Part shown: positions 1-64,000 of the stretch, piece by piece
Layout of the letters: each line of letters opens with the position of its first letter
Position numbering within the stretch: the first letter of the stretch is position 1
Assembly: GCA_964460215.1 (NCBI GenBank)
Contig: CAYWQM010000005.1
Location: forward strand, 16,211 to 80,210
DNA length: 64,000 bases
DNA from: an uncultured Lentisphaerales bacterium
GTDB taxonomy: Bacteria > Verrucomicrobiota > Lentisphaeria > JABSQK01 > CAJWLW01
Direction: 5' to 3'
Notes under the pieces: model-generated
Database searches by the model: none
The model's input: only the letters and a program-made list of their open reading frames with translations
Told to the model about the DNA's origin: nothing
Translations under genes and position numbers: made by a program

Positions 1-20
1 ATCTCAACGAGAAAGGCGAG

Positions 21-2546
21 TTGCAGTGGGCAAGCGAGTGCCGGGACCCGGCGGTGCATATTTTTCGGGTTGCCAACGGCTACGAACTCTCTGTCGACAA
101 CGTTGACGTGTCCATCAATGACCACCCCCTGATGGCCAATGCCGAGTTGGCCGACCTGCGCAAAGCCAGGACGGCTGTCCGCACCGTGCTCGTTAGCGCC
201 GTGACCGAGCTGCTCGCCAAGCTGCCGGCTGATATTCGGGTCGAAAGCAGCCTGATTTACAGCCGGGACTACTGTGACGCGCTCAATCGCCTCATCGATC
301 ATTATTCCGCGCTCAACGTCGTCGATGAACAATTACAACGACTTGACCGTGACGATTATGATGATTTCTCCGCCTTCGAAGTGACTGTCAGGAAGGCTGT
401 GGAATTCGAGGATTATTCTCGAACTGACTCTGTCGAGCGGCTTCGCAAAAGTCTTGTTCGCAAACGCGATCTACTGGATAACAAAGCCCTGCCATCGATC
501 TCATGCTCGTATACGCGGCTTCCAACCGAGCAGCTGGATGCGATAGCTGTTGCGATCAGCGATCTTGAAACGCGTTGTGCCAAAGAGGCCGAACAAGTGA
601 GGGGCGAACTTGGAAAAATGGTGGACTCCCTTGGGGAGGACAGCTCGCTTGACGAACTGCTGACGCACCTGCGGGCATCGGAGACCGACTATGACAATGC
701 CCGGCAGCTCCAGTGCGGTGATTTTATCTCGATCGGGTCATTCACTGTTGAAGTGAATCGTCTTACCGGCATGTCCCTGGTCTCTCGCCGTCAGAATCCT
801 TTTGACGTTGACATGACCTATTTCGATGTCGACGAAATTTTCAAGCCGTTGATGGTGAGCTTCGTAAGCACACGAATGGAACAGGCCGACAGCGTCGATG
901 TTGAGCAGGCCGAGAAGGCGATAAGCCAGGAGATTCTCGACAGTATTAAGGAGATACGGGACACTTTCCGTTTCGATAGTCGAATTATCGACCTGGAATC
1001 GGCAACAGAAGATAATCCACTGGTTCTCTGCCGGGCTGGTGATTTCGGCCATACGGCCTATTACGTCATCAGTGGCGAATTGTCAGTGATTATGGATCGT
1101 GCCGCGCTTCAGCTCCAGTCGTCGGACGGCCGTCATACGGTCAAGAAGAGAGGATTATCCAAGATCATTGCCCAGCTTTGGCAGAACAAGAGCCAGGTAA
1201 GGGAGTGGCGATCATCCGTGAATAAGGGGAAGGGGGACGCCGGCGATGCCGGCGAGTATATGTTCCTGCAGGATTCCGATGCCGTCTTTGACGTCCGCGA
1301 AGGCGGTCGATATGAGTTGGTGAATACCATCTGCGCCGGCGAGCTTGTCGGTGAGCTTTCGGCGCTCGGCCGCACACCGCGGACGGCAACGATTTTGGCC
1401 AACAAAAGCGCCCGGGTGCTGGAGATTCGCTGGCAGGGACTTCGTGATCTTCGCAGCAGCAGCAGCATCTTCAAAAACTTGACCGATGCCGCCTATCGCG
1501 AGCGTGCTCTCGACATGCATCTGCGCCGTATCGACGCCTTCAGTAAGCTTGATGATGCCGATCGCCAGCGCCTCGCCGAAAAGGTCGAGCTCAGAACGAT
1601 CGGTGACTTCAACTGGCACATGTCTTTTATCGACCTCATGAAGGAAGGCTCTGATGCCCGTGACGAGATTGAGCCCATCGTCGCTGCGGAGGGACAATAT
1701 CCGGATGCGTTGATTCTCATACGCTCCGGTTTCGCCCGGGTTTCCCGTGAATATCATCATGGGCAGCGCACCGTCAGCTATCTCGGCAAGGGCGCGTATT
1801 TCGGCCTCGACGAACTCCTCCATAATTATCAGAATCCAGATGATGAAATCTGCTTTCGCCATAGCCTGAGGGCGATCGGTTACGTCGACGTGATCTTTAT
1901 CCCCCGTGAGGTTGTTTATGAGTACATCTTTGATAAAGATGCCAGCTTTAAGCCGCAGGCTGCCGATACGCACAGCGAACTGCGCACCTTCGACATCAAC
2001 GTTGATCAGATGGTCGTCGAGGAGTTAGTCGCTCAGCGCAGTATCAACGGCACGGCTGCAATGCTCATCGACATGGATCGCTGTACGCGCTGCGATGACT
2101 GTGTCCGGGGCTGTTCGAATGCGCATGATGGCAATCCGCGTTTCATTCGCCACGGCCCGATTGTTGACAACTTCATGATTGCCAACGCCTGTATGCACTG
2201 CAATGACCCGGTCTGCATGATCGGTTGCCCGACCGGGGCGATCCAGCGGAATATGGGCGGCGGCGAGGTCATTATTAACGATCTCACCTGTATCGGCTGT
2301 TCTGTGTGCGCCAACAGCTGTCCGTATGACAACATCCGGATGGTGAATGTGATCGACGATGAGGACAGTTATGAGTATGTGTCTGACCCCGCGACAGAGC
2401 GACCGGTCCAGAAGGCCACTAAATGCGACCTCTGTGTCGACCAATTGGGTGGCCCGGCCTGTGTCAATGCCTGTCCCCACGACGCCCTGAAGCGTGTCAA
2501 TCTGAGCGATGTCCCGTCACTCGAAGCCTGGCTGAATGAACGATGA
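21..2546 (+). CDS. Multidomain redox/sensor protein: ~330-aa coiled-coil-rich N-terminal region of unknown function, two cyclic-nucleotide-binding (CAP_ED) domains, C-terminal 4x[4Fe-4S] ferredoxin module (DmsB/NrfC/HybA-like)
   Basis: cNMP phosphate-binding cassettes are visible in the translation: GDFGHTAYYVISGELSV...GELVGELSALGRTPRTATILA and ALILIRSGFARVS...GKGAYFGLDEL. Four Cys clusters follow: CTRCDDCVRGC, CMHCNDPVCMIGCP, CIGCSVCANSCP, CDLCVDQLGGPACVNACP. The stop overlaps the next gene's start (ATGA at 2543-2546). The 5' end may be truncated or the start uncertain because the ORF begins near the window edge. Confidence 0.7.
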   Translation: MQWASECRDPAVHIFRVANGYELSVDNVDVSINDHPLMANAELADLRKARTAVRTVLVSAVTELLAKLPADIRVESSLIYSRDYCDALNRLIDHYSALNVVDEQLQRLDRDDYDDFSAFEVTVRKAVEFEDYSRTDSVERLRKSLVRKRDLLDNKALPSISCSYTRLPTEQLDAIAVAISDLETRCAKEAEQVRGELGKMVDSLGEDSSLDELLTHLRASETDYDNARQLQCGDFISIGSFTVEVNRLTGMSLVSRRQNPFDVDMTYFDVDEIFKPLMVSFVSTRMEQADSVDVEQAEKAISQEILDSIKEIRDTFRFDSRIIDLESATEDNPLVLCRAGDFGHTAYYVISGELSVIMDRAALQLQSSDGRHTVKKRGLSKIIAQLWQNKSQVREWRSSVNKGKGDAGDAGEYMFLQDSDAVFDVREGGRYELVNTICAGELVGELSALGRTPRTATILANKSARVLEIRWQGLRDLRSSSSIFKNLTDAAYRERALDMHLRRIDAFSKLDDADRQRLAEKVELRTIGDFNWHMSFIDLMKEGSDARDEIEPIVAAEGQYPDALILIRSGFARVSREYHHGQRTVSYLGKGAYFGLDELLHNYQNPDDEICFRHSLRAIGYVDVIFIPREVVYEYIFDKDASFKPQAADTHSELRTFDINVDQMVVEELVAQRSINGTAAMLIDMDRCTRCDDCVRGCSNAHDGNPRFIRHGPIVDNFMIANACMHCNDPVCMIGCPTGAIQRNMGGGEVIINDLTCIGCSVCANSCPYDNIRMVNVIDDEDSYEYVSDPATERPVQKATKCDLCVDQLGGPACVNACPHDALKRVNLSDVPSLEAWLNER

Positions 2547-3361
2547 CGCTCCACAAGCGGCGGCGCCGGAACATCATATTATTCTCTGTCGTCAGTCTGC
2601 TGACCATCTGGATCAGCTTCCTCTGCGACCGCAATCATACCGATATCCGCCACTTCAGCGGTTGGCTGATGTTCGCTCTGGTCGTTTTTCTCGCCGCTTT
2701 TAATCTGCGTAAACGCCTGAGCTTTCTGCCCATCCTGCGAGCGGCTACATGGCTGCAACTGCATATTTATCTGGGCCTGTTCTGCGGCCTGATCTTTGTC
2801 ATACACGTTGGTGTTGGGTTGCCCAATGGTCCTTTGGAAATAACCTTGTCGCTCCTATTCCTTCTTGTGTTTGTAAGTGGGATTGTCGGGCTCGCCCTCA
2901 GCCGGATCTTACCGCGTCGCCTCACCAATCAGGGTGAGGAAATTATTTTTGAGCGGATGCCGATCTACCGTCGCCAACTCAGGGACAAGGCAGAGGAGCT
3001 GGTCCTGTCGTCATTGACGTCCAGTCGATCCAAGATGCTTGCGGAGTTCTATAGCGAAGAGCTGGCAGTGTTTTTTGTTGCACCGTCTTATCTGCTCTAT
3101 CACCTGTTCATGGGGCAGCGACCGTTGAATCGGATTCTGGAAAAAATCGATAATCAGAAACGCTATTGCAATGACTCCGAGTGTGAACTGATCGAGCAGC
3201 TTCGCGAATTAGTAGTCAAGACGTACGAACTTGATCGCAGCCAATATTTGCAGGGGCTCCTGAAGGTTTGGCTGTTTATCCACATTCCTGCCACCTTCGC
3301 GCTGTTCGCTTTCATTGTCCTGCATGTGATCCTCATCCACGCATATGTGGGGTCAGGCTGA
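2543..3361 (+). CDS. Polytopic membrane protein (~5 TM) with conserved intramembrane His residues; putative heme-b/quinone-interacting anchor (DUF4405-like guess)
   Basis: Hydrophobic segments LFSVVSLLTIWISF, WLMFALVVFLAAF, LHIYLGLFCGLIFVIHVGV, ITLSLLFLLVFVSGIVGLAL and WLFIHIPATFALFAFIVLHVILIHAYV contain His. Start is coupled to the upstream stop; its own stop (TGA 3359-3361) overlaps the next ATG (TGATG). Confidence 0.5.
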   Translation: MTLHKRRRRNIILFSVVSLLTIWISFLCDRNHTDIRHFSGWLMFALVVFLAAFNLRKRLSFLPILRAATWLQLHIYLGLFCGLIFVIHVGVGLPNGPLEITLSLLFLLVFVSGIVGLALSRILPRRLTNQGEEIIFERMPIYRRQLRDKAEELVLSSLTSSRSKMLAEFYSEELAVFFVAPSYLLYHLFMGQRPLNRILEKIDNQKRYCNDSECELIEQLRELVVKTYELDRSQYLQGLLKVWLFIHIPATFALFAFIVLHVILIHAYVGSG

Positions 3362-5760
3362 TGCAATTGCAGGAATTCCGCCATGATCAGAGCAGCTATG
3401 AGCGACCCGGCCAGAAATGGGTCTGCGGCCGACTGGCAGACGGCCGGCCATGCAGCTGCGGTCCGAAACCCAATGGCCGATGCAGCCAGTCGGATAATCC
3501 ATGCAAGCCACAGCTGAGCCTTCGCTGTAAGCGTAATATGCTGGCCCTGTTTGTCTTTCTCGGCAGTTGGGTGATTGTCGGCGTGGCGCTGTTTCTGCAA
3601 AATGAAACGGATGTATACATCTCGCCGGGTGAACTGAGCTTCCATCACGGGATAGTTCGCGACGAGGACGGGAAGACGAATTGCGGAGCCTGTCATGACA
3701 TGAACGCCGATCATGGTTGGCTGAACGCCGCGGTGTCGCCAAAAACCGCCTTGGACCACAGCCGGAAATGTCTGGATTGTCATTTTCTTGACAAGTCTGA
3801 CGATTTGCTTAAGCCGCATGGCCTTGCCAGCGGGCGTGGATTTTCCGCTGCGATCAAGGAGAAATTTGATGTGGATGTGGCGTGTAGCAAATGTCACGTT
3901 GAGCATAAGGGGTTCAATGCTCCGGTCACCGTGCTGAGCGATGCGCAGTGCCAGTCCTGCCACGAAAAACAGTTCGATGGCTTCAATCAGGGGCACCCGG
4001 AGTTTACCCTGTACCCCTACGCCAATCAGGTCAGCGTCAGGTTCGACCACCGACAGCATCTGGACGTCAAGTCAAAGGAGATGAAGGCGATCGGCGGCAA
4101 ATGCAGCCATTGCCACGTCCCGTCTGCGTCCGGGCGAATGATGCAACACAGGCCTTTTAAGGAGACTTGTGCTGCTTGTCATCTCAACCCGAATCTATTT
4201 AACAAGTCTTCGGCACAACTCACCCTCCTCAAGCTCAACCCACCCAGCGCCTCCGATGCGGCAGATATCACGCCGTTGATGCGGCTTTTCTCTCCGGAAT
4301 TGAATCGTCTTGCAGAGAGTGAAAGCGCCGATCCTGTCAGTGTCCATATGGCGACTCGACGCTTCCTCCGTCAGTTGCAGCTGGGGTTGCCGCTGGTCGA
4401 ATCCCAGTCTGGCCCGGTACGATCTATCTTTGAACGCCTGTCTGCCGACACGGTAAACGAAACGATGGGGGCTGAGGAGCTTGACCGCAGCCTGTTCTAC
4501 TATGATTATGCCAAAGACACTGAACAGGGTAAGGCTTGGATATACTGGCTGCTGGCCTCCCGCTTAACCGACAAAGACATCAATGCTGTTGAAGAACGGC
4601 TTGTGCAGCGCTTCGTGGATGTGAACAGTGGGGGCCTGAGCGGGGAATTCGAGTTCTTCAAGCTGCTGGACGCGGAGAATTCTCTGCATGATCTCGTCAC
4701 CGCCGCCGTGGCCTCCGGCAAGCTGGCAGCCTACACGAAGGGGGTGATCGCTGCCGATGATCCCGAAATTGAGGCGATTGTCAACTATCTGAAGTCTGAC
4801 CAGATGAAGATGCATATTGCCGAGATCGTAAAATCTATTCCACCGAATTTAAAACTATCGACCCCCGAGAAGGCGCTCAAGAAGCAATTGGACAAGATCG
4901 CAAAAAAACTCAGTCCCGAGGAGAAGGCGCTCCCTGTCCGTGACCGGCTTTGCAAGCTCATCCTGGAGGACCGGGCAAGGGGAAAGTTCAAAAAATACAG
5001 TTCCTCGTTGTTGAAGAAAAAGGACAAAAACCTTTACACCTACCTCTCCAAGACCAAGGCTGCGGACCTGGAGAAGACAAAGGTGGATGATTGCCTGAAG
5101 GCCATCGACTCGAGCCTCTCGAAAATCGCCAACCTCCTGGCAATCGAGGGCGGTGCGGCGTCGAAGTTGCCGGTCATGCCGAAGGGGTTCAAGCCCCGCT
5201 GGGAGCCGCCGCCAGCCGCGACGGTCCGCCATCGATTGGAGGTGGCATCGATAAGCAATTGGCGCTTTGAGGCGTCCAATGATTCTTTGATCTACACCAG
5301 CACTGGCCATGCGGATCCGGTCTTCAAGGCGGTACATGAACTGGCGGCGCAATTGAGTGACAAGGCATCTCCAAAACTCCTTGCGGAGTTGTCACGAGGA
5401 GGGCAGTGCCGGTTCTGTCATCAGCCGGAAATAAGCTTTCGCACGGAGCCGCGGCAGGTGCAGATGAAGTGGGTAACGGCCAAGCCCAAGCGGTTGCAGA
5501 AATTCAATCACGAGCGCCACGCCGGCCTTGATTGCCGAACCTGTCACCAGTTCAAGGAAGAAAATAGCGCTGTTGCCACTCTTTTCCCCGGCTACAAGGG
5601 AAGCTTCGAGCCGATTAGTCGGTCGCTGTGCGCGAGGTGCCATCAACCCCAGAAGGTTGGCGACGGCTGTCTCAAGTGTCATAACTACCATCCCATGTCA
5701 CTGGCCCATGACAAGCAGCAGCACGAATACCTCCTGCGCCTCTTCCGCCGTCAGAAATAA
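3361..5760 (+). CDS. Decaheme c-type cytochrome, N-terminal Cys-rich cytosolic tail plus single TM anchor
   Basis: Ten CXXCH motifs: CGACH, CLDCH, CSKCH, CQSCH, CSHCH, CAACH in the N-terminal block and CRFCH, CRTCH, CARCH, CLKCH in the C-terminal block. TM helix MLALFVFLGSWVIVGVALFL is preceded by CGRLADGRPCSCGPKPNGRCSQSDNPC. A ~400-aa heme-free, Lys-rich middle region is present. Start chosen at the ATG at 3361 (ORF track opens at 3268 but that 5' part overlaps the upstream gene). Confidence 0.8.
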   Translation: MQLQEFRHDQSSYERPGQKWVCGRLADGRPCSCGPKPNGRCSQSDNPCKPQLSLRCKRNMLALFVFLGSWVIVGVALFLQNETDVYISPGELSFHHGIVRDEDGKTNCGACHDMNADHGWLNAAVSPKTALDHSRKCLDCHFLDKSDDLLKPHGLASGRGFSAAIKEKFDVDVACSKCHVEHKGFNAPVTVLSDAQCQSCHEKQFDGFNQGHPEFTLYPYANQVSVRFDHRQHLDVKSKEMKAIGGKCSHCHVPSASGRMMQHRPFKETCAACHLNPNLFNKSSAQLTLLKLNPPSASDAADITPLMRLFSPELNRLAESESADPVSVHMATRRFLRQLQLGLPLVESQSGPVRSIFERLSADTVNETMGAEELDRSLFYYDYAKDTEQGKAWIYWLLASRLTDKDINAVEERLVQRFVDVNSGGLSGEFEFFKLLDAENSLHDLVTAAVASGKLAAYTKGVIAADDPEIEAIVNYLKSDQMKMHIAEIVKSIPPNLKLSTPEKALKKQLDKIAKKLSPEEKALPVRDRLCKLILEDRARGKFKKYSSSLLKKKDKNLYTYLSKTKAADLEKTKVDDCLKAIDSSLSKIANLLAIEGGAASKLPVMPKGFKPRWEPPPAATVRHRLEVASISNWRFEASNDSLIYTSTGHADPVFKAVHELAAQLSDKASPKLLAELSRGGQCRFCHQPEISFRTEPRQVQMKWVTAKPKRLQKFNHERHAGLDCRTCHQFKEENSAVATLFPGYKGSFEPISRSLCARCHQPQKVGDGCLKCHNYHPMSLAHDKQQHEYLLRLFRRQK

Positions 5761-6031
5761 TCGAAACCTGTAGCCATATCACCATAAATTTCCCGTAGTA
5801 ATTTGTTCGTGATGTTCCCCCACATCGCGGTTGCCCGCGTGTGAATCAGCAGGGCGCCTTGATCTATCATCGGTCTCACCGTAAACGCATCTGCGGCCCG
5901 CCAACGTGCCGGGTGCCGTCCCGGTGGTCGGCATATCACCCGTTAACTTTATGTTGGTCAATAAAAAGAAGAGGCGTAGATTAGAAAAGCATGTCCCTTT
6001 GCTTTATGGCATATGACAATGACAGGGTGAC

Positions 6032-6841
6032 GTGACAATGAAACTTACAGCAGAAGAAGTAGCCAAATTTGAAGACGAAGGATATTTATTTTTTCCCAAC
6101 AAGTTTTCCAGTGCCGAGGCGAAGGTCCTGAAAAATGCCGCGGGTGATGTCTATGCTATGGACCGCGAGGAAGTCTGGAGGGAAAGTTCCGGTGTCGCCC
6201 GCACGGCATTCGCGGCCCACACGTACCATGAAGCCTTCATGCGCCTTGGCTGCCACCCGAGATTGATCGGGCCTGTAAGCCAGCTGCTCGACGGGCAGGT
6301 CTACATACACCAGTATAAAGTCAATGCCAAAGCCGCCTTCGACGGTGACGTCTGGCAATGGCATCAGGACTATGGCACGTGGAAACGCGACGATGACATG
6401 CCGGAACCCAGGGCCATGAATATCGCTGTATTCCTTGACGATGTGACCGCGGCCAATGGGCCCCTTTTGTTTATTCCAGGCAGCCACAAACTCGGCGTCA
6501 TAGATGCAGGGCACGACCTTGAAACCACCAGCTATCCGCTGTGGACACTGGATCGGGAAACAGTAACTGAACTGGCGGAACGGGGTGGCTGTGTCGCGCC
6601 AACTGGTCCGGCAGGCAGTGTCCTCCTGTTTTCATCCCTGATGGTTCACGCAAGCCCTCCAAACATCAGCCCATTTGGACGGATCATCGTTTATCTTTCC
6701 CTGTGTCAGGTTGATAATCACATCCGGCAATTCAACCGCGAGGAATGGATTGCACACCGTGATTTCACACCAATCGAGCCCCTGGCCGATGATTGCCTCG
6801 AAGAACTGATAGGTGACGGTGGACAAGGGGCAGCGGAGTAG
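6032..6841 (+). CDS. Phytanoyl-CoA dioxygenase (PhyH) family Fe(II)/2-oxoglutarate dioxygenase, ectoine-hydroxylase-like
   Basis: VWQWHQDYGTWKRDDDMPEP...NGPLLFIPGSHK resembles the EctD/PhyH signature (W-H-x-D ... GPL..IPGSHK). Confidence 0.75.
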   Translation: MTMKLTAEEVAKFEDEGYLFFPNKFSSAEAKVLKNAAGDVYAMDREEVWRESSGVARTAFAAHTYHEAFMRLGCHPRLIGPVSQLLDGQVYIHQYKVNAKAAFDGDVWQWHQDYGTWKRDDDMPEPRAMNIAVFLDDVTAANGPLLFIPGSHKLGVIDAGHDLETTSYPLWTLDRETVTELAERGGCVAPTGPAGSVLLFSSLMVHASPPNISPFGRIIVYLSLCQVDNHIRQFNREEWIAHRDFTPIEPLADDCLEELIGDGGQGAAE

Positions 6842-7023
6842 CCGGAACAGGGCGAGCTTGCGGAGTTGTTTGATTGAAGAGGCAACTAAAATTGTATTAC
6901 GGGCAATGACAACCGGCTCGATTGATCGAACCCGAAAGCTCTCCCGCCACCGCGGGACCGTTCCGGGCTGTTCATCTCACCGTTGGTCCATGAGGCTTTG
7001 TCAGAGGACACAGGAGTAAGGCG

Positions 7024-7440
7024 ATGAAAGGAATTAAGGCCGCGGCAATCCAGTTTACTCACGCGCCTGGGGACAAAGCGTTTAACTGGGGGAGGATTCG
7101 ATCGTTCGTTAGGGAGGCCGCTGCGCAAGGCGTGGACCTCATTGTTTTTCCGGAGATGTGCATAACCGGCTACTGGCATGTGAGGAAGCTCTCCAGGGCA
7201 GAGGTCGAGTCCCTGGCCGAGTCTGTTCCGGCCGGCCTCTCGACGCAGGAACTGCTTACACTCGCAGCGGCCAATAACATGACCATTGGCGCCGGACTCA
7301 TCGAGATCACCGATGCCGGAGAACTGTTCTCTCATGCGTGGCCAAAGAAAGGTAGCGGAGAGAAGCACCCCTTCTGGATACCATGCACAAACCCTCTTGC
7401 GAAAGAAGAGATCCTCTCTAACCTTCGGGCATTCTCATGA
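7024..7440 (+). pseudogene. N-terminal fragment of a carbon-nitrogen hydrolase (nitrilase superfamily); homology ends at ~7329 (..ITDAGELF)
   Basis: AAIQFTHAPGDKAFNW...DLIVFPEMCITGY...TIGAGLIEITDAGELF matches the N-terminal half of CN_hydrolase including the catalytic-Glu FPE motif. Downstream residues (SHAWPKKGSGEKHPFW...) have no family similarity. Its stop overlaps the start of the inserted transporter gene (ATGA at 7437-7440). Confidence 0.55.
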
Positions 7441-8306
7441 TCGTTAACGTTCTTCTGCCACTCATTCTCGCCTTTATCATGTTCTCTCTTGGGCTGGGAC
7501 TAAAAAAGGCTGATTTTACCCGCGTGGTGCAATTCCCTACCGCCTTTGGAGTAGGCCTATGCAACCAGCTATTCTTGCTTCCTGTCATTGCCTTTGCCTT
7601 AGTAAAAGCCTTTAACCTTAGCGGTGAACTGGCAGTGGGCATGATGATTCTTTCCTTCTGTCCAGGAGGCGTGACCACCAATGTTTTGGCCCGCCTTTCT
7701 AAAGGAAATGTCCCACTTTCCATTTCCATGACCGCCTTCACCAGTCTTGCGTCGATTCTGACCGTTCCTTTTTTAGTAGCCCTGAGCGTTCGGCACTTTT
7801 TAGGGGCTGAAGCACTTGCTGTGAATGTTGGCGAGCTAGGCATCAAAATGTTCCTTATCACCGCCGTTCCCGTTCTCCTGGGGATGCTCGTCACGAAGAT
7901 GGCACCGGGCTTCACCAAAACAGCGTCTAAACCAATTTCCTTAATCGCCATTGGTCTCTTCTGTCTCATGATTGTCGCAGCGCTTGCTAAGAACTGGGAC
8001 GTCGTTGCAAAGCATTTCCCAACCCTTGGTCCTGCCCTCATCACGCTCAATATCACCCTGTTAGCGGTCGGTTTTCTTAGCTCGCGCCTCGCCAAGCTCG
8101 ATACCAAAGATGCCTCCACGATCAGCATCGAATCTGGAATCCAGAATGGGACTCTTGGTATCGCTGTGGGCGCTCTTATCGCCGCTGGAACGGCCGAAAC
8201 CCTTCCTCCAACAACCGTTCCTTCAGCCGTTTACGGAGTCTCCATGTACTTAGTTTCTATTCCCTTTGTCATCTGGAGAGCGAAAACAAACCGCTCTAGC
8301 GATTAG
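7437..8306 (+). CDS. Bile acid:sodium symporter (BASS/SBF) family transporter
   Basis: ~9 TM helices; LSFCPGGVTTNVLARLSKGNV is characteristic of BASS. GC (~50%) and codon usage differ from the flanks (~62%). Confidence 0.75.
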   Translation: MIVNVLLPLILAFIMFSLGLGLKKADFTRVVQFPTAFGVGLCNQLFLLPVIAFALVKAFNLSGELAVGMMILSFCPGGVTTNVLARLSKGNVPLSISMTAFTSLASILTVPFLVALSVRHFLGAEALAVNVGELGIKMFLITAVPVLLGMLVTKMAPGFTKTASKPISLIAIGLFCLMIVAALAKNWDVVAKHFPTLGPALITLNITLLAVGFLSSRLAKLDTKDASTISIESGIQNGTLGIAVGALIAAGTAETLPPTTVPSAVYGVSMYLVSIPFVIWRAKTNRSSD

Positions 8307-8480
8307 AGAAACTTGCGACTTGGCAACTTCCAAGGGAATGAAATTCGCCCTCTACCTTCAATACAGATCTCCCGTCAGTACCGTGGGCCTGCTCAAGGAG
8401 GTCAAGGGAATTGGTTCCTCTGGTGCTATTTTCCTTCCGCACCACGGAATCAAAGGTGACGAGCACGACAATCTCGAGAT

Positions 8481-9161
8481 AACACCTATGTCGTTGCCAT
8501 GCCGGACGGTCGTGTTGAAAGCCATCGCAAGCTCCACTGTTTCATCAGCGAGCATATGAAGTCTGGCGATGCGTACACGGTGTTCGATATCCCGCAGGGT
8601 GCCCGCGTAGGTGTTCTCATCTGTTTTGACAATAACATTGGTGAGAATGTGCGAATAACGGCGCTGAAGGGCGCGGAGATCCTGTTGGCGCCGCACCAGA
8701 CAGGCGGGTGTGATTTTCCGAGTCCCCGTTGCATGGGTAAGATCGACCCGCAGTTGTGGGAAAACCGAGACCGTGATGCCGCCGCGATCGAGGCTGAATT
8801 TCGTGGGCCCAAGGGGCGAGAATGGTTGATGCATTGGCTCCCGGCTCGAGCTCATGACAATGGGCTGTTCCTGGTCTACAGCAATGGTGTGGGTGTTGAT
8901 GACGACGAGGTGCGTACGGGCAACGCCATGATCCTCGACCCCTACGGCGACATTCTGTCCGAGACGTGGGTGCCGCGGGATGCAATGGCCGTGGCGGACC
9001 TTGATCCCGATTGTCTCGACATGTGCACGGGTCAACGTTGGTTGACAACTCGCCGGCCGGAACTGTATGGGCCGCTCATTGAGCGATCCGGCAAGGAGAA
9101 AGATACGCGCACGGTGCGCTTTGCCAGGAAACAATCACCCGACCAGGCTCCGTCAGGCTAA
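8481..9161 (+). pseudogene. C-terminal fragment of the same carbon-nitrogen hydrolase (first ATG at 8499; homology starts ~8481 right after an in-frame stop)
   Basis: NTYVVAMPDGRVESHRKLHCF...GARVGVLICFDNNIGE...LFLVYSNGVGVDDDEVRTGNAMILDPYGDIL matches the CN_hydrolase C-terminal half (YRKLH Lys, catalytic Cys in ICFD). It continues exactly where the 7024 fragment stops (..GELF | NTYVV..). Confidence 0.55.
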
Positions 9162-9300
9162 CAAGCGGCCCGAGCCGACGGTGGGGACGCTGCAGGATAT
9201 TGCCGCCTGCGAGGCAGCCTGAAAAAACAGTCGCTGAGGAGCCGGGTGGCACTGAAAGAAGCCTGGCACTGCTGAGCTGCTCGGAGCAGCCGCAGTTCAT

Positions 9301-9948
9301 TCAGAAAATGCCGTGGTCGAGATACGCCTGCTGCGGATCTTCGCCTTGCAGGATTGCTTTGCGCACCAGGCTCTCGGTCTGCATCACCTTTTCGGTCTCT
9401 TCGATCACCGGCTCGGCAAGGTCGCCGGGGATGATGACGATGCCATCGCGATCGCCGAGCACATAGTCGCCGGTGGCGATCGTCACGCCGCCGATATCAA
9501 TCGGTTCGCCGAAGGTCTCAGGCAGCCAGCGCCCGACGATGTCGTGCGGCGTGAAGTAGCGGCAGAAGACCTTGAACCCGAAGCGGATGATATAATCGGA
9601 ATCACGGCAACCGCCGTCGACGATGTAACCGCGGACGCCGCGGAAGAGCATCGTCTCGGCCGAGAGCTCGCCCATGTGCGCGATAGTGGCGTCATTCGGT
9701 TGGCAGATGACCACGTGGTCGCCCGGGGCTTTTGATAACATGCCGGTCCACTGCAGCAGGGTCTCATGTGGATCCGCCGCCTGGGCGCGGCCGCTCAACG
9801 TCCAGATCCGGCCGGCAACTTTCCAGGTCGGCTCGATCGGTTTGATATCGGTGGGCAGTGTCTGTTCTGCAAAACCGCGGTTTCTCAAGACGTCATAAAC
9901 GGCGGCGGAATAACATTGCTCGAGACGCTGTGCAAGGTTGTCACTCAT
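9301..9948 (-). CDS. RraA-family protein (RNase E regulator / 4-hydroxy-4-methyl-2-oxoglutarate aldolase-like)
   Basis: GELSAETMLFRGVRGYIVDGGCRDSDYI is an RraA/MenG-like motif; ~215 aa. Confidence 0.8.
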   Translation of the reverse strand: MSDNLAQRLEQCYSAAVYDVLRNRGFAEQTLPTDIKPIEPTWKVAGRIWTLSGRAQAADPHETLLQWTGMLSKAPGDHVVICQPNDATIAHMGELSAETMLFRGVRGYIVDGGCRDSDYIIRFGFKVFCRYFTPHDIVGRWLPETFGEPIDIGGVTIATGDYVLGDRDGIVIIPGDLAEPVIEETEKVMQTESLVRKAILQGEDPQQAYLDHGIF

Positions 9949-9966
9949 GTCAAATCCCTTCCGGGT

Positions 9967-10407
9967 TCATAGCATTTGGATGAATTCGACTTCGATACCG
10001 TCCGGGTCGCTCACGTACAGCAGTTTCGCGACCTTCGTGCCATCGCGCGCGAGGATGATCGGCCCGCGCCATTGCCGGAGCCCGCGACGCTTGAGCGTAT
10101 TCAGCGTTCGCGCCACGCTGTCGACCTCGAAACAGAGTCGCACGGCACCCACGTCTGACATCTTGCGTGACCGCTTGCGACTCTTCGGCCGCAGGTATTC
10201 GACAAGCTCGAGGGGATACCCGTCCGCCTCGGCTTCGACGAACGCGACACGAACCCGCGCGCCATCGGCCTGCAGGATCTCATCGTAGCTTGGCCCTTCG
10301 CGCACGGCATCGCGGGTCAGGCGCATGCCGAGCAGGTCCCGATAGAACGCCAGAGAGGTGTCCATGTCGGAGACAACAAGCAGACAGCGATGTGGGTGCA
10401 GCTTCAT
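9967..10407 (-). CDS. VOC/glyoxalase-bleomycin resistance family protein
   Basis: MKLHPHRCLLVVSDMDTSLAFYRDLLGMRL...VRLCFEVDSV has a glyoxalase-like fold pattern. The ORF extends to 10479 but the start at MKLHP (10407) is more plausible. Confidence 0.65.
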   Translation of the reverse strand: MKLHPHRCLLVVSDMDTSLAFYRDLLGMRLTRDAVREGPSYDEILQADGARVRVAFVEAEADGYPLELVEYLRPKSRKRSRKMSDVGAVRLCFEVDSVARTLNTLKRRGLRQWRGPIILARDGTKVAKLLYVSDPDGIEVEFIQML

Positions 10408-10668
10408 TGTGTGTCCGCGATTTTGAGGAAGGCGATACCGAACCATGGCGGCGTCGACGGTGATGCGGAGTCGTTGCATTGTAATGAGTTGTCGTATCCG
10501 TTATTCTACTACTTCACGAACGAGAAGCGAACATTATCGGAGCACACGGATCCGTCGTTGTGCAACCTGCCCAGACACGCGGATCGGGTACCGGCACTTG
10601 CAACTTGCCACGTAGCGGCTGAGCGTATACACTTGCACCCGAAAAACCACTTGTAGGAGAGATCTACC

Positions 10669-11976
10669 ATGCATGCAGCAACTGCGAAACTTAATGAACT
10701 GGTCGAACAGGATCTGGCGATCAGGAATGGACCGCAAGCGGTTGAGGAGGCTGGTAGCCAGGCGGATTTGTTTCATTGGCCAATTGTGACGGAAGAAGAC
10801 GAGCAGGCAGTGCTCGAAGTGTTGCGTGACGGCGGTCGGCCGTCGGGCACGGACATCAGCATGCAGCTCGAAGCCGAGATGGCAGCGTGGCATGGTGTGA
10901 AGCACGGATTGACCTATCCCAACGGCACACTGGCATTGCAGACGGCTTTCTGGGCGGCCGGCGTCCGTTGCGGCGATGAGATCATCGTTCCCAGCATCAC
11001 CTACTGGGCCAGTGCCATGCCGGCATTCGCGCTCGGTGCGACCGTCGTCTATGCCGACATCGACGCAGATACGCTGTGTATAGATCCGAACGATATCGAG
11101 CGGCACATCAGCCCGCGCACGAAGGCGATCGTGCCGGTGCATTATTGCGGACATCCGTGCGACATGGACGCGATCCTGCCGATCGCCCAGAAGCATGGAC
11201 TGAAAGTGATCGAGGACGTATCGCATGCCCAGGGTACCTTGTACAAGGGCAGGATCGTCGGATCGTTCGGAGACGCCGCGGCGTTTTCGATGATGTCGGC
11301 CAAGAGCTTCGCTGCCGGTGAAGGCGGCATGCTGATCACCGACGACGACGGCATCCAGCAGCATGCCATCGCCTATGCGCACTATGCGCGACACGAGTCG
11401 CTCGAGCATCCGGACCTGGCGCCGCTGGCCGGCATACCGTTCGGCGGCATCAAGGGGCGGCTCAATCAGATGTGCTCGGCTGTGGCGCGGGTGCAGTTCA
11501 AGTATTACCCGGACCGAATCAAAAATATCCAGGCGGCGATCAACCGGTTCTGGGACCTGCTTGCGGACACCCCGGGCCTGCGAGCGCATCGGCCCGCGGC
11601 GGACTCCGGCAGCACGATGGGCGGCTGGTACTGTGCGGTCGGGCATTACCTGCCGGAGGAACTCGGTGGTCTGCCGGCGGCAAAGTTCTGCGAAGCGGTC
11701 CGGGCGGAAGGCAGCGACACGAATGCGGGCTGCAATTTCCCCTTGCACCTGCACCCGGTGATGAACGACGCTGATATCTACGGCGACGGCAAGCCTACGC
11801 GCATTGCCAACTCCGGTCGTGACCTGCGCCAGCCCGAAGGTTCATTGCCGGCGGCGGAAGCAACGCGCGGCCGGGTCATCACTATTCCGTATCTGAAGCA
11901 CGACCGGCCGGAAGCCGTCGAGCAGCACGCCGCAGCATTCCGCAAAGTCGCCTTGCAGGCGGACAAGCTCGTCTAG
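10669..11976 (+). CDS. DegT/DnrJ/EryC1/StrS-family PLP-dependent (sugar) aminotransferase
   Basis: WPIVTEEDEQAVLEVLRDG...GDEIIVPSITYWASAM...AIVPVHYCGHPCDMDAIL...SFSMMSAKSF (Lys in SAKS) is typical of DegT family. Confidence 0.85.
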   Translation: MHAATAKLNELVEQDLAIRNGPQAVEEAGSQADLFHWPIVTEEDEQAVLEVLRDGGRPSGTDISMQLEAEMAAWHGVKHGLTYPNGTLALQTAFWAAGVRCGDEIIVPSITYWASAMPAFALGATVVYADIDADTLCIDPNDIERHISPRTKAIVPVHYCGHPCDMDAILPIAQKHGLKVIEDVSHAQGTLYKGRIVGSFGDAAAFSMMSAKSFAAGEGGMLITDDDGIQQHAIAYAHYARHESLEHPDLAPLAGIPFGGIKGRLNQMCSAVARVQFKYYPDRIKNIQAAINRFWDLLADTPGLRAHRPAADSGSTMGGWYCAVGHYLPEELGGLPAAKFCEAVRAEGSDTNAGCNFPLHLHPVMNDADIYGDGKPTRIANSGRDLRQPEGSLPAAEATRGRVITIPYLKHDRPEAVEQHAAAFRKVALQADKLV

Positions 11977-12156
11977 TGTCTATGTCACAACCGTTGCATG
12001 TTTCGCTCGGTTCGGAGCACGGCGACTTCATCGGCATTTCACACCTGCCGGCCGGCGCGGCTGCCTTTCCAGGCACGGTCAAACTTGCACGCGTGTCCGA
12101 TTGCGCGCGCGCGACGGCGATTGGATACGAACGCAAAACGAGGAGTTGAAGACAAT

Positions 12157-13212
12157 ATGAGTGGCAAGAGCAAGAAAATACGCGTCGGTTTGATCCGCTG
12201 CGACACGCATGGCATGTGGTACGGACCGCTGATGGAGAAACACGATCCGTTGCTTCTCCGCGAACCGATGCCGGTTGGCGAACCGTCCAAGGAATCGTGG
12301 CAGCAGGGTGGCAACTGGTACTATTTCTATACCTACTACTGCCGGCCGACGATGATGACTGCCAAGCAGGTCAGTGGTTTCGAAATCGTCAAGCTGTGGG
12401 ATGCAGATCGTAGCCTTGCGGAGATGGCGTCGAAAGTGTTTTATGGTCGCCCCGTAGTTTGCGATCGCCTCGAAGATGTCAGTGACGACGTCGACCTTGT
12501 TTTCATTTCCGACTGCAATGGTGACGGCAGCGACCATCTTGAGTTGTCGACGCCGGGATTGAAGAAAGGCGTGGCAACATTTATTGACAAACCGTTCGCC
12601 TATACGCTGAAAGATGCTTACAAGATGCTGCGGTTGGCGGATAAACATGGTGCCCCGCTGATGAGTCTGTCGATGATGCGCACGGCGCCGACGGTCGTAC
12701 AGTTTCGTAATCGCCTGGCTGAAACGGGCGGCTGCAATTTCGGATCGATCTATGGCGGCGGGACGCCACTGGCGGGATTGTACCACTCGATCGCCCTGAC
12801 TCAGGCGACGTTCGGGACCGGGATCGAGTCGGTACAGGCGATGGCCGGGCCGCGTCAGACGCTGATCCATCTTGGTTATGGCGACCGTGCCGGCCGACCC
12901 GAACAGGGCGTGACGGTGAACTGCAACGTCGGTCCGACCTTTCACTGCGCTTTCTACCTGAGCGCACTCGGTCCGAAGACTAAAATCAATTCCGAGGACA
13001 TCGGGGACTGGGTCAATCCCGCTTCGGCCGCCGAGGTGTTGAAACGCATCAGGCGCATGATGCGCACCGGCAAACCGACGGAGACTGCAGCGGACATGGT
13101 CGAGCAGGTCGCCGTGGGCGAGGCTTTTCGGCAAGCGCTCGAGTCGGGGAAGATTGTCAACGTCCGGTCATTGATCCGGCGCACCGGAGGCAAGGCGTAT
13201 CTTGCCGAATGA
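12157..13212 (+). CDS. Gfo/Idh/MocA-like oxidoreductase (divergent, no canonical GxGxxG)
   Basis: KIRVGLIRCDTHGMWYG...VVCDRLEDV...GVATFIDKPFAYTLKDAYKMLRLADKHGAPLMS parallels the Gfo/Idh/MocA N-terminal layout. RBS AGGAG lies ~11 nt upstream of the ATG at 12157. The ORF track's 11998 start is unlikely. Confidence 0.55.
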   Translation: MSGKSKKIRVGLIRCDTHGMWYGPLMEKHDPLLLREPMPVGEPSKESWQQGGNWYYFYTYYCRPTMMTAKQVSGFEIVKLWDADRSLAEMASKVFYGRPVVCDRLEDVSDDVDLVFISDCNGDGSDHLELSTPGLKKGVATFIDKPFAYTLKDAYKMLRLADKHGAPLMSLSMMRTAPTVVQFRNRLAETGGCNFGSIYGGGTPLAGLYHSIALTQATFGTGIESVQAMAGPRQTLIHLGYGDRAGRPEQGVTVNCNVGPTFHCAFYLSALGPKTKINSEDIGDWVNPASAAEVLKRIRRMMRTGKPTETAADMVEQVAVGEAFRQALESGKIVNVRSLIRRTGGKAYLAE

Positions 13213-13320
13213 GCGATTGGCTGTAGCACCCGCGGAACCGCCGGTTGAATTGCTTTGCATGCATTGCATATTCCGCGTTGCTCTCTACCAAGTGCAACCT
13301 TAACCTGCAGGCAACCAACT

Positions 13321-14112
13321 ATGGCAGCAAAGAAACACATCGTCTCTGCTCAACTTTATACTCTGCGCGACTATACACATAGCGTTAAAGAGATCGTCAA
13401 GTCGATGCGTAAAATCCGCAAGATCGGTTACACCTCGGCGCTGTTTTCCGCCATGGCGTCGCTCGATCCGGCCGAGCTGCGGCGACTCATGACGGACGAA
13501 GGTGTCGAGCCGATCAGCGCCCATGTCGGTCTGGATGAATACGCAGACATCCCCGCTGTCGCCGCCCAGTGCCATGGCTGGGGTGTCAAGCATGTGGTGA
13601 TCCCGTATTTGCCGCTCGACTCCGTACCGACCGTCGCCAGTTGGAAGAAGATAGCCCGGCAATTTTCGGCGTACGGCAAAGCGCTTGCGAAGGAAGGCGT
13701 CATTCTGCTGTACCATAATCATGCCTTCGAGTTCCAGAAGTATGGCATACGCGGCGGCAGAGGGGGGCAGGTGGGCTTGGATATCCTGTTCGAAAACAGC
13801 GATCCGCGGTACCTGCAGTCCGAGCTCGATATCGGCTGGGTCGCGCGTGGCGGACATAATCCGGTGACTTGGGTGAAGAAACTGAAGGGGCGCCTTGATC
13901 AGGTGCATGTAAAGGACTGGGGCATGCTCAACAACGAACCGGTGTGGCGCGCAGTAGGCGAGGGCGGCATCGAATGGCCGGCGGTCATCAAGGCTTGCAA
14001 GGCGTCCGGCACAAGGCATTTCATCGTCGAGCAGGACGAATGCCCGATCACTAATAACCCGTTCAAGAGCATGCAGATCAGCTTCGAGAACCTGCAGGCG
14101 CTCGGGATGTAA
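13321..14112 (+). CDS. Sugar phosphate isomerase/epimerase (xylose-isomerase-like TIM barrel)
   Basis: Length ~263 aa. IGYTSA...HVGL...HGWGVKHVVIPY...ILLYHNHAFEF...ELDIGWV is the AP-endonuclease-2/XI-like TIM pattern. Confidence 0.75.
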   Translation: MAAKKHIVSAQLYTLRDYTHSVKEIVKSMRKIRKIGYTSALFSAMASLDPAELRRLMTDEGVEPISAHVGLDEYADIPAVAAQCHGWGVKHVVIPYLPLDSVPTVASWKKIARQFSAYGKALAKEGVILLYHNHAFEFQKYGIRGGRGGQVGLDILFENSDPRYLQSELDIGWVARGGHNPVTWVKKLKGRLDQVHVKDWGMLNNEPVWRAVGEGGIEWPAVIKACKASGTRHFIVEQDECPITNNPFKSMQISFENLQALGM

Positions 14113-14114
14113 AT

Positions 14115-14966
14115 TTATCCGCGCGCTGGCTCCGTCATCTCTTCGCGAGCTTTGGCCGCCAGTGCCGCCAGGTGCCCGTCGTTTGCCATGCCCTGTTCCA
14201 GATGGACCAGCCGTTGCGCGTTCGCCGTTGCCATCATGGTTTCACCGTACATACGGTCGATCCAGAACCGGGCGTTTCCGGCGATATGATCCTTGAGCTC
14301 GGGGATCTGATCGTCCGGGAAGCGCTGCGAACAGTTGATGGTGAACATGCGCCGCCGGGGATCGCCACCGAAGGCCGCGTGTTTCAGGTTGTGATTGAAC
14401 ACCAGCACGTCGCCTGGATCGGTCTCCAACGCGATTGCCGGCAGGTCCTTGCCTTCCACACCCCAGAGTAACGGTTTCTTTTTCGGTATTATCTGCTGCA
14501 GCTTTTCGGAGTAGGTGTCGCCGGTGTTGTGACTGCCGGGGATGACGCGCAGGCAGCCGGTCTCACGCGTCAGCGGATCAAGGTAGAGCGCGATCTTGAC
14601 ATAGCGCAACACCGCCGGGTGCCAGCCGTCCGAGTGCCAGACCGTGTCGCCGGCGTAGTAGTTGCCGTCGGAACCCATGTAATTAAAGTTGTTCCCGAGC
14701 AGACTGCAAAGCAGACCGTAGATGCACGGTTCCTCAAGCAACGCACAGAGCCGCTCATGCTGGTCGATAAATGGCACGATACAGGAGCGCTGCGTAGGGT
14801 CGTGTGCCTTGCCGTCGTGCCCATCGCCGCGTGTTGCCCAGATTTCATCGAACGCGGCAGTGATCTCTGCGATACTGTCGGCCAGTGCTCCGGGCAATGC
14901 CAGAAAACCGAACGTATCGAAGAATTCCAATTGTTCAGGTGTGAGATCGTGTGATGACATGGACAA
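14115..14966 (-). CDS. Phytanoyl-CoA dioxygenase (PhyH) family protein
   Basis: TVWHSDGWH...LRVIPGSHN...HNLKHAAFGG is an Fe/2OG PhyH-like His-x-Asp...His arrangement. Confidence 0.75.
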   Translation of the reverse strand: MSMSSHDLTPEQLEFFDTFGFLALPGALADSIAEITAAFDEIWATRGDGHDGKAHDPTQRSCIVPFIDQHERLCALLEEPCIYGLLCSLLGNNFNYMGSDGNYYAGDTVWHSDGWHPAVLRYVKIALYLDPLTRETGCLRVIPGSHNTGDTYSEKLQQIIPKKKPLLWGVEGKDLPAIALETDPGDVLVFNHNLKHAAFGGDPRRRMFTINCSQRFPDDQIPELKDHIAGNARFWIDRMYGETMMATANAQRLVHLEQGMANDGHLAALAAKAREEMTEPARG

Positions 14967-15148
14967 CTCCGTATTGTCCCAATAAACTGGACGGTGGCCA
15001 CTGTTTTTTCAAGATGACGTCGCTGCGAATGCGTGAGTGCGCGCAACTATAATGAGACTGAAACTGTCGATTATGTCGATATTGTCATTTCGGCAGCCGG
15101 GCTGCTGATCGTTTTGTCTACGACAGGCTGAAGGGCAGGGTACTGCGT

Positions 15149-15790
15149 TCAGCGCATTGCCCACAGCAAACCACGACGCTGGATCTCACGCGCCTCGGGC
15201 ACGTCGAAGTCGCTGGCGACATGGCCGAGAGAAGAGTAGAAAACCCGGCCCTTGTCGCAATAGCGTTTCCACACTACCGGCATGACACAGCCGTTGGCCC
15301 ACGGCGCTTCCTCGCATTCAATCGTGGTTGTGACCAGGACCTCGTTTGACGGGTCGACATGCATGTAATACTGCTCCGAGTGCATCGCGAAATCGTTGAG
15401 GCCCGCGGTGATCGGATCGTCGTGATCAATGATCTGGACGGTGTAGTCTTTGACATTGTCCAGATGAGCTACCCACTGGCCGCCGACGATGAACTGGTAT
15501 GGCGTAGATTGGCGGAAGGCATCGCCCGCGCCGCCGTGCCAGCCTCCGAAACCGACCCCGGACTGCACTGCGGCAGCAAGTGCTTCGCACTGATCACCGC
15601 TGATTTCGGACATCGTCCAGCAGGGCACGATCAGATCGTATTGCGTCAAGTCCCGGTCGGTCAGGCACTCAAGCGTGTCGGTGATGGTTACTTCGCAGCC
15701 TTCGGCGCGCATGAGGCTGGCGAATATGCCGGTTGTTTGCTCGGGGTCATGGCCGTCCCAGCCGCCCCACGTCATTAAGACTTTCTTCAT
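15149..15790 (-). CDS. ThuA-like (trehalose-utilisation / class-I glutamine-amidotransferase-like) protein
   Basis: [15 protein letters not shown]...[11 protein letters not shown]...SSLGH is a ThuA-family signature; ~213 aa. Confidence 0.75.
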
Positions 15791-15926
15791 GCGTCAACCC
15801 CGTTGTTGTCATTTGCAAGATAAGTAAGTACTGCATCTCCTTACGGATTCAAATGGGGTAGAACCGAATCTGTCGTTATCTTGCTGCACCGTTGCACAAA
15901 TCAACGATCCACGATATTCTTATCCG

Positions 15927-17072
15927 ATGCCCTCACTTCAGTTCCACACAGGCCTTCTTGTCTTGGCAATGTCAGCCATGCATATGGCTGCGGCTGTTGT
16001 CGCGGAAGAGAACCATGCCCGGGCGGAAGCGGCGCTTACCCGCGGTGCGGAGCGGTTGCTGGCGTTGCAGAACGACGACGGATCATGGGGGAAACCGCCG
16101 ATGATCGGGATCACAGCCCTATGTGTCATTGCTTTGCACGATGCCCCCGGCATCGATGCCGGGAAACGCGACGCCGCGATCGATGCCGGTATAGAGTTCC
16201 TGCTTGCCGATCTTGACGAGGACGGCACGGCAGAGAAGTTCTTCGGGCTGCGTAGTCAGTCGGCCTTCTGGGAGAAGACGCCGCGCTACGCCACCTATTC
16301 GATCGCCGTCACGCTCCTGGCCATGGCGACCGTTGACAAGCCCGAACACATACCACTGATCAAACGTGGCCGTGCCTACCTGCGTACGCTGCAGCGGGTC
16401 AACCCCAATTCAAAGCACCACGGCGGCTTCGGCTATGGTGCCGGTGGCCGCAGCGCCAACCTGTCGATTACTGCCTGGTCCGCCGAGGCCATGCACCACA
16501 CAGCCTATGTCGAGGGTGACGAGCACGGTGCAGACCCGACCGTGACAGCACAGAACGAGGTAATGTGGGCGTCGATCGAAGCATTTCTCGAGGCAACTCA
16601 GAAAAATCCGACTGTGGGCCAAGATGCTGCCGAGGACAGCGATGCCGGCGGACTCGGCTACAAGCCGTCGAAGGATGCCTCGAAAGTGGTTGTCAGCGGA
16701 GCGATGAGCTATTCCGGGTACAAGACCATGTTGTACGCCAAGCTGCCGCCCGATGATGTTCGCGTCCGGGCAGTGCGGAAATACATCGCTGCGAACTACG
16801 ATTTGTCTGAGGATCCCGGCAGGGGGAAGGCCGGTTATTACTACTATTTGCACGCGATGGCGAGGGCGCTGGACGCGGCTGGTTTGGATAGTCTGAAGCT
16901 TACGGACGGGCGTTTGGTCAAATGGCGCGAGGAGATTATCTCTGTGCTCGTTGGGCTGCAAGGCGAGGATGGCGGCTGGCACAATGCGTACGGCAAGTAT
17001 ATGGAATCGATCCCGGAGCTGGTGACGGCCTACGCCATGATGACCCTCAAGACCACTCTCGGTACCCCGTAG
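15927..17072 (+). CDS. Secreted prenyltransferase/squalene-oxidase-repeat (alpha-alpha toroid) protein
   Basis: Signal-peptide-like N-terminus. Repeats LQNDDGSWG and LQGEDGGWHN are typical of the terpene-cyclase/prenyltransferase beta-subunit repeat family common in PVC bacteria. Confidence 0.6.
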   Translation: MPSLQFHTGLLVLAMSAMHMAAAVVAEENHARAEAALTRGAERLLALQNDDGSWGKPPMIGITALCVIALHDAPGIDAGKRDAAIDAGIEFLLADLDEDGTAEKFFGLRSQSAFWEKTPRYATYSIAVTLLAMATVDKPEHIPLIKRGRAYLRTLQRVNPNSKHHGGFGYGAGGRSANLSITAWSAEAMHHTAYVEGDEHGADPTVTAQNEVMWASIEAFLEATQKNPTVGQDAAEDSDAGGLGYKPSKDASKVVVSGAMSYSGYKTMLYAKLPPDDVRVRAVRKYIAANYDLSEDPGRGKAGYYYYLHAMARALDAAGLDSLKLTDGRLVKWREEIISVLVGLQGEDGGWHNAYGKYMESIPELVTAYAMMTLKTTLGTP

Positions 17073-17169
17073 CGCCGTACTCGCCCTTTTGCATTGATAC
17101 CTGCCGGAGGTGCGCTCCTCCGTTTGATTGCCAGCGCGACGGTCCTTTCTCAGGCTTGTTCTGCGGACA

Positions 17170-17526
17170 TCACGTAGCCCAGCTGAGTTTCGGCGGCTTG
17201 GTGAGCAGTAGCCGTGTGACCAGCATTTCATTCTCGCGATCGATCGTCAGCATGTTCTCGATCATCGACCTGAGATCGTCCAGCAGTTGCGTGCGTTCCA
17301 GTTGTTCGGCAGTCGACAGCGGATCGAGCACGGCGTCGAATTCCTGCTTACGGTCATCGTCGAAGCTGATGACGACCTCACTCTTTTTTCGCATAATCTC
17401 GACGATATCCTCGGGTTCGAGCATGTTGGCGCTGGTGTAGTGCCGGTTTTCGTCTTCGAACATGGCGAGCAATTCCTGGCCATGATCAATCTTTTTACGG
17501 AGTCCGGTGAATGTGTCAGTGATCAT
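17170..17526 (-). CDS. Hypothetical acidic 118-aa protein
   Basis: Clean intergenic ORF with protein-like composition; no recognisable motif. Confidence 0.35.
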   Translation of the reverse strand: MITDTFTGLRKKIDHGQELLAMFEDENRHYTSANMLEPEDIVEIMRKKSEVVISFDDDRKQEFDAVLDPLSTAEQLERTQLLDDLRSMIENMLTIDRENEMLVTRLLLTKPPKLSWAT

Positions 17527-18278
17527 TTCAATCCTCTGTCTCGAAGTACGTCAACCTGTTCGGGGACGGCTCGAGGTATTGTGTATGTTGGGGCTTTTCT
17601 TGCAGGGCTTGGTTTCCTGTGACTGCCGCATGGTCTAAATGCTGCAGTCAGTATCGATCAGATCTGCGGTCGTTACCGCGTTGGCCAGCTGGCGCCGGGA
17701 CAATGACTCTGTCCACTCTTTATCACCGACGTCTTTCAGCATTCGCTCGAATATTCTGTCCCGAGCATTCGGGTTGTTTTATCCGGCGAACGCCGGGGCC
17801 TGTTGATGTAAGGGCTCGTAGGCATGTTCCTTCGCATGACTTCGCGGATGTTTTCCTGCCGGCAGCGGTCGAGCAATTGCATTCATCGAGCGCGTCCGGT
17901 GTGGCTGCCTTTTAATGCAGCAGATTTCGTTCCACCTGCAGTCCAAGTCGATCACGCGTGTCTGTGATGTTGGGTACGCTGCCGTACTGCGCCCTGATCG
18001 TGTACGCTCCGGAGCAGCGGTTTTTGCGCAATCCCCGAAGCACCCGTCTGATCTTTGCCAGCCACGGCGGCAGTAACTCTGTGATCTGCGACATCTCCCA
18101 GCGTTACAAGATCGACAAGACCGGAGGCCTGTTCGATGACTGTAATTGGTCGCTTGCTGCCGGACGGACTTCACGTTGTCGGGCTGCTTTCTTCCGTTCC
18201 GTCTTTTAATCTTGGGGATTTGCGCTAATTCTTTGAGCGTATTGAATGGCATGTAATCGATTTCCCGGAAAATTGTTC

Positions 18279-19649
18279 ATGTTTGACTGGCAAGAACTTG
18301 TTGAAGCTGCGGCCGCCCGTGTCGTACCCGCCGATATCCCGTTACCTGCCGTGTCGGTGATCAGGACAGACACGCGTACCCTCGAGCAGGGTGATATGTT
18401 CCTGGCTTTACGCGGTGAGCACTTCGACGGCCATGACTTTGCCACTGCCGCCGTGGACCAGGGCGCTGCCGCCTTGTGCGTCGATGAGCAGAAGGTCGAA
18501 ACGATCGTGGCAGCGACGGGCGGGACGACACCATGCCTTTGTGTCGGGGACACGCTTGCTGCCTATCAGTCTATTGCACGGCTGCACCGTCGCGGTTTTC
18601 CGAATTTGAAGATGATCGCAATCACCGGCAGCAGTGGCAAGACCAGCACCAGGACAATCGTTGGTGCTGTGCTGTCACGGTATTTCGATGGCGCCGTGCT
18701 CACTACGACGGCCAACACAAACAATCATGTCGGGGTGCCGCAGAATCTGCTGCGTCTCACGCCGGATCATCGCGGTGCCGTGCTCGAGCTCGGCACAAGC
18801 GGCCCTGGTGAGATCTGTCTGCTGACCGCATTGGTCGAGCCGGACATTGCGATTCTCACCAATGTCGGGCCGGTACATCTCGAGGGACTCGGGAGCGTTG
18901 ACGGCGTGGCGCGGGAGAAAGCCGGGGTGTTCTCGAAGCTTGGCAACCACGGAACCGCAATCCTGCCGGTGGAACTGCGGCACCATCCGCAGATCGCCCC
19001 AAGCCTGCCTGTGGACCGGGTGCTGACCGTCGGTAACGCCGGGTCCGGCGCCGACGTTGAAATAACATATTGCGGCGGCGACCTTACGTCGGCGAGGGTG
19101 ATCGTCTGCAGGGGTGGTCGTGACGTCGAATTTTCGTGGGCGTTGCCGGGCGCGCATCAGGCGATGAATGCCGGATTCGCTTTTGCGGTGGCCCAGGTGC
19201 TGGGAATCGAGGATGACTGTGTCGTTGAAGGGCTGACGACGTGTCGGCTGCCGGGGATGCGCACGCGCATCGTCGAGCACGACGGGGTTACCTGGATCAA
19301 CGATGCCTACAACGCCAACCCGGACAGCGTCAAGGCATTGCTCGACTGGCTGGCATCGGTATCTGATAGCTGCGGACACGTCCATATCGTTCTGGGCGAT
19401 ATGCTCGAACTCGGGCCGGACACGGCTCAATATCACGCGACGGTCCTGGCATATGCCTGTGAGCATCTGCCAGGCGCCAGGATTTTGCCGTTCGGGCCGT
19501 TAATGGCGACGGCCGCGCGGTCGTTCGGTCTCGATGCGTTCGAGGACATCGAGGACCTACGTCAACACATTACCTCTTACGTTGCCGCCGGCGATTTAAT
19601 CGCCGTAAAAGCCTCGCGCGGCATGGCCCTGGAGCGCATCATTCCATGA
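18279..19649 (+). CDS. murF: UDP-N-acetylmuramoyl-tripeptide--D-alanyl-D-alanine ligase
   Basis: VIRTDTRTLEQGDMFLALRGEHFDGHDF...IAITGSSGKTST...TANTNNHVGVP. Start taken at MFDW (ORF track begins at 18246). Confidence 0.85.
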   Translation: MFDWQELVEAAAARVVPADIPLPAVSVIRTDTRTLEQGDMFLALRGEHFDGHDFATAAVDQGAAALCVDEQKVETIVAATGGTTPCLCVGDTLAAYQSIARLHRRGFPNLKMIAITGSSGKTSTRTIVGAVLSRYFDGAVLTTTANTNNHVGVPQNLLRLTPDHRGAVLELGTSGPGEICLLTALVEPDIAILTNVGPVHLEGLGSVDGVAREKAGVFSKLGNHGTAILPVELRHHPQIAPSLPVDRVLTVGNAGSGADVEITYCGGDLTSARVIVCRGGRDVEFSWALPGAHQAMNAGFAFAVAQVLGIEDDCVVEGLTTCRLPGMRTRIVEHDGVTWINDAYNANPDSVKALLDWLASVSDSCGHVHIVLGDMLELGPDTAQYHATVLAYACEHLPGARILPFGPLMATAARSFGLDAFEDIEDLRQHITSYVAAGDLIAVKASRGMALERIIP

Positions 19650-20413
19650 ACATTCTTCTTACCAATGACGATGGCTGGAACTCGCCGCTGCTGCCGTTCA
19701 CCGCCGATTACCTTCGAGAGATGGGCGACCTCACGATCGCGTTGCCGCAGGATGAGCAAAGCTGGACCGGCAAAGCGATGACACGGTTCGGCAGGTTGCA
19801 GGTGGAAGAGCGGGAGTTGTCCGGGGTAACCGGCTACAGCATCAACGGGCGTCCGGCGGACTGCGTCAACCTGGCCCTGCATCATCTCTGCCCGAAGCTG
19901 CCGGACCTGATTGTCTCGGGAATCAACATGGGGGCCAACCTCGGGGTTTCCTTTATTGTGTCATCCGGCACTGTCGGCGCTTGCATGGAAGGGAATATCG
20001 CCGGCGTTCCCGGCATTGCCCTGTCGCAGTGCCTGCAGCCGGAGACGTACAAGCAGTGGGTGAACGAGCAGCATCTGCCGGCTGCTGCCGTTGATGACCT
20101 TTGTCGCCACCAGCGGCAATTCCTCGATGCTGCCCTGGCTGATCTTCGGGCTCGCGAGGATGCCTTCTCGAAGCCGATCACCTGGAATGTGAATATGCCG
20201 CATACACCCGATGATAACTGGAGCGTTGTCCACACCAATGTCGGCCGCACCTCTTACGGCTCCTGTTTTGTTCGCGACGAGGCGACTGGGGACTATCGGC
20301 ACGATTTGCAGTCGGTCGACTCCGATGGCGACCAGGCATCCGATGGGGCCGTGGCGTATTTCAACGGCCATGTCAGCATCAGCCGCATTGACATATGGCA
20401 GCTCGGCAGGTAA
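19646..20413 (+). CDS. surE: 5'/3'-nucleotidase SurE
   Basis: MNILLTNDDGWNSP...SGINMGANLG. ATGA overlap with the murF stop. Confidence 0.85.
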   Translation: MNILLTNDDGWNSPLLPFTADYLREMGDLTIALPQDEQSWTGKAMTRFGRLQVEERELSGVTGYSINGRPADCVNLALHHLCPKLPDLIVSGINMGANLGVSFIVSSGTVGACMEGNIAGVPGIALSQCLQPETYKQWVNEQHLPAAAVDDLCRHQRQFLDAALADLRAREDAFSKPITWNVNMPHTPDDNWSVVHTNVGRTSYGSCFVRDEATGDYRHDLQSVDSDGDQASDGAVAYFNGHVSISRIDIWQLGR

Positions 20414-20526
20414 CACGGTTCCGTAATTATTTCCCCGCAGCGTAATCTTATCGAGCTCCGGGCTTCACCCGCTCCCACTTCGCCGGCGTCGTTTACCTAT
20501 AACGACTTGCCGCGCTACATTCCCCT

Positions 20527-21330
20527 ATGTCCAGCAAATCAGCAAAGGGTATCAAGTACGAGACAGGCGTTGCCACGGAGGTGACGGACTTGCTGACGGT
20601 TGAAGCGCCGTTGCAGGTGACGATCAACGGCAATCCCTTTACCGTCACGATGCGCACGCCCGGCGACGACTATCGCCTGGTCACCGGGCTGCTGTTTACC
20701 GAGGGTGTGGTCAAGCAGAGCAAAGACCAATTCCCTTACAGTGAGGAGAAAGACCCTGACAGCGGCGTCATCGTCGGTGTCGATCTCCAGATCCCCGAGG
20801 TGTTTCTGTGCGAGAACCTGCAGGCGAAACGGTCACTGCTGATCAACGCTGCCTGCGGTGTTTGCGGTACCCGTGAACTGGCGGACTTGAACCTGACCGG
20901 CGAACCGCTCGAGCCGCGAGACGTCCTCGACGTCGGCATCCTGCCCGGGTTGGCCGAAACCATGCGCCGGCGCCAGCGCGTGTTTGAAGAGACCGGGGGT
21001 ATCCACGCTGCAGCAGCGTTCCGGTTCGACGGCGAATGCCTTTGCGTTTTTGAGGATATCGGTCGCCACAACGCCGTCGACAAGGTCGCCGGTTTCTTAC
21101 TCGAGACCGATGACATCGGCGGTGCCGACATCCTGTTCGTCAGCGGCCGTGTGTCGTTCGAGATCGTCTCAAAGGCCTGGTACGCCGGCATTCCATACCT
21201 GGTTGCGGTCTCCGCACCATCGACCCTGGCAGTCGACATGTGTGAGTATTGGGGGATGTCGCTGATTGCCTTCTGTCGCGAAACACGCGCGACAGTTTAC
21301 GCTAATCCACAGAATGTGCGTGGTGTGTAA
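20527..21330 (+). CDS. fdhD: Formate dehydrogenase accessory sulfurtransferase FdhD
   Basis: GRHNAVDKVAGF motif and conserved Cys (NAACGVCG); ~267 aa. Confidence 0.85.
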   Translation: MSSKSAKGIKYETGVATEVTDLLTVEAPLQVTINGNPFTVTMRTPGDDYRLVTGLLFTEGVVKQSKDQFPYSEEKDPDSGVIVGVDLQIPEVFLCENLQAKRSLLINAACGVCGTRELADLNLTGEPLEPRDVLDVGILPGLAETMRRRQRVFEETGGIHAAAAFRFDGECLCVFEDIGRHNAVDKVAGFLLETDDIGGADILFVSGRVSFEIVSKAWYAGIPYLVAVSAPSTLAVDMCEYWGMSLIAFCRETRATVYANPQNVRGV

Positions 21331-21551
21331 AGACGGCGTCCCCTGCCAAAACCGCCCGGCGCATGCTGTGACGTTTGCACGAGAACCGAGTCCTTGCGCA
21401 TCACCAGTTTCTCCTTGCAATCGGCTATAGATATTGCTATCCTATTAGTAGCCAACCTTTAACACCCACAAGCCAGTCGGCTTGTCTCCAGCCGCTGTGA
21501 TGCGGTTACGGTTTATTATGCCCGGTCACCGGGCTTACCGCGGGATTATGC

Positions 21552-23219
21552 ATGTCTAGGAATATAAGCGCGTTGTCCGGCCGTAAAGGCCTCGACGACA
21601 ATCTTTTCGAACGCATCGTCAAGATCGGTGCCAACCCTGCCTCGGCACCCGATCACGAGCTGCTGGCGAAGGAATACCTCATTGGTGAAGCGATCACCTT
21701 TGGTGCCGCATCCTTTTACGACCTGATCAGTGAAGAGGTTGCCTCAAAAAAGGCCCTGGTCTGCGACGGCAGCGCCTGTCTCTGTGCTGGCACCCAGGAC
21801 AAGGTTGTCGATGAACTCAAGAAGCACATGGACGAGTCAGAGATCGGTACCATCACCTGCCTCGGCCGGTGCCACGAGAACGCGGCGTTCTACTACGGCG
21901 GCTGGAACTACTCCGGCACTGCGATCGACCAGCTCGATGGGGTCATCGGTAAAGAGGGCACCGGTTCGAAAGACAGCTACCACGTCGAATCCCTGCTCGA
22001 TACCCCTATCCTTACGGCCGAATTTCCCGGTGTCGACAGCTATTACGCAGTTTTTCGCGATGGCGTACTGAAGAAGACCGGCGATGAGCTTATCGCCGAG
22101 GTCCAGGCCTCGAACCTGCGCGGCCGCGGCGGTGCCGGATTCCCGACCGGTTTCAAGTGGAACGCTGCCAAGGAAGCGCCGGGCGACAAGAAGTATATTG
22201 TCTGCAACGCCGACGAAGGCGACCCGGGTGCCTATATCGACCGCTATCTACTTGAGCAGCAGCCGCACAGCGTGCTCTTCGGTATGATGGCTGCCGGCTA
22301 TGCGGTCGGCGCCGACGAAGGGTGCCTGTACATTCGCGCCGAGTATCCGGATGCAGTCCAGATCATCGGCCGCGCCATCCAGGAGCTCGAAGGCTGCGGC
22401 TTGCTCGGCGACAATATCTGCGGCTCGAGTTTCTCGTTTTCATTCAAGGTCGTGGTCGGTGCGGGCGCCTACATCTGCGGCGAAGAAACGGCCTTGCTCG
22501 CTTCGATCGAAGGCCGCCGGCCGGAAGTTGATGTGCGGCCGCCTTTCCCGACGACCGAGGGGCTGTTTGGCAAGCCGACAGTCGTCAACAACGTCGAGTC
22601 CTTCGCCAACATCCATGAGATCGTTGCAAATGGCGGTGCCGCTTATGCTGCTGTCGGCACCGAGAAGTCGGCCGGCCCCAAGCTGCTGTGTCTCGACGGA
22701 ATGTTCAACCGCCCGGGCCTCTTCGAAGTGCCGATGGGTACGCCCCTGTCCACCGTGGTCAATGAGCTTGGCCAGGGATTCCGACAGCCGGTCAAGGCCT
22801 TGCACATCGGTGGGCCGCTCGGCGGGCTGGTGCCGATCGCTAAAATCGATTCACTGACCGTTGATTTCGAGTCCTTCAGCAACGGCGGCTTTCTGCTTGG
22901 CCACGGCAGCATCGTCTGTGTGCCAGAGTCGTTCCCGATGATCCGCTACGTCGAGCACATCCTCGACTTTTGCGCCTTCGAGTCCTGTGGCAAGTGCTTT
23001 CCCTGCAGGCTCGGTTCGACTCGAGGTCACGAGCTGGTGACCGGTGCCATCGAGGGCGGCGCGCTGATCGATCGCCAACTCTTCGAAGACCTGATCGAGA
23101 CAATGGAGAAAGGCAGCCTCTGTGCCCACGGCGGCGGCATACCGTTGCCAATCAGGAACGCTTTGATGTACTTTAATGATGAACTGAAGCCGTATTTTCG
23201 CGAGGACGCTGCATCATGA
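21552..23219 (+). CDS. fdsB: NAD-dependent formate dehydrogenase beta subunit (fused NuoE-like + NuoF-like domains)
   Basis: N-terminal thioredoxin-like 2Fe-2S region (CDGSACLCAG...CLGRCHENA). NuoF FMN/NADH motifs GRGGAGFPTGFKW, and 4Fe-4S ESCGKCFPCRLG. Confidence 0.85.
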   Translation: MSRNISALSGRKGLDDNLFERIVKIGANPASAPDHELLAKEYLIGEAITFGAASFYDLISEEVASKKALVCDGSACLCAGTQDKVVDELKKHMDESEIGTITCLGRCHENAAFYYGGWNYSGTAIDQLDGVIGKEGTGSKDSYHVESLLDTPILTAEFPGVDSYYAVFRDGVLKKTGDELIAEVQASNLRGRGGAGFPTGFKWNAAKEAPGDKKYIVCNADEGDPGAYIDRYLLEQQPHSVLFGMMAAGYAVGADEGCLYIRAEYPDAVQIIGRAIQELEGCGLLGDNICGSSFSFSFKVVVGAGAYICGEETALLASIEGRRPEVDVRPPFPTTEGLFGKPTVVNNVESFANIHEIVANGGAAYAAVGTEKSAGPKLLCLDGMFNRPGLFEVPMGTPLSTVVNELGQGFRQPVKALHIGGPLGGLVPIAKIDSLTVDFESFSNGGFLLGHGSIVCVPESFPMIRYVEHILDFCAFESCGKCFPCRLGSTRGHELVTGAIEGGALIDRQLFEDLIETMEKGSLCAHGGGIPLPIRNALMYFNDELKPYFREDAAS

Positions 23220-25966
23220 ATAAAATTGCCTATCTCGATGGCGAGTCATACGAAATCGAAGCAGGTGAAACCCTGCTGAATTTTATCGAGCGACAGCGTG
23301 AGAAGGGCTGCGTGCCGACACTGTGTTATGACGACCGCCTCGAGCCCTTCGGCTCCTGCCGCGTCTGCTCGGTCGAAGTCGCCCTCAGTGAAGACGGACC
23401 GCGCCGCATGGTTGCGGCCTGCCATACCCCGGTCGCCGAGAATATGTGGGTATTCAGCGAATCCGACTCAGTCAAGAAGCTGCGCAGGAACATTGTCGAA
23501 CTGGTCGTCACCGATTACCCGTTGCAGAGTCTCGAGTCACCGCCCAATGGCGATGCCGAGCTCAAGAAAGTCATTGACCAGGTGGGGCTCGACATCCATT
23601 CCGTGCGTTACCCGGCCGGCAAGAACCACGCCGATCGTCAGCAGGACACCTCGCATCCGTACATGCGCGCCGACCTTTCGAAGTGCATTAACTGCTATCG
23701 CTGCGTGCGTGCCTGTGACGAGATCCAGGGGGAGTTCGTGCTGAACATGGCCGGCCGAGGCTTCGACAATCACATCATTATGGGGGCCGACGAACCGTTT
23801 AAGGACTCGCCGTGCGTTTCCTGTGGTGCCTGTTCGCAAACCTGTCCGACCGGTGCCATCACAGACATCCACAAACTCCAGGTGCACGAGGCCGAACGGA
23901 AGGTCCGCACGGTCTGTACGTATTGCGGCGTCGGCTGCAACCTCGAAGTAGCCGTCGGCCCCGGCGACAACATCCTGTCGATTGAAGCGCCGCCCGATGC
24001 CGAAGCGAACCGCGGCCACACCTGCCTGAAAGGGCGCTACGCCTTCAAGTTCCAGAGTCACCCCGAGCGCCTGCAGAGTCCACTGATCCGCCGTGGCGAA
24101 GAATTCGAGGAAGTGTCCTGGGACGAGGCTTACGATTACATCGCCGAGAAGCTGTCCGGTGTCAGCTCCGAACATGGGCCGGATGCCATTGCCGGCATAT
24201 CGTCGGCGCGCTGCATGAATGAAGAGAACTATCTGATGCAGAAGTTCATCCGTGCAGTCATCGGCACCAACAACATTGACTGCTGTGCCCGCGTTTGTCA
24301 TTCACCGACGGCGCTCGGCATGCAGTGGGCCTTCGGAACTGGTGCCGGCACCAATTCGACAGAGTGCCTGAAAAATACCGACCTGATCATGATCATCGGT
24401 GCCAATCCGACGCACGCACACCCCGTGACCGGCGCCCGCATCAAACAGGAAGTCATGAAGGGCACGCCGCTGATCGTCATCGATCCGATCGTGACAGAGA
24501 TTGCAGAGCACGCGAAATACCATCTGGCCCTGCGCCCGGGTACCAATGTCGCGCTGCTCAACATATTCGCTTATTATCTCGTGGACGAGAACCTTATCGA
24601 CAAGGAGTTCGTCGAAGGACGCTGCGAAGGCTATGACGACTATGTCGAGCAGTTGCGCCAGGTCGACATCGACGCGATGGAAGCGGTTTGCGGTGTCGAT
24701 CGTGAACTCGTGCGTGAAGCCGCGATCGCCTACGGCACCGCCAAGAATGCCATGAGCTTCCACGGCCTGGGCGTCACCGAGCACAGCCAGGGTACCAAAA
24801 CTGTCACCATGATTGCGGACCTTGCAATGATGACCGGTAACCTCGGACGCACCGGTGTCGGCGTCAATCCGTTGCGCGGCCAGAACAACGTCCAGGGTGC
24901 CGCCGACATGGGTGTGCAGCCGCATCAGGGCGCCGGCTACCTGCCCGTCACCAACCCGGACAGCCAGGCGAAGTACGAAAAGATCTACGGCGTCCCGGTA
25001 CCGAAAGAGATCGGCTATAAGATCCCACAAATGTTCGACGCGGCCGTGGCCGGCAAGCTCAAGGCTCTGTGGATCATGGGTGAGGACGTTGTACAGACCG
25101 ATCCCAACACCAAGCACGTGATGGAGTCGCTGGAGAGCCTCGACCTCCTGGTGGTCCAGGAAATTTTTATGACCGAAACGGCCAAGCTGGCGCATGTCGT
25201 TTTGCCGGGCGCCACGTTCCTGGAGAAAAGCGGTACGTTCACCAGCGCCGAGCGCCGGGTGCAGCGCTGTAATCAGGTCGTGCCGCCGCTGGCGGGGACG
25301 AAGTCAGACGGCCAGATCATCGTCGATATCATGAACCGCATGGGATACGAGCAGGCCGGCTATGACCCCGATGTCACGCTGCAGGAGATCAGCCAGATCG
25401 TCCCGTTCTTTGCCGGTGCCAAGTGGGACGAGTTCGGTGACAACGGCAAGCAGTGGCCGATCAAGCCCGACGGCAGCGACACCAAGATCCTGCACACCGA
25501 GACATTCAAGCGTGGCCGCGCCAAGTTCCATTTCTGGGACTTCGAAGAGAGCCGGGAGCTGGTTGACAACAGCGCTGAATTTCCGTTTATTCTGACGACT
25601 GGTCGCAAGCTCGAGCACTACAACTGCGGCACGATGACTCGGCGTACCGGCAATCTGCAGTTGCTCAGCGAAGACGTCCTGGTGATCAACCCGGTTGACG
25701 CCGAGAAGAAGAACATTGCCGATGGCGACACCGTGCGACTGTTCTCGGTCCGTGGCGAAGTGAGTCTCACGGCGGAAGTCTCGACCCGCGTCAGGCCCGG
25801 GGTGATCTACACGACCTTCCACTTCCCTGAGCAGATGGTCAATTACGTCACCAGCAATGTCCAGGACGCGGATTCCCTATGTCCCGAGTACAAAGTCGTT
25901 GCCGTCGACGTTGAGCGAGTCGCGACGGCTGCCACGGCTGAGCACGCCGAGCTGGCAAAGGCTTAG
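23216..25966 (+). CDS. fdsA: NAD-dependent formate dehydrogenase alpha subunit (molybdopterin oxidoreductase; Cys-type, no in-frame TGA)
   Basis: N-terminal 2Fe-2S (CRVCSV), 4Fe-4S motifs CINCYRCVRAC and CVSCGACSQTCP, CTYCGVGC Mo-bisPGD domain. Active-site region CCARVCHSPTA has Cys where SeCys would be. ATGA overlap with fdsB. Confidence 0.9.
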   Translation: MNKIAYLDGESYEIEAGETLLNFIERQREKGCVPTLCYDDRLEPFGSCRVCSVEVALSEDGPRRMVAACHTPVAENMWVFSESDSVKKLRRNIVELVVTDYPLQSLESPPNGDAELKKVIDQVGLDIHSVRYPAGKNHADRQQDTSHPYMRADLSKCINCYRCVRACDEIQGEFVLNMAGRGFDNHIIMGADEPFKDSPCVSCGACSQTCPTGAITDIHKLQVHEAERKVRTVCTYCGVGCNLEVAVGPGDNILSIEAPPDAEANRGHTCLKGRYAFKFQSHPERLQSPLIRRGEEFEEVSWDEAYDYIAEKLSGVSSEHGPDAIAGISSARCMNEENYLMQKFIRAVIGTNNIDCCARVCHSPTALGMQWAFGTGAGTNSTECLKNTDLIMIIGANPTHAHPVTGARIKQEVMKGTPLIVIDPIVTEIAEHAKYHLALRPGTNVALLNIFAYYLVDENLIDKEFVEGRCEGYDDYVEQLRQVDIDAMEAVCGVDRELVREAAIAYGTAKNAMSFHGLGVTEHSQGTKTVTMIADLAMMTGNLGRTGVGVNPLRGQNNVQGAADMGVQPHQGAGYLPVTNPDSQAKYEKIYGVPVPKEIGYKIPQMFDAAVAGKLKALWIMGEDVVQTDPNTKHVMESLESLDLLVVQEIFMTETAKLAHVVLPGATFLEKSGTFTSAERRVQRCNQVVPPLAGTKSDGQIIVDIMNRMGYEQAGYDPDVTLQEISQIVPFFAGAKWDEFGDNGKQWPIKPDGSDTKILHTETFKRGRAKFHFWDFEESRELVDNSAEFPFILTTGRKLEHYNCGTMTRRTGNLQLLSEDVLVINPVDAEKKNIADGDTVRLFSVRGEVSLTAEVSTRVRPGVIYTTFHFPEQMVNYVTSNVQDADSLCPEYKVVAVDVERVATAATAEHAELAKA

Positions 25967-26357
25967 CAGCCTGCCGCGAAATAGGAATCTACCGTTGCAG
26001 CCAGTCCAACACGGCAACCGCTGCTACGCTGTACACGAGCGTGCGGCGCGACGCCCGCTACTATCCGCAGTACGTCACCCAATACGCTGACCTTGTCGAC
26101 GACTGGGATCTGCCGGCGAAGGACCGCACTGCACGGGACTGGTCGCCGCCGCCGTTGACGATGCGGCGCGGCGAATATGAAGTGCTGGCGCGGTGGCCCG
26201 ACAAAAACCTTGGGAATTGGGCCACATGCAGCTCATCTGCTTCGACAAACTCAATCCGCATGCCCCAGCCTTCACGGCACAGCAGCATCTTGCCAAACAC
26301 AGTGTTTGCGGCGTTTGTGTGGCTTGGGTTGACGCTTACCGTCGTTTCCATGCCGTT

Positions 26358-27692
26358 TCACGTCCAGGCAGCACCGTTGGGGAAGTCGTGGCGATCGAGG
26401 GATTCGGGATGCATGGTGATGCTGTAGCCGGGCTGCGTGGGCAACTGATAACGACTGTTGCGCATCACGACCGGATCGACGAAGTGTTCGTGCAGATGAT
26501 CGGAATACTCGATGACGAAGTTGTCGAGGTCCGGCGCGACGGCGACATAATTGAATGCCGCGAGGTGCTGAACGTATTCGCACAATCCCACCCCGCCGGC
26601 GTGCGGGCAAACCGGGATACCGAACTTGGCGGCCATCAGGATCACGGCGAGGACCTCGTTGACGCCGCCCAGCCGGCAGCTGTCGATTTGGCAGAAAGCC
26701 ATCGCCTCGGCCTGCATGTACTGCTTGAACAGAACGCGGTTGCTGATGGTCTCGCCGACGGCGACGCCGATCGGGGCGATGCCTTTGGCGATACGGGCGT
26801 GGCCGAGGATATCGTCGACATGGCTCGGCTCTTCGAACCACACGAGATTGAATTGCTGGAAGTGCTGCATCCAGTCGATGGCTTCGTTTATGGTCAGGGT
26901 TTGATTGGCATCGACCATCAGCCAGCCGTCCGGCCCGATCTCCTCGCGGATGAGCCGGGCGCGATTGACTTCGGCTTCGAGGTCGGCGCCGATCTTCATT
27001 TTGAAGCGGGTCCAGCCCTCCGCCTGGTATTTATGCACCAGATCGCGGACTTCGCTGTCGGTATAGCCGAGCCAGCCGGCACTGGACGTGTAGGACGGCA
27101 TGCCAACCTCTCGCAACGCCTCGGCGCGGTCGGTCTTGGTGGCGGCGTTGGCCTCGAGAATCGAACGGGCTTCGTCCGGCGTGAGGGCGTCGGTGATGTA
27201 GCTGAACTCGACGTGGTCCACAAGCTCGGCCGGTTCCATGTCGGCGAGGAGCTGCCACAGGGGCTTGCCGGCCTGTTTGGCACGGAGATCCCAGAGCGCG
27301 TTGATGAGGGCGGCAACGGCAAAATGCTGCACGCCTTTCTCCGGGCCGAGCCAGCGCAACTGACCGTCGTTGGCGAGCCCGTACCAGAAGTGGTGCATAT
27401 CTGCGAAGATCGCTTCGACATTTTGCCCGAGTACGTGCTCCTTCAGTGCTTCGATCATCGCGACACAGACTTCATTGCCCCGGCCCAGCGTGAAGGTGAT
27501 GCCGTGTCCGGTCAGACCGGGGACATCGGTTTCGAGTGTCACGTAGGGACATGAATAGTCGGGATCTTTGTGGATCGCATCGGAACCGTGCAGGCCGTCG
27601 GAGGTCAGAAAGCGAATATCACGCACGGATATGTTTGTAATCGTGGTCGGCACAGGGCCTCCGATAGGGTAATTGTCATAATGAGGAAGCAA
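26358..27692 (-). CDS. Enolase-superfamily dehydratase, L-fuconate dehydratase-like (MR/MLE family)
   Basis: ~444 aa. KIGADLEAEVNRARLIREEIGPDGWLMVDANQ...FEEPSHVDD...IAVGE...QIDSCRLGG is the MR/MLE metal-binding pattern with fuconate-dehydratase-like length. Confidence 0.8.
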   Translation of the reverse strand: MLPHYDNYPIGGPVPTTITNISVRDIRFLTSDGLHGSDAIHKDPDYSCPYVTLETDVPGLTGHGITFTLGRGNEVCVAMIEALKEHVLGQNVEAIFADMHHFWYGLANDGQLRWLGPEKGVQHFAVAALINALWDLRAKQAGKPLWQLLADMEPAELVDHVEFSYITDALTPDEARSILEANAATKTDRAEALREVGMPSYTSSAGWLGYTDSEVRDLVHKYQAEGWTRFKMKIGADLEAEVNRARLIREEIGPDGWLMVDANQTLTINEAIDWMQHFQQFNLVWFEEPSHVDDILGHARIAKGIAPIGVAVGETISNRVLFKQYMQAEAMAFCQIDSCRLGGVNEVLAVILMAAKFGIPVCPHAGGVGLCEYVQHLAAFNYVAVAPDLDNFVIEYSDHLHEHFVDPVVMRNSRYQLPTQPGYSITMHPESLDRHDFPNGAAWT

Positions 27693-27719
27693 CGATAAAC
27701 TATATCTGGATAATTTGGG

Positions 27720-27905
27720 TTGTCACGACTTCAGCAATTACACATGCAGTCATCGCAGCAATCGAATTGCCTCACGCCGATCTCAAAAGATCATTCGGCA
27801 TTCACGTTGATTGAACTTCTAGTAGTTATTGCCATTCTTGCGTCGATGTTGCTGCCGGCCTTGTCGTCCGCTAAAGGGGCGGCACAAGACGTTTTGTATG
27901 AATAA
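27720..27905 (+). pseudogene. Truncated prepilin-type N-terminal cleavage/methylation domain fragment (remnant of a DUF1559/H-X9-DG gene)
   Basis: [29 protein letters not shown] is followed immediately by stop; no H-X9-DG domain. Confidence 0.5.
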
Positions 27906-27992
27906 CATGAAACTGCAGAAGGCGGATTACTCGGGATATGCCGTGATCGCACCGTTTAATCCACTGTACGTCGTGGAAGGCCCCTAACCGTA

Positions 27993-30461
27993 GTGAGCGT
28001 CGCCATGACCGATTCCGAGCCGGCATTCTCCGCCAAATGGATCGGCCCACCCGGGGACGCCTTGGCGAACTGCACCTTTCTTGCACGGCAGCAGTTTACT
28101 GTCGATGTCGTCATTCCGGATCGTGTGATCCTGCGTATCGCGGCGGACTCGCGATACGTTGCGTTCCTGAACGGCGACTGCCTCGGCGCCGGCCCGGTCC
28201 GCGGCACGGATGAACGGTTCTTCTTCGACAGTTACGAGATTGCGCCGCTGCTTGTCGCCGGCGCCAACTGGCTGGCGCTCCAGGTGCATTGTCCGATCAC
28301 GCCCGTTACCAGCGCGGTGCCACCGGTCGCACCCGCGGTCTGGGCCCAAGGCTCGCGGTGCGAAAGCCCGGGGTGCGAAGGCTCGTCAGTAGCCGAGCGG
28401 TGCGATCAGCTGATCAGGACCGATGCAACATGGCAGATCAAACACGATCCGTCGTACCGCACGGATACTCTCTTCTACACGCATCACATCGGTTATTCGG
28501 TGTATTGCGATCTGCGCAACGAACCCGCCGGCTGGCAAACCGGCGCCGACGGGCACGACGGCTGGGCGAGCGCAGTAGAACTCGCCGATGCGCATGGCCA
28601 TGGCGGCCGCAGGTTGTGCCCGCGCGACATCCCAGCATTGACGGCAGACCGGTATCCGCCGGCTTCGGTGGTCGATTGTGGCGGCGTGCCGTCGCATGAT
28701 GAAGAGACGGAGGAATCCGTTGCTTTTGCCGATCTCATGCAGATGGAGATGCACTTGCACACCGCCATCCCCCGGATCTTGGATCCCAATGTAATCACCC
28801 ACAATAGTCCGGTTCAGATCGTTCCCGCAAATCCGCTGACACCATTGGCGCGCGGTGAAGGTGCGTATCTGATACTGGATTTCGAACGCGCAGTCTGCGG
28901 CGGGCTCGAGCTCGACGTCGAAGGCCCCGCCGGCACGATTGTCGATATTGCCTACGACGAAGCTGTACTGGATCGGCGGGTCAATCCGCGCGCAGTAAAC
29001 CCAAACGGCAGCGTCTACCGCTTTGCGGACCGCTATGTCCTGCGCGAGGGCCGGCAACAGATTTCGGGCCGGCTGCATGATCGCGGATTCCGCCTTGCAC
29101 AACTCGTGTTTCGCCGCTTTCCTGGAACCGTCACGATTCATGGCGTTGCGGCAGAAGACCGCGTGTACCCGATTCCGCTCGAAGGCCGATTCGAGTGTGA
29201 CGATCCGTATTTGAATCGGTTATGGGAAAAATCTGTCGCTACGATAGGCGCCTGTTCGATGGATCTTTTTGTCGACTGCCCCTGGCGCGAACAGACCCTG
29301 TGGCTGGACGATTACTTTCAGGAGAACCTGTTCTATTTCACGATCACCGCAGACGCGCGATTCCCCGCGCGCAATCTGCGGGTGAGCGCTGACGGCGCCC
29401 TGTCGACCGGACAGTTCCCGGGGCGCTATCCGTCGTCCCGCGAGTTGCTGTTGCCCGTCACATCGGCCAACTGGGTGATGGTGTTGAGTGATTACTATCA
29501 TCGTACCGGCGATCTCGAGCTGGTCACCGAGCTGATACCATACGTCGATGGCGTCATCGGCCTTTACGAATCCTGGCAGGATCCGGACAGTCTCGTTGCG
29601 GACCGATCGGACATGTGGAATCTCATTGACTGGGGCTACGAGATCAGCGGCGTACAGCTCGGCGGGAAAACCGCACCGTTGAACATGACTATCGCCGCTA
29701 CGTGCAAACTGGCGTCCAACCTGCATGCTGCATTGGGGCATGCGGACCGGGCAACACAGCTTTCGGCACGTGCACGGGAGATTGTCGCCGCCCTCGAGCA
29801 GACATTGTGGGATGATGATGCACGCCGGTTTCGGGATTGCACAGCGCCCGGCGACGGCCGCCAGACGGCCAGTCAGATTCCTCATGCCCTTGCCGTCTAT
29901 TATGATCTGCTCGACCACGACAAACGCGAAGCGGCGCTAGATGTTCTGACCGCAACGGATGTCGTCGAAGCGGAATACAGCTACCAGTTGTTTGTGCTAG
30001 AGGCGTTAGCCCGGTGCGGGCGGACGGACCATGCGCTGTCCATCATCCGCGAGCGCTGGCGGCACATGGTCGAATCGGATTCGCCGACGCTCTGGGAGGT
30101 AGAGGACGGAAAGTCGGCGATGACCGGCTGCGGCAGCCTGTGTCATGGCTTCTCCTGCGCCCCGCTGGTATTCATGCAGGCGGTGATCCTTGGCGTACGA
30201 CCGATGCAACCGGGGTTTGCGGAGTTCGCAGTGGCGCCGCAGCAGCTCGGATTGCAACACGCCAAGGGCGCGGTTCCGACACCTCACGGCCTGATTCATA
30301 TGGAATGGACAGCACGCGCAAGCGGAGCGCCGCGGCCCCCAGGACACAATGACGGCGAGCTGGACATCAGACTTACAGTGCCGGCGGACACAACGGCAGT
30401 TTTGCCCGACGGCCGGCGGCTGTCCCCGGGAACGCATGCGGTGGTTCTACAGTCTGGATAG
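27993..30461 (+). CDS. Alpha-L-rhamnosidase (GH78 family)
   Basis: ~822 aa. FVDCPWREQTLWLDDYF (C-P-x-RE-x-GW-x-GD-like motif) and six-hairpin region; architecture typical of bacterial GH78. Confidence 0.75.
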   Translation: MSVAMTDSEPAFSAKWIGPPGDALANCTFLARQQFTVDVVIPDRVILRIAADSRYVAFLNGDCLGAGPVRGTDERFFFDSYEIAPLLVAGANWLALQVHCPITPVTSAVPPVAPAVWAQGSRCESPGCEGSSVAERCDQLIRTDATWQIKHDPSYRTDTLFYTHHIGYSVYCDLRNEPAGWQTGADGHDGWASAVELADAHGHGGRRLCPRDIPALTADRYPPASVVDCGGVPSHDEETEESVAFADLMQMEMHLHTAIPRILDPNVITHNSPVQIVPANPLTPLARGEGAYLILDFERAVCGGLELDVEGPAGTIVDIAYDEAVLDRRVNPRAVNPNGSVYRFADRYVLREGRQQISGRLHDRGFRLAQLVFRRFPGTVTIHGVAAEDRVYPIPLEGRFECDDPYLNRLWEKSVATIGACSMDLFVDCPWREQTLWLDDYFQENLFYFTITADARFPARNLRVSADGALSTGQFPGRYPSSRELLLPVTSANWVMVLSDYYHRTGDLELVTELIPYVDGVIGLYESWQDPDSLVADRSDMWNLIDWGYEISGVQLGGKTAPLNMTIAATCKLASNLHAALGHADRATQLSARAREIVAALEQTLWDDDARRFRDCTAPGDGRQTASQIPHALAVYYDLLDHDKREAALDVLTATDVVEAEYSYQLFVLEALARCGRTDHALSIIRERWRHMVESDSPTLWEVEDGKSAMTGCGSLCHGFSCAPLVFMQAVILGVRPMQPGFAEFAVAPQQLGLQHAKGAVPTPHGLIHMEWTARASGAPRPPGHNDGELDIRLTVPADTTAVLPDGRRLSPGTHAVVLQSG

Positions 30462-30736
30462 TGTCGCGGCAATAGTCTTGAATGGCAGGGACCTAAGGTC
30501 TTAGAAGTGAACAGCCGACATTCGCTTGGCGGCGTCAGTAGCGAGCGTCGCGCCGCGCGCTCGGAGACGTGATGAACGCAAGGGCACCGTCGGAATTCCA
30601 AGCTTTTTTCGCGTATTCGGTCGCGAACACGTCGGGATGTCTGTTTCGCATCCACTTCCGTTGTCATCTTGATTCAGGCAAGACTACATTTGCGGCTTCG
30701 ATTCAACATCATCAGTTCATCAGGCGAGGCAGACCA

Positions 30737-31489
30737 ATGGGGCAGAGACTGGAAGATAAGATCGCGATCGTCACTGGTAGCGGGCGCGGTATCGGAGGGG
30801 CCATCGCGCTGGCTTTCGCCCGTGAGGGTGCGCATGTGGCCATTGCGGAGCTGGACGACGAAACCGGCGACGCGATGGCAAAGAAGATCCAATCCCTCGG
30901 CCGGCGAAGCCTCTTCGTCAAGACCGACATGTCGGTGAAAGGCGAAATCGATGCCATGGTGGCGTCCGTGTTGGCGGAGTTCGCAACGATCGACATTCTG
31001 GTGAACAACGCCGGCGTCCATCTGATGGCGCCGTTCCTGGAAGTTCCCGAAGAGATGTTCGATCGGACGATGAATACGAACCTGAAGAGCCAGTTCTTCT
31101 GTACCCAGGCAGTCGGACGTCACATGGCAGAACGGCAGCAGGGAAAAATCATCAACATCAGTTCAATTTCTGCCGAGATCGCAGATCCCGGCGCGTCCCA
31201 CTACTGCATGAGCAAAGGGGGCATACAGATGCTGACCCGCGCGGCGGCGCTCGAACTGGCAGAGTATAACATCCAGGTGAATGCCATCGCGCCCGGCACG
31301 ATCAAGACCAAACTGACGCCGTGGTACGACTCGCAGGACTCGGTGGACTACTGCGCGAAGTTCGTGCCCGCAGGCCGCTTCGCCATGCCCGAAGAGCTGT
31401 GCGGCGCCGCCCTTTATCTGGCGTCCGATGACGCCAGTTACACCACGGGTGCAACCATTGTCGTCGATGGCGGATTGATGACGCAATGA
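30737..31489 (+). CDS. SDR-family oxidoreductase (short-chain dehydrogenase)
   Basis: TGSGRGIGGAIALAFAREGA...NNAG...S..YCMSKGG (TGxxxGIG, YxxxK). Start at MGQRL (ORF track begins 30569). Confidence 0.85.
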   Translation: MGQRLEDKIAIVTGSGRGIGGAIALAFAREGAHVAIAELDDETGDAMAKKIQSLGRRSLFVKTDMSVKGEIDAMVASVLAEFATIDILVNNAGVHLMAPFLEVPEEMFDRTMNTNLKSQFFCTQAVGRHMAERQQGKIINISSISAEIADPGASHYCMSKGGIQMLTRAAALELAEYNIQVNAIAPGTIKTKLTPWYDSQDSVDYCAKFVPAGRFAMPEELCGAALYLASDDASYTTGATIVVDGGLMTQ

Positions 31490-31536
31490 AGCCGTACATT
31501 CCCAATGCCTGAGAGACCCATGGTGACACGTATCAT

Positions 31537-31917
31537 GTGGCACAGAACTGCGCCCATGCGTCAGATGACAATCCCGGCACCGAATCGCTTCCGCTAAAGA
31601 CCATTTCCGCTGCGACGGACAGGGCCCGTGTCTTCGATCAGATCCTGATTGACGAAGGCGGGGACCGCGAACAGGTGCCGATCACCAGACACGGAACGCC
31701 CTGGGAGGCAAACAGCCTGCTCCTCTTCCGTGCGGTCCCGGGCAAGGCGGTTTATCTGCTCGGATCTGATCCGTTTGAGGCCGATTGGGAAACAGTTGCC
31801 GACGGTACATACCGAGCGCAACTCCCTGCGTCACTCTTCGGCGATGAGACGTACAATCCGTACGAACGCAGTTGTGTGGTGGACGAACCGGGGATTGCGC
31901 GCCTCAGCGACTGCTAG
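31537..31917 (+). CDS. Hypothetical 126-aa protein, N-terminus resembles the start of right-handed beta-helix (pectate-lyase-3/DUF1565-like) proteins; possibly a truncated remnant
   Basis: GTESLPLKTISAATDRARVFDQILIDEGG parallels G-x-x-x-PF-x-TI-x-A-x-x-A-x-x-GDTI. Protein is far shorter than family members. Confidence 0.3.
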   Translation: MAQNCAHASDDNPGTESLPLKTISAATDRARVFDQILIDEGGDREQVPITRHGTPWEANSLLLFRAVPGKAVYLLGSDPFEADWETVADGTYRAQLPASLFGDETYNPYERSCVVDEPGIARLSDC

Positions 31918-31963
31918 TAGTTGACGTTCCAAACGTCAGTGTTGCCGGGGTCGAGGGAATCGC

Positions 31964-32710
31964 TCAGTTGCCGCCGCCATAATGCGAATTCACAGCCCGC
32001 CACCGAAAATGCCAGTCAGTGCTGAGCGCGATCTCCAGGTATGGATCGCCGATGAACCCCGCACTGCCATCGTAATAGACTACACCGTAGCCGTCGGCGT
32101 GTGATCTGGTGGCATTCCCGTCTCCGTCCCAATAGGACCAGTGCTCGGGGTTTTCACTGATGATCGTGCCGGGCTTCCAACCCTCATCCGCGGTTGGTGT
32201 AACAACCCGAAAGGTATGTTCGTAGGAGACGGAGCAGCCTATATCCGGTGTCTGCACGATACCCCACAGCGCCATTTCCTCTTCTCTGCTACGACCATAC
32301 CCGAAAGGATCCGAGCCGTCCTCGGCCGGGCAGTAGAGGCTTTCCAGGGTCGGCAGGTACCCGTCGCTGCGCAGGTAGCCTGCGTCAGAGTTGTGGTTAT
32401 AGGCCCAGGCCATGGAGTGAGCGGTCGTTCCGTAGTATCCGTGCCCGAAGTATCCCGGCGCTGGCGAAGGAGTATTCTTCTGTGGCATCACCCAGCCGCC
32501 CCAGTCATCAGCATATATCAGGGTTGCAAGCTGTGTCTGCTTGAGGTTGTTGATGCACACAATCCGATACGCTCTTCGCTTGGCTTCATTGAGTGCTGGC
32601 AGCAGCAGCGAGGCAAGAATAGCGATGATCGTAATTACCACGAGTAACTCTATGAGCGTGAAAACTCTGCAACGCATGGGAGGGCTGGAAATGACAGTGT
32701 GGATTTTCAA
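31964..32710 (-). CDS. DUF1559 / H-X9-DG domain protein with prepilin-type N-terminal cleavage/methylation domain
   Basis: [32 protein letters not shown]-terminus and C-terminal [14 protein letters not shown] (H-x9-DG). Confidence 0.85.
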
Positions 32711-33005
32711 ACCTACATGATGTTGAACGATTTTAATTTCCTTTTTCTGTTGTACTATAGAGGCCCGTTCAGCTGTGCTATAATACCGTTGAAATCAGAC
32801 GTTTTACAACGTTGTCCTGGAGTTTCGGATTGACGTTTGTGGGGCCTATTAGCCTTGGCTTTGGCCGGAATGATTCATAAACTGACGGACAGGATTTTTA
32901 CGGCTTTTCAAGGTCAGTAATACTGCTATGGGACGCGGCCTGGAATTCGAGGCACGATGTTGGCGGCTTTTTGCTCATTGACGACGATTGGCGTAAGTTT
33001 GAGCC

Positions 33006-33935
33006 GTGCAATTCACAACGAACAGGACTCGTATCATGGCGATGATGCCCATGACGGCAACCAGACCGCACCAGGACTCCACGGAATTGTTGTTGGATCC
33101 ACCGGCATTACGGGCCCGGGCAGACGAACAGGGGTACTTCTGCTTCAAGGGACTGCTGCCGGCCGCCGACGTGCTGGCGGTCCGACGCCAGATTCTCGAG
33201 ACCTGTCAACACCACGGATTTCTCGACGATCAGGCACCGCTCGAAAACGGTATCGCCAGGAATGATTTCTTTATCCGTGAATCCGGCACTGACCCCGTGT
33301 GGCTTGCGTACTACAAGGACATCCTTAAGCTGCATGATTTTCATGCACTCGCCCAACACGAAAATCTCCTGGCGGTGCTCGAAACTCTGATCGGCGAACC
33401 GGTGTTGCCGCACAGTCGCAATATTTCGATGGCCCTTTTCCCTCGAGGCGTCGAGACAACGACACCGGCGCACCAGGATTTCAATTTCATCGGCGGCACG
33501 GAGGAAACCTGGACGGTTTGGATTCCGTGCGGAGACTGTCCGCTGAGCCTGGGCGGGCTGGCGATAGTACCCGGGTCAAATCACTGGGGATTCAAGGAAC
33601 ATGCGGCGTACGATCCGACCGTTCCCAGTTGTCTCGACTTTCCCGCCGACAGCGTTTGGGCGGTAAGTGAGTTGACAACCGGCGACGTACTCATGTTTAA
33701 AAGCACTACCGTGCACCAGGGCGTGGCAAACCCCAGCCCCAATCAGATCCGGTTGTCGCTCGATTTCCGCTATCAACCACGGTCTCACCCAGTGCGCAGC
33801 GATTCGCTGGAACCGCACATGCAGATATTGACGTGGGACGAGGTCTACCAGGACTGGCCGGCCGATGACCCGCTGAAGTACTACTGGAAGGACTGGCCGC
33901 TAAACATCGTCGAAGAAACAGCCGCTCAGGGATAG
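33006..33935 (+). CDS. Phytanoyl-CoA dioxygenase (PhyH) family protein
   Basis: PAHQDFNF...LAIVPGSNHWG...STTVHQG is an H-x-D...H 2OG-oxygenase pattern. True start ambiguous among several early Met codons (33006-33051). Confidence 0.65.
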   Translation: MQFTTNRTRIMAMMPMTATRPHQDSTELLLDPPALRARADEQGYFCFKGLLPAADVLAVRRQILETCQHHGFLDDQAPLENGIARNDFFIRESGTDPVWLAYYKDILKLHDFHALAQHENLLAVLETLIGEPVLPHSRNISMALFPRGVETTTPAHQDFNFIGGTEETWTVWIPCGDCPLSLGGLAIVPGSNHWGFKEHAAYDPTVPSCLDFPADSVWAVSELTTGDVLMFKSTTVHQGVANPSPNQIRLSLDFRYQPRSHPVRSDSLEPHMQILTWDEVYQDWPADDPLKYYWKDWPLNIVEETAAQG

Positions 33936-33942
33936 ATCTGTT

Positions 33943-36900
33943 ATGCAAAAAAAGTCGCCATCCACCGATGAACTGGCACAGCTGTTCGCCGAGCCGCCGC
34001 TCGAGTACAGCGATTTCATGACCTATTTCTGGGAGTCAGGCAAGCTCTCTAAAGAGCAGCTGACCTGGCAACTCGAACAGATAAAGGCGAAAGGCGTCGG
34101 CGGTACCTGGTATTATCCTCGCTACGTGCGCGGCGAGCCGCACGCGCAGCCACCCTACTGGAGCGATGACTGGTGGGAATTCTTCGAACACTATGTCGCC
34201 GAACACGAGCGCCTCGGCATGACGGTCTGGTTTGCCGACTGGACCGGACAGGAATCGTGGCAGGACAAACTGCGCGCCGAGAGTGAGCACAACCCGGATC
34301 TGAAAGGCGGCCGGCTGGTCATCCATCAGGCCGAGGGGCGTGACGATGAAACGCTGCAGCTCGAAATTCCTGCTGATGAGGAATTGCTCTGTGCACGAGC
34401 CTTTCGTGTCATCCAGGGCGCGTCACCGCAAAGTCTAAACGAGACAATCAGGCTCGACGGCGACGACAGCCTCGACCTCGCCGACAGGATTGCCGACGGG
34501 CGGCTGAGTTGGCAGGCGCCGGACGGGGCGTGGATGGTCGCAGTGGTTTGTAGCCAGCCGCACGACCTTGACTACCTCAACCCGCATGTGGCCCAGCGTT
34601 GGCTCGATATCTACTGGGAACCGCACATCGAACATCTCGGGCGATTTGTGCCGGATACGCTGCGCGGATATCTGCAGGACGAAATCTATGTGCTGGGCGG
34701 CAATATCGTTTACGCGGAGAGCCTGCTGGCGCGATTCCAGTCGGAGAACGAGTACGATCCGCGCCCGCACCTGGTCGGTCTGTTCCATGATATCGGCGAC
34801 TTCACCGACAAGATACGATGCGAATACTACGACGCGATGTCGGCTTTGCTCGAGGAGAATCTTTACCGACCGCTCTCCGACTGGCACGAGGCGCGTGGCA
34901 TGCAGTTCAGCACCATCGCCACGTGGGGACGGCAGAGCATGCTGGGGCAGACCTACCAGTACGGTGACATTTTCCGCCTGTGCCGCTGGTTTCACATCAC
35001 CGGCAACGAGGACCCCGGCCACACCGAGCCCGGCGGCCGATGTTTTGCAGACGCCAAGTTGTCCAGCTCGGTTCTGCATCTGTACGAGCGCGACCGCGCT
35101 GCGATGTGCGTCTACTGGGGGTCCGGACATGGCATGACCCAGGAAGAAAACCTGGCGTGGACGAATGAGAATTATGCGTACGGTCTGAACATGTACAATA
35201 CCCATGGCGGCCTCTACGGCAGTCTCGGGAGCTGGTACGAATGGGTGCCACCCTCCGTGCACTTCCGGCAGCCGTACTGGGAGCATTGGGATTGCTTTAC
35301 GCAACATGTGTCGCGCCTCAGCGCGATCCTGAGCCAGGGTGTGCATCGTGCTGACGTGGCCTTGCTGTATCCGCTAACCTCGGTCCACGCGAACTGGTTG
35401 AAGGGCGATCACTTCACTGCTGCCGGGGACGAAGTCGAGATGGAAGGCATGGCCCTGGCCCAGCAAATCTATACAAGCGGGATCGACTTCGATTTCGTCG
35501 ATGACCTCAAGCTGAACGAAGCCACTGTCAACGATGGTATCCTGCATATCGACGAACTCGAGTTCCGGGTCGTGCTGATGCCGCCGATGACTACGATTCG
35601 TACCGATACGCTTGAGAAAATAAAAGCCTTCTACGAAGGCGGCGGCACCGTCATCGCTGTAAGTCATTTGCCGGGCGGTTCGGCGGAGCACGGCCGCAAC
35701 GACCCGCGCATCCGTGAGCTGTTGACAGAGCTGTTCGGGATCTCCACCAGTTCAGATTATATCCACGCCGTCGGTAGATCAACCCAGGAAGTGAGCCGTA
35801 TCAGCACGCAGCGGCATGCGGACGGCGGCCAGGCCATTTTTATCCCGCAGCCGGAATTGCACAGCAACGTCTGGTACGATCCGGGTTTCTTCCGGACCAA
35901 AGCCGACACGTCTTCCGTTATTGCCAACGCGATCGAACGGGACGTGGTAGCATCGGGCGGAGTAACGCTTAGCGAAGCCGGGGATATTTACCACACACAC
36001 CAGCGGATCGACGCGCTCGACGTCTACTTCCTCTACAACGTGCGGGCTGAAAAGAGAAGCCTGACATTCACCTTTCGAGTCGAGGGTGACCCCGAAATAT
36101 GGGATACCTTCAGTGGCCGGATCTTGCCGTATCATCGGTTCGAGCGCCACGAAGGAAAGACGACAGTGCGGCTGGAGATGGAGCGGAATCAGGGCATCGT
36201 TCTGGTGTTCAGGGCCGGCGAGCGCCCCCAAATCGTGCATGACGATCTCGACACGGTCGTCGATGTGCAGGCCGGCGCCGAAGGTCTGGTGATCGACGGC
36301 TACTGCACCACCGGCGGCCGCAAGCAGGTGCGCATCCAATCCGGCACCGAAACCTGCATCGGTGAGGCAAGGATCGAATCGCCGCCGCCGCCGATTAATC
36401 TGGTGGGCGATTGGGACTTCGAGCTGCGGCCGACGATGGACAATCGCTGGGGCGACTGGCGTTGGCCTGCGAGTGATACCATGGTCGAGCCCGAGGCGCG
36501 AATCTTTCGATACCGCGAGGAAGCGGCCGGCGCCGGCTGTGCCGCGGGCTGGCACCAGCCAGACTTCAACGATGCCGCCTGGGACGAAGTCACATATTCT
36601 TTCGGACCGTACTGGCTCGGGCTCGGCCCGTTCGCGGACGGTGCGGAACCTGACGACATCGCATCGATCATTGCCGGGGACACCGATCCCGAGGGCGTCT
36701 GGGAAGAACATGTTTTTTCGCAGGCACTGGGGCACCTCAGCATGGACGTTTACGGTGCCCATGCCGGCGTCCACGGTCTCGACGATCACTTCATCTACTT
36801 CCCGGCGACCGGTGATGAAGAAGATTCATGGCGCTGTTTATTCACCTGGGTGCACGTTTCGGAAGCGGGCGACTGGAATTTTCATTTCGGCCACGGCGCC

Positions 36901-37875
36901 GGTCAGGATCAGCACGAAGAACTCTGGGCGTACGATACCGGTGGTCAAGGCGGTGTCGGGCAACGGGCCTGGATCAATGACCGCGAGATCGTGACGTTCG
37001 GCCCGGATCAGCAGGCCGCTATCGTGCCGGTGCGTCTGGAGCAGGGGCTGAATCGGGTCATGATCAAGTTGCTTCACCATCAGGGGCAATCGATAAATAT
37101 TTATGCAGCCTTCCGCCCTACAGATGATGCCGCCGCGCAAGAAACACCGCCGCCGCCATATTTGAAATGGTTCGCCGGTGATAACTTGCCGACATACGAC
37201 ATTGCGCCGCACACTACTGGCCGGGTGGGCTGGTACCGTTTCGAAGCGCCGGCAGGGACACGGACGATCACAGTGCCCCTCGAGGCTGCTGCGGCGCAAG
37301 CCTGGGTCAACGGCAATGAGGTCGAGATCCGCGACGGCTGTATCGATGTCCCTGCAACTCTGGACCGTGTCGAAGGATCGCCAATAGCCGACAGTGTTAC
37401 TCAGATAGCATTGCGGTTGGAGCAAACGCCCGGATGCTATGCCGGGGCAGCAATCCCTGAGCCTGTGAGATTCACCTGTGACCCCACGCGCATGCCTTTG
37501 GGTGACTGGTCCGGCTATGCCCTGGAAACATACTCCGGCGGCGCTGTCTACAGCAAAGAGTTCACGCTGACCGCGGCGCACCTGGACGCGGCGATAACCC
37601 TAGATCTGGGAGAGGCGCGGATCAGTGCCGAAGTCGAGGTCAACGGCCGATACGTCGGCGTCGGACTGGGCCGTCCCTACTGCTTCGACATCACAGAATA
37701 CGTCCGCGAGGGCGTGAACGCATTGAAAGTGACCGTCTACAATTCGCTGGCGAACCACTATGCCGTTGCGTTCCCGTCGTCGTATGTGTTCGAGGGCCAG
37801 ACCGTGTCCGGACTGCTCGGTCCGGTGGAGCTGCGGTTCAGCACGCGGGTGCGGTTGACGGCAAACGCCCAGTGA
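33943..37875 (+). CDS. Very large (1310 aa) glycoside hydrolase-like protein (GH106/GH2-like; C-terminal galactose-binding-like beta-sandwich)
   Basis: C-terminal EVNGRYVGVGLGRPYCFDITEYVREGVNALKVTVYNSLANHY matches the GH2-N/GH106 sugar-binding beta-sandwich pattern (NG..VG...PF.FDIT..L..G.N.L.V.V.N). The N-terminal region resembles rhamnosidase-type catalytic modules. Located next to GH78 and fuconate dehydratase. Confidence 0.55.
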   Translation: MQKKSPSTDELAQLFAEPPLEYSDFMTYFWESGKLSKEQLTWQLEQIKAKGVGGTWYYPRYVRGEPHAQPPYWSDDWWEFFEHYVAEHERLGMTVWFADWTGQESWQDKLRAESEHNPDLKGGRLVIHQAEGRDDETLQLEIPADEELLCARAFRVIQGASPQSLNETIRLDGDDSLDLADRIADGRLSWQAPDGAWMVAVVCSQPHDLDYLNPHVAQRWLDIYWEPHIEHLGRFVPDTLRGYLQDEIYVLGGNIVYAESLLARFQSENEYDPRPHLVGLFHDIGDFTDKIRCEYYDAMSALLEENLYRPLSDWHEARGMQFSTIATWGRQSMLGQTYQYGDIFRLCRWFHITGNEDPGHTEPGGRCFADAKLSSSVLHLYERDRAAMCVYWGSGHGMTQEENLAWTNENYAYGLNMYNTHGGLYGSLGSWYEWVPPSVHFRQPYWEHWDCFTQHVSRLSAILSQGVHRADVALLYPLTSVHANWLKGDHFTAAGDEVEMEGMALAQQIYTSGIDFDFVDDLKLNEATVNDGILHIDELEFRVVLMPPMTTIRTDTLEKIKAFYEGGGTVIAVSHLPGGSAEHGRNDPRIRELLTELFGISTSSDYIHAVGRSTQEVSRISTQRHADGGQAIFIPQPELHSNVWYDPGFFRTKADTSSVIANAIERDVVASGGVTLSEAGDIYHTHQRIDALDVYFLYNVRAEKRSLTFTFRVEGDPEIWDTFSGRILPYHRFERHEGKTTVRLEMERNQGIVLVFRAGERPQIVHDDLDTVVDVQAGAEGLVIDGYCTTGGRKQVRIQSGTETCIGEARIESPPPPINLVGDWDFELRPTMDNRWGDWRWPASDTMVEPEARIFRYREEAAGAGCAAGWHQPDFNDAAWDEVTYSFGPYWLGLGPFADGAEPDDIASIIAGDTDPEGVWEEHVFSQALGHLSMDVYGAHAGVHGLDDHFIYFPATGDEEDSWRCLFTWVHVSEAGDWNFHFGHGAGQDQHEELWAYDTGGQGGVGQRAWINDREIVTFGPDQQAAIVPVRLEQGLNRVMIKLLHHQGQSINIYAAFRPTDDAAAQETPPPPYLKWFAGDNLPTYDIAPHTTGRVGWYRFEAPAGTRTITVPLEAAAAQAWVNGNEVEIRDGCIDVPATLDRVEGSPIADSVTQIALRLEQTPGCYAGAAIPEPVRFTCDPTRMPLGDWSGYALETYSGGAVYSKEFTLTAAHLDAAITLDLGEARISAEVEVNGRYVGVGLGRPYCFDITEYVREGVNALKVTVYNSLANHYAVAFPSSYVFEGQTVSGLLGPVELRFSTRVRLTANAQ

Positions 37876-38007
37876 GTCGCTACCGGGAATAGGCTGTCCG
37901 GCAGCTGGGAATTCGCAGCCTGTCAGGCCGGAATCCACTATCAATTCCCTCGCGCCCCCGATTTCCATCGCCTCAGGAGTAAGCTTGGGCCCAGCCCCCC
38001 TCGGGGG

Positions 38008-38307
38008 TCAACGGTGGCCGCTGCCGGGACTCCGTCCCGTCGATCCGCTGGTTTGTCCTCCGCGATCGTTGTTTTCCCAAAAACCGTCCTTACCCTCGAA
38101 CGGCGACCTGGCTTTCGGTACCGTTTTTTCTTTATCGGTTGCGGGGACGTCCTCCGCCGGTTCCCGTTCGGCCGCGGCCTTTATGCGTTCCTCTTCGGCG
38201 GCGGCGTGGGCCGCCCGGGCTTCCCCGTCGTCTTTTGACAGGCAACACTTCTTGTATTTCTTGCCGCTGCCGCAGTGGCACGGCTCGTTGCGTCCCAGTT
38301 TTGCCAT
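38008..38307 (-). CDS. SEC-C motif (SecA C-terminal metal-binding-like) domain small protein
   Basis: MAKLGRNEPCHCGSGKKYKKCC is the SEC-C zinc-binding motif; Gly/Ala/Glu-rich tail. Confidence 0.75.
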   Translation of the reverse strand: MAKLGRNEPCHCGSGKKYKKCCLSKDDGEARAAHAAAEEERIKAAAEREPAEDVPATDKEKTVPKARSPFEGKDGFWENNDRGGQTSGSTGRSPGSGHR

Positions 38308-38494
38308 CTGTCCATCTCCCGAGTCGGGTTGTGATCTATTTTACTTTGACTGTAGATAATTTAGCCTCACAATTAGGGAATTGTGAAAGGGCGACAACGG
38401 ATTGATGAAAAAGTAACGGGCGAGATGACCGTAATTGCCCTGACCTGGTTCCCGTGCTACCGCGCCTGCCGCCCTGAGAACCGAAATCCGCGAA

Positions 38495-38565
38495 CATTAT
38501 TACAAAAACAATATTAGATAAATATATAACTAAGTATATATACATCTAATATATTATCATTTCAG
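38495..38565. other. Extreme AT-rich island (~20% GC) inside a 457-bp intergenic region
   Basis: cattattacaaaaacaatattagataaatatataactaagtatatatacatctaatatattatcatttcag in a ~62% GC context. Lies between the stop of the ldh-like gene and the promoter side of the SEC-C gene. Confidence 0.6.
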
Positions 38566-38764
38566 CATGGTTTTGTGGTGGTTCCGGGGTGAGTTTTTTG
38601 GGGAAGTGTGTGATGTATTTGGCTTATTATAAATGTGTTACGTAGTATGATATTTTGCGGGGATACGACGATGCTGGTATGGAATATTCATATATTTCGA
38701 ATCAAAAACTGGTAGGGAGGACCGGTGTTGTTCGCGTCGGAGGATTTCATTTGGCGTGGATTGA

Positions 38765-39826
38765 TCAGGGAATCGATGTCGAAACGCCAAACTCGTGGGC
38801 GATCATGCAAATTTCCGCCCAGGTCGTTTTTTCGGGCAACGGGATACCGGTTCTGCTGCGTTCCTCGTACTTTCGAAACTCCGGCTCACCAGGAATCAGG
38901 ACCTCGTCGAATCCTTCGGCTGCTGGGCTGCTCCTGAGGTAATCCATGTTCTCCTGCACCCGCTGACGGAAGTTTTCCGGATCGGGAAAGCTCGCTGCGC
39001 TGATAGCGATCATCGCCATGTTATTGTGATGCTCGCTCACTTCTGTCAGGTTCTCTCCGCCCAAAGCGCTTCCCAGCAGCGCGGTGAGGATTCCCAGCCC
39101 GAATCCCTTGTAGCCCAGATCGCCGCCGAGCGGCAGGATGTTGCCTCTGGGCGGGCCGTAGAAATCTTTCGGGTCCGTGATCGCCCGACCCTGCGCATCA
39201 ATGACGTTGCCGGGCGGCAAGGTCTGCCCTGCGGCGTGAGCCGCACGAATTTTGCCTTCCGCCATTGTCGCCGTCGACATGTCCAGGACGACCGGCCGGT
39301 CCGTGCCGGGTGCTGCCCAGGACACCGGATTGGTTGCCAGCCGACCCTCGCGGCCGCCGAAGGGTACGACGAAGTGTCCCAGGCTCGGCAATACGGGTAC
39401 AGCGATGGTTGCAATACCGATCATCTCCGCCTCGGCAACCTTGGTCGTATACGCCCCGAGGCGACCGGTGTGTGGGAAGTTCCGGCTGGTCACGACACTC
39501 ATGCCGTGTTCGCGGGCCTTGGCGATGGCAACGTCTGTGAGTTTATGGGCGCCGACCTGGCCGAAGTTGAGATGAGCATCGACGATGGCCGACGTCGGTG
39601 TCTCGTTGTCAACCGTGATCGGCGCCGCAGGCTTAACGCGCCCGGCCTTGAATTCTTGGGTGTACTGGAGAATCCGCGTCACGCCGTGGGACTCCATTCC
39701 CATCAAACTGGCCTCGACGAGATGATCCGCAACGATAGCTGCTTCGGCAGCGGGCGCCCCGAAGGCTGTGAAAATGCCGTGAGCAACGTCACGAAGAAAT
39801 TCGGGATCAAAGAATCGAACGCTCAT
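38765..39826 (-). CDS. Ldh_2 family (malate/L-lactate/sulfolactate dehydrogenase type 2) oxidoreductase
   Basis: GMESHGVTRI...VTSRNFPHTGRLGAYT...GGDLGYKGFGLGIL are Ldh_2 hallmarks. Start set at MSVRFF (39826). The ORF extends to 39952 through an AT-rich, non-protein-like stretch. Confidence 0.75.
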   Translation of the reverse strand: MSVRFFDPEFLRDVAHGIFTAFGAPAAEAAIVADHLVEASLMGMESHGVTRILQYTQEFKAGRVKPAAPITVDNETPTSAIVDAHLNFGQVGAHKLTDVAIAKAREHGMSVVTSRNFPHTGRLGAYTTKVAEAEMIGIATIAVPVLPSLGHFVVPFGGREGRLATNPVSWAAPGTDRPVVLDMSTATMAEGKIRAAHAAGQTLPPGNVIDAQGRAITDPKDFYGPPRGNILPLGGDLGYKGFGLGILTALLGSALGGENLTEVSEHHNNMAMIAISAASFPDPENFRQRVQENMDYLRSSPAAEGFDEVLIPGEPEFRKYEERSRTGIPLPEKTTWAEICMIAHEFGVSTSIP

Positions 39827-40133
39827 GAGAGACTCAAAAGGTGTCGGAGATTTATCGGTAACCCATTTATCGCCGTTGACGAAGAGGTATAAGTACTCGA
39901 CCATCGCGGAAAATTCATCTTCGATCTTCCTATATATATTCCGTTTCGTCAATCTTGCCGGCGTTGCCCCAATGAACGGCGTACCTACGCTCAGGCGGCT
40001 TAATCGTCAGCCGCCAGCCGGCGATCGGACAGGGAGTACGAAACGGGGGCGAATGATGACGATGCGCAAACGGCAACCATTCGATACGCTGGAACTGCGT
40101 CATGCCCGGCGGCGCCCGCGAAATCTGTGAGTC

Positions 40134-41597
40134 TCAGGCGTAGCGCTTGGCGCCGAAGGTCTTGCGGACATCGGAACAACGCCCGGGTGTCGGCACGACC
40201 TTGCCGGGGTTGCACAGCCCGGTCGGATCAAAGGTCTCGCGCACACGACGCATGAGGTCGAGAGCGACGTCGTCGAATAGCCAGTTCATCGCCCCGATCT
40301 TCTCGAAACCGATGCCGTGTTCACCGGTCAGGCTGCCGCCAACATCCACGCAGACGCGCAGGATTTCCTCGCCCGCCTGGTGTACCCGTTCGATTTGTGC
40401 GGGATCGCGATCGTCGAACAGCAGCAGCGGATGCAGGTTGCCGTCGCCGGCATGGAAGACATTTGCTACCCGGAGCTCATAGCGCTTGACGATTTCATCG
40501 ATGCGTTCGAGCACTTCGGGCAGCTTGCTGCGGGGGATCACGCCGTCGTGGGTGTAGTAGCTGGGGCTGACGAGACCGACGGCGCCGAAAGCGCCTTTAC
40601 GGGCCCGCCACAGATCAGCGCGTTCTTTGGCGTTGGTGGCGACCCGCACGAACATCGCGTTGTTACGGTCGCCGATCTCGGTGATCCGGTCCGCCAGGTC
40701 GTCCTGGCCTGCACTGATGCCGTCGAGCTCGATCAGCAGTACGGCCCCGGCGTCTTTCGGCAGGCCGATCTTCAAGTGGCTCTCAATGGCATTGCACAAG
40801 AAGCCGTCGATCAACTCGAGTGCCGCTGGGATCATGCCGGCAGCGGTGATATCGCTCACCGCCTGCGAGGCGTCGCGAATCGTCTTGAAGCTCGCCAGCA
40901 AAGTTTTGGTCGATTGCGGATTACGTAAAATGCGCACGGTGATCTTGGTGGCGATACCGAAAGTACCTTCGGAACCGACCAGCAGGCCGGTCAGGTCGTA
41001 ACCGGGATTGTGCCGGACATCGCCGCCGATGTTGACGATTTCGCCGTCCGGCATGACAACTTCGAGCCCGAGTACATGGTTGGTAGTGACGCCGTACTTG
41101 AGCGTGTGGGGCCCACCGGAGTTCTCGGCAACATTGCCACCAATAGTGCAGGCGCTCTGGCTCGATGGATCGGGCGCGTAGTGGTAGCCTTCTTCGCTTA
41201 TATGGCGGGTCAGCATCAAGTTGACGACGCCGGGTTCGACGATTGCGATGCCGCTCTTGAAATCGACCTCGAGAATCTGGGTCATCCGCGAGAGCTCGAT
41301 GATGATGCCGCCGTGCAGAGCCAGTGCGCCGCCGGAAAGGCCGGTGCCGGCGCCGCGGGCGCAAAAGGGCAGGGCATTCTCATTGCACCAGGTGACGATA
41401 CGCTGCACTTCGCCGGTGCTGTGTGCGAAGACGACGGCGGCGGGAGGCAGCTTTTCCAGAGTCGTTCCGTCACAATCGTAGGTCAGAAGATCGGACGAGC
41501 GCTGCAACACATTGTCGTCACCGACGATCTGCTGCAGTTGCTCGATCTGCTCGGTGCTGAGGTCTCGGACCGGCTCGATTGTGGCTGTCTCGGACAT
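40134..41597 (-). CDS. glcD: FAD-linked oxidase, glycolate oxidase subunit GlcD / D-lactate dehydrogenase-like
   Basis: FAD-binding PCMH domain (ARGAGTGLSGGA) and C-terminal FAD-oxidase_C (HAGDGNLHP); ~487 aa. Confidence 0.85.
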   Translation of the reverse strand: MSETATIEPVRDLSTEQIEQLQQIVGDDNVLQRSSDLLTYDCDGTTLEKLPPAAVVFAHSTGEVQRIVTWCNENALPFCARGAGTGLSGGALALHGGIIIELSRMTQILEVDFKSGIAIVEPGVVNLMLTRHISEEGYHYAPDPSSQSACTIGGNVAENSGGPHTLKYGVTTNHVLGLEVVMPDGEIVNIGGDVRHNPGYDLTGLLVGSEGTFGIATKITVRILRNPQSTKTLLASFKTIRDASQAVSDITAAGMIPAALELIDGFLCNAIESHLKIGLPKDAGAVLLIELDGISAGQDDLADRITEIGDRNNAMFVRVATNAKERADLWRARKGAFGAVGLVSPSYYTHDGVIPRSKLPEVLERIDEIVKRYELRVANVFHAGDGNLHPLLLFDDRDPAQIERVHQAGEEILRVCVDVGGSLTGEHGIGFEKIGAMNWLFDDVALDLMRRVRETFDPTGLCNPGKVVPTPGRCSDVRKTFGAKRYA

Positions 41598-41749
41598 TAA
41601 AAATCTCTGTTGTCTCCATGGTGCCGGGAGTCCGGCACCTGCGGTAATGAAGGTACCGCGATGAGGCGTAGTTTCAATGCCGACCTGACTGCGGGTAATG
41701 CGTGTGCTATAGTATTGTTTGATTTTTTGCCCACACTTGGAGACTGGTT

Positions 41750-42826
41750 ATGAGTATCGACCGCATTGTCAAATATCTTAGCGACGAAAGCGACGACCTG
41801 TTGCAGTTCAGTAGCCCGAAGATTTCAAAGGACGAGATACATTTGCCGTGTCCTGACTCGGTGGACAACTATTTCGGTCCGACCGACCGGTCGATGGCGG
41901 TGCTGCGCAATCTGCAGTCACTGATGGATCACGGGCGGCTGGGTGGCACGGGTTACGTGTCGATCCTGCCAGTGGATCAGGCGATCGAGCATTCGGCCGG
42001 TGCTTCGTTCACGCCGAACCCAATCTATTTCGACCCCGAAAACATCGTGCGGTTGGCCATCGAGGCGGGCTGCAACGGCGTTGCGTCGACGTTCGGCGTG
42101 CTTGGCAGCGTCGCGCGGAAGTACGCGCACCGCATCCCGTTCATCGTCAAGATCAATCACAACGAACTGATGACGTTGCCGAATGAGTTTGATCAAGTGA
42201 TGTTCGGCTCGGTCAAGCAGGCGTTTGACATGGGCGCGGTGGCGGTTGGCGCGACGATTTATTTCGGTTCGCCACAGAGCACCCGGCAGATTGTCGAGAT
42301 CGCCGAGGCCTTCAAGACGGCGCATGACCTCGGTATGGCGACGGTTTTGTGGTGCTATCTGCGCAATCCCGGTTTCAAGGTCGGTGACGCCGACTATCAT
42401 ACCAGCGCTGACTTGACGGCACAGGCCAATCATCTGGGCGTGACCATCGAGGCGGATATCATCAAGCAGAAACTCCCGGAGGTCAACCGTGGCTATCAGG
42501 CGCTGAACGCCGATGGCAGCTATGGCAGCTATGGCAAGTACCACCCCGGGATGTATGACGAGCTGGCGTCTGATCATCCGATCGACCTGACGCGGTTCCA
42601 GGTGGAGAACTGTTATATGGGGCGGGTCGGGCTGATCAACTCCGGCGGTGCCTCGGGGCAGGACGATTTTGCCGAGGCAGTGCGTACAGCGGTGATCAAC
42701 AAGCGAGCCGGTGGCATGGGGCTGATCAGTGGTCGCAAAGCATTTCAGCGGCCGATGTCGGAAGGTGTGAAGCTGCTGGCGGAGATTCAGGAGGTCTATC
42801 TCTGCGACCAGGTCACCATCGCGTGA
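41750..42826 (+). CDS. fbaB: Class I fructose-bisphosphate aldolase (DhnA/FbaB type)
   Basis: ~358 aa. [11 protein letters not shown] and KINHNE motifs are typical of DhnA-type class I aldolase. Confidence 0.8.
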
Positions 42827-43115
42827 TTGCTGCAAGCCGCTCGCGTCCGCTCGCCCTCTCGGGCTCTATGCGGGAATTAGCTTTTGGTGCGCCAGAGCAC
42901 TTTGAGTGCTGATATTTGGCACATATAATTTTTTGCTGGCGCGACTTGACCGATACTCAAGCGTGGCTACCTTATGCCATTAATTATGACTTGAACGCTG
43001 GTTTTTTTTTTGCATGCATTGCTTTGCTGCAAGAAAACAGCGTGACTTCGTACCTCAGTCGCCGTGATGAGGTGTCGAGGGAAAATGACCCGCGGCGACT
43101 TGTAGAGATCAACGG

Positions 43116-43382
43116 ATGAATATCTATGTTGGTAACCTGCCGTACACCGCAGCCGATGACGACTTGAGAAAGCTGTTTGAGGAGTACGGTGCCGTCGACT
43201 CAGCCCGCGTAATCGTTGACCGTGCGACCAACCAGTCGAAAGGCTTTGGTTTTGTCGAAATGGGTGACGATGGCGAAGCTAATGGCGCTATTTCTGCGCT
43301 CGACGGTAATGAGTTCATGGGCCGCCGTTTGCGTGCCAATGAGGCTCGTCCGCGTGAGCGCCGTGAAGGCCCGCGCTACTAA
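43116..43382 (+). CDS. RRM-type RNA-binding protein
   Basis: RNP-2 IYVGNL and RNP-1 KGFGFVEM; 88 aa. Confidence 0.9.
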   Translation: MNIYVGNLPYTAADDDLRKLFEEYGAVDSARVIVDRATNQSKGFGFVEMGDDGEANGAISALDGNEFMGRRLRANEARPRERREGPRY

Positions 43383-43798
43383 TTCAGCCCGCCGCTAGTT
43401 TCTACCGATTCTGACGATACGGCTGTTGCACTTGTCAAGGTTTGACGGTGTGCAGTCTCCTTCTGGTGACTTTCCCGACCTGCCAGTGCGCAGGTGGGGT
43501 GTGTCCGTAGGATGTGCGCCCTGACACTGACTTGCTGGCTTGGCGTGATTGCTTCAGAACTGGTTCAAGCGCAAGAACGATCGGTCGATCTGTCGCGGTT
43601 TCGCTTCGATTGCCGATTCATCAGGCTCTGGCCCCTTGGTCAGGTCCTTGTGGATCGCTATGTGGTCGGCGACTGTGCTTTTTACGGCACGCGTGTTTTT
43701 CAACGCGCTGTTGGCGATTCGCAGGTCGAATTCCGGATGAGTCCGGTCGATCTGATCGACCGTTGTCTCGAATATGCAGACAACGGACCGGATGCAGT

Positions 43799-44374
43799 TC
43801 AGCCCGTGTGGCGCAGGATGTACAGCATGACGTCGCCGTAGTTACGCTCCCGAATAAACTCCCAGCCGGCACGGATGTCTGCCGGGAAAGGCTCCGTGAC
43901 GGGCTGTTCCATGATCACCAGAGCCTTGCCGACCCAGGTGCGGAACGCCTTGTCCGCCAACAACTCGCGACCGCCAACACCATTGCCGTCCTGATCAGGA
44001 TGAAAAGGTGGGTCGGCGAAGATCAGGTCGGGCTGCAATGTTGGCAGCAATTGCGGAGTACGTAAAACCGAGGCCTCAAAAACGCGTGTTGATACCGCCG
44101 CCGGCAGTGCCGATTCGACGCGTGCCAGATTCTTCTCGATGATCCGAATGTTGCGGCGCTTGAGCTCGACGAAGTAGGCTTCAGCAGCACCGCGGCTAAG
44201 GGCTTCCAGGCCCAGGGCACCAGTGCCGGCAAACAGGTCGACAACGACGGTGTCCACCAGCGGTTCGAGCATGGCGAACATTGCCTCTTTGACCCGGTCC
44301 ATGGTCGGTCGTACATCCGTGCCGGGCGGCGGCGTCAGCCGCGTGCCGCGTGCATGTCCACTGATGATTCGCAT
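43799..44374 (-). CDS. rsmD: 16S rRNA (guanine966-N2)-methyltransferase RsmD
   Basis: MRIISGHARG...VVDLFAGTGALGLEALSRGA...IFADPPF (D-PP-F/Y motif). ORF track extends to 44665 but the upstream part is non-protein-like. Confidence 0.85.
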   Translation of the reverse strand: MRIISGHARGTRLTPPPGTDVRPTMDRVKEAMFAMLEPLVDTVVVDLFAGTGALGLEALSRGAAEAYFVELKRRNIRIIEKNLARVESALPAAVSTRVFEASVLRTPQLLPTLQPDLIFADPPFHPDQDGNGVGGRELLADKAFRTWVGKALVIMEQPVTEPFPADIRAGWEFIRERNYGDVMLYILRHTG

Positions 44375-44555
44375 ACTGGGTTCATTCCTGCTCGGGTTGT
44401 GGCTCGGCCGTGAAATCGATCTGTACAACAGTGGCGGGAATTGCCTGGTGCCACAAAGGAAAATATAAATTCGGTACCGGATGATCGAACTGCACGGCCG
44501 AGGTTGCCCTGCCACAAAAAAAAGAAACCACCCCGTACCACGACCTTCGCTTTGC

Positions 44556-46100
44556 TCACTCCCACTCGATTGTGCTCGGGGGCTTTGAGCTGATGTCGTA
44601 GCAGACGCGGTTGACGCCGCGCACTTCGTTGATGATGCGGTTGGAGATGCACTGGAGCAAGTCATACGGCAGACGCGACCAGTCGGCGGTCATGCCGTCC
44701 TGACTATCCACAATACGCAGGGCGATCGTATTTTCGTACGTGCGTTCGTCGCCCATGACTCCGACACTCTGCACTGGCAGCAGTACTGCGAAGGATTGCC
44801 ACACCTTGTAGTAACAATCGGCTTTGCGCATCTCGTCGATAACTATTGTATCGGCCTGGCGCAGGACAGCGAGACCTTCACGGTTGACCTCGCCAATAAT
44901 ACGTACCGCCAGACCGGGGCCCGGGAACGGCTGGCGCATGACAACATCTTCGGGCAGACCGAGCTGGCGCCCGACTTCGCGGACCTCGTCCTTGAAAAGC
45001 TGGCGCAACGGCTCGACCAGTTCGAGATTCATGACACTTGGCAGGCCGCCGACGTTGTGATGGCTCTTGATCATGGCGCTCGGGTTGCCGTCGATCGGTA
45101 CGCTCTCGATGACATCCGGATAGGTCGTACCCTGAGCCAGGAAACGGGCGTTGCTGAACTTGCGGGCCTCTTCCTCGAACACCGTGATGAACTCGTTGCC
45201 GATGATTTTACGCTTGGTCTCCGGATCGGTGATACCGGCAAGCTTGTCGAGGAATCGCTCCCCCGCCGAGATGCAGTCCAGGTTCATCTGGAAAGCGCTG
45301 CCGAACAGCCGTTGTACGGCTTCTACCTCGCCTTCCCGAACCACGCCGTTGTCGACAAAGATGCAGTTGAGCTGTTGACCGATCGCTTTGTGAATCAACG
45401 CCGCCGTGACCGAGGAGTCAACGCCGCCGCTCAGGCCCAGGATGACCTTGCCGTCACCTACCTGTTCACAGATCTCACCGACGCTGCGCTCGATGAAGGA
45501 TTTCATTGTCCATTCACCCTTGCAGCCGCAGACGCCATAACAGAAGTTGGACAGGATGTCGGTGCCGTTCGGTGTGTGAACCACCTCCGGGTGGAACTGC
45601 AAACCGTAAATTCCTTTCGTGTGGGCTACAGCTGCAAACTCACTGTTGGCAGTGGTTGCGACAGGCTGGAAGCCATCCGGCAGTTCGAGGACTTTATCCC
45701 CGTGGCTCATCCATACGCGCTGTTCGTCCGGGGTGTCGCGGAACAGGGGCTGCGGCTCGACGACGTTCAGCGTGGCGGGGCCATATTCCCGATGGGTGCC
45801 GGGGACGACGCGGCCACCCAGGTGATGGGCGATAAGCTGCAGCCCGTAGCAGATACCCAGGATTGGAATGCCCAGGTCGTAAATGCCGCGATCACAGTGG
45901 GGCGCGTTCTCGTCGTTGACACTGGCCGGACCGCCGCTCAGGATTATGCCGTCGGGGTTGATGGCGCGAATCTCAGCCGGGGTCAGCCGGTAACTGACGA
46001 TCTGGCTGTAAATATTCAACTCGCGGATGCGGCGGGCAATCAGCTGGGTGTACTGCGAGCCGAAGTCGAGGATGATAATTTTCTCATGAATATCGTCCAT
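44556..46100 (-). CDS. guaA: GMP synthase (glutamine-hydrolysing)
   Basis: GATase [17 protein letters not shown]...GICYG plus the ATP-PPase SGGVDSSV P-loop and C-terminal dimerisation domain ...PSTIEWE. Start at MDDIHEK (46100). Confidence 0.9.
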
Positions 46101-46357
46101 CAATATCTCATGCGCTTGGAGGATTTTTTGTCGCGAATGCGGATCAGACTCTGACAGGAGGGGCAGCGGGTCATGCTCTCGATGCGCTTGCCGATAAAGA
46201 TCAGCCGGCACTCCCGGCAACGGCAGAGCAGCTCTTCGGAAATGTTCCATCCGTGCGTGTTGTCCTGCCACCACTGGCGGATACAGGCGATGCCGGCAAT
46301 CAACATGATGAGTACAGTCAAGAATGTAAAAAGATTATCAGTTCCAATCGCGATCAT
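46100..46357 (-). CDS. Hypothetical small protein: one TM helix + CxxC...CxxC zinc-ribbon
   Basis: [18 protein letters not shown] then [25 protein letters not shown]. Stop overlaps the guaA start (TGATG). Overlaps the 3' end of the upstream ORF by ~20 nt. Confidence 0.3.
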
Positions 46358-47276
46358 GCCATCCTTCGCGGTCTTTGGGTTCCGGGTTCTCAGTCACGTT
46401 CGGCAGAAAGCGCCAGTGGCAGGCGAACCGCGCCTTGCCTTCGAGCCATTCAGGTGCCGTTTCCTGCATACGCTTCCGGCTGGCTTTGTCATTGAACAGC
46501 TGCCGGATATGTGCCAGCGCCAGATCATCAAGTACCTCGGCGCCACAGCCGCCGGCTTGGAGGACAGTAAAGCGTCGACCGGAACTCTTCAACCCTTCCG
46601 GATAATCGCCCATGCGCGGGCGCGCCCCCTCCGGGAACAGCGGCCCCATCGGCAACACCACAATGTGCGTCGGACCGCCGGTCGTGAATGTCTCGTCAGC
46701 GAGCGCCGGTGGCAGTTGTAGTGGCGGCAGCCGTGGTTCCGGGCGATTATCGGCATCAGTCCAGACGATGTCGTCTGGAATCGGGCCGGGTTCGGCAATA
46801 TCGTCAACCGTTGGTGCCAAATACCGTCGGGCGCGGTCACGTTCGAGTCGCAATGCGGTTACCGCCGGCGACATGCTCGTCGGCTGGAAGTCTTGCGGTT
46901 CATCCGATTCGATTTTGATCTCGTGGCGGTCGAAGTAGGAGAACGGCCGATGGAAATCGGTGTTGCGAATACGGCTGAATCCGTATTCCCGGTTGGGCAT
47001 AAACATTAGTTTCGGGTCGAGCACGTCGCGCCAAGCCAGCAGGTTCTTCAGCCAGACGTTGCTGTCTCTGCGCGGGTCAAATTCTTTGTCGTCGGTAGGG
47101 ATGAACACGATGTCGGCCCGTTTGCGCGTCACTTCACTGGCACGGCCATTATCGGATTCAATGCGTAGGGCGAAGCAGATGACAGTGTAAAAAAGCCCTA
47201 CTGCCACGATGGCAGCGATGTAGTCGCGTGCATAATGAGTAGTGGGGCGTTGTATTTTTTTGTCATGGGTTGCCAT
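46338..47276 (-). CDS. Hypothetical membrane-anchored protein with Pro-rich segment (possible TonB-like partner of ExbBD)
   Basis: N-terminal TM YIAAIVAVGLFYTVICFAL; Pro-rich RPEPRLPPLQLPPAL...PMGPLFPEGARP. Immediately downstream of exbB-exbD on the same strand. No clear TonB C-terminal motif. Confidence 0.4.
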   Translation of the reverse strand: MATHDKKIQRPTTHYARDYIAAIVAVGLFYTVICFALRIESDNGRASEVTRKRADIVFIPTDDKEFDPRRDSNVWLKNLLAWRDVLDPKLMFMPNREYGFSRIRNTDFHRPFSYFDRHEIKIESDEPQDFQPTSMSPAVTALRLERDRARRYLAPTVDDIAEPGPIPDDIVWTDADNRPEPRLPPLQLPPALADETFTTGGPTHIVVLPMGPLFPEGARPRMGDYPEGLKSSGRRFTVLQAGGCGAEVLDDLALAHIRQLFNDKASRKRMQETAPEWLEGKARFACHWRFLPNVTENPEPKDREGWHDRDWN

Positions 47277-47300
47277 ACGGAAAGACCGGTTTTCAACGCG

Positions 47301-47714
47301 CTACCGCTTATCGACTTCGGTAGGTACGATTACTTTCGAGGCGTACTTGCTGGCGATTGACATGATGCGAGCGATGTCGTTGTAAGTTGTATCCTTGTCG
47401 GCGCTGATGATGATGATCGGCTTGCTCTCGCGCTCTTTTGACACCTCGATGAGCTTAGCCTTGAGCGCGTCCCAGTTCTCGACCGTCTGGTCGTTGAACC
47501 ATAGTTGGCTGTCTTTGGTAAAATAGATCACCATCTTGTCGGCGACCGTTTCGACCTCCTGCTCCTGGGTGTTCGGGAAACTCACGGTGATGCCCTCCTG
47601 GACTACCACCTTGTCGCCGATCAGGAAAAAAATCTGCAGCAGAAAAATCAGATCCAGAACCGCCGGTGCCGCCAGCAGAAAACCGTTCTGCGGTTTCAGG
47701 CGGCGCTTAAACAT
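47301..47714 (-). CDS. exbD: Biopolymer transport protein ExbD/TolR
   Basis: Single TM plus periplasmic domain ...PIIIISADKDTTYNDIARIM. Start at MFKRRLKP; overlaps the exbB stop. Confidence 0.8.
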   Translation of the reverse strand: MFKRRLKPQNGFLLAAPAVLDLIFLLQIFFLIGDKVVVQEGITVSFPNTQEQEVETVADKMVIYFTKDSQLWFNDQTVENWDALKAKLIEVSKERESKPIIIISADKDTTYNDIARIMSIASKYASKVIVPTEVDKR

Positions 47715-48399
47715 CGGCAACCTCCGCCTCGACCTTGGCAGCATTGTCGTTACTGTCCTCGCCGTTGTTTTCGATGCGGATATCATTCTCGATCAGGAAA
47801 TGAATCATCTCCGCCGCCGCCTTCTCCATGTCCAGTACGATATTGTCGATCCGAGCCACGAAGTAGTTGTATGACGCGTTGGCGCCGATAGCTACAACCA
47901 TACCGGTGGCCGTGCTGATCAGCGCCATCCATATGCCCCCGGCCAGACTTGGCACATCAACGAAGGTACCGGCGTTACTCATGGCTTCGAACAGACGGAT
48001 GATGCCGATCACTGTACCGAGCAACCCCAGTAGGATTGAGATCGCGGCAATGCCTGCCAGACCGCGCACCCACTTCTCAAGCCGCGGGATTTCCGCCAGA
48101 CTCGAGTCCTGCACGGCCTGACGCATCCGCGCCTCACCCTTGCCACAGTTCAGGATTGCCGCGCGCAGGACGTGGGCGACCGGGCCCGGCGTCTCGTCAC
48201 ATATGCTGACGGCCTCCAGGACGTTGCCGCGGCGCAGCACGTTCATCACGCCTCGCATGAACTCCGGCACGTTGATATGTGCGCGGTGAAAATGCAGGAT
48301 GCGTGCGATGACGATGACCAGGGCAAACGTGCCCAATGCGAAAATGATCCACGTGACCTCACCGCCACGTTGCAGGATTTTAGTTATCAGGTCGGGCAT
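47707..48399 (-). CDS. exbB: MotA/TolQ/ExbB proton-channel family protein
   Basis: Three TM helices; LAGIAAISILLGLLGTVIGII...AGGIWMALISTATGMVVAI typical of ExbB/TolQ. Confidence 0.85.
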   Translation of the reverse strand: MPDLITKILQRGGEVTWIIFALGTFALVIVIARILHFHRAHINVPEFMRGVMNVLRRGNVLEAVSICDETPGPVAHVLRAAILNCGKGEARMRQAVQDSSLAEIPRLEKWVRGLAGIAAISILLGLLGTVIGIIRLFEAMSNAGTFVDVPSLAGGIWMALISTATGMVVAIGANASYNYFVARIDNIVLDMEKAAAEMIHFLIENDIRIENNGEDSNDNAAKVEAEVADV

Positions 48400-48614
48400 G
48401 GTCGGTCAAGGCCGGGAGGCGTTTGATGTATTTGAGATGTTTGGGCTGGGTACCTGGACCGGTTAATATACGCCTTTCCCCGGCGCTTTTTCCATGTGTG
48501 ACAATTGCAACATGACCAAATACTTTTGACGCCATCGCGAGGCCAATGTTCGTCGCGCCCCAGAGCGAATGTCAATGAGGTCGACTTCAGCCTCGAAAGG
48601 TGTCCTGAGCGCCC

Positions 48615-49808
48615 TTAACCGTCGGCGTCAAATGGAGTCGGCCGCAGACACAGCCGCGAAATGCAGTCGTTAAATGTCTCGCGACCGCTGAGGATGTCGA
48701 TCTCGACCCGCATCCACAAAACCGGCAGGTCTCGCCGTCCCAGTAGCGGGAAGCGCACTGCATCTTTCTCGGTTGTCAGAACCAGTTCTGCCCCTTTCTC
48801 ATGTGCGGCGTTGATGAAATCGATGACCTCCTGCTGCGAATACCGGTGATGATCGGCGTAGCGGTCGAAATGAACGAGCTCGGCACCGAAGTCGCGCAGA
48901 AAAGATTCGAAACTCTCGGGCGCCGCGATGGCGCAGATCGAGGCGATTTTCTTGCCTTTGAGTATCTCAAGCGATTGCCGATCACCGGAGTACAGATTCT
49001 GCAGGTACCGTGGCTTGTGTGTGCACTCGATAATCTCGGCCCGGTGGTTGTGGCGCTTGATGAAACTCTTGAGATGGCGCAGGTGGGTGCCGCCAGTGGA
49101 TTTCGTCAGAAAGATGTAGTCAGCGCGCCGCAGGTTTTTGATCGGCTCACGCAACAGGCCGCGCGGTAGCAGATGGTGGTTGTCGAACGGTGCCGTCGCG
49201 TCGATCAGCAGGATATTCAGCCGCGGCTTCAGAAACAGATACTGAAAGCCGTCGTCCAGTATCAGGGTGTCGACGTCGAATTTGTTGATGGCGTAGCGGC
49301 CGCTTTTGACCCGATCCTTGTCAACCAGTACCACGACGTTGTCCAGGTTGTTGGCCAACATGTACGGCTCGTCACCAGCCATCTCTGAGTTCAGAAGCAG
49401 ACGTTTGCCGTCGCTGACGACACGTGGTGGCACGTCGTCAGCCCGGCGAAGACAGAAATCGGCGAGTCGCTCGAGAAACGGCTTGCTCTTGCTGCGGTAG
49501 CCGCGGCTCAGCACCGCCACCTTTCTGCCGTTTCGCGTCAGTACTCGCGAAAAGACCTCGACGACTGGTGTCTTGCCCGTACCGCCGACTGTCAGATTGC
49601 CAATGCTGACCACTAGGCAACCGAGCGTCCGCGGCCGCAGCATGCGCTGGTTATACAGCGAAATGCGCAGTTGCACAAGGTTGCGGTAAATCCGTGAAAG
49701 TATGAACAACCCGGCCATTGCCAGGGCGTCCAGGGGGGAGTGCCGGCTCTCACGAATGAGATCGGTGAAGTAGGTCTCGGCGTTTTCGACAAAGTGACGA
49801 AATGTCAT
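48615..49808 (-). CDS. lpxK: Tetraacyldisaccharide 4'-kinase (lipid A biosynthesis), with ~60-aa C-terminal extension
   Basis: [19 protein letters not shown]-loop and ...VLSRGY; 397 aa vs ~330 typical. Confidence 0.8.
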
Positions 49809-49836
49809 GGCAGCTGCTGGTCTGCAGAGTGGATAC

Positions 49837-50313
49837 TCACAGACCGGTATACATGTCGTCGATCATCGGGTAGTCCAGCACTTCGTCGGGTCCGAACCAC
49901 AGGGCCACTTCGCGTTCGGCATCCTCTGGATTGGCGCTGGCGTGGACCAGGTTGCAGAGGAACCGGTCGGGTTCGCGTTTCAGGGTCTGGTGCGCATAGT
50001 CGCCGCGAATTGTGCCCGGCAACGCACTGGCCGGCTCCGTATCGCCGACGAGTTGACGTACCTTGGCGATAGCTCCGGTGCCGCCCAGCACAAACACCAG
50101 GGCCGGGCCGACGGTAATGTACGCTTCCAGCGCCGGGTAGAACGGTTTGTCGACGTGCTCGGCGTAGTGTGCTTTTGACTGTTCCGCGGTTGTCTGCACA
50201 AAGCGCATGGCGTGGATCTTTAGGCCGACGTTCTCGAAGCGGCTGATCAAGGTGCCTGCCATGCGACGCTGAACGCCGTCGGGTTTGACGATTATCAGGG
50301 TCTTTTCGTACAT
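49837..50313 (-). CDS. ndk: Nucleoside-diphosphate kinase
   Basis: MYEKTLIIVKPDGVQR...NLVHASAN (active-site His). ORF track extends to 50667 but the upstream part is non-coding-like. Confidence 0.9.
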   Translation of the reverse strand: MYEKTLIIVKPDGVQRRMAGTLISRFENVGLKIHAMRFVQTTAEQSKAHYAEHVDKPFYPALEAYITVGPALVFVLGGTGAIAKVRQLVGDTEPASALPGTIRGDYAHQTLKREPDRFLCNLVHASANPEDAEREVALWFGPDEVLDYPMIDDMYTGL

Positions 50314-50491
50314 GTTCGAATTCCTTTGAGTCAGCGTGGTAGAGAAATGATAGAGGAATGGTGAAGGAAAAGGCGGTAAACTACGGTCGTGACCCGGAAT
50401 ATCAAGGCAGTTGAATACAGTAGAGCCATGCGGGCGCTTTGCCGTTTTTGTCGACCTTGCATTGACGGGAACCACAGGCATCGTATCTGAC

Positions 50492-51496
50492 ATGAATACG
50501 CCAAGGATCAAAACCACTACGGTCGGCTCGTATCCGCTCCCGGATTGGCTCACTGCAATGCCCAGTGAACAGTCGGTGATCGATGCGACGCGAGTTGTTG
50601 TCGATACGCAACGCCAACTCGGTATCGATTTGCCGACAGACGGTGAACTGTACCGGTTCGATGTCAATCATCCGGATACAAACGGCATGATCGACTACTT
50701 CATTCGCCCACTGGACGGTGTCCGTTCCGAGGTGGGCTATGGCGACTGGCAGGCGTTTGCCGCACAAAAGAGCATGTCGTTCCGTGCCAAACCCGCCGGC
50801 GTCGTTGACAGTGCGATTGGGGAGGGGAGCCTCAATCTTGTGGCGGACTGTGAGCGCGTCGTGCAGACAGCCGGACGCAAGGTAAAATTCACTGTCACCA
50901 GCCCGTATATGCTGGCTCGGACGCTCCTCGACAATCACTACAATGACTTCGAGGCGCTACTTATGGCGTTGGCCGAAGTGATTGCCGTGCAGATCCGGGA
51001 GATCGACTGCGAATGCGTGCAGATCGACGAAGCCAACATCACCGGCAACCCCGGTGACGGCGAGATCGCGGCGAAGTCGATGAATATTCTGCTCGATGCC
51101 GTGCGGCACGAAAAGGCCGTACACTTCTGCTTCGGCAACTACGGTGGCCAGACGATCCAATCGGGTACCTGGAAGGAACTCGTTGGATTCCTTAACGCGT
51201 TGCACACCGATCACTTGGTGCTGGAATTGGCGCATCGGCCGGACGACGATCTCGAGGCGCTGCGTGATGTGTCACCAGACATCAAGCTCGGACTCGGTGT
51301 AATCGATGTGAAAGTCAACCGCGTGGAGAAGCCGGATGAAGTGGCTGCACGTATCGAGAAAGGAGAAAAAACGCTGGGCGAAGGCCGCCTCGGCTGGGTG
51401 CATCCCGACTGCGGCTTCTGGATGCTCAAGCGATCGATCGCGGATCGCAAGATGGCGGCTCTTGTACAGGGCCGCGACCTCTACCTCGGCAGATAG
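50492..51496 (+). CDS. Cobalamin-independent methionine-synthase-like (MetE C-terminal-domain family, UROD/MetE-like) protein
   Basis: TTTVGSYPLPDWL...IQIDEANI...HFCFGNYGG...WVHPDCGF is the MetE catalytic-domain Zn-ligand pattern (His/Cys/Glu/Cys). Start at MNTPRIK. Confidence 0.7.
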   Translation: MNTPRIKTTTVGSYPLPDWLTAMPSEQSVIDATRVVVDTQRQLGIDLPTDGELYRFDVNHPDTNGMIDYFIRPLDGVRSEVGYGDWQAFAAQKSMSFRAKPAGVVDSAIGEGSLNLVADCERVVQTAGRKVKFTVTSPYMLARTLLDNHYNDFEALLMALAEVIAVQIREIDCECVQIDEANITGNPGDGEIAAKSMNILLDAVRHEKAVHFCFGNYGGQTIQSGTWKELVGFLNALHTDHLVLELAHRPDDDLEALRDVSPDIKLGLGVIDVKVNRVEKPDEVAARIEKGEKTLGEGRLGWVHPDCGFWMLKRSIADRKMAALVQGRDLYLGR

Positions 51497-51602
51497 CGGG
51501 ACAGTTTCTCCGAACATGCATCCCGCGGCAAAGCCCTAGTCAGGCAATCTCACGACGACCCACGAAGCTCACGAGTTCGAAAACAACCGTATTCTGCGGG
51601 AC

Positions 51603-52658
51603 CTACTTCGACGCTACAAAGAAGCTGTCGTAGACATGGCTGCGGACAATGACGTAGGCTCCCGGCATGGTCGGCACGTAGCTGGCGCCGAAGCTGGGAT
51701 CGGCGGTTTCCATCATCAACATGCACTGGGCGATGAAGCGCTGCCATTTCAGGGGTTCCTCGATATTGTCGAGACCAAAATAGGCGTGCACTCGTCCGCG
51801 ATGCTTCCTGCCGTAGTTGCGCAGTTTGACGAAGAGCCCCAGACCGATGGTGTTGGCAAACACCGGCACGGGTGCGCTGGCGGATGAGGTGGTTTCGTTC
51901 TGGTCGATTGTGCCGAAGGTCAGCGGTGCACCGCGTACCCACAGAACCTGCTCCGCCAGGGAGCGGTTGAGGCGTACGCCGAAGGTACTTTCCCAGAACA
52001 TGATGTGACCGATCTTGCCGACGCCGCCGGTAAAGATGACGCCGGCGCCTTTGTTCATCAAGCGATCGACTTTCTTCTCGTAACTGTGCAGGTGCTTGCC
52101 GGCGGCGAAGTTACGGTTGCTCACCGGAATCTGATGTGCCGCGTCGAGCAGGTCGAAGAACTGTTCGGCCATGTCCTGGCGGAACGTGGTCATATACGGA
52201 TAATCCTTTTTCGCTATCATCTCACCGTCTTGCGTTGCCCACTCATCCATTGCGAAGGTATGTATCAGCGAGGTATCGACGGTGCCGAGCTTGTTGATGA
52301 GCTGTGCGATGATCGGATACTGCCCCATGGGCCCGACCGGCGTGATCCAGATGACCGGGCGTCCGGCTGAGGTATGCTCCGTCAGGCGATTGAAGATGTT
52401 GATTGCCATCGTCGAGTTGTGCATCTCCAGCGAATCCACGATCTCGACGCCAAAGTCGCTGTGCCAGTGTTTCTTGCGCTTGAGCAGATCCTTTGGCTTC
52501 GGCGGCTTGGTGCGGACGCGGTCCCGCACGGCCTGCACGGTACCAGAGTACTCGGCGGGATGGCCGATATATGATTTCGAGCGGCCGATTTTATGTTGAT
52601 TCTTGTCGACAATAGCTTGCAGCTTCTTGGTGGCTTCGGGGATATTGGTCTCGATCAT
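51603..52658 (-). CDS. Glucosamine-6-phosphate deaminase / 6-phosphogluconolactonase-family-like protein with ~70-aa Lys-rich N-terminal extension
   Basis: VIFTGGVGKIGHIMFWE resembles the G-x-G-x-DGH-x-A-x-F motif of the NagB/Pgl fold (Lys replaces Asp). Confidence 0.5.
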   Translation of the reverse strand: MIETNIPEATKKLQAIVDKNQHKIGRSKSYIGHPAEYSGTVQAVRDRVRTKPPKPKDLLKRKKHWHSDFGVEIVDSLEMHNSTMAINIFNRLTEHTSAGRPVIWITPVGPMGQYPIIAQLINKLGTVDTSLIHTFAMDEWATQDGEMIAKKDYPYMTTFRQDMAEQFFDLLDAAHQIPVSNRNFAAGKHLHSYEKKVDRLMNKGAGVIFTGGVGKIGHIMFWESTFGVRLNRSLAEQVLWVRGAPLTFGTIDQNETTSSASAPVPVFANTIGLGLFVKLRNYGRKHRGRVHAYFGLDNIEEPLKWQRFIAQCMLMMETADPSFGASYVPTMPGAYVIVRSHVYDSFFVASK

Positions 52659-52774
52659 CAGTGTCTCCTTAATGTGGCTGAAGGGTAAAAGCGTTTCTGG
52701 TAATCCCGGCTCTTAATCTGGCGGTTCACGAGATCACAAACTCAAAATAAGGGTATGCACGTGTCTGTCAAGGA

Positions 52775-54946
52775 TCACTCCTCGCGCTTTTCCTCAATTC
52801 CGCTGCCGGACGACGGTCGCCAGTAGGCGCGCAGCACCAGTTCCGCCAGTTTCGACTGGGGTGAGTAGTGCGGCTCGTCGGGGAACGGCGGGCGATTGGC
52901 GCTCCAGTTCCACCAGAATATCCCGGCAAGCCAGTCGCGGCGCGGAAACACTTCGAGCACGGCATGATAGCAGGCGGCCTGCTCGATATTGTCGAGCTTG
53001 GCGCGGTTGCCTGACCAGTACCAGGGTCGGACGTTGGCGCCATCCTGGTTGTTGAAGCCGACTTCGGTAAATATAATCGGTCGCTTCTGGTCACTCGCGA
53101 ATTGCTCCAAACGCTCGGCCCAACCCTCGTAGCCTGCGATGATCTCGCGGAGTCCGGCATTCTTATCGCGCGTTGCTTCGAAATAAGCATCGATACCGAT
53201 GTAATCGAGAGCGTTCCAGAAACGCACGACATAGAAATTGTCATGCAGCGCGGCGTATGTGAGCTTGCCCTTGTAGCCACGTTTGCGGACATTGTCAATC
53301 AGGTTTTTCCACTCACGGGTGTAGGGCGTCATCTTCTTCAACTCCACCCCGACACAAAAAATCTCAACCTGCTCGGCGATTGCCAGATCGATATACGGCA
53401 TGAGGAAAGACGTGTAGCTGGCGAACCAGGCTTTGACGTCCCTTTCGCTTGGTTTGATGAGGCCGCGCCACATGTGGTCATCTTTCGCTTCGATAGCCAG
53501 GTTGAGGTGGGGCTTGAGCATGATCCGCAGACCGGCGTCTCGGGCTGCCTGGATGACCGTGCGTATTTCGTCGACGGTGAGCGTCTTTTCAGGGTCGGAG
53601 ATGATCTCGACAGACCGAGGCCCGTGCTGATAGCCGGTCATTGAGAGGCTCACGCGGTCAGCGCCCGAAGCCTTGATGTCGCGCAAAGCTTGGCGCCAGT
53701 GACTGTCCTGCAGATCGCGCCTGGACCAGATCGGCAGGGCCATGCCCTTGTAATAGGCCGTTGCCTTTTTGCCGGTCACGCCGTTGTCGGTGGCTAGTTT
53801 CTGCAACAGCTGTCGGTCAAGTGAGACCAAATGAACTGGCATCTCATGCACGTAGGCCAGGGCGTCCCGCCATTGTGACATTGCCGATGCTGCCTGGATC
53901 GGTGTCTCCGGCGGCGGAAAACCGTTTCGGATGGCGAAATTCACCCCATCTGGATCATCGCTCAGGTGCTCCACGAACTGCCGACGCGGCGGCAGCTCGC
54001 GCCATTCGCTGCGCAGCGGATGAAAAAGAAACAGATGTTCGTCGCCGTCTTGGTCACGGAAGGTGACGGTCGCGGTCGTATAGTCGTCGTCACGCATGTC
54101 GACAACGTCGAGCTGCCCCTTTATCGGCGGCCGGACGATTTGCCAATCTTCGGTTTTTCGGTCGCAGGAAAGCAGGTGGCTGCCGGCGGCAATCAACAGA
54201 CGGTCCCTGGTGATCGCCACGTAGCGCACAGTGGTCCGTTCGCAGCCGAATGCTGCCACCTTTGGTGCCAGGTCGGTGCGGGTTCGTGTCGACTCGTCGT
54301 AGACCTGAAGAAATTTACCCTCGACAGCGATCCAGACGCGCATACGATTATCACGCTCGCGCCAGGTTTTCAGGATGCGGCCGCCGACCTCATCGAGAAT
54401 TTCAAAGCGCGTCACCTCGGCAGCGAAGGTATCGGTTTTCAGTAACTGGTCGAACTGGCTCTGCACCATGTCGCGGCTGCCCGGATCGCTGATTGCGGCG
54501 ATCAATGCGCGGGCGTCAGCCAATTTGATGTGATTGAAGAACATCGCGTTTGACTGCACGGCGCCGGCCAGGATTTTTGCAATTCCCGCAGACTGCCCGT
54601 CAACCAGCAGCACGTGTGCCTGCAACAGGTGGTAGCGGGCGCTGTAAGGTCGCAGCCGCAGGGCGGTGCGGGCGCAGGCTGCCGCCGCGGAGACGTTGTC
54701 GAGTGCCAGGTAGGTCCAGCCGAGCCGGCTCCAGAGCGGGTCGTTGAGCGGATCCTCGCCCAGTTGTGCCGCGAGTTTCTTGCGGATGTGCTCGACGTTG
54801 TTGGCCTGGACCCGCGTCGCGGCCATTTCCATGACGTATTCGCGCGATAGCAGTGAGTCGTCACCGGCGGCCGGCAGGCACAGCAGAGAAAGCAACAGCG
54901 CTGCGCCCAGTTGCAGCCGCCTTCCGTGTCTGGCGCACCGTGGCAA
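52775..54946 (-). CDS. Secreted TPR-like repeat + clan GH-A-like TIM-barrel glycoside hydrolase (GH113/GH5-like) protein
   Basis: Signal-like RRLQLGAALLLSLLCLPAAG; N-terminal helical repeats. C-terminal ..RPIIFTEVGF..GIFWWNW pattern resembles retaining GH-A nucleophile-Glu regions. Start probably a TTG near 54946 (the ORF to 55120 overlaps the upstream gene). Confidence 0.45.
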   Translation of the reverse strand: MPRCARHGRRLQLGAALLLSLLCLPAAGDDSLLSREYVMEMAATRVQANNVEHIRKKLAAQLGEDPLNDPLWSRLGWTYLALDNVSAAAACARTALRLRPYSARYHLLQAHVLLVDGQSAGIAKILAGAVQSNAMFFNHIKLADARALIAAISDPGSRDMVQSQFDQLLKTDTFAAEVTRFEILDEVGGRILKTWRERDNRMRVWIAVEGKFLQVYDESTRTRTDLAPKVAAFGCERTTVRYVAITRDRLLIAAGSHLLSCDRKTEDWQIVRPPIKGQLDVVDMRDDDYTTATVTFRDQDGDEHLFLFHPLRSEWRELPPRRQFVEHLSDDPDGVNFAIRNGFPPPETPIQAASAMSQWRDALAYVHEMPVHLVSLDRQLLQKLATDNGVTGKKATAYYKGMALPIWSRRDLQDSHWRQALRDIKASGADRVSLSMTGYQHGPRSVEIISDPEKTLTVDEIRTVIQAARDAGLRIMLKPHLNLAIEAKDDHMWRGLIKPSERDVKAWFASYTSFLMPYIDLAIAEQVEIFCVGVELKKMTPYTREWKNLIDNVRKRGYKGKLTYAALHDNFYVVRFWNALDYIGIDAYFEATRDKNAGLREIIAGYEGWAERLEQFASDQKRPIIFTEVGFNNQDGANVRPWYWSGNRAKLDNIEQAACYHAVLEVFPRRDWLAGIFWWNWSANRPPFPDEPHYSPQSKLAELVLRAYWRPSSGSGIEEKREE

Positions 54947-54947
54947 C

Positions 54948-57413
54948 TTAGATCCCGAGACTGCTGAGGCGGATCTGTTCCTCGCTCGAGAAATCACTGA
55001 CACAGGTATGCCCGGGAAGCGGCAGGATCTTTTGGTGGATGGCGTCGACCAGCCATTCCGGTTGCGGGAAGAAAGCTTTCTCCAGCTCGTACGCCGGGGT
55101 GATCCAGTTGCGCGATCCAATGACTACGGCAGGGGCATCGAGATAGTCGAAAGCGAGTTCCGTGATGTTCTGGGCGACGTCGTTGAGGAAGGAGCCGCGC
55201 TGGCAGGCGTCACTGCATAACAAGACGCGTCCGGTCTTTTTCACTGATTCGACGATCGGTGCGTAGTTCAGCGGCGCCAGCGTGCGCAAATCAACGAGTT
55301 CCGCTTCCAGTCCGTAGCCTTGCAGTATGTCAGCGGCCTTGAGGGCGGTGTACAGCGTATGGCCGGCAGTGACGATGGTGACGTCCTTGCCGCTTCGCTT
55401 GATGTCCGGCTCGCCGAGCGGGACTTCGTAGAACCCCTCCGGCACGCCGTCGGGCTGGAACAGTTCGCTGATCTCGTAGCTGCGCTGGGATTCGAAAAAG
55501 ATGACCGGATCGGTGCCGCGCAGTGCGGCGTTCATCAGGCCTTTCGCGTCGTACGGAGTGGCTGGAAAGACGACCTTGAGCCCTGGTATGTGGGTGCACA
55601 GACTCGAGAAATCCTGGGAATGCTGGGCGCCGTATTTCGAACCGACCGAGACGCGGATGATCACCGGCATTGGCAGTACACCCGCACTCATGGCCTGCCA
55701 TTTGGAAAGCTGGTTGAAAATCTCGTCGCCCGAGCGCCCGAGGAAATCGCAGTACATCAGTTCGGCAATGACACGACCACCGCATAGTCCGTAACCGACG
55801 GCGGCCCCGACGATGGCACCTTCGGAAATCGGCGAATTGAACAGGCGCTGGTAGGGCAGGGCTTCGGTCAGACCGCGGTAGACCGCGAAGGCCCCGCCCC
55901 AGTCACGGTTCTCCTCGCCCCAGGCGACCAGTGTCGGATCGGTGTAGAAGCCGTCCAAAATCGCCTCGAAAAGGGCGTCGCGGTACTGCACCGCTTTACC
56001 TTTGGCGAGCTCTTTGCCGCTGTCGTCGACACCTTTGCGGCTGCGGCGGGCGATTTGCTTGACGCGCGGATTGTCTTCCTTCGGCATGTTGACCGTGCAT
56101 TCCCGGTCTTCCATTTTCTCGATGTTGTTGTCGGAGTACATGAACCGGGCAACAGCATCGCGGTCGGTCGACGGGTCGAGACGCGGCGACAGCTCGTCGT
56201 CCATCGCCAGCTTCAAGGCGTTTACCATGATTGCAACGGTCTCTTCGCGGATCGTGTCGAGCCGGTCCTGGGTACAGACCTCGTGTTTGACCAGATCGTC
56301 GCCGTAGATGATGATCGGGTCGACGGCTTCCCAGGCCGCAATCTCCTCGCGTTCACGATAGGAGGAAGCGTCGGAAGGCGAGTGTCCGGAAACCCGGTAG
56401 GTGAGGGTGTCGAGAAGTACCGGTCCTTCTTTCTTCTTCAGTACATCGATCTTGCGCTGAAAGGCGTCGATGACGGCCAGCGGATTGTAGCCGTCGACGC
56501 GTTCGCTATGCATCTGGTCGCGATTGGCGCCAGCGCCGACTCGTGCCATGATTTCCTGGCCCATGGTTTCGCCGAGGGTCTGACCGCCCATGCCGTAGAG
56601 GTTGTTCATGACGTTGATGATCAACGGCAGCCCACCCTTGAACTCGCCTTCCCACAGCTCCTTGTACTGCCCCATCGTGGCCATGCAGATCGCTTCCCAG
56701 ACAGGCCCGCAACCCATCGAGGCATCGCCGATATTACAGACGACGACGCCGGGCTTCTGATTGATCTTCTTGAACAGTGAGGCGCCGACCGAGATGTCCG
56801 CCGAACCACCGACAATGGCGTTGTTCGGGTAAATGCCGAAGCCAGGGAAAAAAGCGTGCATCGAGCCGCCGAGACCGCGGTTGAAACCGGTTTGTCGCCC
56901 GAATATTTCCGCCAGCGCGCCGTATACCAGGAAATCTGTCGCCAGTGCTTTGACGTTGTCGTGCTTGTTGCGCTCGACGACCCGCAACGCCTCACCGGCG
57001 AACTGGTCTTCCATGATCTGCAGCAGCGTGTCGTCCTGGTTCTTGGCGATGGCGCTCAGCCCCTTTGCCAAAATCTCCCCGTGGCTGCGGTGTGAACCGA
57101 AAATAAAATCGTCGGTGTCAAGTACATAGGCCTGGCCGACAGCCGACGCTTCCTGGCCGATCGACAAATGTGCCGGCCCCGGGTAGTTGTAGGCGACGCC
57201 ACTGTATTCGCCGGTCGTCTTGATCAGGTTCAGCATCGTCTCGAACTCGCGGATCACCGCCATATCGCGGTAGATTCCGATCATTTCCTCGGGCGCAAAG
57301 TTCTTGACCTCGGCAGCGAACGAGCGGTGATAGTGGTTGACCGGGATGTCAGCCAGTTTGACATGGCTGCGTTTACGAACTTTTTTCGGATCGATGAACT
57401 GTGATTTGGGCAT
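54948..57413 (-). CDS. 2-oxoacid dehydrogenase E1 component, fused alpha+beta subunits (TPP-dependent; PDH/acetoin/BCKDH type)
   Basis: Alpha part ..SIGQEASAVG...GSHRSHGE..GGSMH.. and beta/transketolase-like part ..NSPISEGAIVGAAVGYGLCGGRVIAELMYCDF...; 821 aa. Confidence 0.85.
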   Translation of the reverse strand: MPKSQFIDPKKVRKRSHVKLADIPVNHYHRSFAAEVKNFAPEEMIGIYRDMAVIREFETMLNLIKTTGEYSGVAYNYPGPAHLSIGQEASAVGQAYVLDTDDFIFGSHRSHGEILAKGLSAIAKNQDDTLLQIMEDQFAGEALRVVERNKHDNVKALATDFLVYGALAEIFGRQTGFNRGLGGSMHAFFPGFGIYPNNAIVGGSADISVGASLFKKINQKPGVVVCNIGDASMGCGPVWEAICMATMGQYKELWEGEFKGGLPLIINVMNNLYGMGGQTLGETMGQEIMARVGAGANRDQMHSERVDGYNPLAVIDAFQRKIDVLKKKEGPVLLDTLTYRVSGHSPSDASSYREREEIAAWEAVDPIIIYGDDLVKHEVCTQDRLDTIREETVAIMVNALKLAMDDELSPRLDPSTDRDAVARFMYSDNNIEKMEDRECTVNMPKEDNPRVKQIARRSRKGVDDSGKELAKGKAVQYRDALFEAILDGFYTDPTLVAWGEENRDWGGAFAVYRGLTEALPYQRLFNSPISEGAIVGAAVGYGLCGGRVIAELMYCDFLGRSGDEIFNQLSKWQAMSAGVLPMPVIIRVSVGSKYGAQHSQDFSSLCTHIPGLKVVFPATPYDAKGLMNAALRGTDPVIFFESQRSYEISELFQPDGVPEGFYEVPLGEPDIKRSGKDVTIVTAGHTLYTALKAADILQGYGLEAELVDLRTLAPLNYAPIVESVKKTGRVLLCSDACQRGSFLNDVAQNITELAFDYLDAPAVVIGSRNWITPAYELEKAFFPQPEWLVDAIHQKILPLPGHTCVSDFSSEEQIRLSSLGI

Positions 57414-57451
57414 AAATCAGATTCCGTATTGCAGATTGCGGCTTGCAGTTG

Positions 57452-58717
57452 TTACAGGAACAATGCCAGGTCGAAGTCAGCGATGTTTGCACACAGCGCC
57501 TTAAGATACGCTGCAGCAGGTGCGCCGTCGACAGCACGATGATCGATGGTCAGGGACAATCCCAGGTACGGGCGCATGACGTAGTCGTCATTTTCCTGCA
57601 CCGGGCGCGGTGTAATCGTGTTGACACCGAGGATGGCTACCTGAGGTAGATTCAGCACCGGTGTGAATGACTCAATGCCGAAAGAACCGAGATTGGAAAT
57701 GGTGAAGGTGCCGCCGGTCATCTGGTCGGCGGCAATTGTGCCGTCATGCACCTGGCCGACAAGTTCCTTGCCGGCCAGCGCCAGCTCGTTCAGCGTCATG
57801 CCGCTGGCGAACGGAATAACCGGTACCAGCAGACCGCGCGGGGAGTTGGCGGCAAACGCCAGGTGCACGTTCTCGAACTGGCGTATCTTGTCGCCCAGAA
57901 AATGAGCGTTCATCTCGGGGAACTGCAGCAGTGTTCGAACCGTTGCGTATGCCACCAAATCGTTGATGTTGATGTCCGTGATGCCGAATTTCTCGCGCCG
58001 CTCCTTGATGACACGGCGACAGGCCATGATCGCAGTAGCGTCGGCACCGGCGGTGAGCGTGAACTGCGCTGCCTGCTGCAGCGATTCGACCATACGCGTA
58101 GCGATGATCTTGCGGATGTTGCTGAGCTTGATGTCCTTGATGCTATCACCTTCGAGCACCGGCCCAGGCGCTACGGTGTCCGTGGCGGAAACAGATGCAG
58201 TCGCGGTCGCCGATGCGGGGGGCGCTGCCAGAACGTCGCGTTCGATTACCCGTCCCTGTGGCCCGGAACCGGACAGGCTGCGAGGATCGATCCCGGCAGT
58301 TGTCGCGGCATGGCGCGCCCGCGGGGAAACGCCCTGATTGATCCCCGACGCGGTCGTGGCGGTGTCCGGCTGAACCGGGGTTGCTGGCGTGGCCAATGCA
58401 GCTGGTGGCGTTGCAGCTTCGCACTCTGGCGCTGCCGGTGCGGGGGCCGCGGCCGGTGCGAACGACTCAGTGTCTTCACCGTCATCGCCAATCACTGCCA
58501 TATTGCTCAGCACTGGGACATCGTCGCCTTCATCGTAGAAAGTGGCGAGCAGCGTGCCGGCTACCGGCGATTCAAACTCGAACGATGCCTTGTCGGTCTC
58601 GTAACTGAACAGAATATCACCGGCAGCGACGGTGTCGCCCTCAGATTTACACCATTCGATCAGGACACAGACCTCGACAGACTGGCCCTGAATTGGCATT
58701 GCGATAGGGGTTGCCAT
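57452..58717 (-). CDS. Dihydrolipoamide acyltransferase (E2) of the 2-oxoacid dehydrogenase complex
   Basis: Lipoyl domain ..GDILFSYETDKASFEFESPVAG.., Ala/Pro-rich linker, catalytic DHRAVDGAPAAAYL. Start at MATPIAMP. Confidence 0.85.
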   Translation of the reverse strand: MATPIAMPIQGQSVEVCVLIEWCKSEGDTVAAGDILFSYETDKASFEFESPVAGTLLATFYDEGDDVPVLSNMAVIGDDGEDTESFAPAAAPAPAAPECEAATPPAALATPATPVQPDTATTASGINQGVSPRARHAATTAGIDPRSLSGSGPQGRVIERDVLAAPPASATATASVSATDTVAPGPVLEGDSIKDIKLSNIRKIIATRMVESLQQAAQFTLTAGADATAIMACRRVIKERREKFGITDININDLVAYATVRTLLQFPEMNAHFLGDKIRQFENVHLAFAANSPRGLLVPVIPFASGMTLNELALAGKELVGQVHDGTIAADQMTGGTFTISNLGSFGIESFTPVLNLPQVAILGVNTITPRPVQENDDYVMRPYLGLSLTIDHRAVDGAPAAAYLKALCANIADFDLALFL

Positions 58718-58918
58718 TGGCAGCTCCGCGTTCGTTGAATAGCCAAAGCAGAACTTGAAATATAACACGGATTACCGAACTGTCTCCGCTGTGCAGAAGC
58801 TGTTTAGAAGGGAAAACGCGAGGGGGCATCGCTGACTGGGGCGTCAATGCGAGCGTAAAAGTACTATCCCTGTTACGATCTCAACTCACAGAGGCAGCGG
58901 TACAAAAACGCGTGCGGA

Positions 58919-59557
58919 TCACCGCGGCGGCTTACTCGCGTATAGCGTCATCATGGATAGGAAGAATAGAAGGCAGGCTGTGAACTCGCCGACCTCTTCG
59001 ACGTAAGCGACGTAGGATAAGGGCGGGCCAGCGTCCGCGGCGGTCTGGCAGAAAGCTTCACAGGCGAATGCCACAGCGAAGCCGACCATGCCGGCGAGGA
59101 AGGTGAGCAGCGGCACCCGGTGGCGTGCCAGGACCGGCAACAGCCAGATCAGTGACAGGCAGGCCCCGGCCAGGTAGGCGCCCAGTACCCAGCTGCCGAA
59201 TCGCTCGTGAATTTCGAACAGCTCGTCGCAGCCGCCGAACAGAAAACCCGCACCGACAGGGAACAGCACCCAGGTGGATTGGTCTGTGTCTGGTCGGCGC
59301 CTGTGCCGGATACCGATTGCTGTTGCCAGGTAGCCCGCACTGATCAGGCAGGCGGCGGTCAACCAGTTGATGGCGTTGTGCTGATGGATTACCGATTGAC
59401 CGTCGTCCGTTTTCCCGGTCGCCAGGTCCCAGCCGACCAGCATGAGCACAACGGTGGCGCCCAGGATCAGTCCGATCGGCACGATAACATTGCCGGTAGG
59501 CGCTGCGACGGTTGCTTGTTTGCCATCGTCGGGTGTGGTGGGGGTGGAGCGGTCCAC
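58919..59557 (-). CDS. Hypothetical polytopic membrane protein
   Basis: Several hydrophobic helices (IVPIGLILGATVVLMLVGW, WLTAACLISAGYLATAIGI, VLGAYLAGACLSLIWLLPVL ...). Confidence 0.45.
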   Translation of the reverse strand: MDRSTPTTPDDGKQATVAAPTGNVIVPIGLILGATVVLMLVGWDLATGKTDDGQSVIHQHNAINWLTAACLISAGYLATAIGIRHRRRPDTDQSTWVLFPVGAGFLFGGCDELFEIHERFGSWVLGAYLAGACLSLIWLLPVLARHRVPLLTFLAGMVGFAVAFACEAFCQTAADAGPPLSYVAYVEEVGEFTACLLFFLSMMTLYASKPPR

Positions 59558-59640
59558 AAATTTCCTTTTTTAAGCTTTTAAGCCGACGCGGTCCCCATAG
59601 CGGAATCCGCCTCCCAACATTCCGGTTTGCCGATGTCTGT

Positions 59641-60312
59641 TTACTTCAGAAGTACGGGGCGAAAGCCGAAGTTGATGAGGCGGCTGGTCGGTTCTCGGCG
59701 GTAGCGGTTGTCGATGCGCAGGTACTCAGCCTGGGTGGTGCTGAAGGATCCGCCGCGCAGCTCGCAGGAGGTGCCCCCGGCCTCGAACGTCCACTCGTAG
59801 GCGTTGCCGCCGATGCCGATCAGGCCCCAATCGTTTTCGCCCGCTTCTTCGACCGGACAGGTCACGGGAAAACCATCGTTGTAACCCTTGATAGATTCCC
59901 AGTCCGAAAAACATTCGTGGGCGGATTCGTCGCTGAAATTGCCGTACTTCGGTGGCCACTCGTTGCCCCAGGGGTACATGCGGCCGTCACCGCAGCGAGC
60001 CAGTCTCGTCCATTCGTTGTGGCTCGGCACGCGGAAAATGTATGTGTCGTCCAGGTCGCCGGATTCGATATCTCGTTCGGTCAGCCACTCACAAAACTGC
60101 CCGACGTCCTTGTAGCTGACACCGACGACCGGCTGGCGGTCTTCTGCGAGCGAGTGCCCCGCGTAGTCGCCGCTGTCGTGATCCGGGCGGAAACGGCGGT
60201 ATTCGTCGTTGGCGATCATATTTTTCGCAACCCACATGCCAACGGCTTCGATCCAGACAAACGGAATATTCAGCGTCGGGGACGTCCAATTTTGTCCGGG
60301 AAATGGTGGCAT
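59641..60312 (-). CDS. Formylglycine-generating-enzyme (FGE/SUMF1) family protein
   Basis: VVGVSYKDVGQFCEWL...RVPSHNEWTRLARCGDGRMYPWGNEW...RGGSFSTTQAEYLRIDNRYRREP is the FGE-sulfatase domain. Start at MPPFPG with a GAGGGA-like RBS. ORF track runs to 60459. Confidence 0.75.
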   Translation of the reverse strand: MPPFPGQNWTSPTLNIPFVWIEAVGMWVAKNMIANDEYRRFRPDHDSGDYAGHSLAEDRQPVVGVSYKDVGQFCEWLTERDIESGDLDDTYIFRVPSHNEWTRLARCGDGRMYPWGNEWPPKYGNFSDESAHECFSDWESIKGYNDGFPVTCPVEEAGENDWGLIGIGGNAYEWTFEAGGTSCELRGGSFSTTQAEYLRIDNRYRREPTSRLINFGFRPVLLK

Positions 60313-60828
60313 CGAGTTCCCTCGAAATGTCGCTAATGTCGAGATTGCAATGGGTTCAGTCCATCGATTGCGGCTGATAAATAATATAGATGCAACACCG
60401 AGAGTAGCAACTTTTGCTGTTTGCGCACGGCCGTTTGTCCAAATAAACAAGGTGGACACTGGAGGTGCGTAGCTTTCGCGATATAGTATCCGCTTTTGCC
60501 TCCAATTGGCCCATCACTCGCAGTGAAAACAACCCATTTTCAATGCGGGGAATCCATGAGTGGAAGCGAAGTTCCAGCCGGTAATCGATTCGATCAAAGC
60601 CGAAGGCATTTAGGGCGGCTGAAGCGAAAGCCAAGCAAATCACCAGCGGCGTCGAAACGCGTCTCACGCAAATCGTTGATGACCCGTTTCGCAAAGCTAA
60701 AGACAATGTCGATGCCGGAACCCGCATCGGTAAACAGGACGGCAACGTCCACTACGACTTCAGCGGCGGTGGCGTTGCTGAAATGCCGATGCAATACCTC
60801 GGCCGCGGCGTACTGAATTGATGCGTGA

Positions 60829-61332
60829 TTGAACGCGGCACCGCGAATTGCCGCCCGCGCAACAACCAACTTCGAAATCCGGACGATGATCTCAATGCCA
60901 GCCAACAAGTACGATTACTTCGCCGGCTCCCTGCCGATGCTCAAGGCCGACGGCAGCCAGGGCCTGAGTGTCGGGGCATTCCTCGATGACTGCGAGCAGC
61001 AACTCACTTCGGCCGATTTCCAGGCGTTGACCGCTGCCCGGCGCGGTGCCGAGGAATTGTCCAGCCATGCTATTGCCCGCGCCTGGCAGCAGCACGATCG
61101 CGAAGTCCGTAATCTGCAGGCCGGAGAGGCGCTGTTCAAACTGCAGTTGCTCGAGCGCCAGCAGTCGTTCAGCTGCGAGGCCGGACATGAGGTGCTGGAA
61201 CAAGCCCGCAGCAGCCTGGCATCAGTCGGATCGTACACCATAGAGATTCGTAGGAATCGTTGTTTCCCTGATTCTGCTTCTGATAGGCTCAGGCACGACA
61301 TGGGCCTCCGCGGGGAGCTCGGCGTTGGGTGA
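60829..61332 (+). CDS. Hypothetical protein
   Basis: 167-aa ORF with protein-like composition (..MPANKYDYFAGSLPMLKADGSQGLSVGAFLDDCEQQL..). No recognisable motif. Overlaps an antisense ORF, so coding status is uncertain. Confidence 0.3.
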   Translation: MNAAPRIAARATTNFEIRTMISMPANKYDYFAGSLPMLKADGSQGLSVGAFLDDCEQQLTSADFQALTAARRGAEELSSHAIARAWQQHDREVRNLQAGEALFKLQLLERQQSFSCEAGHEVLEQARSSLASVGSYTIEIRRNRCFPDSASDRLRHDMGLRGELGVG

Positions 61333-61740
61333 TCCAGACTTCACGGCGTCTGGGGTGGGGTACTTCTGTGTACTCATCTTTGTCTGCGCCTATATCCTGG
61401 TGATGAGCGAGGAGTACTTGCAGCTCAGAAAGTCAAAGCCTGTGTTGGTGGCCGCGGGGTTTATTTGGCTTTTGACAGCTTGGGCCTTGCAGTCTCAAGG
61501 GTACGATTCCCGCTACGCTGAACCGGGCCGTCCGGGCAACTATATAATTTGAAGGAAGACCCTTCGGAATCTAGAAATCTTTGGGAAGAGAAGCCGGGGA
61601 TTGTTAAAGAACTATCTGACTTGCTTAAAAAGGTGAAAGGCGGGGATGCCTGAGCTAAGTTCTGTAATTGACTTAATGGCCCATACCTTAATAAACGGTA
61701 GCAGCCCCTTTCCCGAACCGGAATCGGGCAGATTTGAAAC

Positions 61741-62271
61741 ATGGCGTACAAGGTATTTATCTTTACATTGTTAATGATCACCTGGGTTGTTCTCTCAGGG
61801 CAGTTCGACGCTTTTCACTTGGCTCTGGGCCTGATCTCGTGTGGCCTGGTGACGTGGATGTCATCGGACTTGTTATTCCAAACCCGCGAGCAGTCGGTTG
61901 GAGAGAGGGTCTGTGAAGGTTGGAGGTTGGCTTTTTATTTTTTGTGGATGATCTGGCAGATTTTTCTGGCGAACATTGCGGTTCTGCGACTCGCTTTGTC
62001 GCCTGATGCGATGAAGAAAATCAATCCGAGCATTGTTCACTTCAAGACCGGACTGAAATCCGACTTCGCCAAATTTCTGCTCGCCAACTCGATTACCCTA
62101 ACCCCTGGAACGGTGACGATTAAAATCATGGGGGATGACTTTTATGTGCATGCAATTAATGATGCGGCGGCGGCGGGATTAGATGGTGAAATGGAACGCC
62201 GCATTGCCCGCATCTATCGTTCTGAGCGGGATGCTCGGGGTGGCAACTCGGACGGAAAGGAGTCTGCCTGA
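61741..62271 (+). CDS. mrpE: Na+/H+ antiporter subunit E (MrpE/MnhE; MbhA-like)
   Basis: ..LANSITLTPGTVTI.. (TLTPGT signature) and 2 TM helices. Confidence 0.8.
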   Translation: MAYKVFIFTLLMITWVVLSGQFDAFHLALGLISCGLVTWMSSDLLFQTREQSVGERVCEGWRLAFYFLWMIWQIFLANIAVLRLALSPDAMKKINPSIVHFKTGLKSDFAKFLLANSITLTPGTVTIKIMGDDFYVHAINDAAAAGLDGEMERRIARIYRSERDARGGNSDGKESA

Positions 62272-62272
62272 T

Positions 62273-62584
62273 ATGATCACTTTTTTCATGTGGGCGGGAA
62301 TTGCCTTATTGATCATGATGATCCCGATTTTTTATCGGATGAATATTGGGCCGACGGCAATTGATCGCATTGTCGCGGTCAATGTGATTGGTACTAAAAC
62401 AGCTATACTACTTGTTTTTATAGGCACGATTTTTCCCGGACAGAGGATCGGGATGTTCGTGGATTTTGCCTTGGCGTACGGGCTGTTGAATTTCATCGGC
62501 TCACTGGCAGCAGCGAGATTTTTCCATCGTTCCAAAGCGACGGGAGGAAAAATTGATGTTGCGGGAGACGCAAGGAAATCCTGA
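62273..62584 (+). CDS. mrpF: Monovalent cation/H+ antiporter subunit F (MrpF/MnhF; MbhB-like)
   Basis: ..GPTAIDRIVAVNVIGTKTAILLV.. is an MrpF motif. Start at MITFFMW (ORF track opens 62183). Confidence 0.75.
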   Translation: MITFFMWAGIALLIMMIPIFYRMNIGPTAIDRIVAVNVIGTKTAILLVFIGTIFPGQRIGMFVDFALAYGLLNFIGSLAAARFFHRSKATGGKIDVAGDARKS

Positions 62585-62587
62585 GTT

Positions 62588-62953
62588 ATGATTATCGATA
62601 CAATCAGCATAATTCTCATCGTAGCGGGCCTGGTGTTTTTCTTTGGCTCGGTTGTCGGAGTGATTCGCTTCCCTGACTTTTACACACGCATGCATGCTGC
62701 GGGCAAGGGAGATACTTTGTCGAGTTTGCTCGTGGTGATGGGCTTTGCGGTTTATCATTTCGGGCAAGTACATTGGACAAATTTTGTATGGGCGGATTTG
62801 CTGGTCATAGTCAAACTGCTCGCTATTTGCGCTTTCATCATGCTGACGTCACCGACGGCTACGCATGCGCTGATGGATGCCGGGTATGAGGACGGAATCG
62901 AACCGTTGACGCGCAAGGAAGGGAATGCCTTGTCTCAAAACGAAAGCGAGTAA
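62588..62953 (+). CDS. mrpG: Monovalent cation/H+ antiporter subunit G (MrpG/MnhG; MbhC-like)
   Basis: VIRFPDFYTRMHAAGKGDTLSSLL is the classic MnhG motif. Confidence 0.85.
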   Translation: MIIDTISIILIVAGLVFFFGSVVGVIRFPDFYTRMHAAGKGDTLSSLLVVMGFAVYHFGQVHWTNFVWADLLVIVKLLAICAFIMLTSPTATHALMDAGYEDGIEPLTRKEGNALSQNESE

Positions 62954-62974
62954 TAAGAGAATATTTTTCACAGC

Positions 62975-63220
62975 ATGATCTGGCAGTTCGACATCATTAT
63001 TCTTCTTTTCCTCGTGGTCACCGCAGTGATCTCGTTACGGGTGAAAGATTTACTGGCAGCATCAATGATCTTCGGGACTTACAGTTTTCTCATCTGTCTG
63101 CTGTGGGCGGGGATGGGGGCCGTGGATGTGGCATTTACCGAAGCCGCGGTGGGGGCGGGTATCAGCGCGGTTATTCTGATCGCCACCGTTTACAATACTA
63201 AAAGAAAATCATCGGATTGA
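62975..63220 (+). CDS. Small membrane subunit, MbhD/DUF4040-like (MrpB N-terminal-domain-like)
   Basis: 81 aa, 2-3 TM helices. Sits between mrpG and mrpB, as MbhD does in Mbh-type modules. Confidence 0.5.
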   Translation: MIWQFDIIILLFLVVTAVISLRVKDLLAASMIFGTYSFLICLLWAGMGAVDVAFTEAAVGAGISAVILIATVYNTKRKSSD

Positions 63221-63224
63221 ATTT

Positions 63225-63986
63225 ATGAAGTGGGTTGGACTTATCGCAGTTTTGTTTACCGGAGGGCTTTTGCTTTCGGCTGTCGATGATTTCCCTTATT
63301 GGGGGAATGCAGAGTCGCCGGCTAATGACAGTGTGGTGTCGCATTATTACATTGAAAATACGATGAGGGATACCGGGGTGCCGAACATGGTGACCGCGGT
63401 GCTGGCGGATTATCGTGGCTTCGACACCATGCTTGAAACGGTTGTTGTCTTGATAGCGGTCATTGCGATTATGGCCATCCTGCGAGTCATGAATCAGACG
63501 CCGGGTGGAGCGAAGCCTTCGGCGCCTCATGCGATTGGTGACCATCATGACATTATTGTTGGTACTACCTGTCGCTTATTGGTTCCGGTGTTGCAGCTGT
63601 TTGCTCTATATGTGATCGCGCATGGCCATCACAGCCCGGGCGGAGGATTTCAGGGCGGAGTCATTCTGGGGACGAGTTTCATTTTGTTGGCATTGGCAAA
63701 AGGTTTGAATCCCGTTCTGGAGCGATTACCGGAAAAACGTTACGTGAAATTGGCTTTTGTTGGCGTTGCCATCTACGCGGGTTTCGGAGTGATGTGTCAG
63801 TTTCTGGGAGAGAACTTTCTCGACTACGGTGTGTTGCATGTGTTGATGCCCGCAAGCGACGCAGCTCAGGCTCGATCCCACAGTATGCTGGGCGTGGAAA
63901 TCGGAGTAGCGTTCACTGTGTCAGCGATCATGTTTGCAATTTACGCCAATCTGTCTTCGAAAGGTGAACTGGAGGGAGGTCTGTAA
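63225..63986 (+). CDS. mrpB: Na+/H+ antiporter subunit B (MrpB/MnhB; MbhE/F-like)
   Basis: NMVTAVLADYRGFDTMLE and HGHHSPGGGFQGG are MnhB signatures. Confidence 0.85.
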   Translation: MKWVGLIAVLFTGGLLLSAVDDFPYWGNAESPANDSVVSHYYIENTMRDTGVPNMVTAVLADYRGFDTMLETVVVLIAVIAIMAILRVMNQTPGGAKPSAPHAIGDHHDIIVGTTCRLLVPVLQLFALYVIAHGHHSPGGGFQGGVILGTSFILLALAKGLNPVLERLPEKRYVKLAFVGVAIYAGFGVMCQFLGENFLDYGVLHVLMPASDAAQARSHSMLGVEIGVAFTVSAIMFAIYANLSSKGELEGGL

Positions 63987-64000
63987 TTATGGGTGCTTTT

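Follow-up and report, generated by a model that had tools for sequence, protein, structure and literature searches.

The most notable part of the locus studied here is a protein family that is shaped like a dehydrogenase and in which the NAD-binding loop is replaced by an invariant Cys-Asp-x-His motif. We call it GfoL, after the Gfo-like protein encoded at positions 12157-13212 of the window, the whole 64-kb stretch of DNA that was analysed. The family is widespread over many phyla, sometimes exported and uncharacterised, and judging from its sequences its mode of NAD use, if any, is probably not the canonical one. We slightly favour the view that the locus is a species-restricted, recently rearranged part of a glycan-utilisation region in marine Lentisphaeria with genes for keto- and amino-sugar catabolism, among them an active, non-canonical GfoL. 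The five genes of the cluster are no conserved unit and no single conserved pathway.

Gene order and proposed transcription units

The ORFs and families that the initial annotation had given for the DegT, Gfo-like, TIM-barrel, ThuA, PhyH and RraA proteins were all recovered with Pfam profiles. On the forward strand we located a DegT/DnrJ/EryC1-type PLP aminotransferase of 435 aa (10669-11976; PF01041, E = 2.7e-75), GfoL with 351 aa (PF01408, E = 1.4e-9, residues 70-169 only) and a xylose-isomerase-like TIM barrel of 263 aa, a homologue of AtOGE (13321-14112; PF01261, E = 6.4e-9). The three genes are co-directional, with gaps of 180 nt before GfoL (11977-12156) and 108 nt after it. The reverse strand carries a stand-alone ThuA-domain protein of 213 aa (15149-15790) and downstream of it a PhyH-family Fe(II)/2-oxoglutarate dioxygenase (14115-14966; PF05721, E = 8.6e-14). 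The PhyH gene had been described as divergent; it is in fact convergent with the TIM-barrel gene and their stop codons are 2 nt apart. The RraA-like protein (9301-9948, reverse strand; class II aldolase/oxaloacetate decarboxylase family) had been assigned to the correct family (PF03737, E = 1.4e-26), but it is separated from DegT by a previously unmentioned VOC/glyoxalase-fold gene (9967-10479, reverse strand; PF00903, E = 2.2e-14), which is divergent from DegT. The RraA-like gene has the same orientation as the VOC gene and follows it after 18 nt. This VOC/glyoxalase gene is the most informative neighbour in the locus.

Gene direction points to three transcription units, namely VOC-RraA on the reverse strand, DegT-GfoL-TIM barrel on the forward strand and ThuA-PhyH on the reverse strand; promoter and terminator scans gave chance-level results and the units were drawn from direction alone. 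None of the cluster products has a signal peptide; they would thus be cytoplasmic and work on sugars or small glycosides taken up by the cell.

The GfoL family

The N-terminus of GfoL, KIRVGLIRCDTHGMWYG, contains no GxGxxG. An alignment of 47 homologues shows C15, D16 and H18 without exception, and thus the missing glycine-rich loop is no oddity of this one sequence: the absence noticed in the initial annotation is real and extends to the whole family. The proposed Gfo/Idh/MocA fold was likewise borne out, with KanD2 and GenD2 among the structural neighbours. Both of these enzymes work with aminotransferases. By inspection, anchored on (K/R)(I/V)RVG(L/V)I, R14 and D16 stand at the first and second glycine of the fingerprint.

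We compared GfoL with Gfo/Idh/MocA oxidoreductases (inositol dehydrogenases, 1,5-anhydro-D-fructose reductase, KanD2/GenD2 and glycoside 3-dehydrogenases). It is like them in the beta2 Asp (D82), the Lys of the E/D-K-P motif (K145) and the catalytic-position His (H210), and H127 also aligns with a canonical His. In contrast, GxGxxG is replaced by an invariant R-C-D-[TL]-H-[GA], the T-P-x after beta4 (T-P-H in the alignment) by D119-C120-N121, and the Lys-Asp-His triad has lost its Asp. GfoL furthermore has a 48-residue aromatic-rich insertion between helix A and beta2, and its identity to these enzymes is only 13-18%. The family invariants comprise C15-D16-x-H18, H29-D30, C102, D119-C120, H127, D144-K145-P146 and H210; besides the Lys and His at the catalytic positions about 30 further residues are invariant across phyla, mostly polar and cleft-lining. 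Deduced from Rossmann topology, the invariant Cys, Asp and His possibly cluster along the former cofactor cleft as a putative metal site.

From sequence we infer that NAD binding has been lost in GfoL, while Asp82 and the DKP motif persist and Tat signals occur in some members. In our preferred reading GfoL would be a catalytically active descendant of the sugar dehydrogenases which kept the substrate-side Lys145 and His210 and lost canonical NAD(P) binding. With Arg and Asp at the first two fingerprint glycines and Lys145 and His210 in place, its reaction is probably non-redox or metal-assisted. The step could for example be an isomerisation, epimerisation, dehydration or hydration of a keto sugar or enone, while the SDRs found with GfoL elsewhere would take care of the redox steps.

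It is unlikely in our view that GfoL works like ordinary sugar dehydrogenases or reductases and binds NAD(P) through a non-canonical loop. In a Rossmann fold the backbone at the first two glycine positions must approach the pyrophosphate, which an acidic side chain such as that of Asp16 should repel. The insertion after helix A also speaks against such binding, as do the two SDRs which usually accompany the family and already provide redox steps. This alternative would nevertheless account for the invariant Asp82, which stands where the adenosine ribose is bound at the end of beta2, and for the conserved DKP with Lys145 and His210. The export signals point in both directions. Tat signals in P0096, P0328 and P0350 would suit export with bound cofactor, as for the NADP-containing glucose-fructose oxidoreductase, which is exported via Tat (PMC8121099), whereas the signal peptides of Bacteroidota members are of the Sec type and lack a twin arginine; Sec export takes place in the unfolded state, so these forms would carry no pre-bound NAD(P).

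The role of the glycine motif in cofactor binding is described in PMC11612644, where human GFOD1 and GFOD2 were presented in 2024 as the only known cofactor-deficient family members. GFOD1 kept a GxSxxA loop, lost the EKP motif and was proposed to be a pseudoenzyme (PMC11612644). GfoL, in contrast, has no glycine loop and has retained DKP and the His; unlike both human proteins it is bacterial, multi-copy and located inside metabolic operons. It seems very unlikely to us that GfoL is non-catalytic like GFOD1 or yeast Gal80 and senses a ligand or serves the coupled large glycoside-hydrolase-like proteins as a structural or regulatory subunit. Such large proteins are among the recurrent GfoL neighbours: in PVC loci GfoL is translationally coupled to proteins of ~1040 aa resembling GH42M, GH123 or LamG-bearing proteins, and the subunit idea draws on L001 and L004, where the stop and start codons of the two genes overlap or almost meet. 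However, the invariant cleft residues, the several paralogues per genome within metabolic operons containing VOC and SDR genes, and the existence of exported forms suit an enzyme better than a scaffold.

Conservation and history of the neighbourhood

The synteny expected by the initial annotation largely failed. Neighbourhood statistics were based on the 81 other, non-redundant loci encoding the GfoL family. An HMM search found ThuA in none of them (0/81) and no clear TIM-barrel homologue, with weak matches in three. VOC homologues directly adjoin the GfoL gene in 20 of the 81 loci (26 within 5 kb) and SDR genes occur within 5 kb in 21. For DegT we counted two adjoining cases and six within 5 kb, for PhyH two adjoining (L078 with three tandem copies, and L028) and five within 5 kb. 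Gemmatimonadota and Latescibacterota have a compact GfoL-VOC-SDR-SDR module. The order VOC-DegT-GfoL is found in the Planctomycetota locus L022 and DegT-GfoL in the Mariniblastus locus L023; the DegT and GfoL ORFs overlap by 8 nt in both, and among the loci surveyed this translational coupling is limited to these two Planctomycetota. Outside this species only the GfoL-VOC and, more rarely, the GfoL-DegT links recur.

The full five-gene arrangement was found in no contigs other than the near-identical Lentisphaeria ones (L009, L089 and L090), of which L009 is 99% identical and comes from the Lentisphaeria MAG CB21_323.87. In the 93%-identical relative L089 the spacer between DegT and GfoL is 281 bp longer than in the window and holds remnants of two deleted genes. 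In L001 a beta-helix gene precedes GfoL; by tblastn its protein matches L089 6379-6540 at 76% and window positions 11889-12065 at 46% identity, and the next L001 gene matches L089 6550-6693 at 65%. The spacer in the window thus carries a remnant of the deleted beta-helix gene, and the gene remnants in L089 indicate that the DegT-GfoL adjacency in this lineage is secondary and was made by deletion.

The locus is best read as cytoplasmic keto- and amino-sugar catabolism genes left from a decaying glycan-utilisation locus. DegT, GfoL and the TIM barrel, co-directional with short gaps, may be co-transcribed and co-operate here despite the young arrangement. In L173 and L176 a DegT orthologue and an OGE-like TIM barrel are divergent neighbours, and together with the DegT-GfoL overlaps in L022 and L023 this indicates that pairwise functional links exist. 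A real three-enzyme route may therefore be present.

Partner enzymes and the single-pathway proposal

The TIM barrel aligned with AtOGE (PDB 8BVK) over residues 7-239 (E = 3.3e-29) and with the Bacteroidetes lyases/hydratases 8TCD, 8TCS and 8TCT (E = 1e-18 to 2e-16). AtOGE is the Mn2+-dependent 3-keto-O-glycoside beta-eliminase of Agrobacterium tumefaciens, and the roles of its active-site residues are given in PMC10628242. The metal ligands H132, D163, H189 and E233 and the catalytic H134 are all kept, in agreement with the earlier assignment to a 3-keto-glycoside enzyme family. By homology the protein is a metal-dependent lyase of the AtOGE type whose active site is complete, and it most likely cleaves 3-keto-glycosides via beta-elimination. 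The Agrobacterium lyase is accompanied by a C3-oxidising flavoenzyme, a hydratase and a Gfo reductase (PMC10628242), whereas the sole Gfo-fold neighbour of the window enzyme is the atypical GfoL. The commonest neighbour of TIM-barrel homologues is a canonical Gfo/Idh/MocA gene (16 loci); GfoL, ThuA and PhyH were not found near the distant homologues of the barrel.

For DegT, K212 aligns with the PLP lysine of perosamine synthetase and among solved structures Fic25 is closest (8GYH; E = 1e-46, full length), while scores fell below every NCBIfam equivalog cut-off. Its more than 100 homologues at 59-68% identity form a large subfamily in PVC bacteria, Armatimonadota and others, with varied gene contexts. 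Homology identifies it as a lysine-bearing PLP aminotransferase whose subfamily sits mainly in catabolic glycan loci, and it would interconvert amino and keto sugars in catabolism or salvage. Nucleotide-sugar biosynthesis is not the setting of the subfamily elsewhere, which speaks against the kanosamine-like proposal discussed below.

ThuA matched PF06283 over its full length (E = 1.1e-48) and by homology is a genuine, standard stand-alone ThuA with homologues at ~65% identity across phyla. Rhizobia and Agrobacterium form 3-keto-disaccharides with the ThuAB system (summarised in PMC8121099). The window has the ThuA-domain protein without an adjacent canonical ThuB, placed on the other strand upstream of the PhyH dioxygenase, and thuEFGK-like sugar-transporter genes were not found among the annotated ORFs near the cluster. 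The one orthologue checked (P0414, ~65% identical), in contrast, is followed after 13 nt by a canonical Gfo/Idh/MocA gene.

The initial annotation had combined these genes into one coherent pathway in which the Gfo-like protein oxidises C3 of a sugar or glycoside like ThuB or NtdC, DegT carries out a kanosamine-like transamination of the 3-keto product, and tailoring or cleavage falls to the TIM barrel, ThuA and PhyH. The fold with its KanD2/GenD2 neighbours, the OGE-type TIM barrel and the genuine ThuA stand, as does a link between DegT, GfoL and VOC, and the proposal gains from the repeated DegT-GfoL adjacency in L022 and L023, from the Gfo enzymes adjoining the TIM-barrel family and the checked ThuA elsewhere, and from the absence of any Gfo-fold gene besides GfoL in the 64-kb window. 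We nevertheless regard it as very unlikely, as the dehydrogenase fingerprint is missing throughout the family, the 81 other loci lack ThuA and any clear TIM-barrel partner, those partners' Gfo enzymes elsewhere are canonical GxGxxG proteins, the DegT-GfoL adjacency here arose by loss of two intervening genes, ThuA and PhyH lie on the opposite strand, and HAD phosphatase, nucleotidyltransferase and glycosyltransferase genes were not seen among the annotated neighbours. The kanosamine system NtdC/NtdA/NtdB likewise has a Gfo-fold gene beside a DegT-family aminotransferase, but its logic of oxidation and transamination is unsupported here because it requires an NAD-dependent C3 dehydrogenase such as NtdC and GfoL lacks the corresponding fingerprint. 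The window DegT is also nearer to Fic25, perosamine synthetase and ArnB than to NtdA, which is a detectable relative (E = 1.2e-24), no phosphatase partner was found among the annotated neighbours, and the kanosamine pathway is biosynthetic whereas the context in the window is catabolic.

An RraA homologue occurs in just one other GfoL locus, L056, ~8 kb from the GfoL gene, and the RraA-VOC adjacency is kept in L089. For the RraA-like protein NCBIfam gave sub-threshold matches only, to 4-carboxy-4-hydroxy-2-oxoadipate aldolase, and PhyH showed weak PDB matches to MysH and SnoK.

Gene content and surroundings of the cluster

All of the genes from which the initial annotation had built a keto/amino-sugar cluster were recovered in the ORF list and by profile searches. 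The forward strand carries the DegT aminotransferase (10669-11976; PF01041, E = 2.7e-75), the Gfo/Idh/MocA-like protein that we call GfoL, a name we also use for its family (12157-13212; Pfam match confined to residues 70-169), and the xylose-isomerase-like TIM barrel (13321-14112; PF01261, E = 6.4e-9). The RraA-like gene (9301-9948), the PhyH dioxygenase (14115-14966) and ThuA (15149-15790; PF06283, E = 1.1e-48, profile positions 1-209 of 209) lie on the reverse strand, together with a VOC/glyoxalase gene (9967-10479) which had not been listed before. PhyH had been described as divergently oriented, but it is convergent with the TIM-barrel gene. Judging by gene direction there are probably three transcription units: VOC-RraA, DegT-GfoL-TIM barrel and ThuA-PhyH. 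A scan of 9000-16200 for promoter and terminator consensus sequences gave counts equal to the shuffled expectation and thus holds no information on the operon structure.

The flanks are unrelated to the cluster. On the 5' side we found a nitrilase ORF and a bile-acid/sodium symporter-family transporter, on the 3' side a prenyltransferase-repeat protein followed by ORFs which, by their appearance in the ORF list, are murF-like and surE-like. The marine Lentisphaeria MAG CB21_323.87 (locus L009) matches the window at 99% protein identity. The 381-aa ORF at 15927-17072 has weak prenyltransferase/squalene-cyclase-repeat matches only and adjoins ThuA in all three near-identical Lentisphaeria contigs (L009, L089 and L090). 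The nitrilase-type carbon-nitrogen hydrolase ORF is in two pieces, with an intact gene for the symporter-family transporter interposed between the halves (7024-7440, 7437-8306 and 8499-9161). The N-terminal piece corresponds by eye to about the first 105 profile positions and the C-terminal piece to positions 105-248. The GC content at the split nitrilase is 0.533, compared to 0.57-0.61 in adjoining windows up to 14 kb; a search for repeats flanking the interposed gene gave none that was convincing. At the end of the window (62001-64000) the GC content falls to 0.495 and the GC skew rises to 0.168.

Conservation and recent history of the arrangement

Synteny was assessed in 81 non-redundant GfoL loci with flanks of up to 10 kb on each side. 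With profile HMMs we detected no ThuA homologue in any of the 81 loci and only weak TIM-barrel matches in three of them (L047 with E = 9e-9, L025 and L049 with E ≈ 1e-3). The DegT gene was adjacent to GfoL in 2/81 loci and within 5 kb in 6/81. VOC genes were more frequent: combining HMM matches with coordinates, 20 of the 81 loci had one directly adjacent on the same strand and 26 had one within 5 kb. Two other adjacency counts were discarded. A count of 36 based on stop-to-stop ORF clusters was too high, since it included ORFs that overlap GfoL in a different reading frame, and a count of 12 came from tblastn only, which is too insensitive. SDR genes occurred within 5 kb in 21/81 loci. PhyH, adjacent in two of the 81, is a recurrent but minor neighbour of the family. 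One of the two is L078, from a Verrucomicrobiota MAG, where three PhyH-family dioxygenase paralogues lie in tandem behind the GfoL gene (10001-13749).

The neighbourhoods that do recur are of other kinds. In Gemmatimonadota and Latescibacterota the order GfoL-VOC-SDR-SDR forms a tight module, often near an enolase-superfamily dehydratase. The GfoL genes in glycan-utilisation loci of PVC bacteria show translational coupling to genes for ∼1040-aa proteins that resemble GH42M, GH123 or LamG-/CBM9-bearing proteins, and other large partner proteins show likeness to GH123, GHL6, LamG or CBM9 proteins. The idea that GfoL has a partner with a domain like that of ThuA was rejected: the candidate, a 1036-aa protein encoded downstream of the closest GfoL from outside the species, has a GH42M domain and gives only a marginal ThuA match (E = 0.029). 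In two Planctomycetota the DegT and GfoL genes overlap by 8 nt, and in one of them, locus L022, the gene order is SDR-SDR-enolase-VOC-DegT-GfoL. Together these make the trio VOC/DegT/GfoL the sole part of the window arrangement that recurs outside the species. A 266-aa gene downstream of GfoL at L022, considered as a TIM-barrel homologue, is not homologous. When we searched with the TIM barrel instead, the remaining cluster genes were present in only two of 80 metagenomic loci, the near-identical L089 and L090. The cluster put forward in the initial annotation is hence not conserved; it is an ordinary group of genes and not a new pathway unit.

Comparison with L089, which shares ∼93% DNA identity with the window, illustrates how young the arrangement is. 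L089 contains an extra 3.0 kb between VOC and DegT (1847-4854, versus window 10473/10460) with an SDR, an ORF that by eye resembles a CBM9-type secreted protein, and a LamG-like fragment. It further contains an extra 281 bp between DegT and GfoL (6445-6725, versus window 12047/12044) and an extra 705 bp at 11835-12539 (versus window 17165/17162). In the DegT-GfoL spacer of L089 we found what is left of two genes, with 76% and 65% identity to the pair lying ahead of GfoL in L001, whose GfoL is the closest non-conspecific homologue (84% identity). The window retains a shorter remnant at 11889-12065. These remnants indicate that the adjacency of DegT and GfoL in this lineage arose by deletion. 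The locus is losing genes, and it is unstable even at the species or genus level. The findings agree with the cluster products being cytoplasmic keto/amino-sugar enzymes whose substrates would derive from imported glycan fragments and whose genes were united by recent rearrangement.

Probable lyase and aminotransferase chemistry

The initial annotation had also proposed 3-keto-glycoside chemistry, and the strongest support for this part comes from the TIM barrel. Over residues 7-239 it matches AtOGE, the 3-keto-O-glycoside beta-eliminase of Agrobacterium tumefaciens (PDB 8BVK), with E = 3.3e-29, and it also matches 8TCD, 8TCS and 8TCT. AtOGE is a Mn2+-dependent beta-eliminase acting on C3-oxidised O-glucosides, with the metal ligands His132, Asp163, His189 and Glu233 and an essential His134 (PMC10628242). 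All five residues are identical in the aligned window protein. Most likely the TIM barrel cleaves 3-keto-glycosides, bearing in mind that related hydratases share the fold and that lyase, hydratase and isomerase are not separated by sequence. It would add an intact AtOGE-like lyase in Lentisphaeria and so widen the reach of the oxidative/eliminative route of glycoside cleavage. An enzyme making the 3-keto substrate is not encoded nearby: we found neither a GMC flavoenzyme nor a canonical Gfo 3-dehydrogenase as companion, and the 64-kb window contains no canonical Gfo gene at all. Among TIM-barrel homologues the commonest neighbour is a canonical Gfo with GxGxxG and EKP, adjacent in 16 loci.

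A ThuAB-type pairing does not hold for the window either. The ThuA-domain protein is common to both systems, but the window ThuA has no adjacent canonical ThuB; PhyH lies downstream of it, and the atypical GfoL is encoded two genes away on the other strand. In contrast, the gene for a ThuA orthologue with 65% identity (protein P0414) is followed after 13 nt by a canonical Gfo gene. PhyH itself shows an HxD...H iron motif by eye and has weak solved relatives only. Overall, the observation of the genes was correct and its interpretation is supported in part, with the TIM-barrel chemistry as its strongest element and conservation of the cluster as a point that the data do not bear out.

The DegT protein has the fold-type I PLP domain. 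Its K212 aligns with the PLP lysine of perosamine synthetase, which lies in FSFFGNKIITTGEGG there, and D183 is conserved too. None of the characterised equivalogs (ArnB, PseC, WecE, DesI and others) is matched, all NCBIfam scores being far under the cut-offs (176 bits for ArnB against 631). The best solved relative is Fic25. The parallel drawn with kanosamine synthesis by NtdC, NtdA and NtdB is not borne out: NtdA is matched only with E = 1.2e-24, a much weaker hit than those to Fic25, perosamine synthetase and ArnB; NtdC is an NAD-dependent sugar 3-dehydrogenase, whereas GfoL lacks the fingerprint; and no NtdB-like HAD phosphatase is among the annotated window neighbours.

DegT has a wealth of orthologues (60-68% identity), among others in Phycisphaerae, Lentisphaeria and Armatimonadota. 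We inspected five of their contexts. One gene stands alone beside dnaA, another belongs to a locus with GH123, BNR and GH42 genes, and a third comes immediately after a heparinase II/III-type lyase gene, with Amidohydro_2, enolase-superfamily and canonical Gfo genes. In the remaining two, from related lineages, DegT is divergent from an OGE-like TIM barrel (L173 6081-8314 and L176 5098-7356); the TIM barrel of L173 is 32% identical to that of the window, while that of L176 is assumed to be OGE-like from its length and Pfam family. These pairs give a second and independent hint that DegT and the lyase are linked. None of the five contexts resembles nucleotide-sugar biosynthesis. The most likely reaction of DegT is the interconversion of an amino sugar and a keto sugar, as part of catabolism or salvage.

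Fold, distribution and possible role of GfoL

GfoL has the two-domain Gfo/Idh/MocA architecture, an N-terminal Rossmann domain and a C-terminal alpha/beta domain, even though solved Gfo enzymes match its sequence weakly. The structure predicted from a 47-sequence alignment (pLDDT 95.6, pTM 0.93) contains the full Rossmann strand-helix series and a 48-residue insertion between helix A and beta2. The initial annotation had proposed structure prediction as a check for a Rossmann dinucleotide site: the Gfo/Rossmann fold is there, the canonical fingerprint is not. Between beta1 and helix A the GxGxxG/A sequence is replaced by R14-C15-D16-T17-H18-G19, and direct inspection places R14 and D16 at its first two glycine positions. 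Among 47 homologues down to 48% identity C15, D16, H18, H29, D30, C102, D119, C120, H127, D144-K145-P146 and H210 are invariant, and R14 is nearly so; the missing GxGxxG is therefore not peculiar to the window copy. In a profile-profile alignment with canonical Gfo proteins from the analysed loci (probability 97.9), D82 corresponds to the beta2 Asp, D119-C120-N121 to T-P-H after beta4, H127 to a conserved His, K145 to the lysine of EKP and H210 to the catalytic His. The invariant D144-K145-P146 thus stands in the place of EKP, and FVDKP is likewise present in 1XEA, a family member of solved structure. Inositol dehydrogenase and AFR have an Asp four residues upstream of the catalytic His; in GfoL this position is Ala or Leu.

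The family is large. A word-indexed search returned 380 homologues, and an exhaustive search 104 clusters (50% identity) at E ≤ 1e-30 and 2550 at E ≤ 1e-3. Scanning species-representative genomes for the pattern RCD[TL]H[GA] gave at least 490 loci, frequently more than one in the same genome, in Lentisphaeria, Kiritimatiellia, Planctomycetota, Verrucomicrobiota, Gemmatimonadota, Latescibacterota, Bacteroidota, Armatimonadota, Omnitrophota and others. Sec-type signal peptides are found in a Bacteroidota-type subclade (P0019, P0021, P0024, P0025, P0029 and others) and twin-arginine (Tat) signals in a few other members (P0096, P0328, P0350). The window GfoL has neither, so the predicted cellular location varies between lineages. 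Source annotations go at best as far as "Gfo/Idh/MocA family oxidoreductase" or "predicted dehydrogenase". No characterised member was among the homologues found, and a literature search for the family or for a combination of Gfo, glyoxalase and DegT returned nothing relevant.

From these sequence features we infer that GfoL is an active enzyme which no longer binds NAD(P) canonically. Four points argue for this: the position at which the main chain has to contact the pyrophosphate is occupied by an Asp, the cleft-forming loops that follow beta1, beta3, beta4 and beta5 contain Cys, Asp and His residues that are invariant, some members are exported by Sec, and SDR redox partners are usually encoded alongside. 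Our best guess is that it would act as a metal-assisted isomerase, epimerase, dehydratase or hydratase. The retained beta2 Asp and the Tat signals weaken such a role and speak for an NAD enzyme with a non-canonical binding loop, which we nevertheless regard as unlikely. It is more doubtful still that GfoL is a pseudoenzyme like GFOD1; according to a 2024 structural paper on that protein, no cofactor-deficient members of the fold are known besides the human GFOD proteins (PMC11612644). The weakest of the three rivals is the coherent oxidise-then-transaminate pathway of the initial annotation, made improbable by the synteny results and the deletion remnants. We tentatively propose, as a reading that may well prove wrong, that the GfoL proteins, which occur in at least ten phyla and often in multiple copies per genome, branched off from the Gfo/Idh/MocA sugar dehydrogenases and are active catalysts that do without NAD. 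Their dinucleotide cleft would have been rebuilt as a putative Cys/Asp/His site for a metal or other cofactor, making them a new kind of sugar-modifying enzyme of glycan catabolism. In the window lineage it may join DegT and the OGE-type lyase in a route that makes and cleaves keto-glycosides without NAD-dependent oxidation.

What the analysis exposed is a large cross-phylum family with a dehydrogenase fold in which the NAD fingerprint has given way to an invariant Cys-Asp-x-His while the catalytic-side Lys and His are retained. If our proposal is true, a bacterial enzyme family without the canonical cofactor would alter the GFOD-only picture and would give a function to genes encountered repeatedly in the polysaccharide-degradation loci of marine and soil Planctomycetota, Verrucomicrobiota, Lentisphaerota, Gemmatimonadota, Latescibacterota and Bacteroidota. 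We consider the family a worthwhile and cheaply testable lead.

The Lentisphaeria MAG matching the window encodes at least four GfoL paralogues (L009, L044, L060, L064), and the ORF table shows apparent tandem copies at L014, L075, L085 and L088. We also observed a more distant tier of ∼300-aa proteins (P0315, P0318, P0320, P0327, P0335 and others) that match the family profile with E-values of 1e-39 to 1e-24. They lack both GxGxxG and the 48-residue insertion and retain the His after beta1 and FVDKP, so the group without the fingerprint may far exceed the core GfoL family.

Follow-up and report, generated by a model that had tools for sequence, protein, structure and literature searches.

Do the Mrp-like genes at the end of the window (the whole 64,000-nucleotide stretch of DNA from an uncultured Lentisphaerales bacterium analysed here) belong to a hydrogenase-type respiratory complex or to a stand-alone antiporter, and were they inherited or acquired by their host? 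Our results suggested, with a probability of about 0.8, a stand-alone group 3 Mrp (CPA3) antiporter operon that was acquired horizontally as an island inserted in nhaD. The system itself is ordinary in kind, and its recent acquisition is well documented.

Gene content of the operon

All five genes of the order E-F-G-DUF4040-B, as first proposed from the sequence alone, were recovered on the plus strand by Pfam and NCBIfam searches. The mrpE gene (61741-62271; 176 aa; PF01899 MNHE, E=2e-35) is followed by mrpF (62273-62584; 103 aa; PF04066, E=3e-11; NF009244, E=3e-18), mrpG (62588-62953; 121 aa; PF03334, E=3e-24; TIGR01300, 78.7 bits vs a cutoff of 63.1) and a gene for an MbhD/DUF4040-type subunit (62975-63220; 81 aa; PF13244 MbhD, E=1e-17), which shares 77-79% identity with its counterpart in relatives. 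The mechanical open reading frame of mrpF runs from 62183; gene callers and the relatives use the 103-aa form (all related contigs). The fifth gene (63225-63986; 253 aa) encodes a complete fusion of MbhE with MnhB (MrpB) (PF20501, E=1e-9; PF04039, E=9e-28; NF009161, E=4e-63). According to the literature, the TM17-21 region of MrpA is equivalent to MbhD plus MbhE; the 81-aa subunit is the first part of this region and the MbhE-like domain of the fusion is the rest, an MbsE-type architecture. The module had been described as truncated by the window end; mrpB ends at 63986, and the gene that is cut is mrpC, of which the first 12 bases lie in the window (63989-64000, plus strand, with the ATG at 63989). 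Its full form of 151 aa is present on contig L001 (10765-11220; PF00420, E=3e-21). In the translations, the motifs IDRIV, TLTPGT, SPTATH and DYRGFDTMLE were seen by eye rather than by alignment to reference proteins; the reference activity residues for these motifs are MrpF D32/R33, MrpE T113/P114, MrpG P81 and MrpA R773/E780.

The part of the operon beyond the window end was taken from near-identical contigs (99.8%), which encode MrpC, three antiporter-like subunits (517, 496 and 594 aa; D1, D2 and D3, the last being the 594-aa subunit) and a conserved 91-aa membrane protein. The full operon thus comprises ten genes in the order E-F-G-MbhD-(MbhE+B)-C-D1-D2-91-aa gene-D3, all on a single strand and with short gaps or short overlaps between them; past it, these contigs carry pseudogene debris and then a convergent COX15-SCO1 gene. 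All Mrp functional domains are present in this one cluster, namely MrpA-N, MrpA-C (MbhD+MbhE), B, C, D, E, F and G (Pfam/NCBIfam). A full-length mrpA is absent, the gene order is irregular and there are multiple mrpD-like genes, in keeping with the definition of group 3 Mrp systems, in which several mrpD-like genes are frequent (Ito 2017, PMC5703873; Haja 2021, PMC8415708).

D1 resembles MrpD, D2 the N-terminal domain of MrpA, and D3 MrpA/NuoL. HMMER alignments placed E143 and K228 of D1 against E137 and K219 of Bacillus pseudofirmus MrpD (7qru_D), and E144, the TM7 Lys and K309 of D2 against E140, K223 and K299 of MrpA (7qru_A); alanine in place of these MrpA residues abolishes antiport (PMC5703873). 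The same charged-residue motifs were read by eye in D3, which scores above the NF009310 equivalog cutoff (690 vs 564 bits). An AlphaFold model of D3 (pLDDT 83) contains a 61-residue helix (487-547), followed by helices 552-568 and 571-593; its best Foldseek matches are MrpA, NdhF and NuoL, with MrpA structurally closest. The 91-aa subunit had no significant PDB match in a profile search.

Hydrogenase arm or stand-alone antiporter

The sequence-only reading placed the gene order with either Mbh-type hydrogenase complexes or archaeal stand-alone Mrp antiporters. The order is indeed common to Mbh/Mbs and archaeal Mrp, and it matches the Mrp-like order A(E)-B(F)-C(G)-D-E-F(B)-G(C)-H(D) of the Mbh/Mbx(Mbs) complexes; of the two options, the stand-alone one fits and the hydrogenase complex is not supported. 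That the operon is part of an Mbh/Mbs group-4 [NiFe]-hydrogenase-type complex is very improbable, even though MBS is mirrored by both the gene order and the MbhE+MnhB fusion, and chains of 6u8y are the best PDB matches of the fusion (6u8y_E, MbsE, E=7e-21) and of D1 (6u8y_H), with 6u8y_X tying with MrpA 6z16_A for D3. Catalytic subunits had been raised as a possibility downstream, and mrpC, mrpD and mrpA genes lacking a catalytic module had been named in advance as the finding that would speak against a hydrogenase. The downstream extension revealed exactly the latter: it adds mrpC, three mrpD/A-like genes and a gene for one small membrane protein, and no hydrogenase, FDH or Nuo-like gene. Similarly, NuoB/C/D/I/H-like catalytic or anchor genes (MbhJ, K, L, N, M) were absent within 10 kb on the near-identical contigs, and a catalytic module was absent from the same ten-gene operon in four independent relatives (Zhongshania and three other genomes), with each look-up covering about 10 kb to the left and right of its gene. 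To our knowledge, the catalytic genes lie in the same operon in the known Mbh, Mbs, Hyf and Ech systems, which counts further against a hydrogenase complex. In addition, an MrpA-N-like PMF input module is present, with MrpA E140, K223 and K299 kept in D2, and Mrp-D families outscore hydrogenase families for D1 in NCBIfam. An identity as hydrogenase, FHL or Mbx was dropped once the downstream genes had been read. DAB-type CO2 uptake, whose DabB is also a Proton_antipo_M protein, was likewise rejected because a DabA-like gene is absent. For annotation, this means that the locus is a cation/proton antiporter, from which hydrogen or formate metabolism in a Lentisphaeria cannot be read.

An island in a disrupted nhaD

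The lower GC content noticed at the window end was borne out: the last two 1-kb segments (62001-64000) have values of 0.48-0.51, vs about 0.55-0.63 over most of the window. Profiling by codon position revealed that the drop persists at third positions, with GC3 values of 0.49-0.61 in all ten genes vs 0.68-0.76 in the flanks. A native, vertically inherited operon, whose low GC reflects only the hydrophobic amino acids of membrane proteins, would be in keeping with the fact that all products are membrane proteins and that GC1 and GC2 are slightly below those of flanking genes. However, GC3 lies about 0.15 below the flanks, nearby host membrane proteins have a GC3 of 0.74-0.76, and the same operon in relatives has a GC matching its own flanks. 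Furthermore, nhaD is split by the island, a scrap of ribE is carried along and an IS adjoins, and a sister Lentisphaeria MAG has another gene beside COX15-SCO1 (only 337 bp of flank; an empty-site search in this closest MAG found there a DUF6370 ORF and a weak ATP-synthase-c-like end, E=0.05). Vertical inheritance is already contradicted, and we regard it as very improbable. The horizontal acquisition proposed at the outset is supported by the GC3 break, the split nhaD, the ribE scrap, the IS91 neighbour and the low divergence of the island between strains (0.14-0.18% vs 1.1-1.5% in the flanks, about 8-10 times lower).

The host nhaD is a pseudogene, of which only residues 24-72, about 240-279 and 459-482 are left in the window lineage. 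Its 5' remnant (61337-61483, plus strand) lies left of the island inside a 75-aa ORF (61325-61552), matches positions 1-27 of NCBIfam NhaD_1 (E=4e-5) and is 60-67% identical to NhaD N-termini; tblastn with an intact 492-aa NhaD (L094) mapped residues 24-72 onto these coordinates. The other two pieces lie right of the island, and the surviving pieces are in different frames. A scan of JGI metagenomes returned no intact NhaD from the window species, the intact homologues found having at most 76% identity. The left end of the island, with an AT-rich leader upstream of mrpE, spans 61516-61740 (plus strand; GC about 0.43-0.48); GC falls at this end, and on contig L173, where the island recurs (99.4% identical) beside a different host-like left flank, the match begins exactly at 61516. 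The leader and operon start gave no Rfam match, and promoter- or terminator-like sites in them were not above chance. A 5' fragment of ribE lies after D3; ribE is absent there from the loci of five relatives, and a search for the donor with the scrap returned only further copies of this island. For the right junction, which is beyond the window, the sequence comes from near-identical contigs, and metagenome contigs can be chimeric.

From these data, an island of about 8.2-8.4 kb, some 8 points lower in GC, most probably came by horizontal transfer, together with the opening 52-58 codons of a foreign ribE, and inserted in the single-gene Na+/H+ antiporter gene nhaD of the host, which the operon probably replaces functionally. 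In some strains the right end of the island adjoins an IS91-family element, and later deletions in the window lineage probably took the IS and more of nhaD. For evolution, the locus offers a clean, datable case of a multi-subunit antiporter on a foreign island replacing a single-gene antiporter in place, with intermediate decay states of the locus still coexisting in ocean populations.

The IS91-family transposase, a Y2 HUH enzyme with an N-terminal Zn-binding domain (contig L174, 6181-7593, minus strand; PF04986, E=4e-23; PF14319, E=2e-17), is present in the variants L173 and L174, at the right end of the island in L174, and absent from the lineage of L001 and the window. Three alleles of the junction are distinguished: one containing the IS, one that has lost the IS and has no 379-bp deletion, and one with the 379-bp deletion. 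The transposase gene is followed by a palindrome, and a GTTC tetranucleotide within the ribE scrap appears to border the IS end, whose exact position comes from a single variant (L088), in which the scrap ends in ...CGATCGAAC/TGATAGGAAATT, that is, GTTC on the transposase strand. In the Y2-HUH transposase with its Zn-binding domain adjoining the island and in the apparent GTTC end, this arrangement is like that of IS91/ISCR rolling-circle elements beside captured genes (PMC13181058). It is unlike them in that the island is on the oriIS side, the IS has a host-like composition and the IS is deleted in the window lineage. The GC3 of the transposase is 0.68, and the mrp genes face oriIS and not the terIS side that is mobilised by one-ended transposition; thus the IS is a candidate, unproven vehicle of the island. 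Comparison of the left end of the island with the IS end gave only short GC-rich matches.

It had also been suggested that such a module would be notable in a PVC-like genome, which proved not to be the case, since other PVC-type bacteria and a Zhongshania genome have this ten-gene operon as a native one. In three of the four relatives, all ten subunits are collinear with those here and 44-79% identical to them, and the closest genome is a Lentisphaeria MAG (74% identity). One relative's operon adjoins PSCyt/PSD1/DUF1501 genes. More than 8000 homologues of D3 are among the matches listed, with Verrucomicrobia, Akkermansiaceae and Opitutae among the source names.

Proposed working and comparison with known systems

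For the stand-alone antiporter, the ion specificity, the stoichiometry, the subunit arrangement, including the order in the complex, and the role of the 91-aa protein are inferred. The Na+-side module would consist of E, F, G and the MrpB domain of the fusion, and the connecting bundle of MbhD, the MbhE domain and MrpC. D1, D2 and D3 would serve as three proton-channel modules, as many as complex I has and one more than canonical Mrp, with D3 contributing a long C-terminal lateral helix and an anchoring helix. The proton-motive force would drive H+ inward via the three modules, and a charged-residue chain along the membrane mid-plane may couple H+ entry to Na+ extrusion at the E/F/G/B end, with no redox module involved.

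Mrp relatives may carry K+ or Ca2+ in place of Na+, as do Sinorhizobium meliloti Pha1 (K+) and Thermomicrobium roseum Mrp (Ca2+) (PMC5703873), and pH homeostasis has been assigned to the group 3 Mrp of Pyrococcus furiosus (PMC8415708). A stand-alone Mrp here that exchanges K+/H+ or Ca2+/H+, or that works mainly in the opposite direction to control pH, as has been put forward for P. furiosus, is accordingly conceivable, and a Na_Ca_ex gene lies directly after the operon in one relative. Although ion specificity is not readable from sequence, the host is marine (the same genes are in a TARA contig, and a 72-aa junction ORF, locus tag ACKJSG_07960, which NCBI assigns to a Lentisphaeria bacterium, is in a tara source), and the loss of the Na+/H+ antiporter NhaD is most simply tolerated if the newcomer does the same job; we consider a different substrate or direction unlikely.

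More tentatively, and with somewhat less than even odds, the ten-gene three-pump Mrp may represent a distinct CPA3 subclass, widespread and not yet studied structurally or biochemically, in which a free-standing complex-I-type proton-pumping arm is bolted to a Na+ module. Its marks could be a D3 with a lateral helix of NuoL length, as modelled here, and a conserved subunit with two TM helices and about 90-118 aa, specific to the family and without Pfam or PDB relative. Three-pump Mrp systems with a long lateral helix and a tenth subunit are common in databases, and no functional or structural study of them emerged from the literature searched. If they do form such a subclass, their H+:Na+ ratio might exceed that of canonical Mrp, and the present locus would show one in the act of supplanting the single-gene NhaD of a marine bacterium. 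They would also be a structural target for learning how stoichiometry depends on the number of pump modules.

Known group 3 examples include the stand-alone mrpEFGBB'CD of P. furiosus, mrpCD1D2EFGAB of Aphanothece halophytica, mrpFGBCDDAE of Microbacterium TS-1, and 'Ca. Nitrospira alkalitolerans' with two extra NuoL/M-like genes after mrpD (PMC5703873, PMC8415708, PMC7784846). Like these, the operon has MrpA C-terminal domains that are separate or fused to MrpB, several mrpD-like genes, an order other than ABCDEFG, no full-length mrpA and no redox module. It shares with the P. furiosus Mrp the E-F-G-B...C-D order; however, the latter has one antiporter-like subunit and no MrpA-type input module, whereas three are present here, one of them MrpA-N-like. 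In P. furiosus MbhD is fused to MbhE, whereas the present operon has a free-standing MbhD and joins MbhE to MrpB in the manner of MbsE, and there is the extra conserved 91-aa subunit.

The membrane arms of P. furiosus MBS/Mbx (6u8y) and MBH (6cfw) resemble the operon in small-subunit order, in the MbsE-type fusion and in a subunit whose lateral helix HL and terminal TM helix clamp the pump modules (PMC7684303). They differ in having a MbsJKLMN-type catalytic/anchor module and two pump modules (MBS) or one (MBH) vs three, and the host here is bacterial and mesophilic. Canonical group 1/2 Mrp (B. pseudofirmus 7qru, Anoxybacillus flavithermus 6z16, Dietzia 7d3u) has the same functional domains and essential Glu and Lys of MrpA/MrpD, with MrpA structurally closest to D3, but the present operon spreads MrpA over three or four genes, has a permuted order, and includes one additional antiporter-like subunit and a small extra subunit. 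Finally, the NuoL-M-N arm of complex I likewise combines three homologous antiporter-like modules with a long lateral helix that belongs to its distal NuoL-like subunit (PMC7684303), whereas the operon is without NuoH/A/J or Q-module partners and instead carries the Na+ module (MrpE/F/G/B) that complex I lacks.

The mrp operon and its downstream genes

ORF listing and profile searches identified five co-directional genes at the right end of the window: mrpE (61741-62271; PF01899, E=2e-35), mrpF (62273-62584; PF04066, E=3e-11), mrpG (62588-62953; PF03334, E=3e-24), a gene for an 81-aa MbhD/DUF4040 protein (62975-63220; PF13244, E=1e-17) and one for a 253-aa fusion of MbhE-like (PF20501) and MnhB/MrpB (PF04039, E=9e-28) domains (63225-63986). 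All five genes of the mrpE-mrpF-mrpG-DUF4040-mrpB set claimed in the sequence-only reading are thus in place, and the lower GC that it noticed was confirmed (0.48-0.51 in the two 1-kb windows of 62001-64000 versus ~0.55-0.63 over most of the window). It was mistaken in taking mrpB to be cut by the window end: the fusion gene is complete, and the gene cut is the next one, with its ATG at 63989.

The exact fusion protein is present on 16 public contigs, and two near-identical loci supplied the downstream sequence: L002, 99.8% identical to and collinear with the window's final 10 kb, and L001, from a 99-kb contig, 99.6-99.9% identical to the window except for two small indels (window = L001 + 53224). 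L002 ends at locus position 16429, the exact point of a polymorphic 379-bp deletion, which fits mixed alleles in the sample. In L001, the fusion gene is followed by genes for MrpC (151 aa; PF00420) and three antiporter-like subunits: D1 (517 aa; top NCBIfam matches, Mrp subunit D families), D2 (496 aa; Proton_antipo_N, resembling MrpA-N/NuoL) and D3 (594 aa; NF009310 "Na(+)/H(+) antiporter subunit D" equivalog, 690 bits versus a cutoff of 564). Only debris ORFs of 72 and 90 aa lie 3' of D3, before a convergent COX15-SCO1 gene, and no NuoB/C/D/H/I-like, hydrogenase or FDH genes were found downstream of the operon in L001. The catalytic genes that the sequence-only reading had thought possible are absent from this extension, the refuting outcome it had named beforehand; the hydrogenase or respiratory reading of the module is thus refuted, and the alternative it had offered, a stand-alone archaeal-type Mrp antiporter, is upheld.

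Replacement of nhaD by the mrp island

Just upstream of the operon, a 75-aa ORF (window 61325-61552) encodes an NhaD N-terminus (60-67% identical to NhaD N-termini), and the ORFs 3' of D3 hold NhaD middle and C-terminal pieces. The intact 492-aa NhaD of metagenome contig L094, matched by the nhaD-fragment query at 76% identity, served as reference: residues 24-72 map to window 61337-61483, ~240-279 to L001 16434-16553 and 459-482, in another frame, to L001 16556-16627. We conclude that nhaD is a host gene disrupted by the island (the operon plus the DNA acquired with it), a well-resolved replacement in place. Immediately 5' of the nhaD remnant, an ORF of 167-171 aa (window 60829-61332; L001 7593-8108) varies in length between strains via a 69-bp indel near window 61140; it has no family match in its window form and a sub-threshold DUF2764 match in its L001 form.

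The 5' part of a riboflavin synthase gene (MFTGIVE...) lies directly 3' of D3; this foreign ribE scrap reaches 58 codons with a PF00677 match in strain variant L088. In variant L174 (island 99.4% identical), the scrap is followed by an IS91-family transposase on the strand opposite to the island genes (PF04986, E=4e-23; PF14319, E=2e-17), beyond which nhaD resumes at about residue 145, with the 280-458 stretch still in place. In L088 and L089 the IS is gone and this stretch is deleted, and the lineage of L001 and the window has the additional 379-bp deletion. Together, these variants document the decay of the locus.

The IS91-family element, which encodes a 470-aa Y2 transposase, occupies L174 5980-7950 and L173 8684-8819; at the contig end of variant L173 this region recurs folded back, probably through an artefact of assembly. 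A GC-rich palindrome lies just 3' of the transposase gene. The ribE scrap of L088 terminates in ...CGATCGAAC|TGATAGGAAATT, so that on the transposase strand GTTC adjoins the IS end; this tetranucleotide has been reported as the target beside oriIS in IS801 and IS1294 (PMC13181058). Classical one-ended transposition moves DNA beyond terIS, whereas here the mrp genes sit on the oriIS side; since, in addition, the transposase GC3 is host-like (0.68), the IS, rather than being the vehicle, may have been resident and have captured or joined the incoming DNA.

Composition also sets the island apart, with GC3 of 0.49-0.61 in all ten operon genes versus 0.68-0.76 in the genes flanking both sides. Flanking membrane proteins have high GC3 (0.76 for a nearby 212-aa protein, 0.74 for COX15-SCO1), and operon and flank GC are alike in three relatives (0.588 vs 0.571, 0.516 vs 0.518 and 0.528 vs 0.520) but not at this locus (0.502 vs 0.584), indicating that the skew is a property neither of membrane proteins nor of the operon. 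The same island has another left flank in L173, host-like in composition (GC3 0.72); matching starts exactly at L001 8292 (window 61516), where the island thus has a discrete left end. At this end, L173 1-489 places the C-terminus of a different gene, an ORF of at least 146 aa (GC3 0.72) without a Pfam match, next to the island, and a hairpin after the ORF end spans the junction; this arrangement points to a rearrangement or a second insertion site in some strains. Strain-to-strain divergence is 0.14-0.18% for the island and 1.1-1.5% for both flanks, which fits a recent arrival spread by recombination, with confidence limited by the use of metagenome consensus contigs. The GC3 gap, disrupted nhaD, ribE scrap, discrete end and low divergence bear out the earlier suspicion of horizontal acquisition.

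The guess of a PVC-like host was also right. NCBI attributes the 72-aa junction ORF, present also in the tara source, to a Lentisphaeria bacterium MAG (hypothetical protein). For COX15-SCO1, the nearest species-level genome, at 74% identity, is likewise a Lentisphaeria MAG; in the 337 bp of flank available there, a different gene neighbours COX15-SCO1. Window 1-9000 forms a second lower-GC block (GC 0.52-0.555, GC3 0.54-0.66). Its products are an 841-aa protein that combines cNMP-binding and 4Fe-4S dicluster domains, a multihaem cytochrome c of 830 aa with MtrC/MtrF-like matches, a PhyH dioxygenase and a transporter of the SBF family; the block may be an extracellular electron-transfer module or a further acquired segment.

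Predicted function and the tenth subunit

D1 keeps the residues aligned with B. pseudofirmus MrpD E137 and K219, and D2 those aligned with MrpA E140, K223 and K299; alanine at these positions abolished antiport while the complex was retained (PMC5703873). By eye, D3 has the same TM5 Glu, TM7 Lys, TM8 Lys and TM12 Lys motifs, and the small subunits show the usual Mrp motifs. An AlphaFold model of D3 (31-sequence alignment; pLDDT 83, pTM 0.78) places helices at 450-472, 487-547 (61 residues), 552-568 and, terminally, 571-593. Its best Foldseek matches are MrpA (7qru_A, 6z16_A), NdhF and NuoL, all subunits bearing the lateral helix HL; the MBS structure paper reports that HL lengthens with pump-module number (PMC7684303). 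The complex would be ordered (E/F/G/B)-(MbhD/MbhE/C)-D1-D2-D3, with three proton modules; proton-motive force would drive it and Na+ would be extruded, with arrangement, ion and stoichiometry all putative.

Between D2 and D3 lies a 91-aa protein (L001 14280-14555) with two predicted TM helices and no Pfam family or solved-structure (PDB) relative. Counterparts of 91-118 aa occur, always between D2 and D3, at five loci of relatives (L086, L087, L090, L091 and L092), with 23 invariant positions across the six operons, including FY..YG..CV.LV..A...RK..MR.E.YY. In this Mrp type the protein is the tenth subunit and has no name. Such a three-pump Mrp with a tenth subunit, for which no functional or structural study was found in the literature searched, and the replacement of nhaD in place are, though both secondary, the most interesting points.

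Comparison with known systems

The ten-gene operon is a common bacterial type, of a known and widespread kind. At E<1e-20, over 8000 homologues of D3 were counted, a lower bound; among the matches listed, sources include Verrucomicrobia, Akkermansiaceae, Opitutae, Latescibacterota, Thermodesulfobacteriota and Zhongshania, and the best non-self match is 70% identical. Identical ten-gene order, including the small protein, was found in Zhongshania, where MbhD, MbhE and MnhB form a single 334-aa fusion, and in three further genomes, in one of which the operon adjoins PSCyt/PSD1/DUF1501 genes. Such gene neighbours typify Planctomycetes and Verrucomicrobia. Subunit by subunit, all ten share 44-79% identity with three of these relatives. 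L086 8034-11809, the site of the closest D3 relative, is limited to a trio of D2-like, small-protein and D3 genes, with E/F/G/B/C/D1 genes absent from the vicinity; the trio can thus be encoded separately. In L091, a Na_Ca_ex (PF01699) transporter gene (8407-9687) lies directly 3' of D3 on the same strand.

In the literature, clusters like this one are termed group 3 Mrp: they lack a full-length mrpA, have an irregular order and often contain several mrpD genes (PMC5703873, PMC8415708). Related arrangements are the mrp cluster of 'Ca. Nitrospira alkalitolerans', with two extra NuoL/M-like genes after mrpD (PMC7784846), and the stand-alone mrpEFGBB'CD of P. furiosus (PMC8415708). The gene-order comparison with Mbh/Mbs made in the sequence-only reading was sound. 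Among solved structures, the fusion best matches MbsE (6u8y_E, E=7e-21). D1 best matches MbsH (6u8y_H, 200 bits), with bacterial MrpD close behind (185 and 179 bits); D3 matches 6u8y_X and MrpA 6z16_A in a tie (~103 and 102 bits), and D2 matches NdhF, MbhH and MrpA-N. The layout of the small subunits is thus Mbs-like; the large ones, however, are not specifically hydrogenase-type, and there is no catalytic module.
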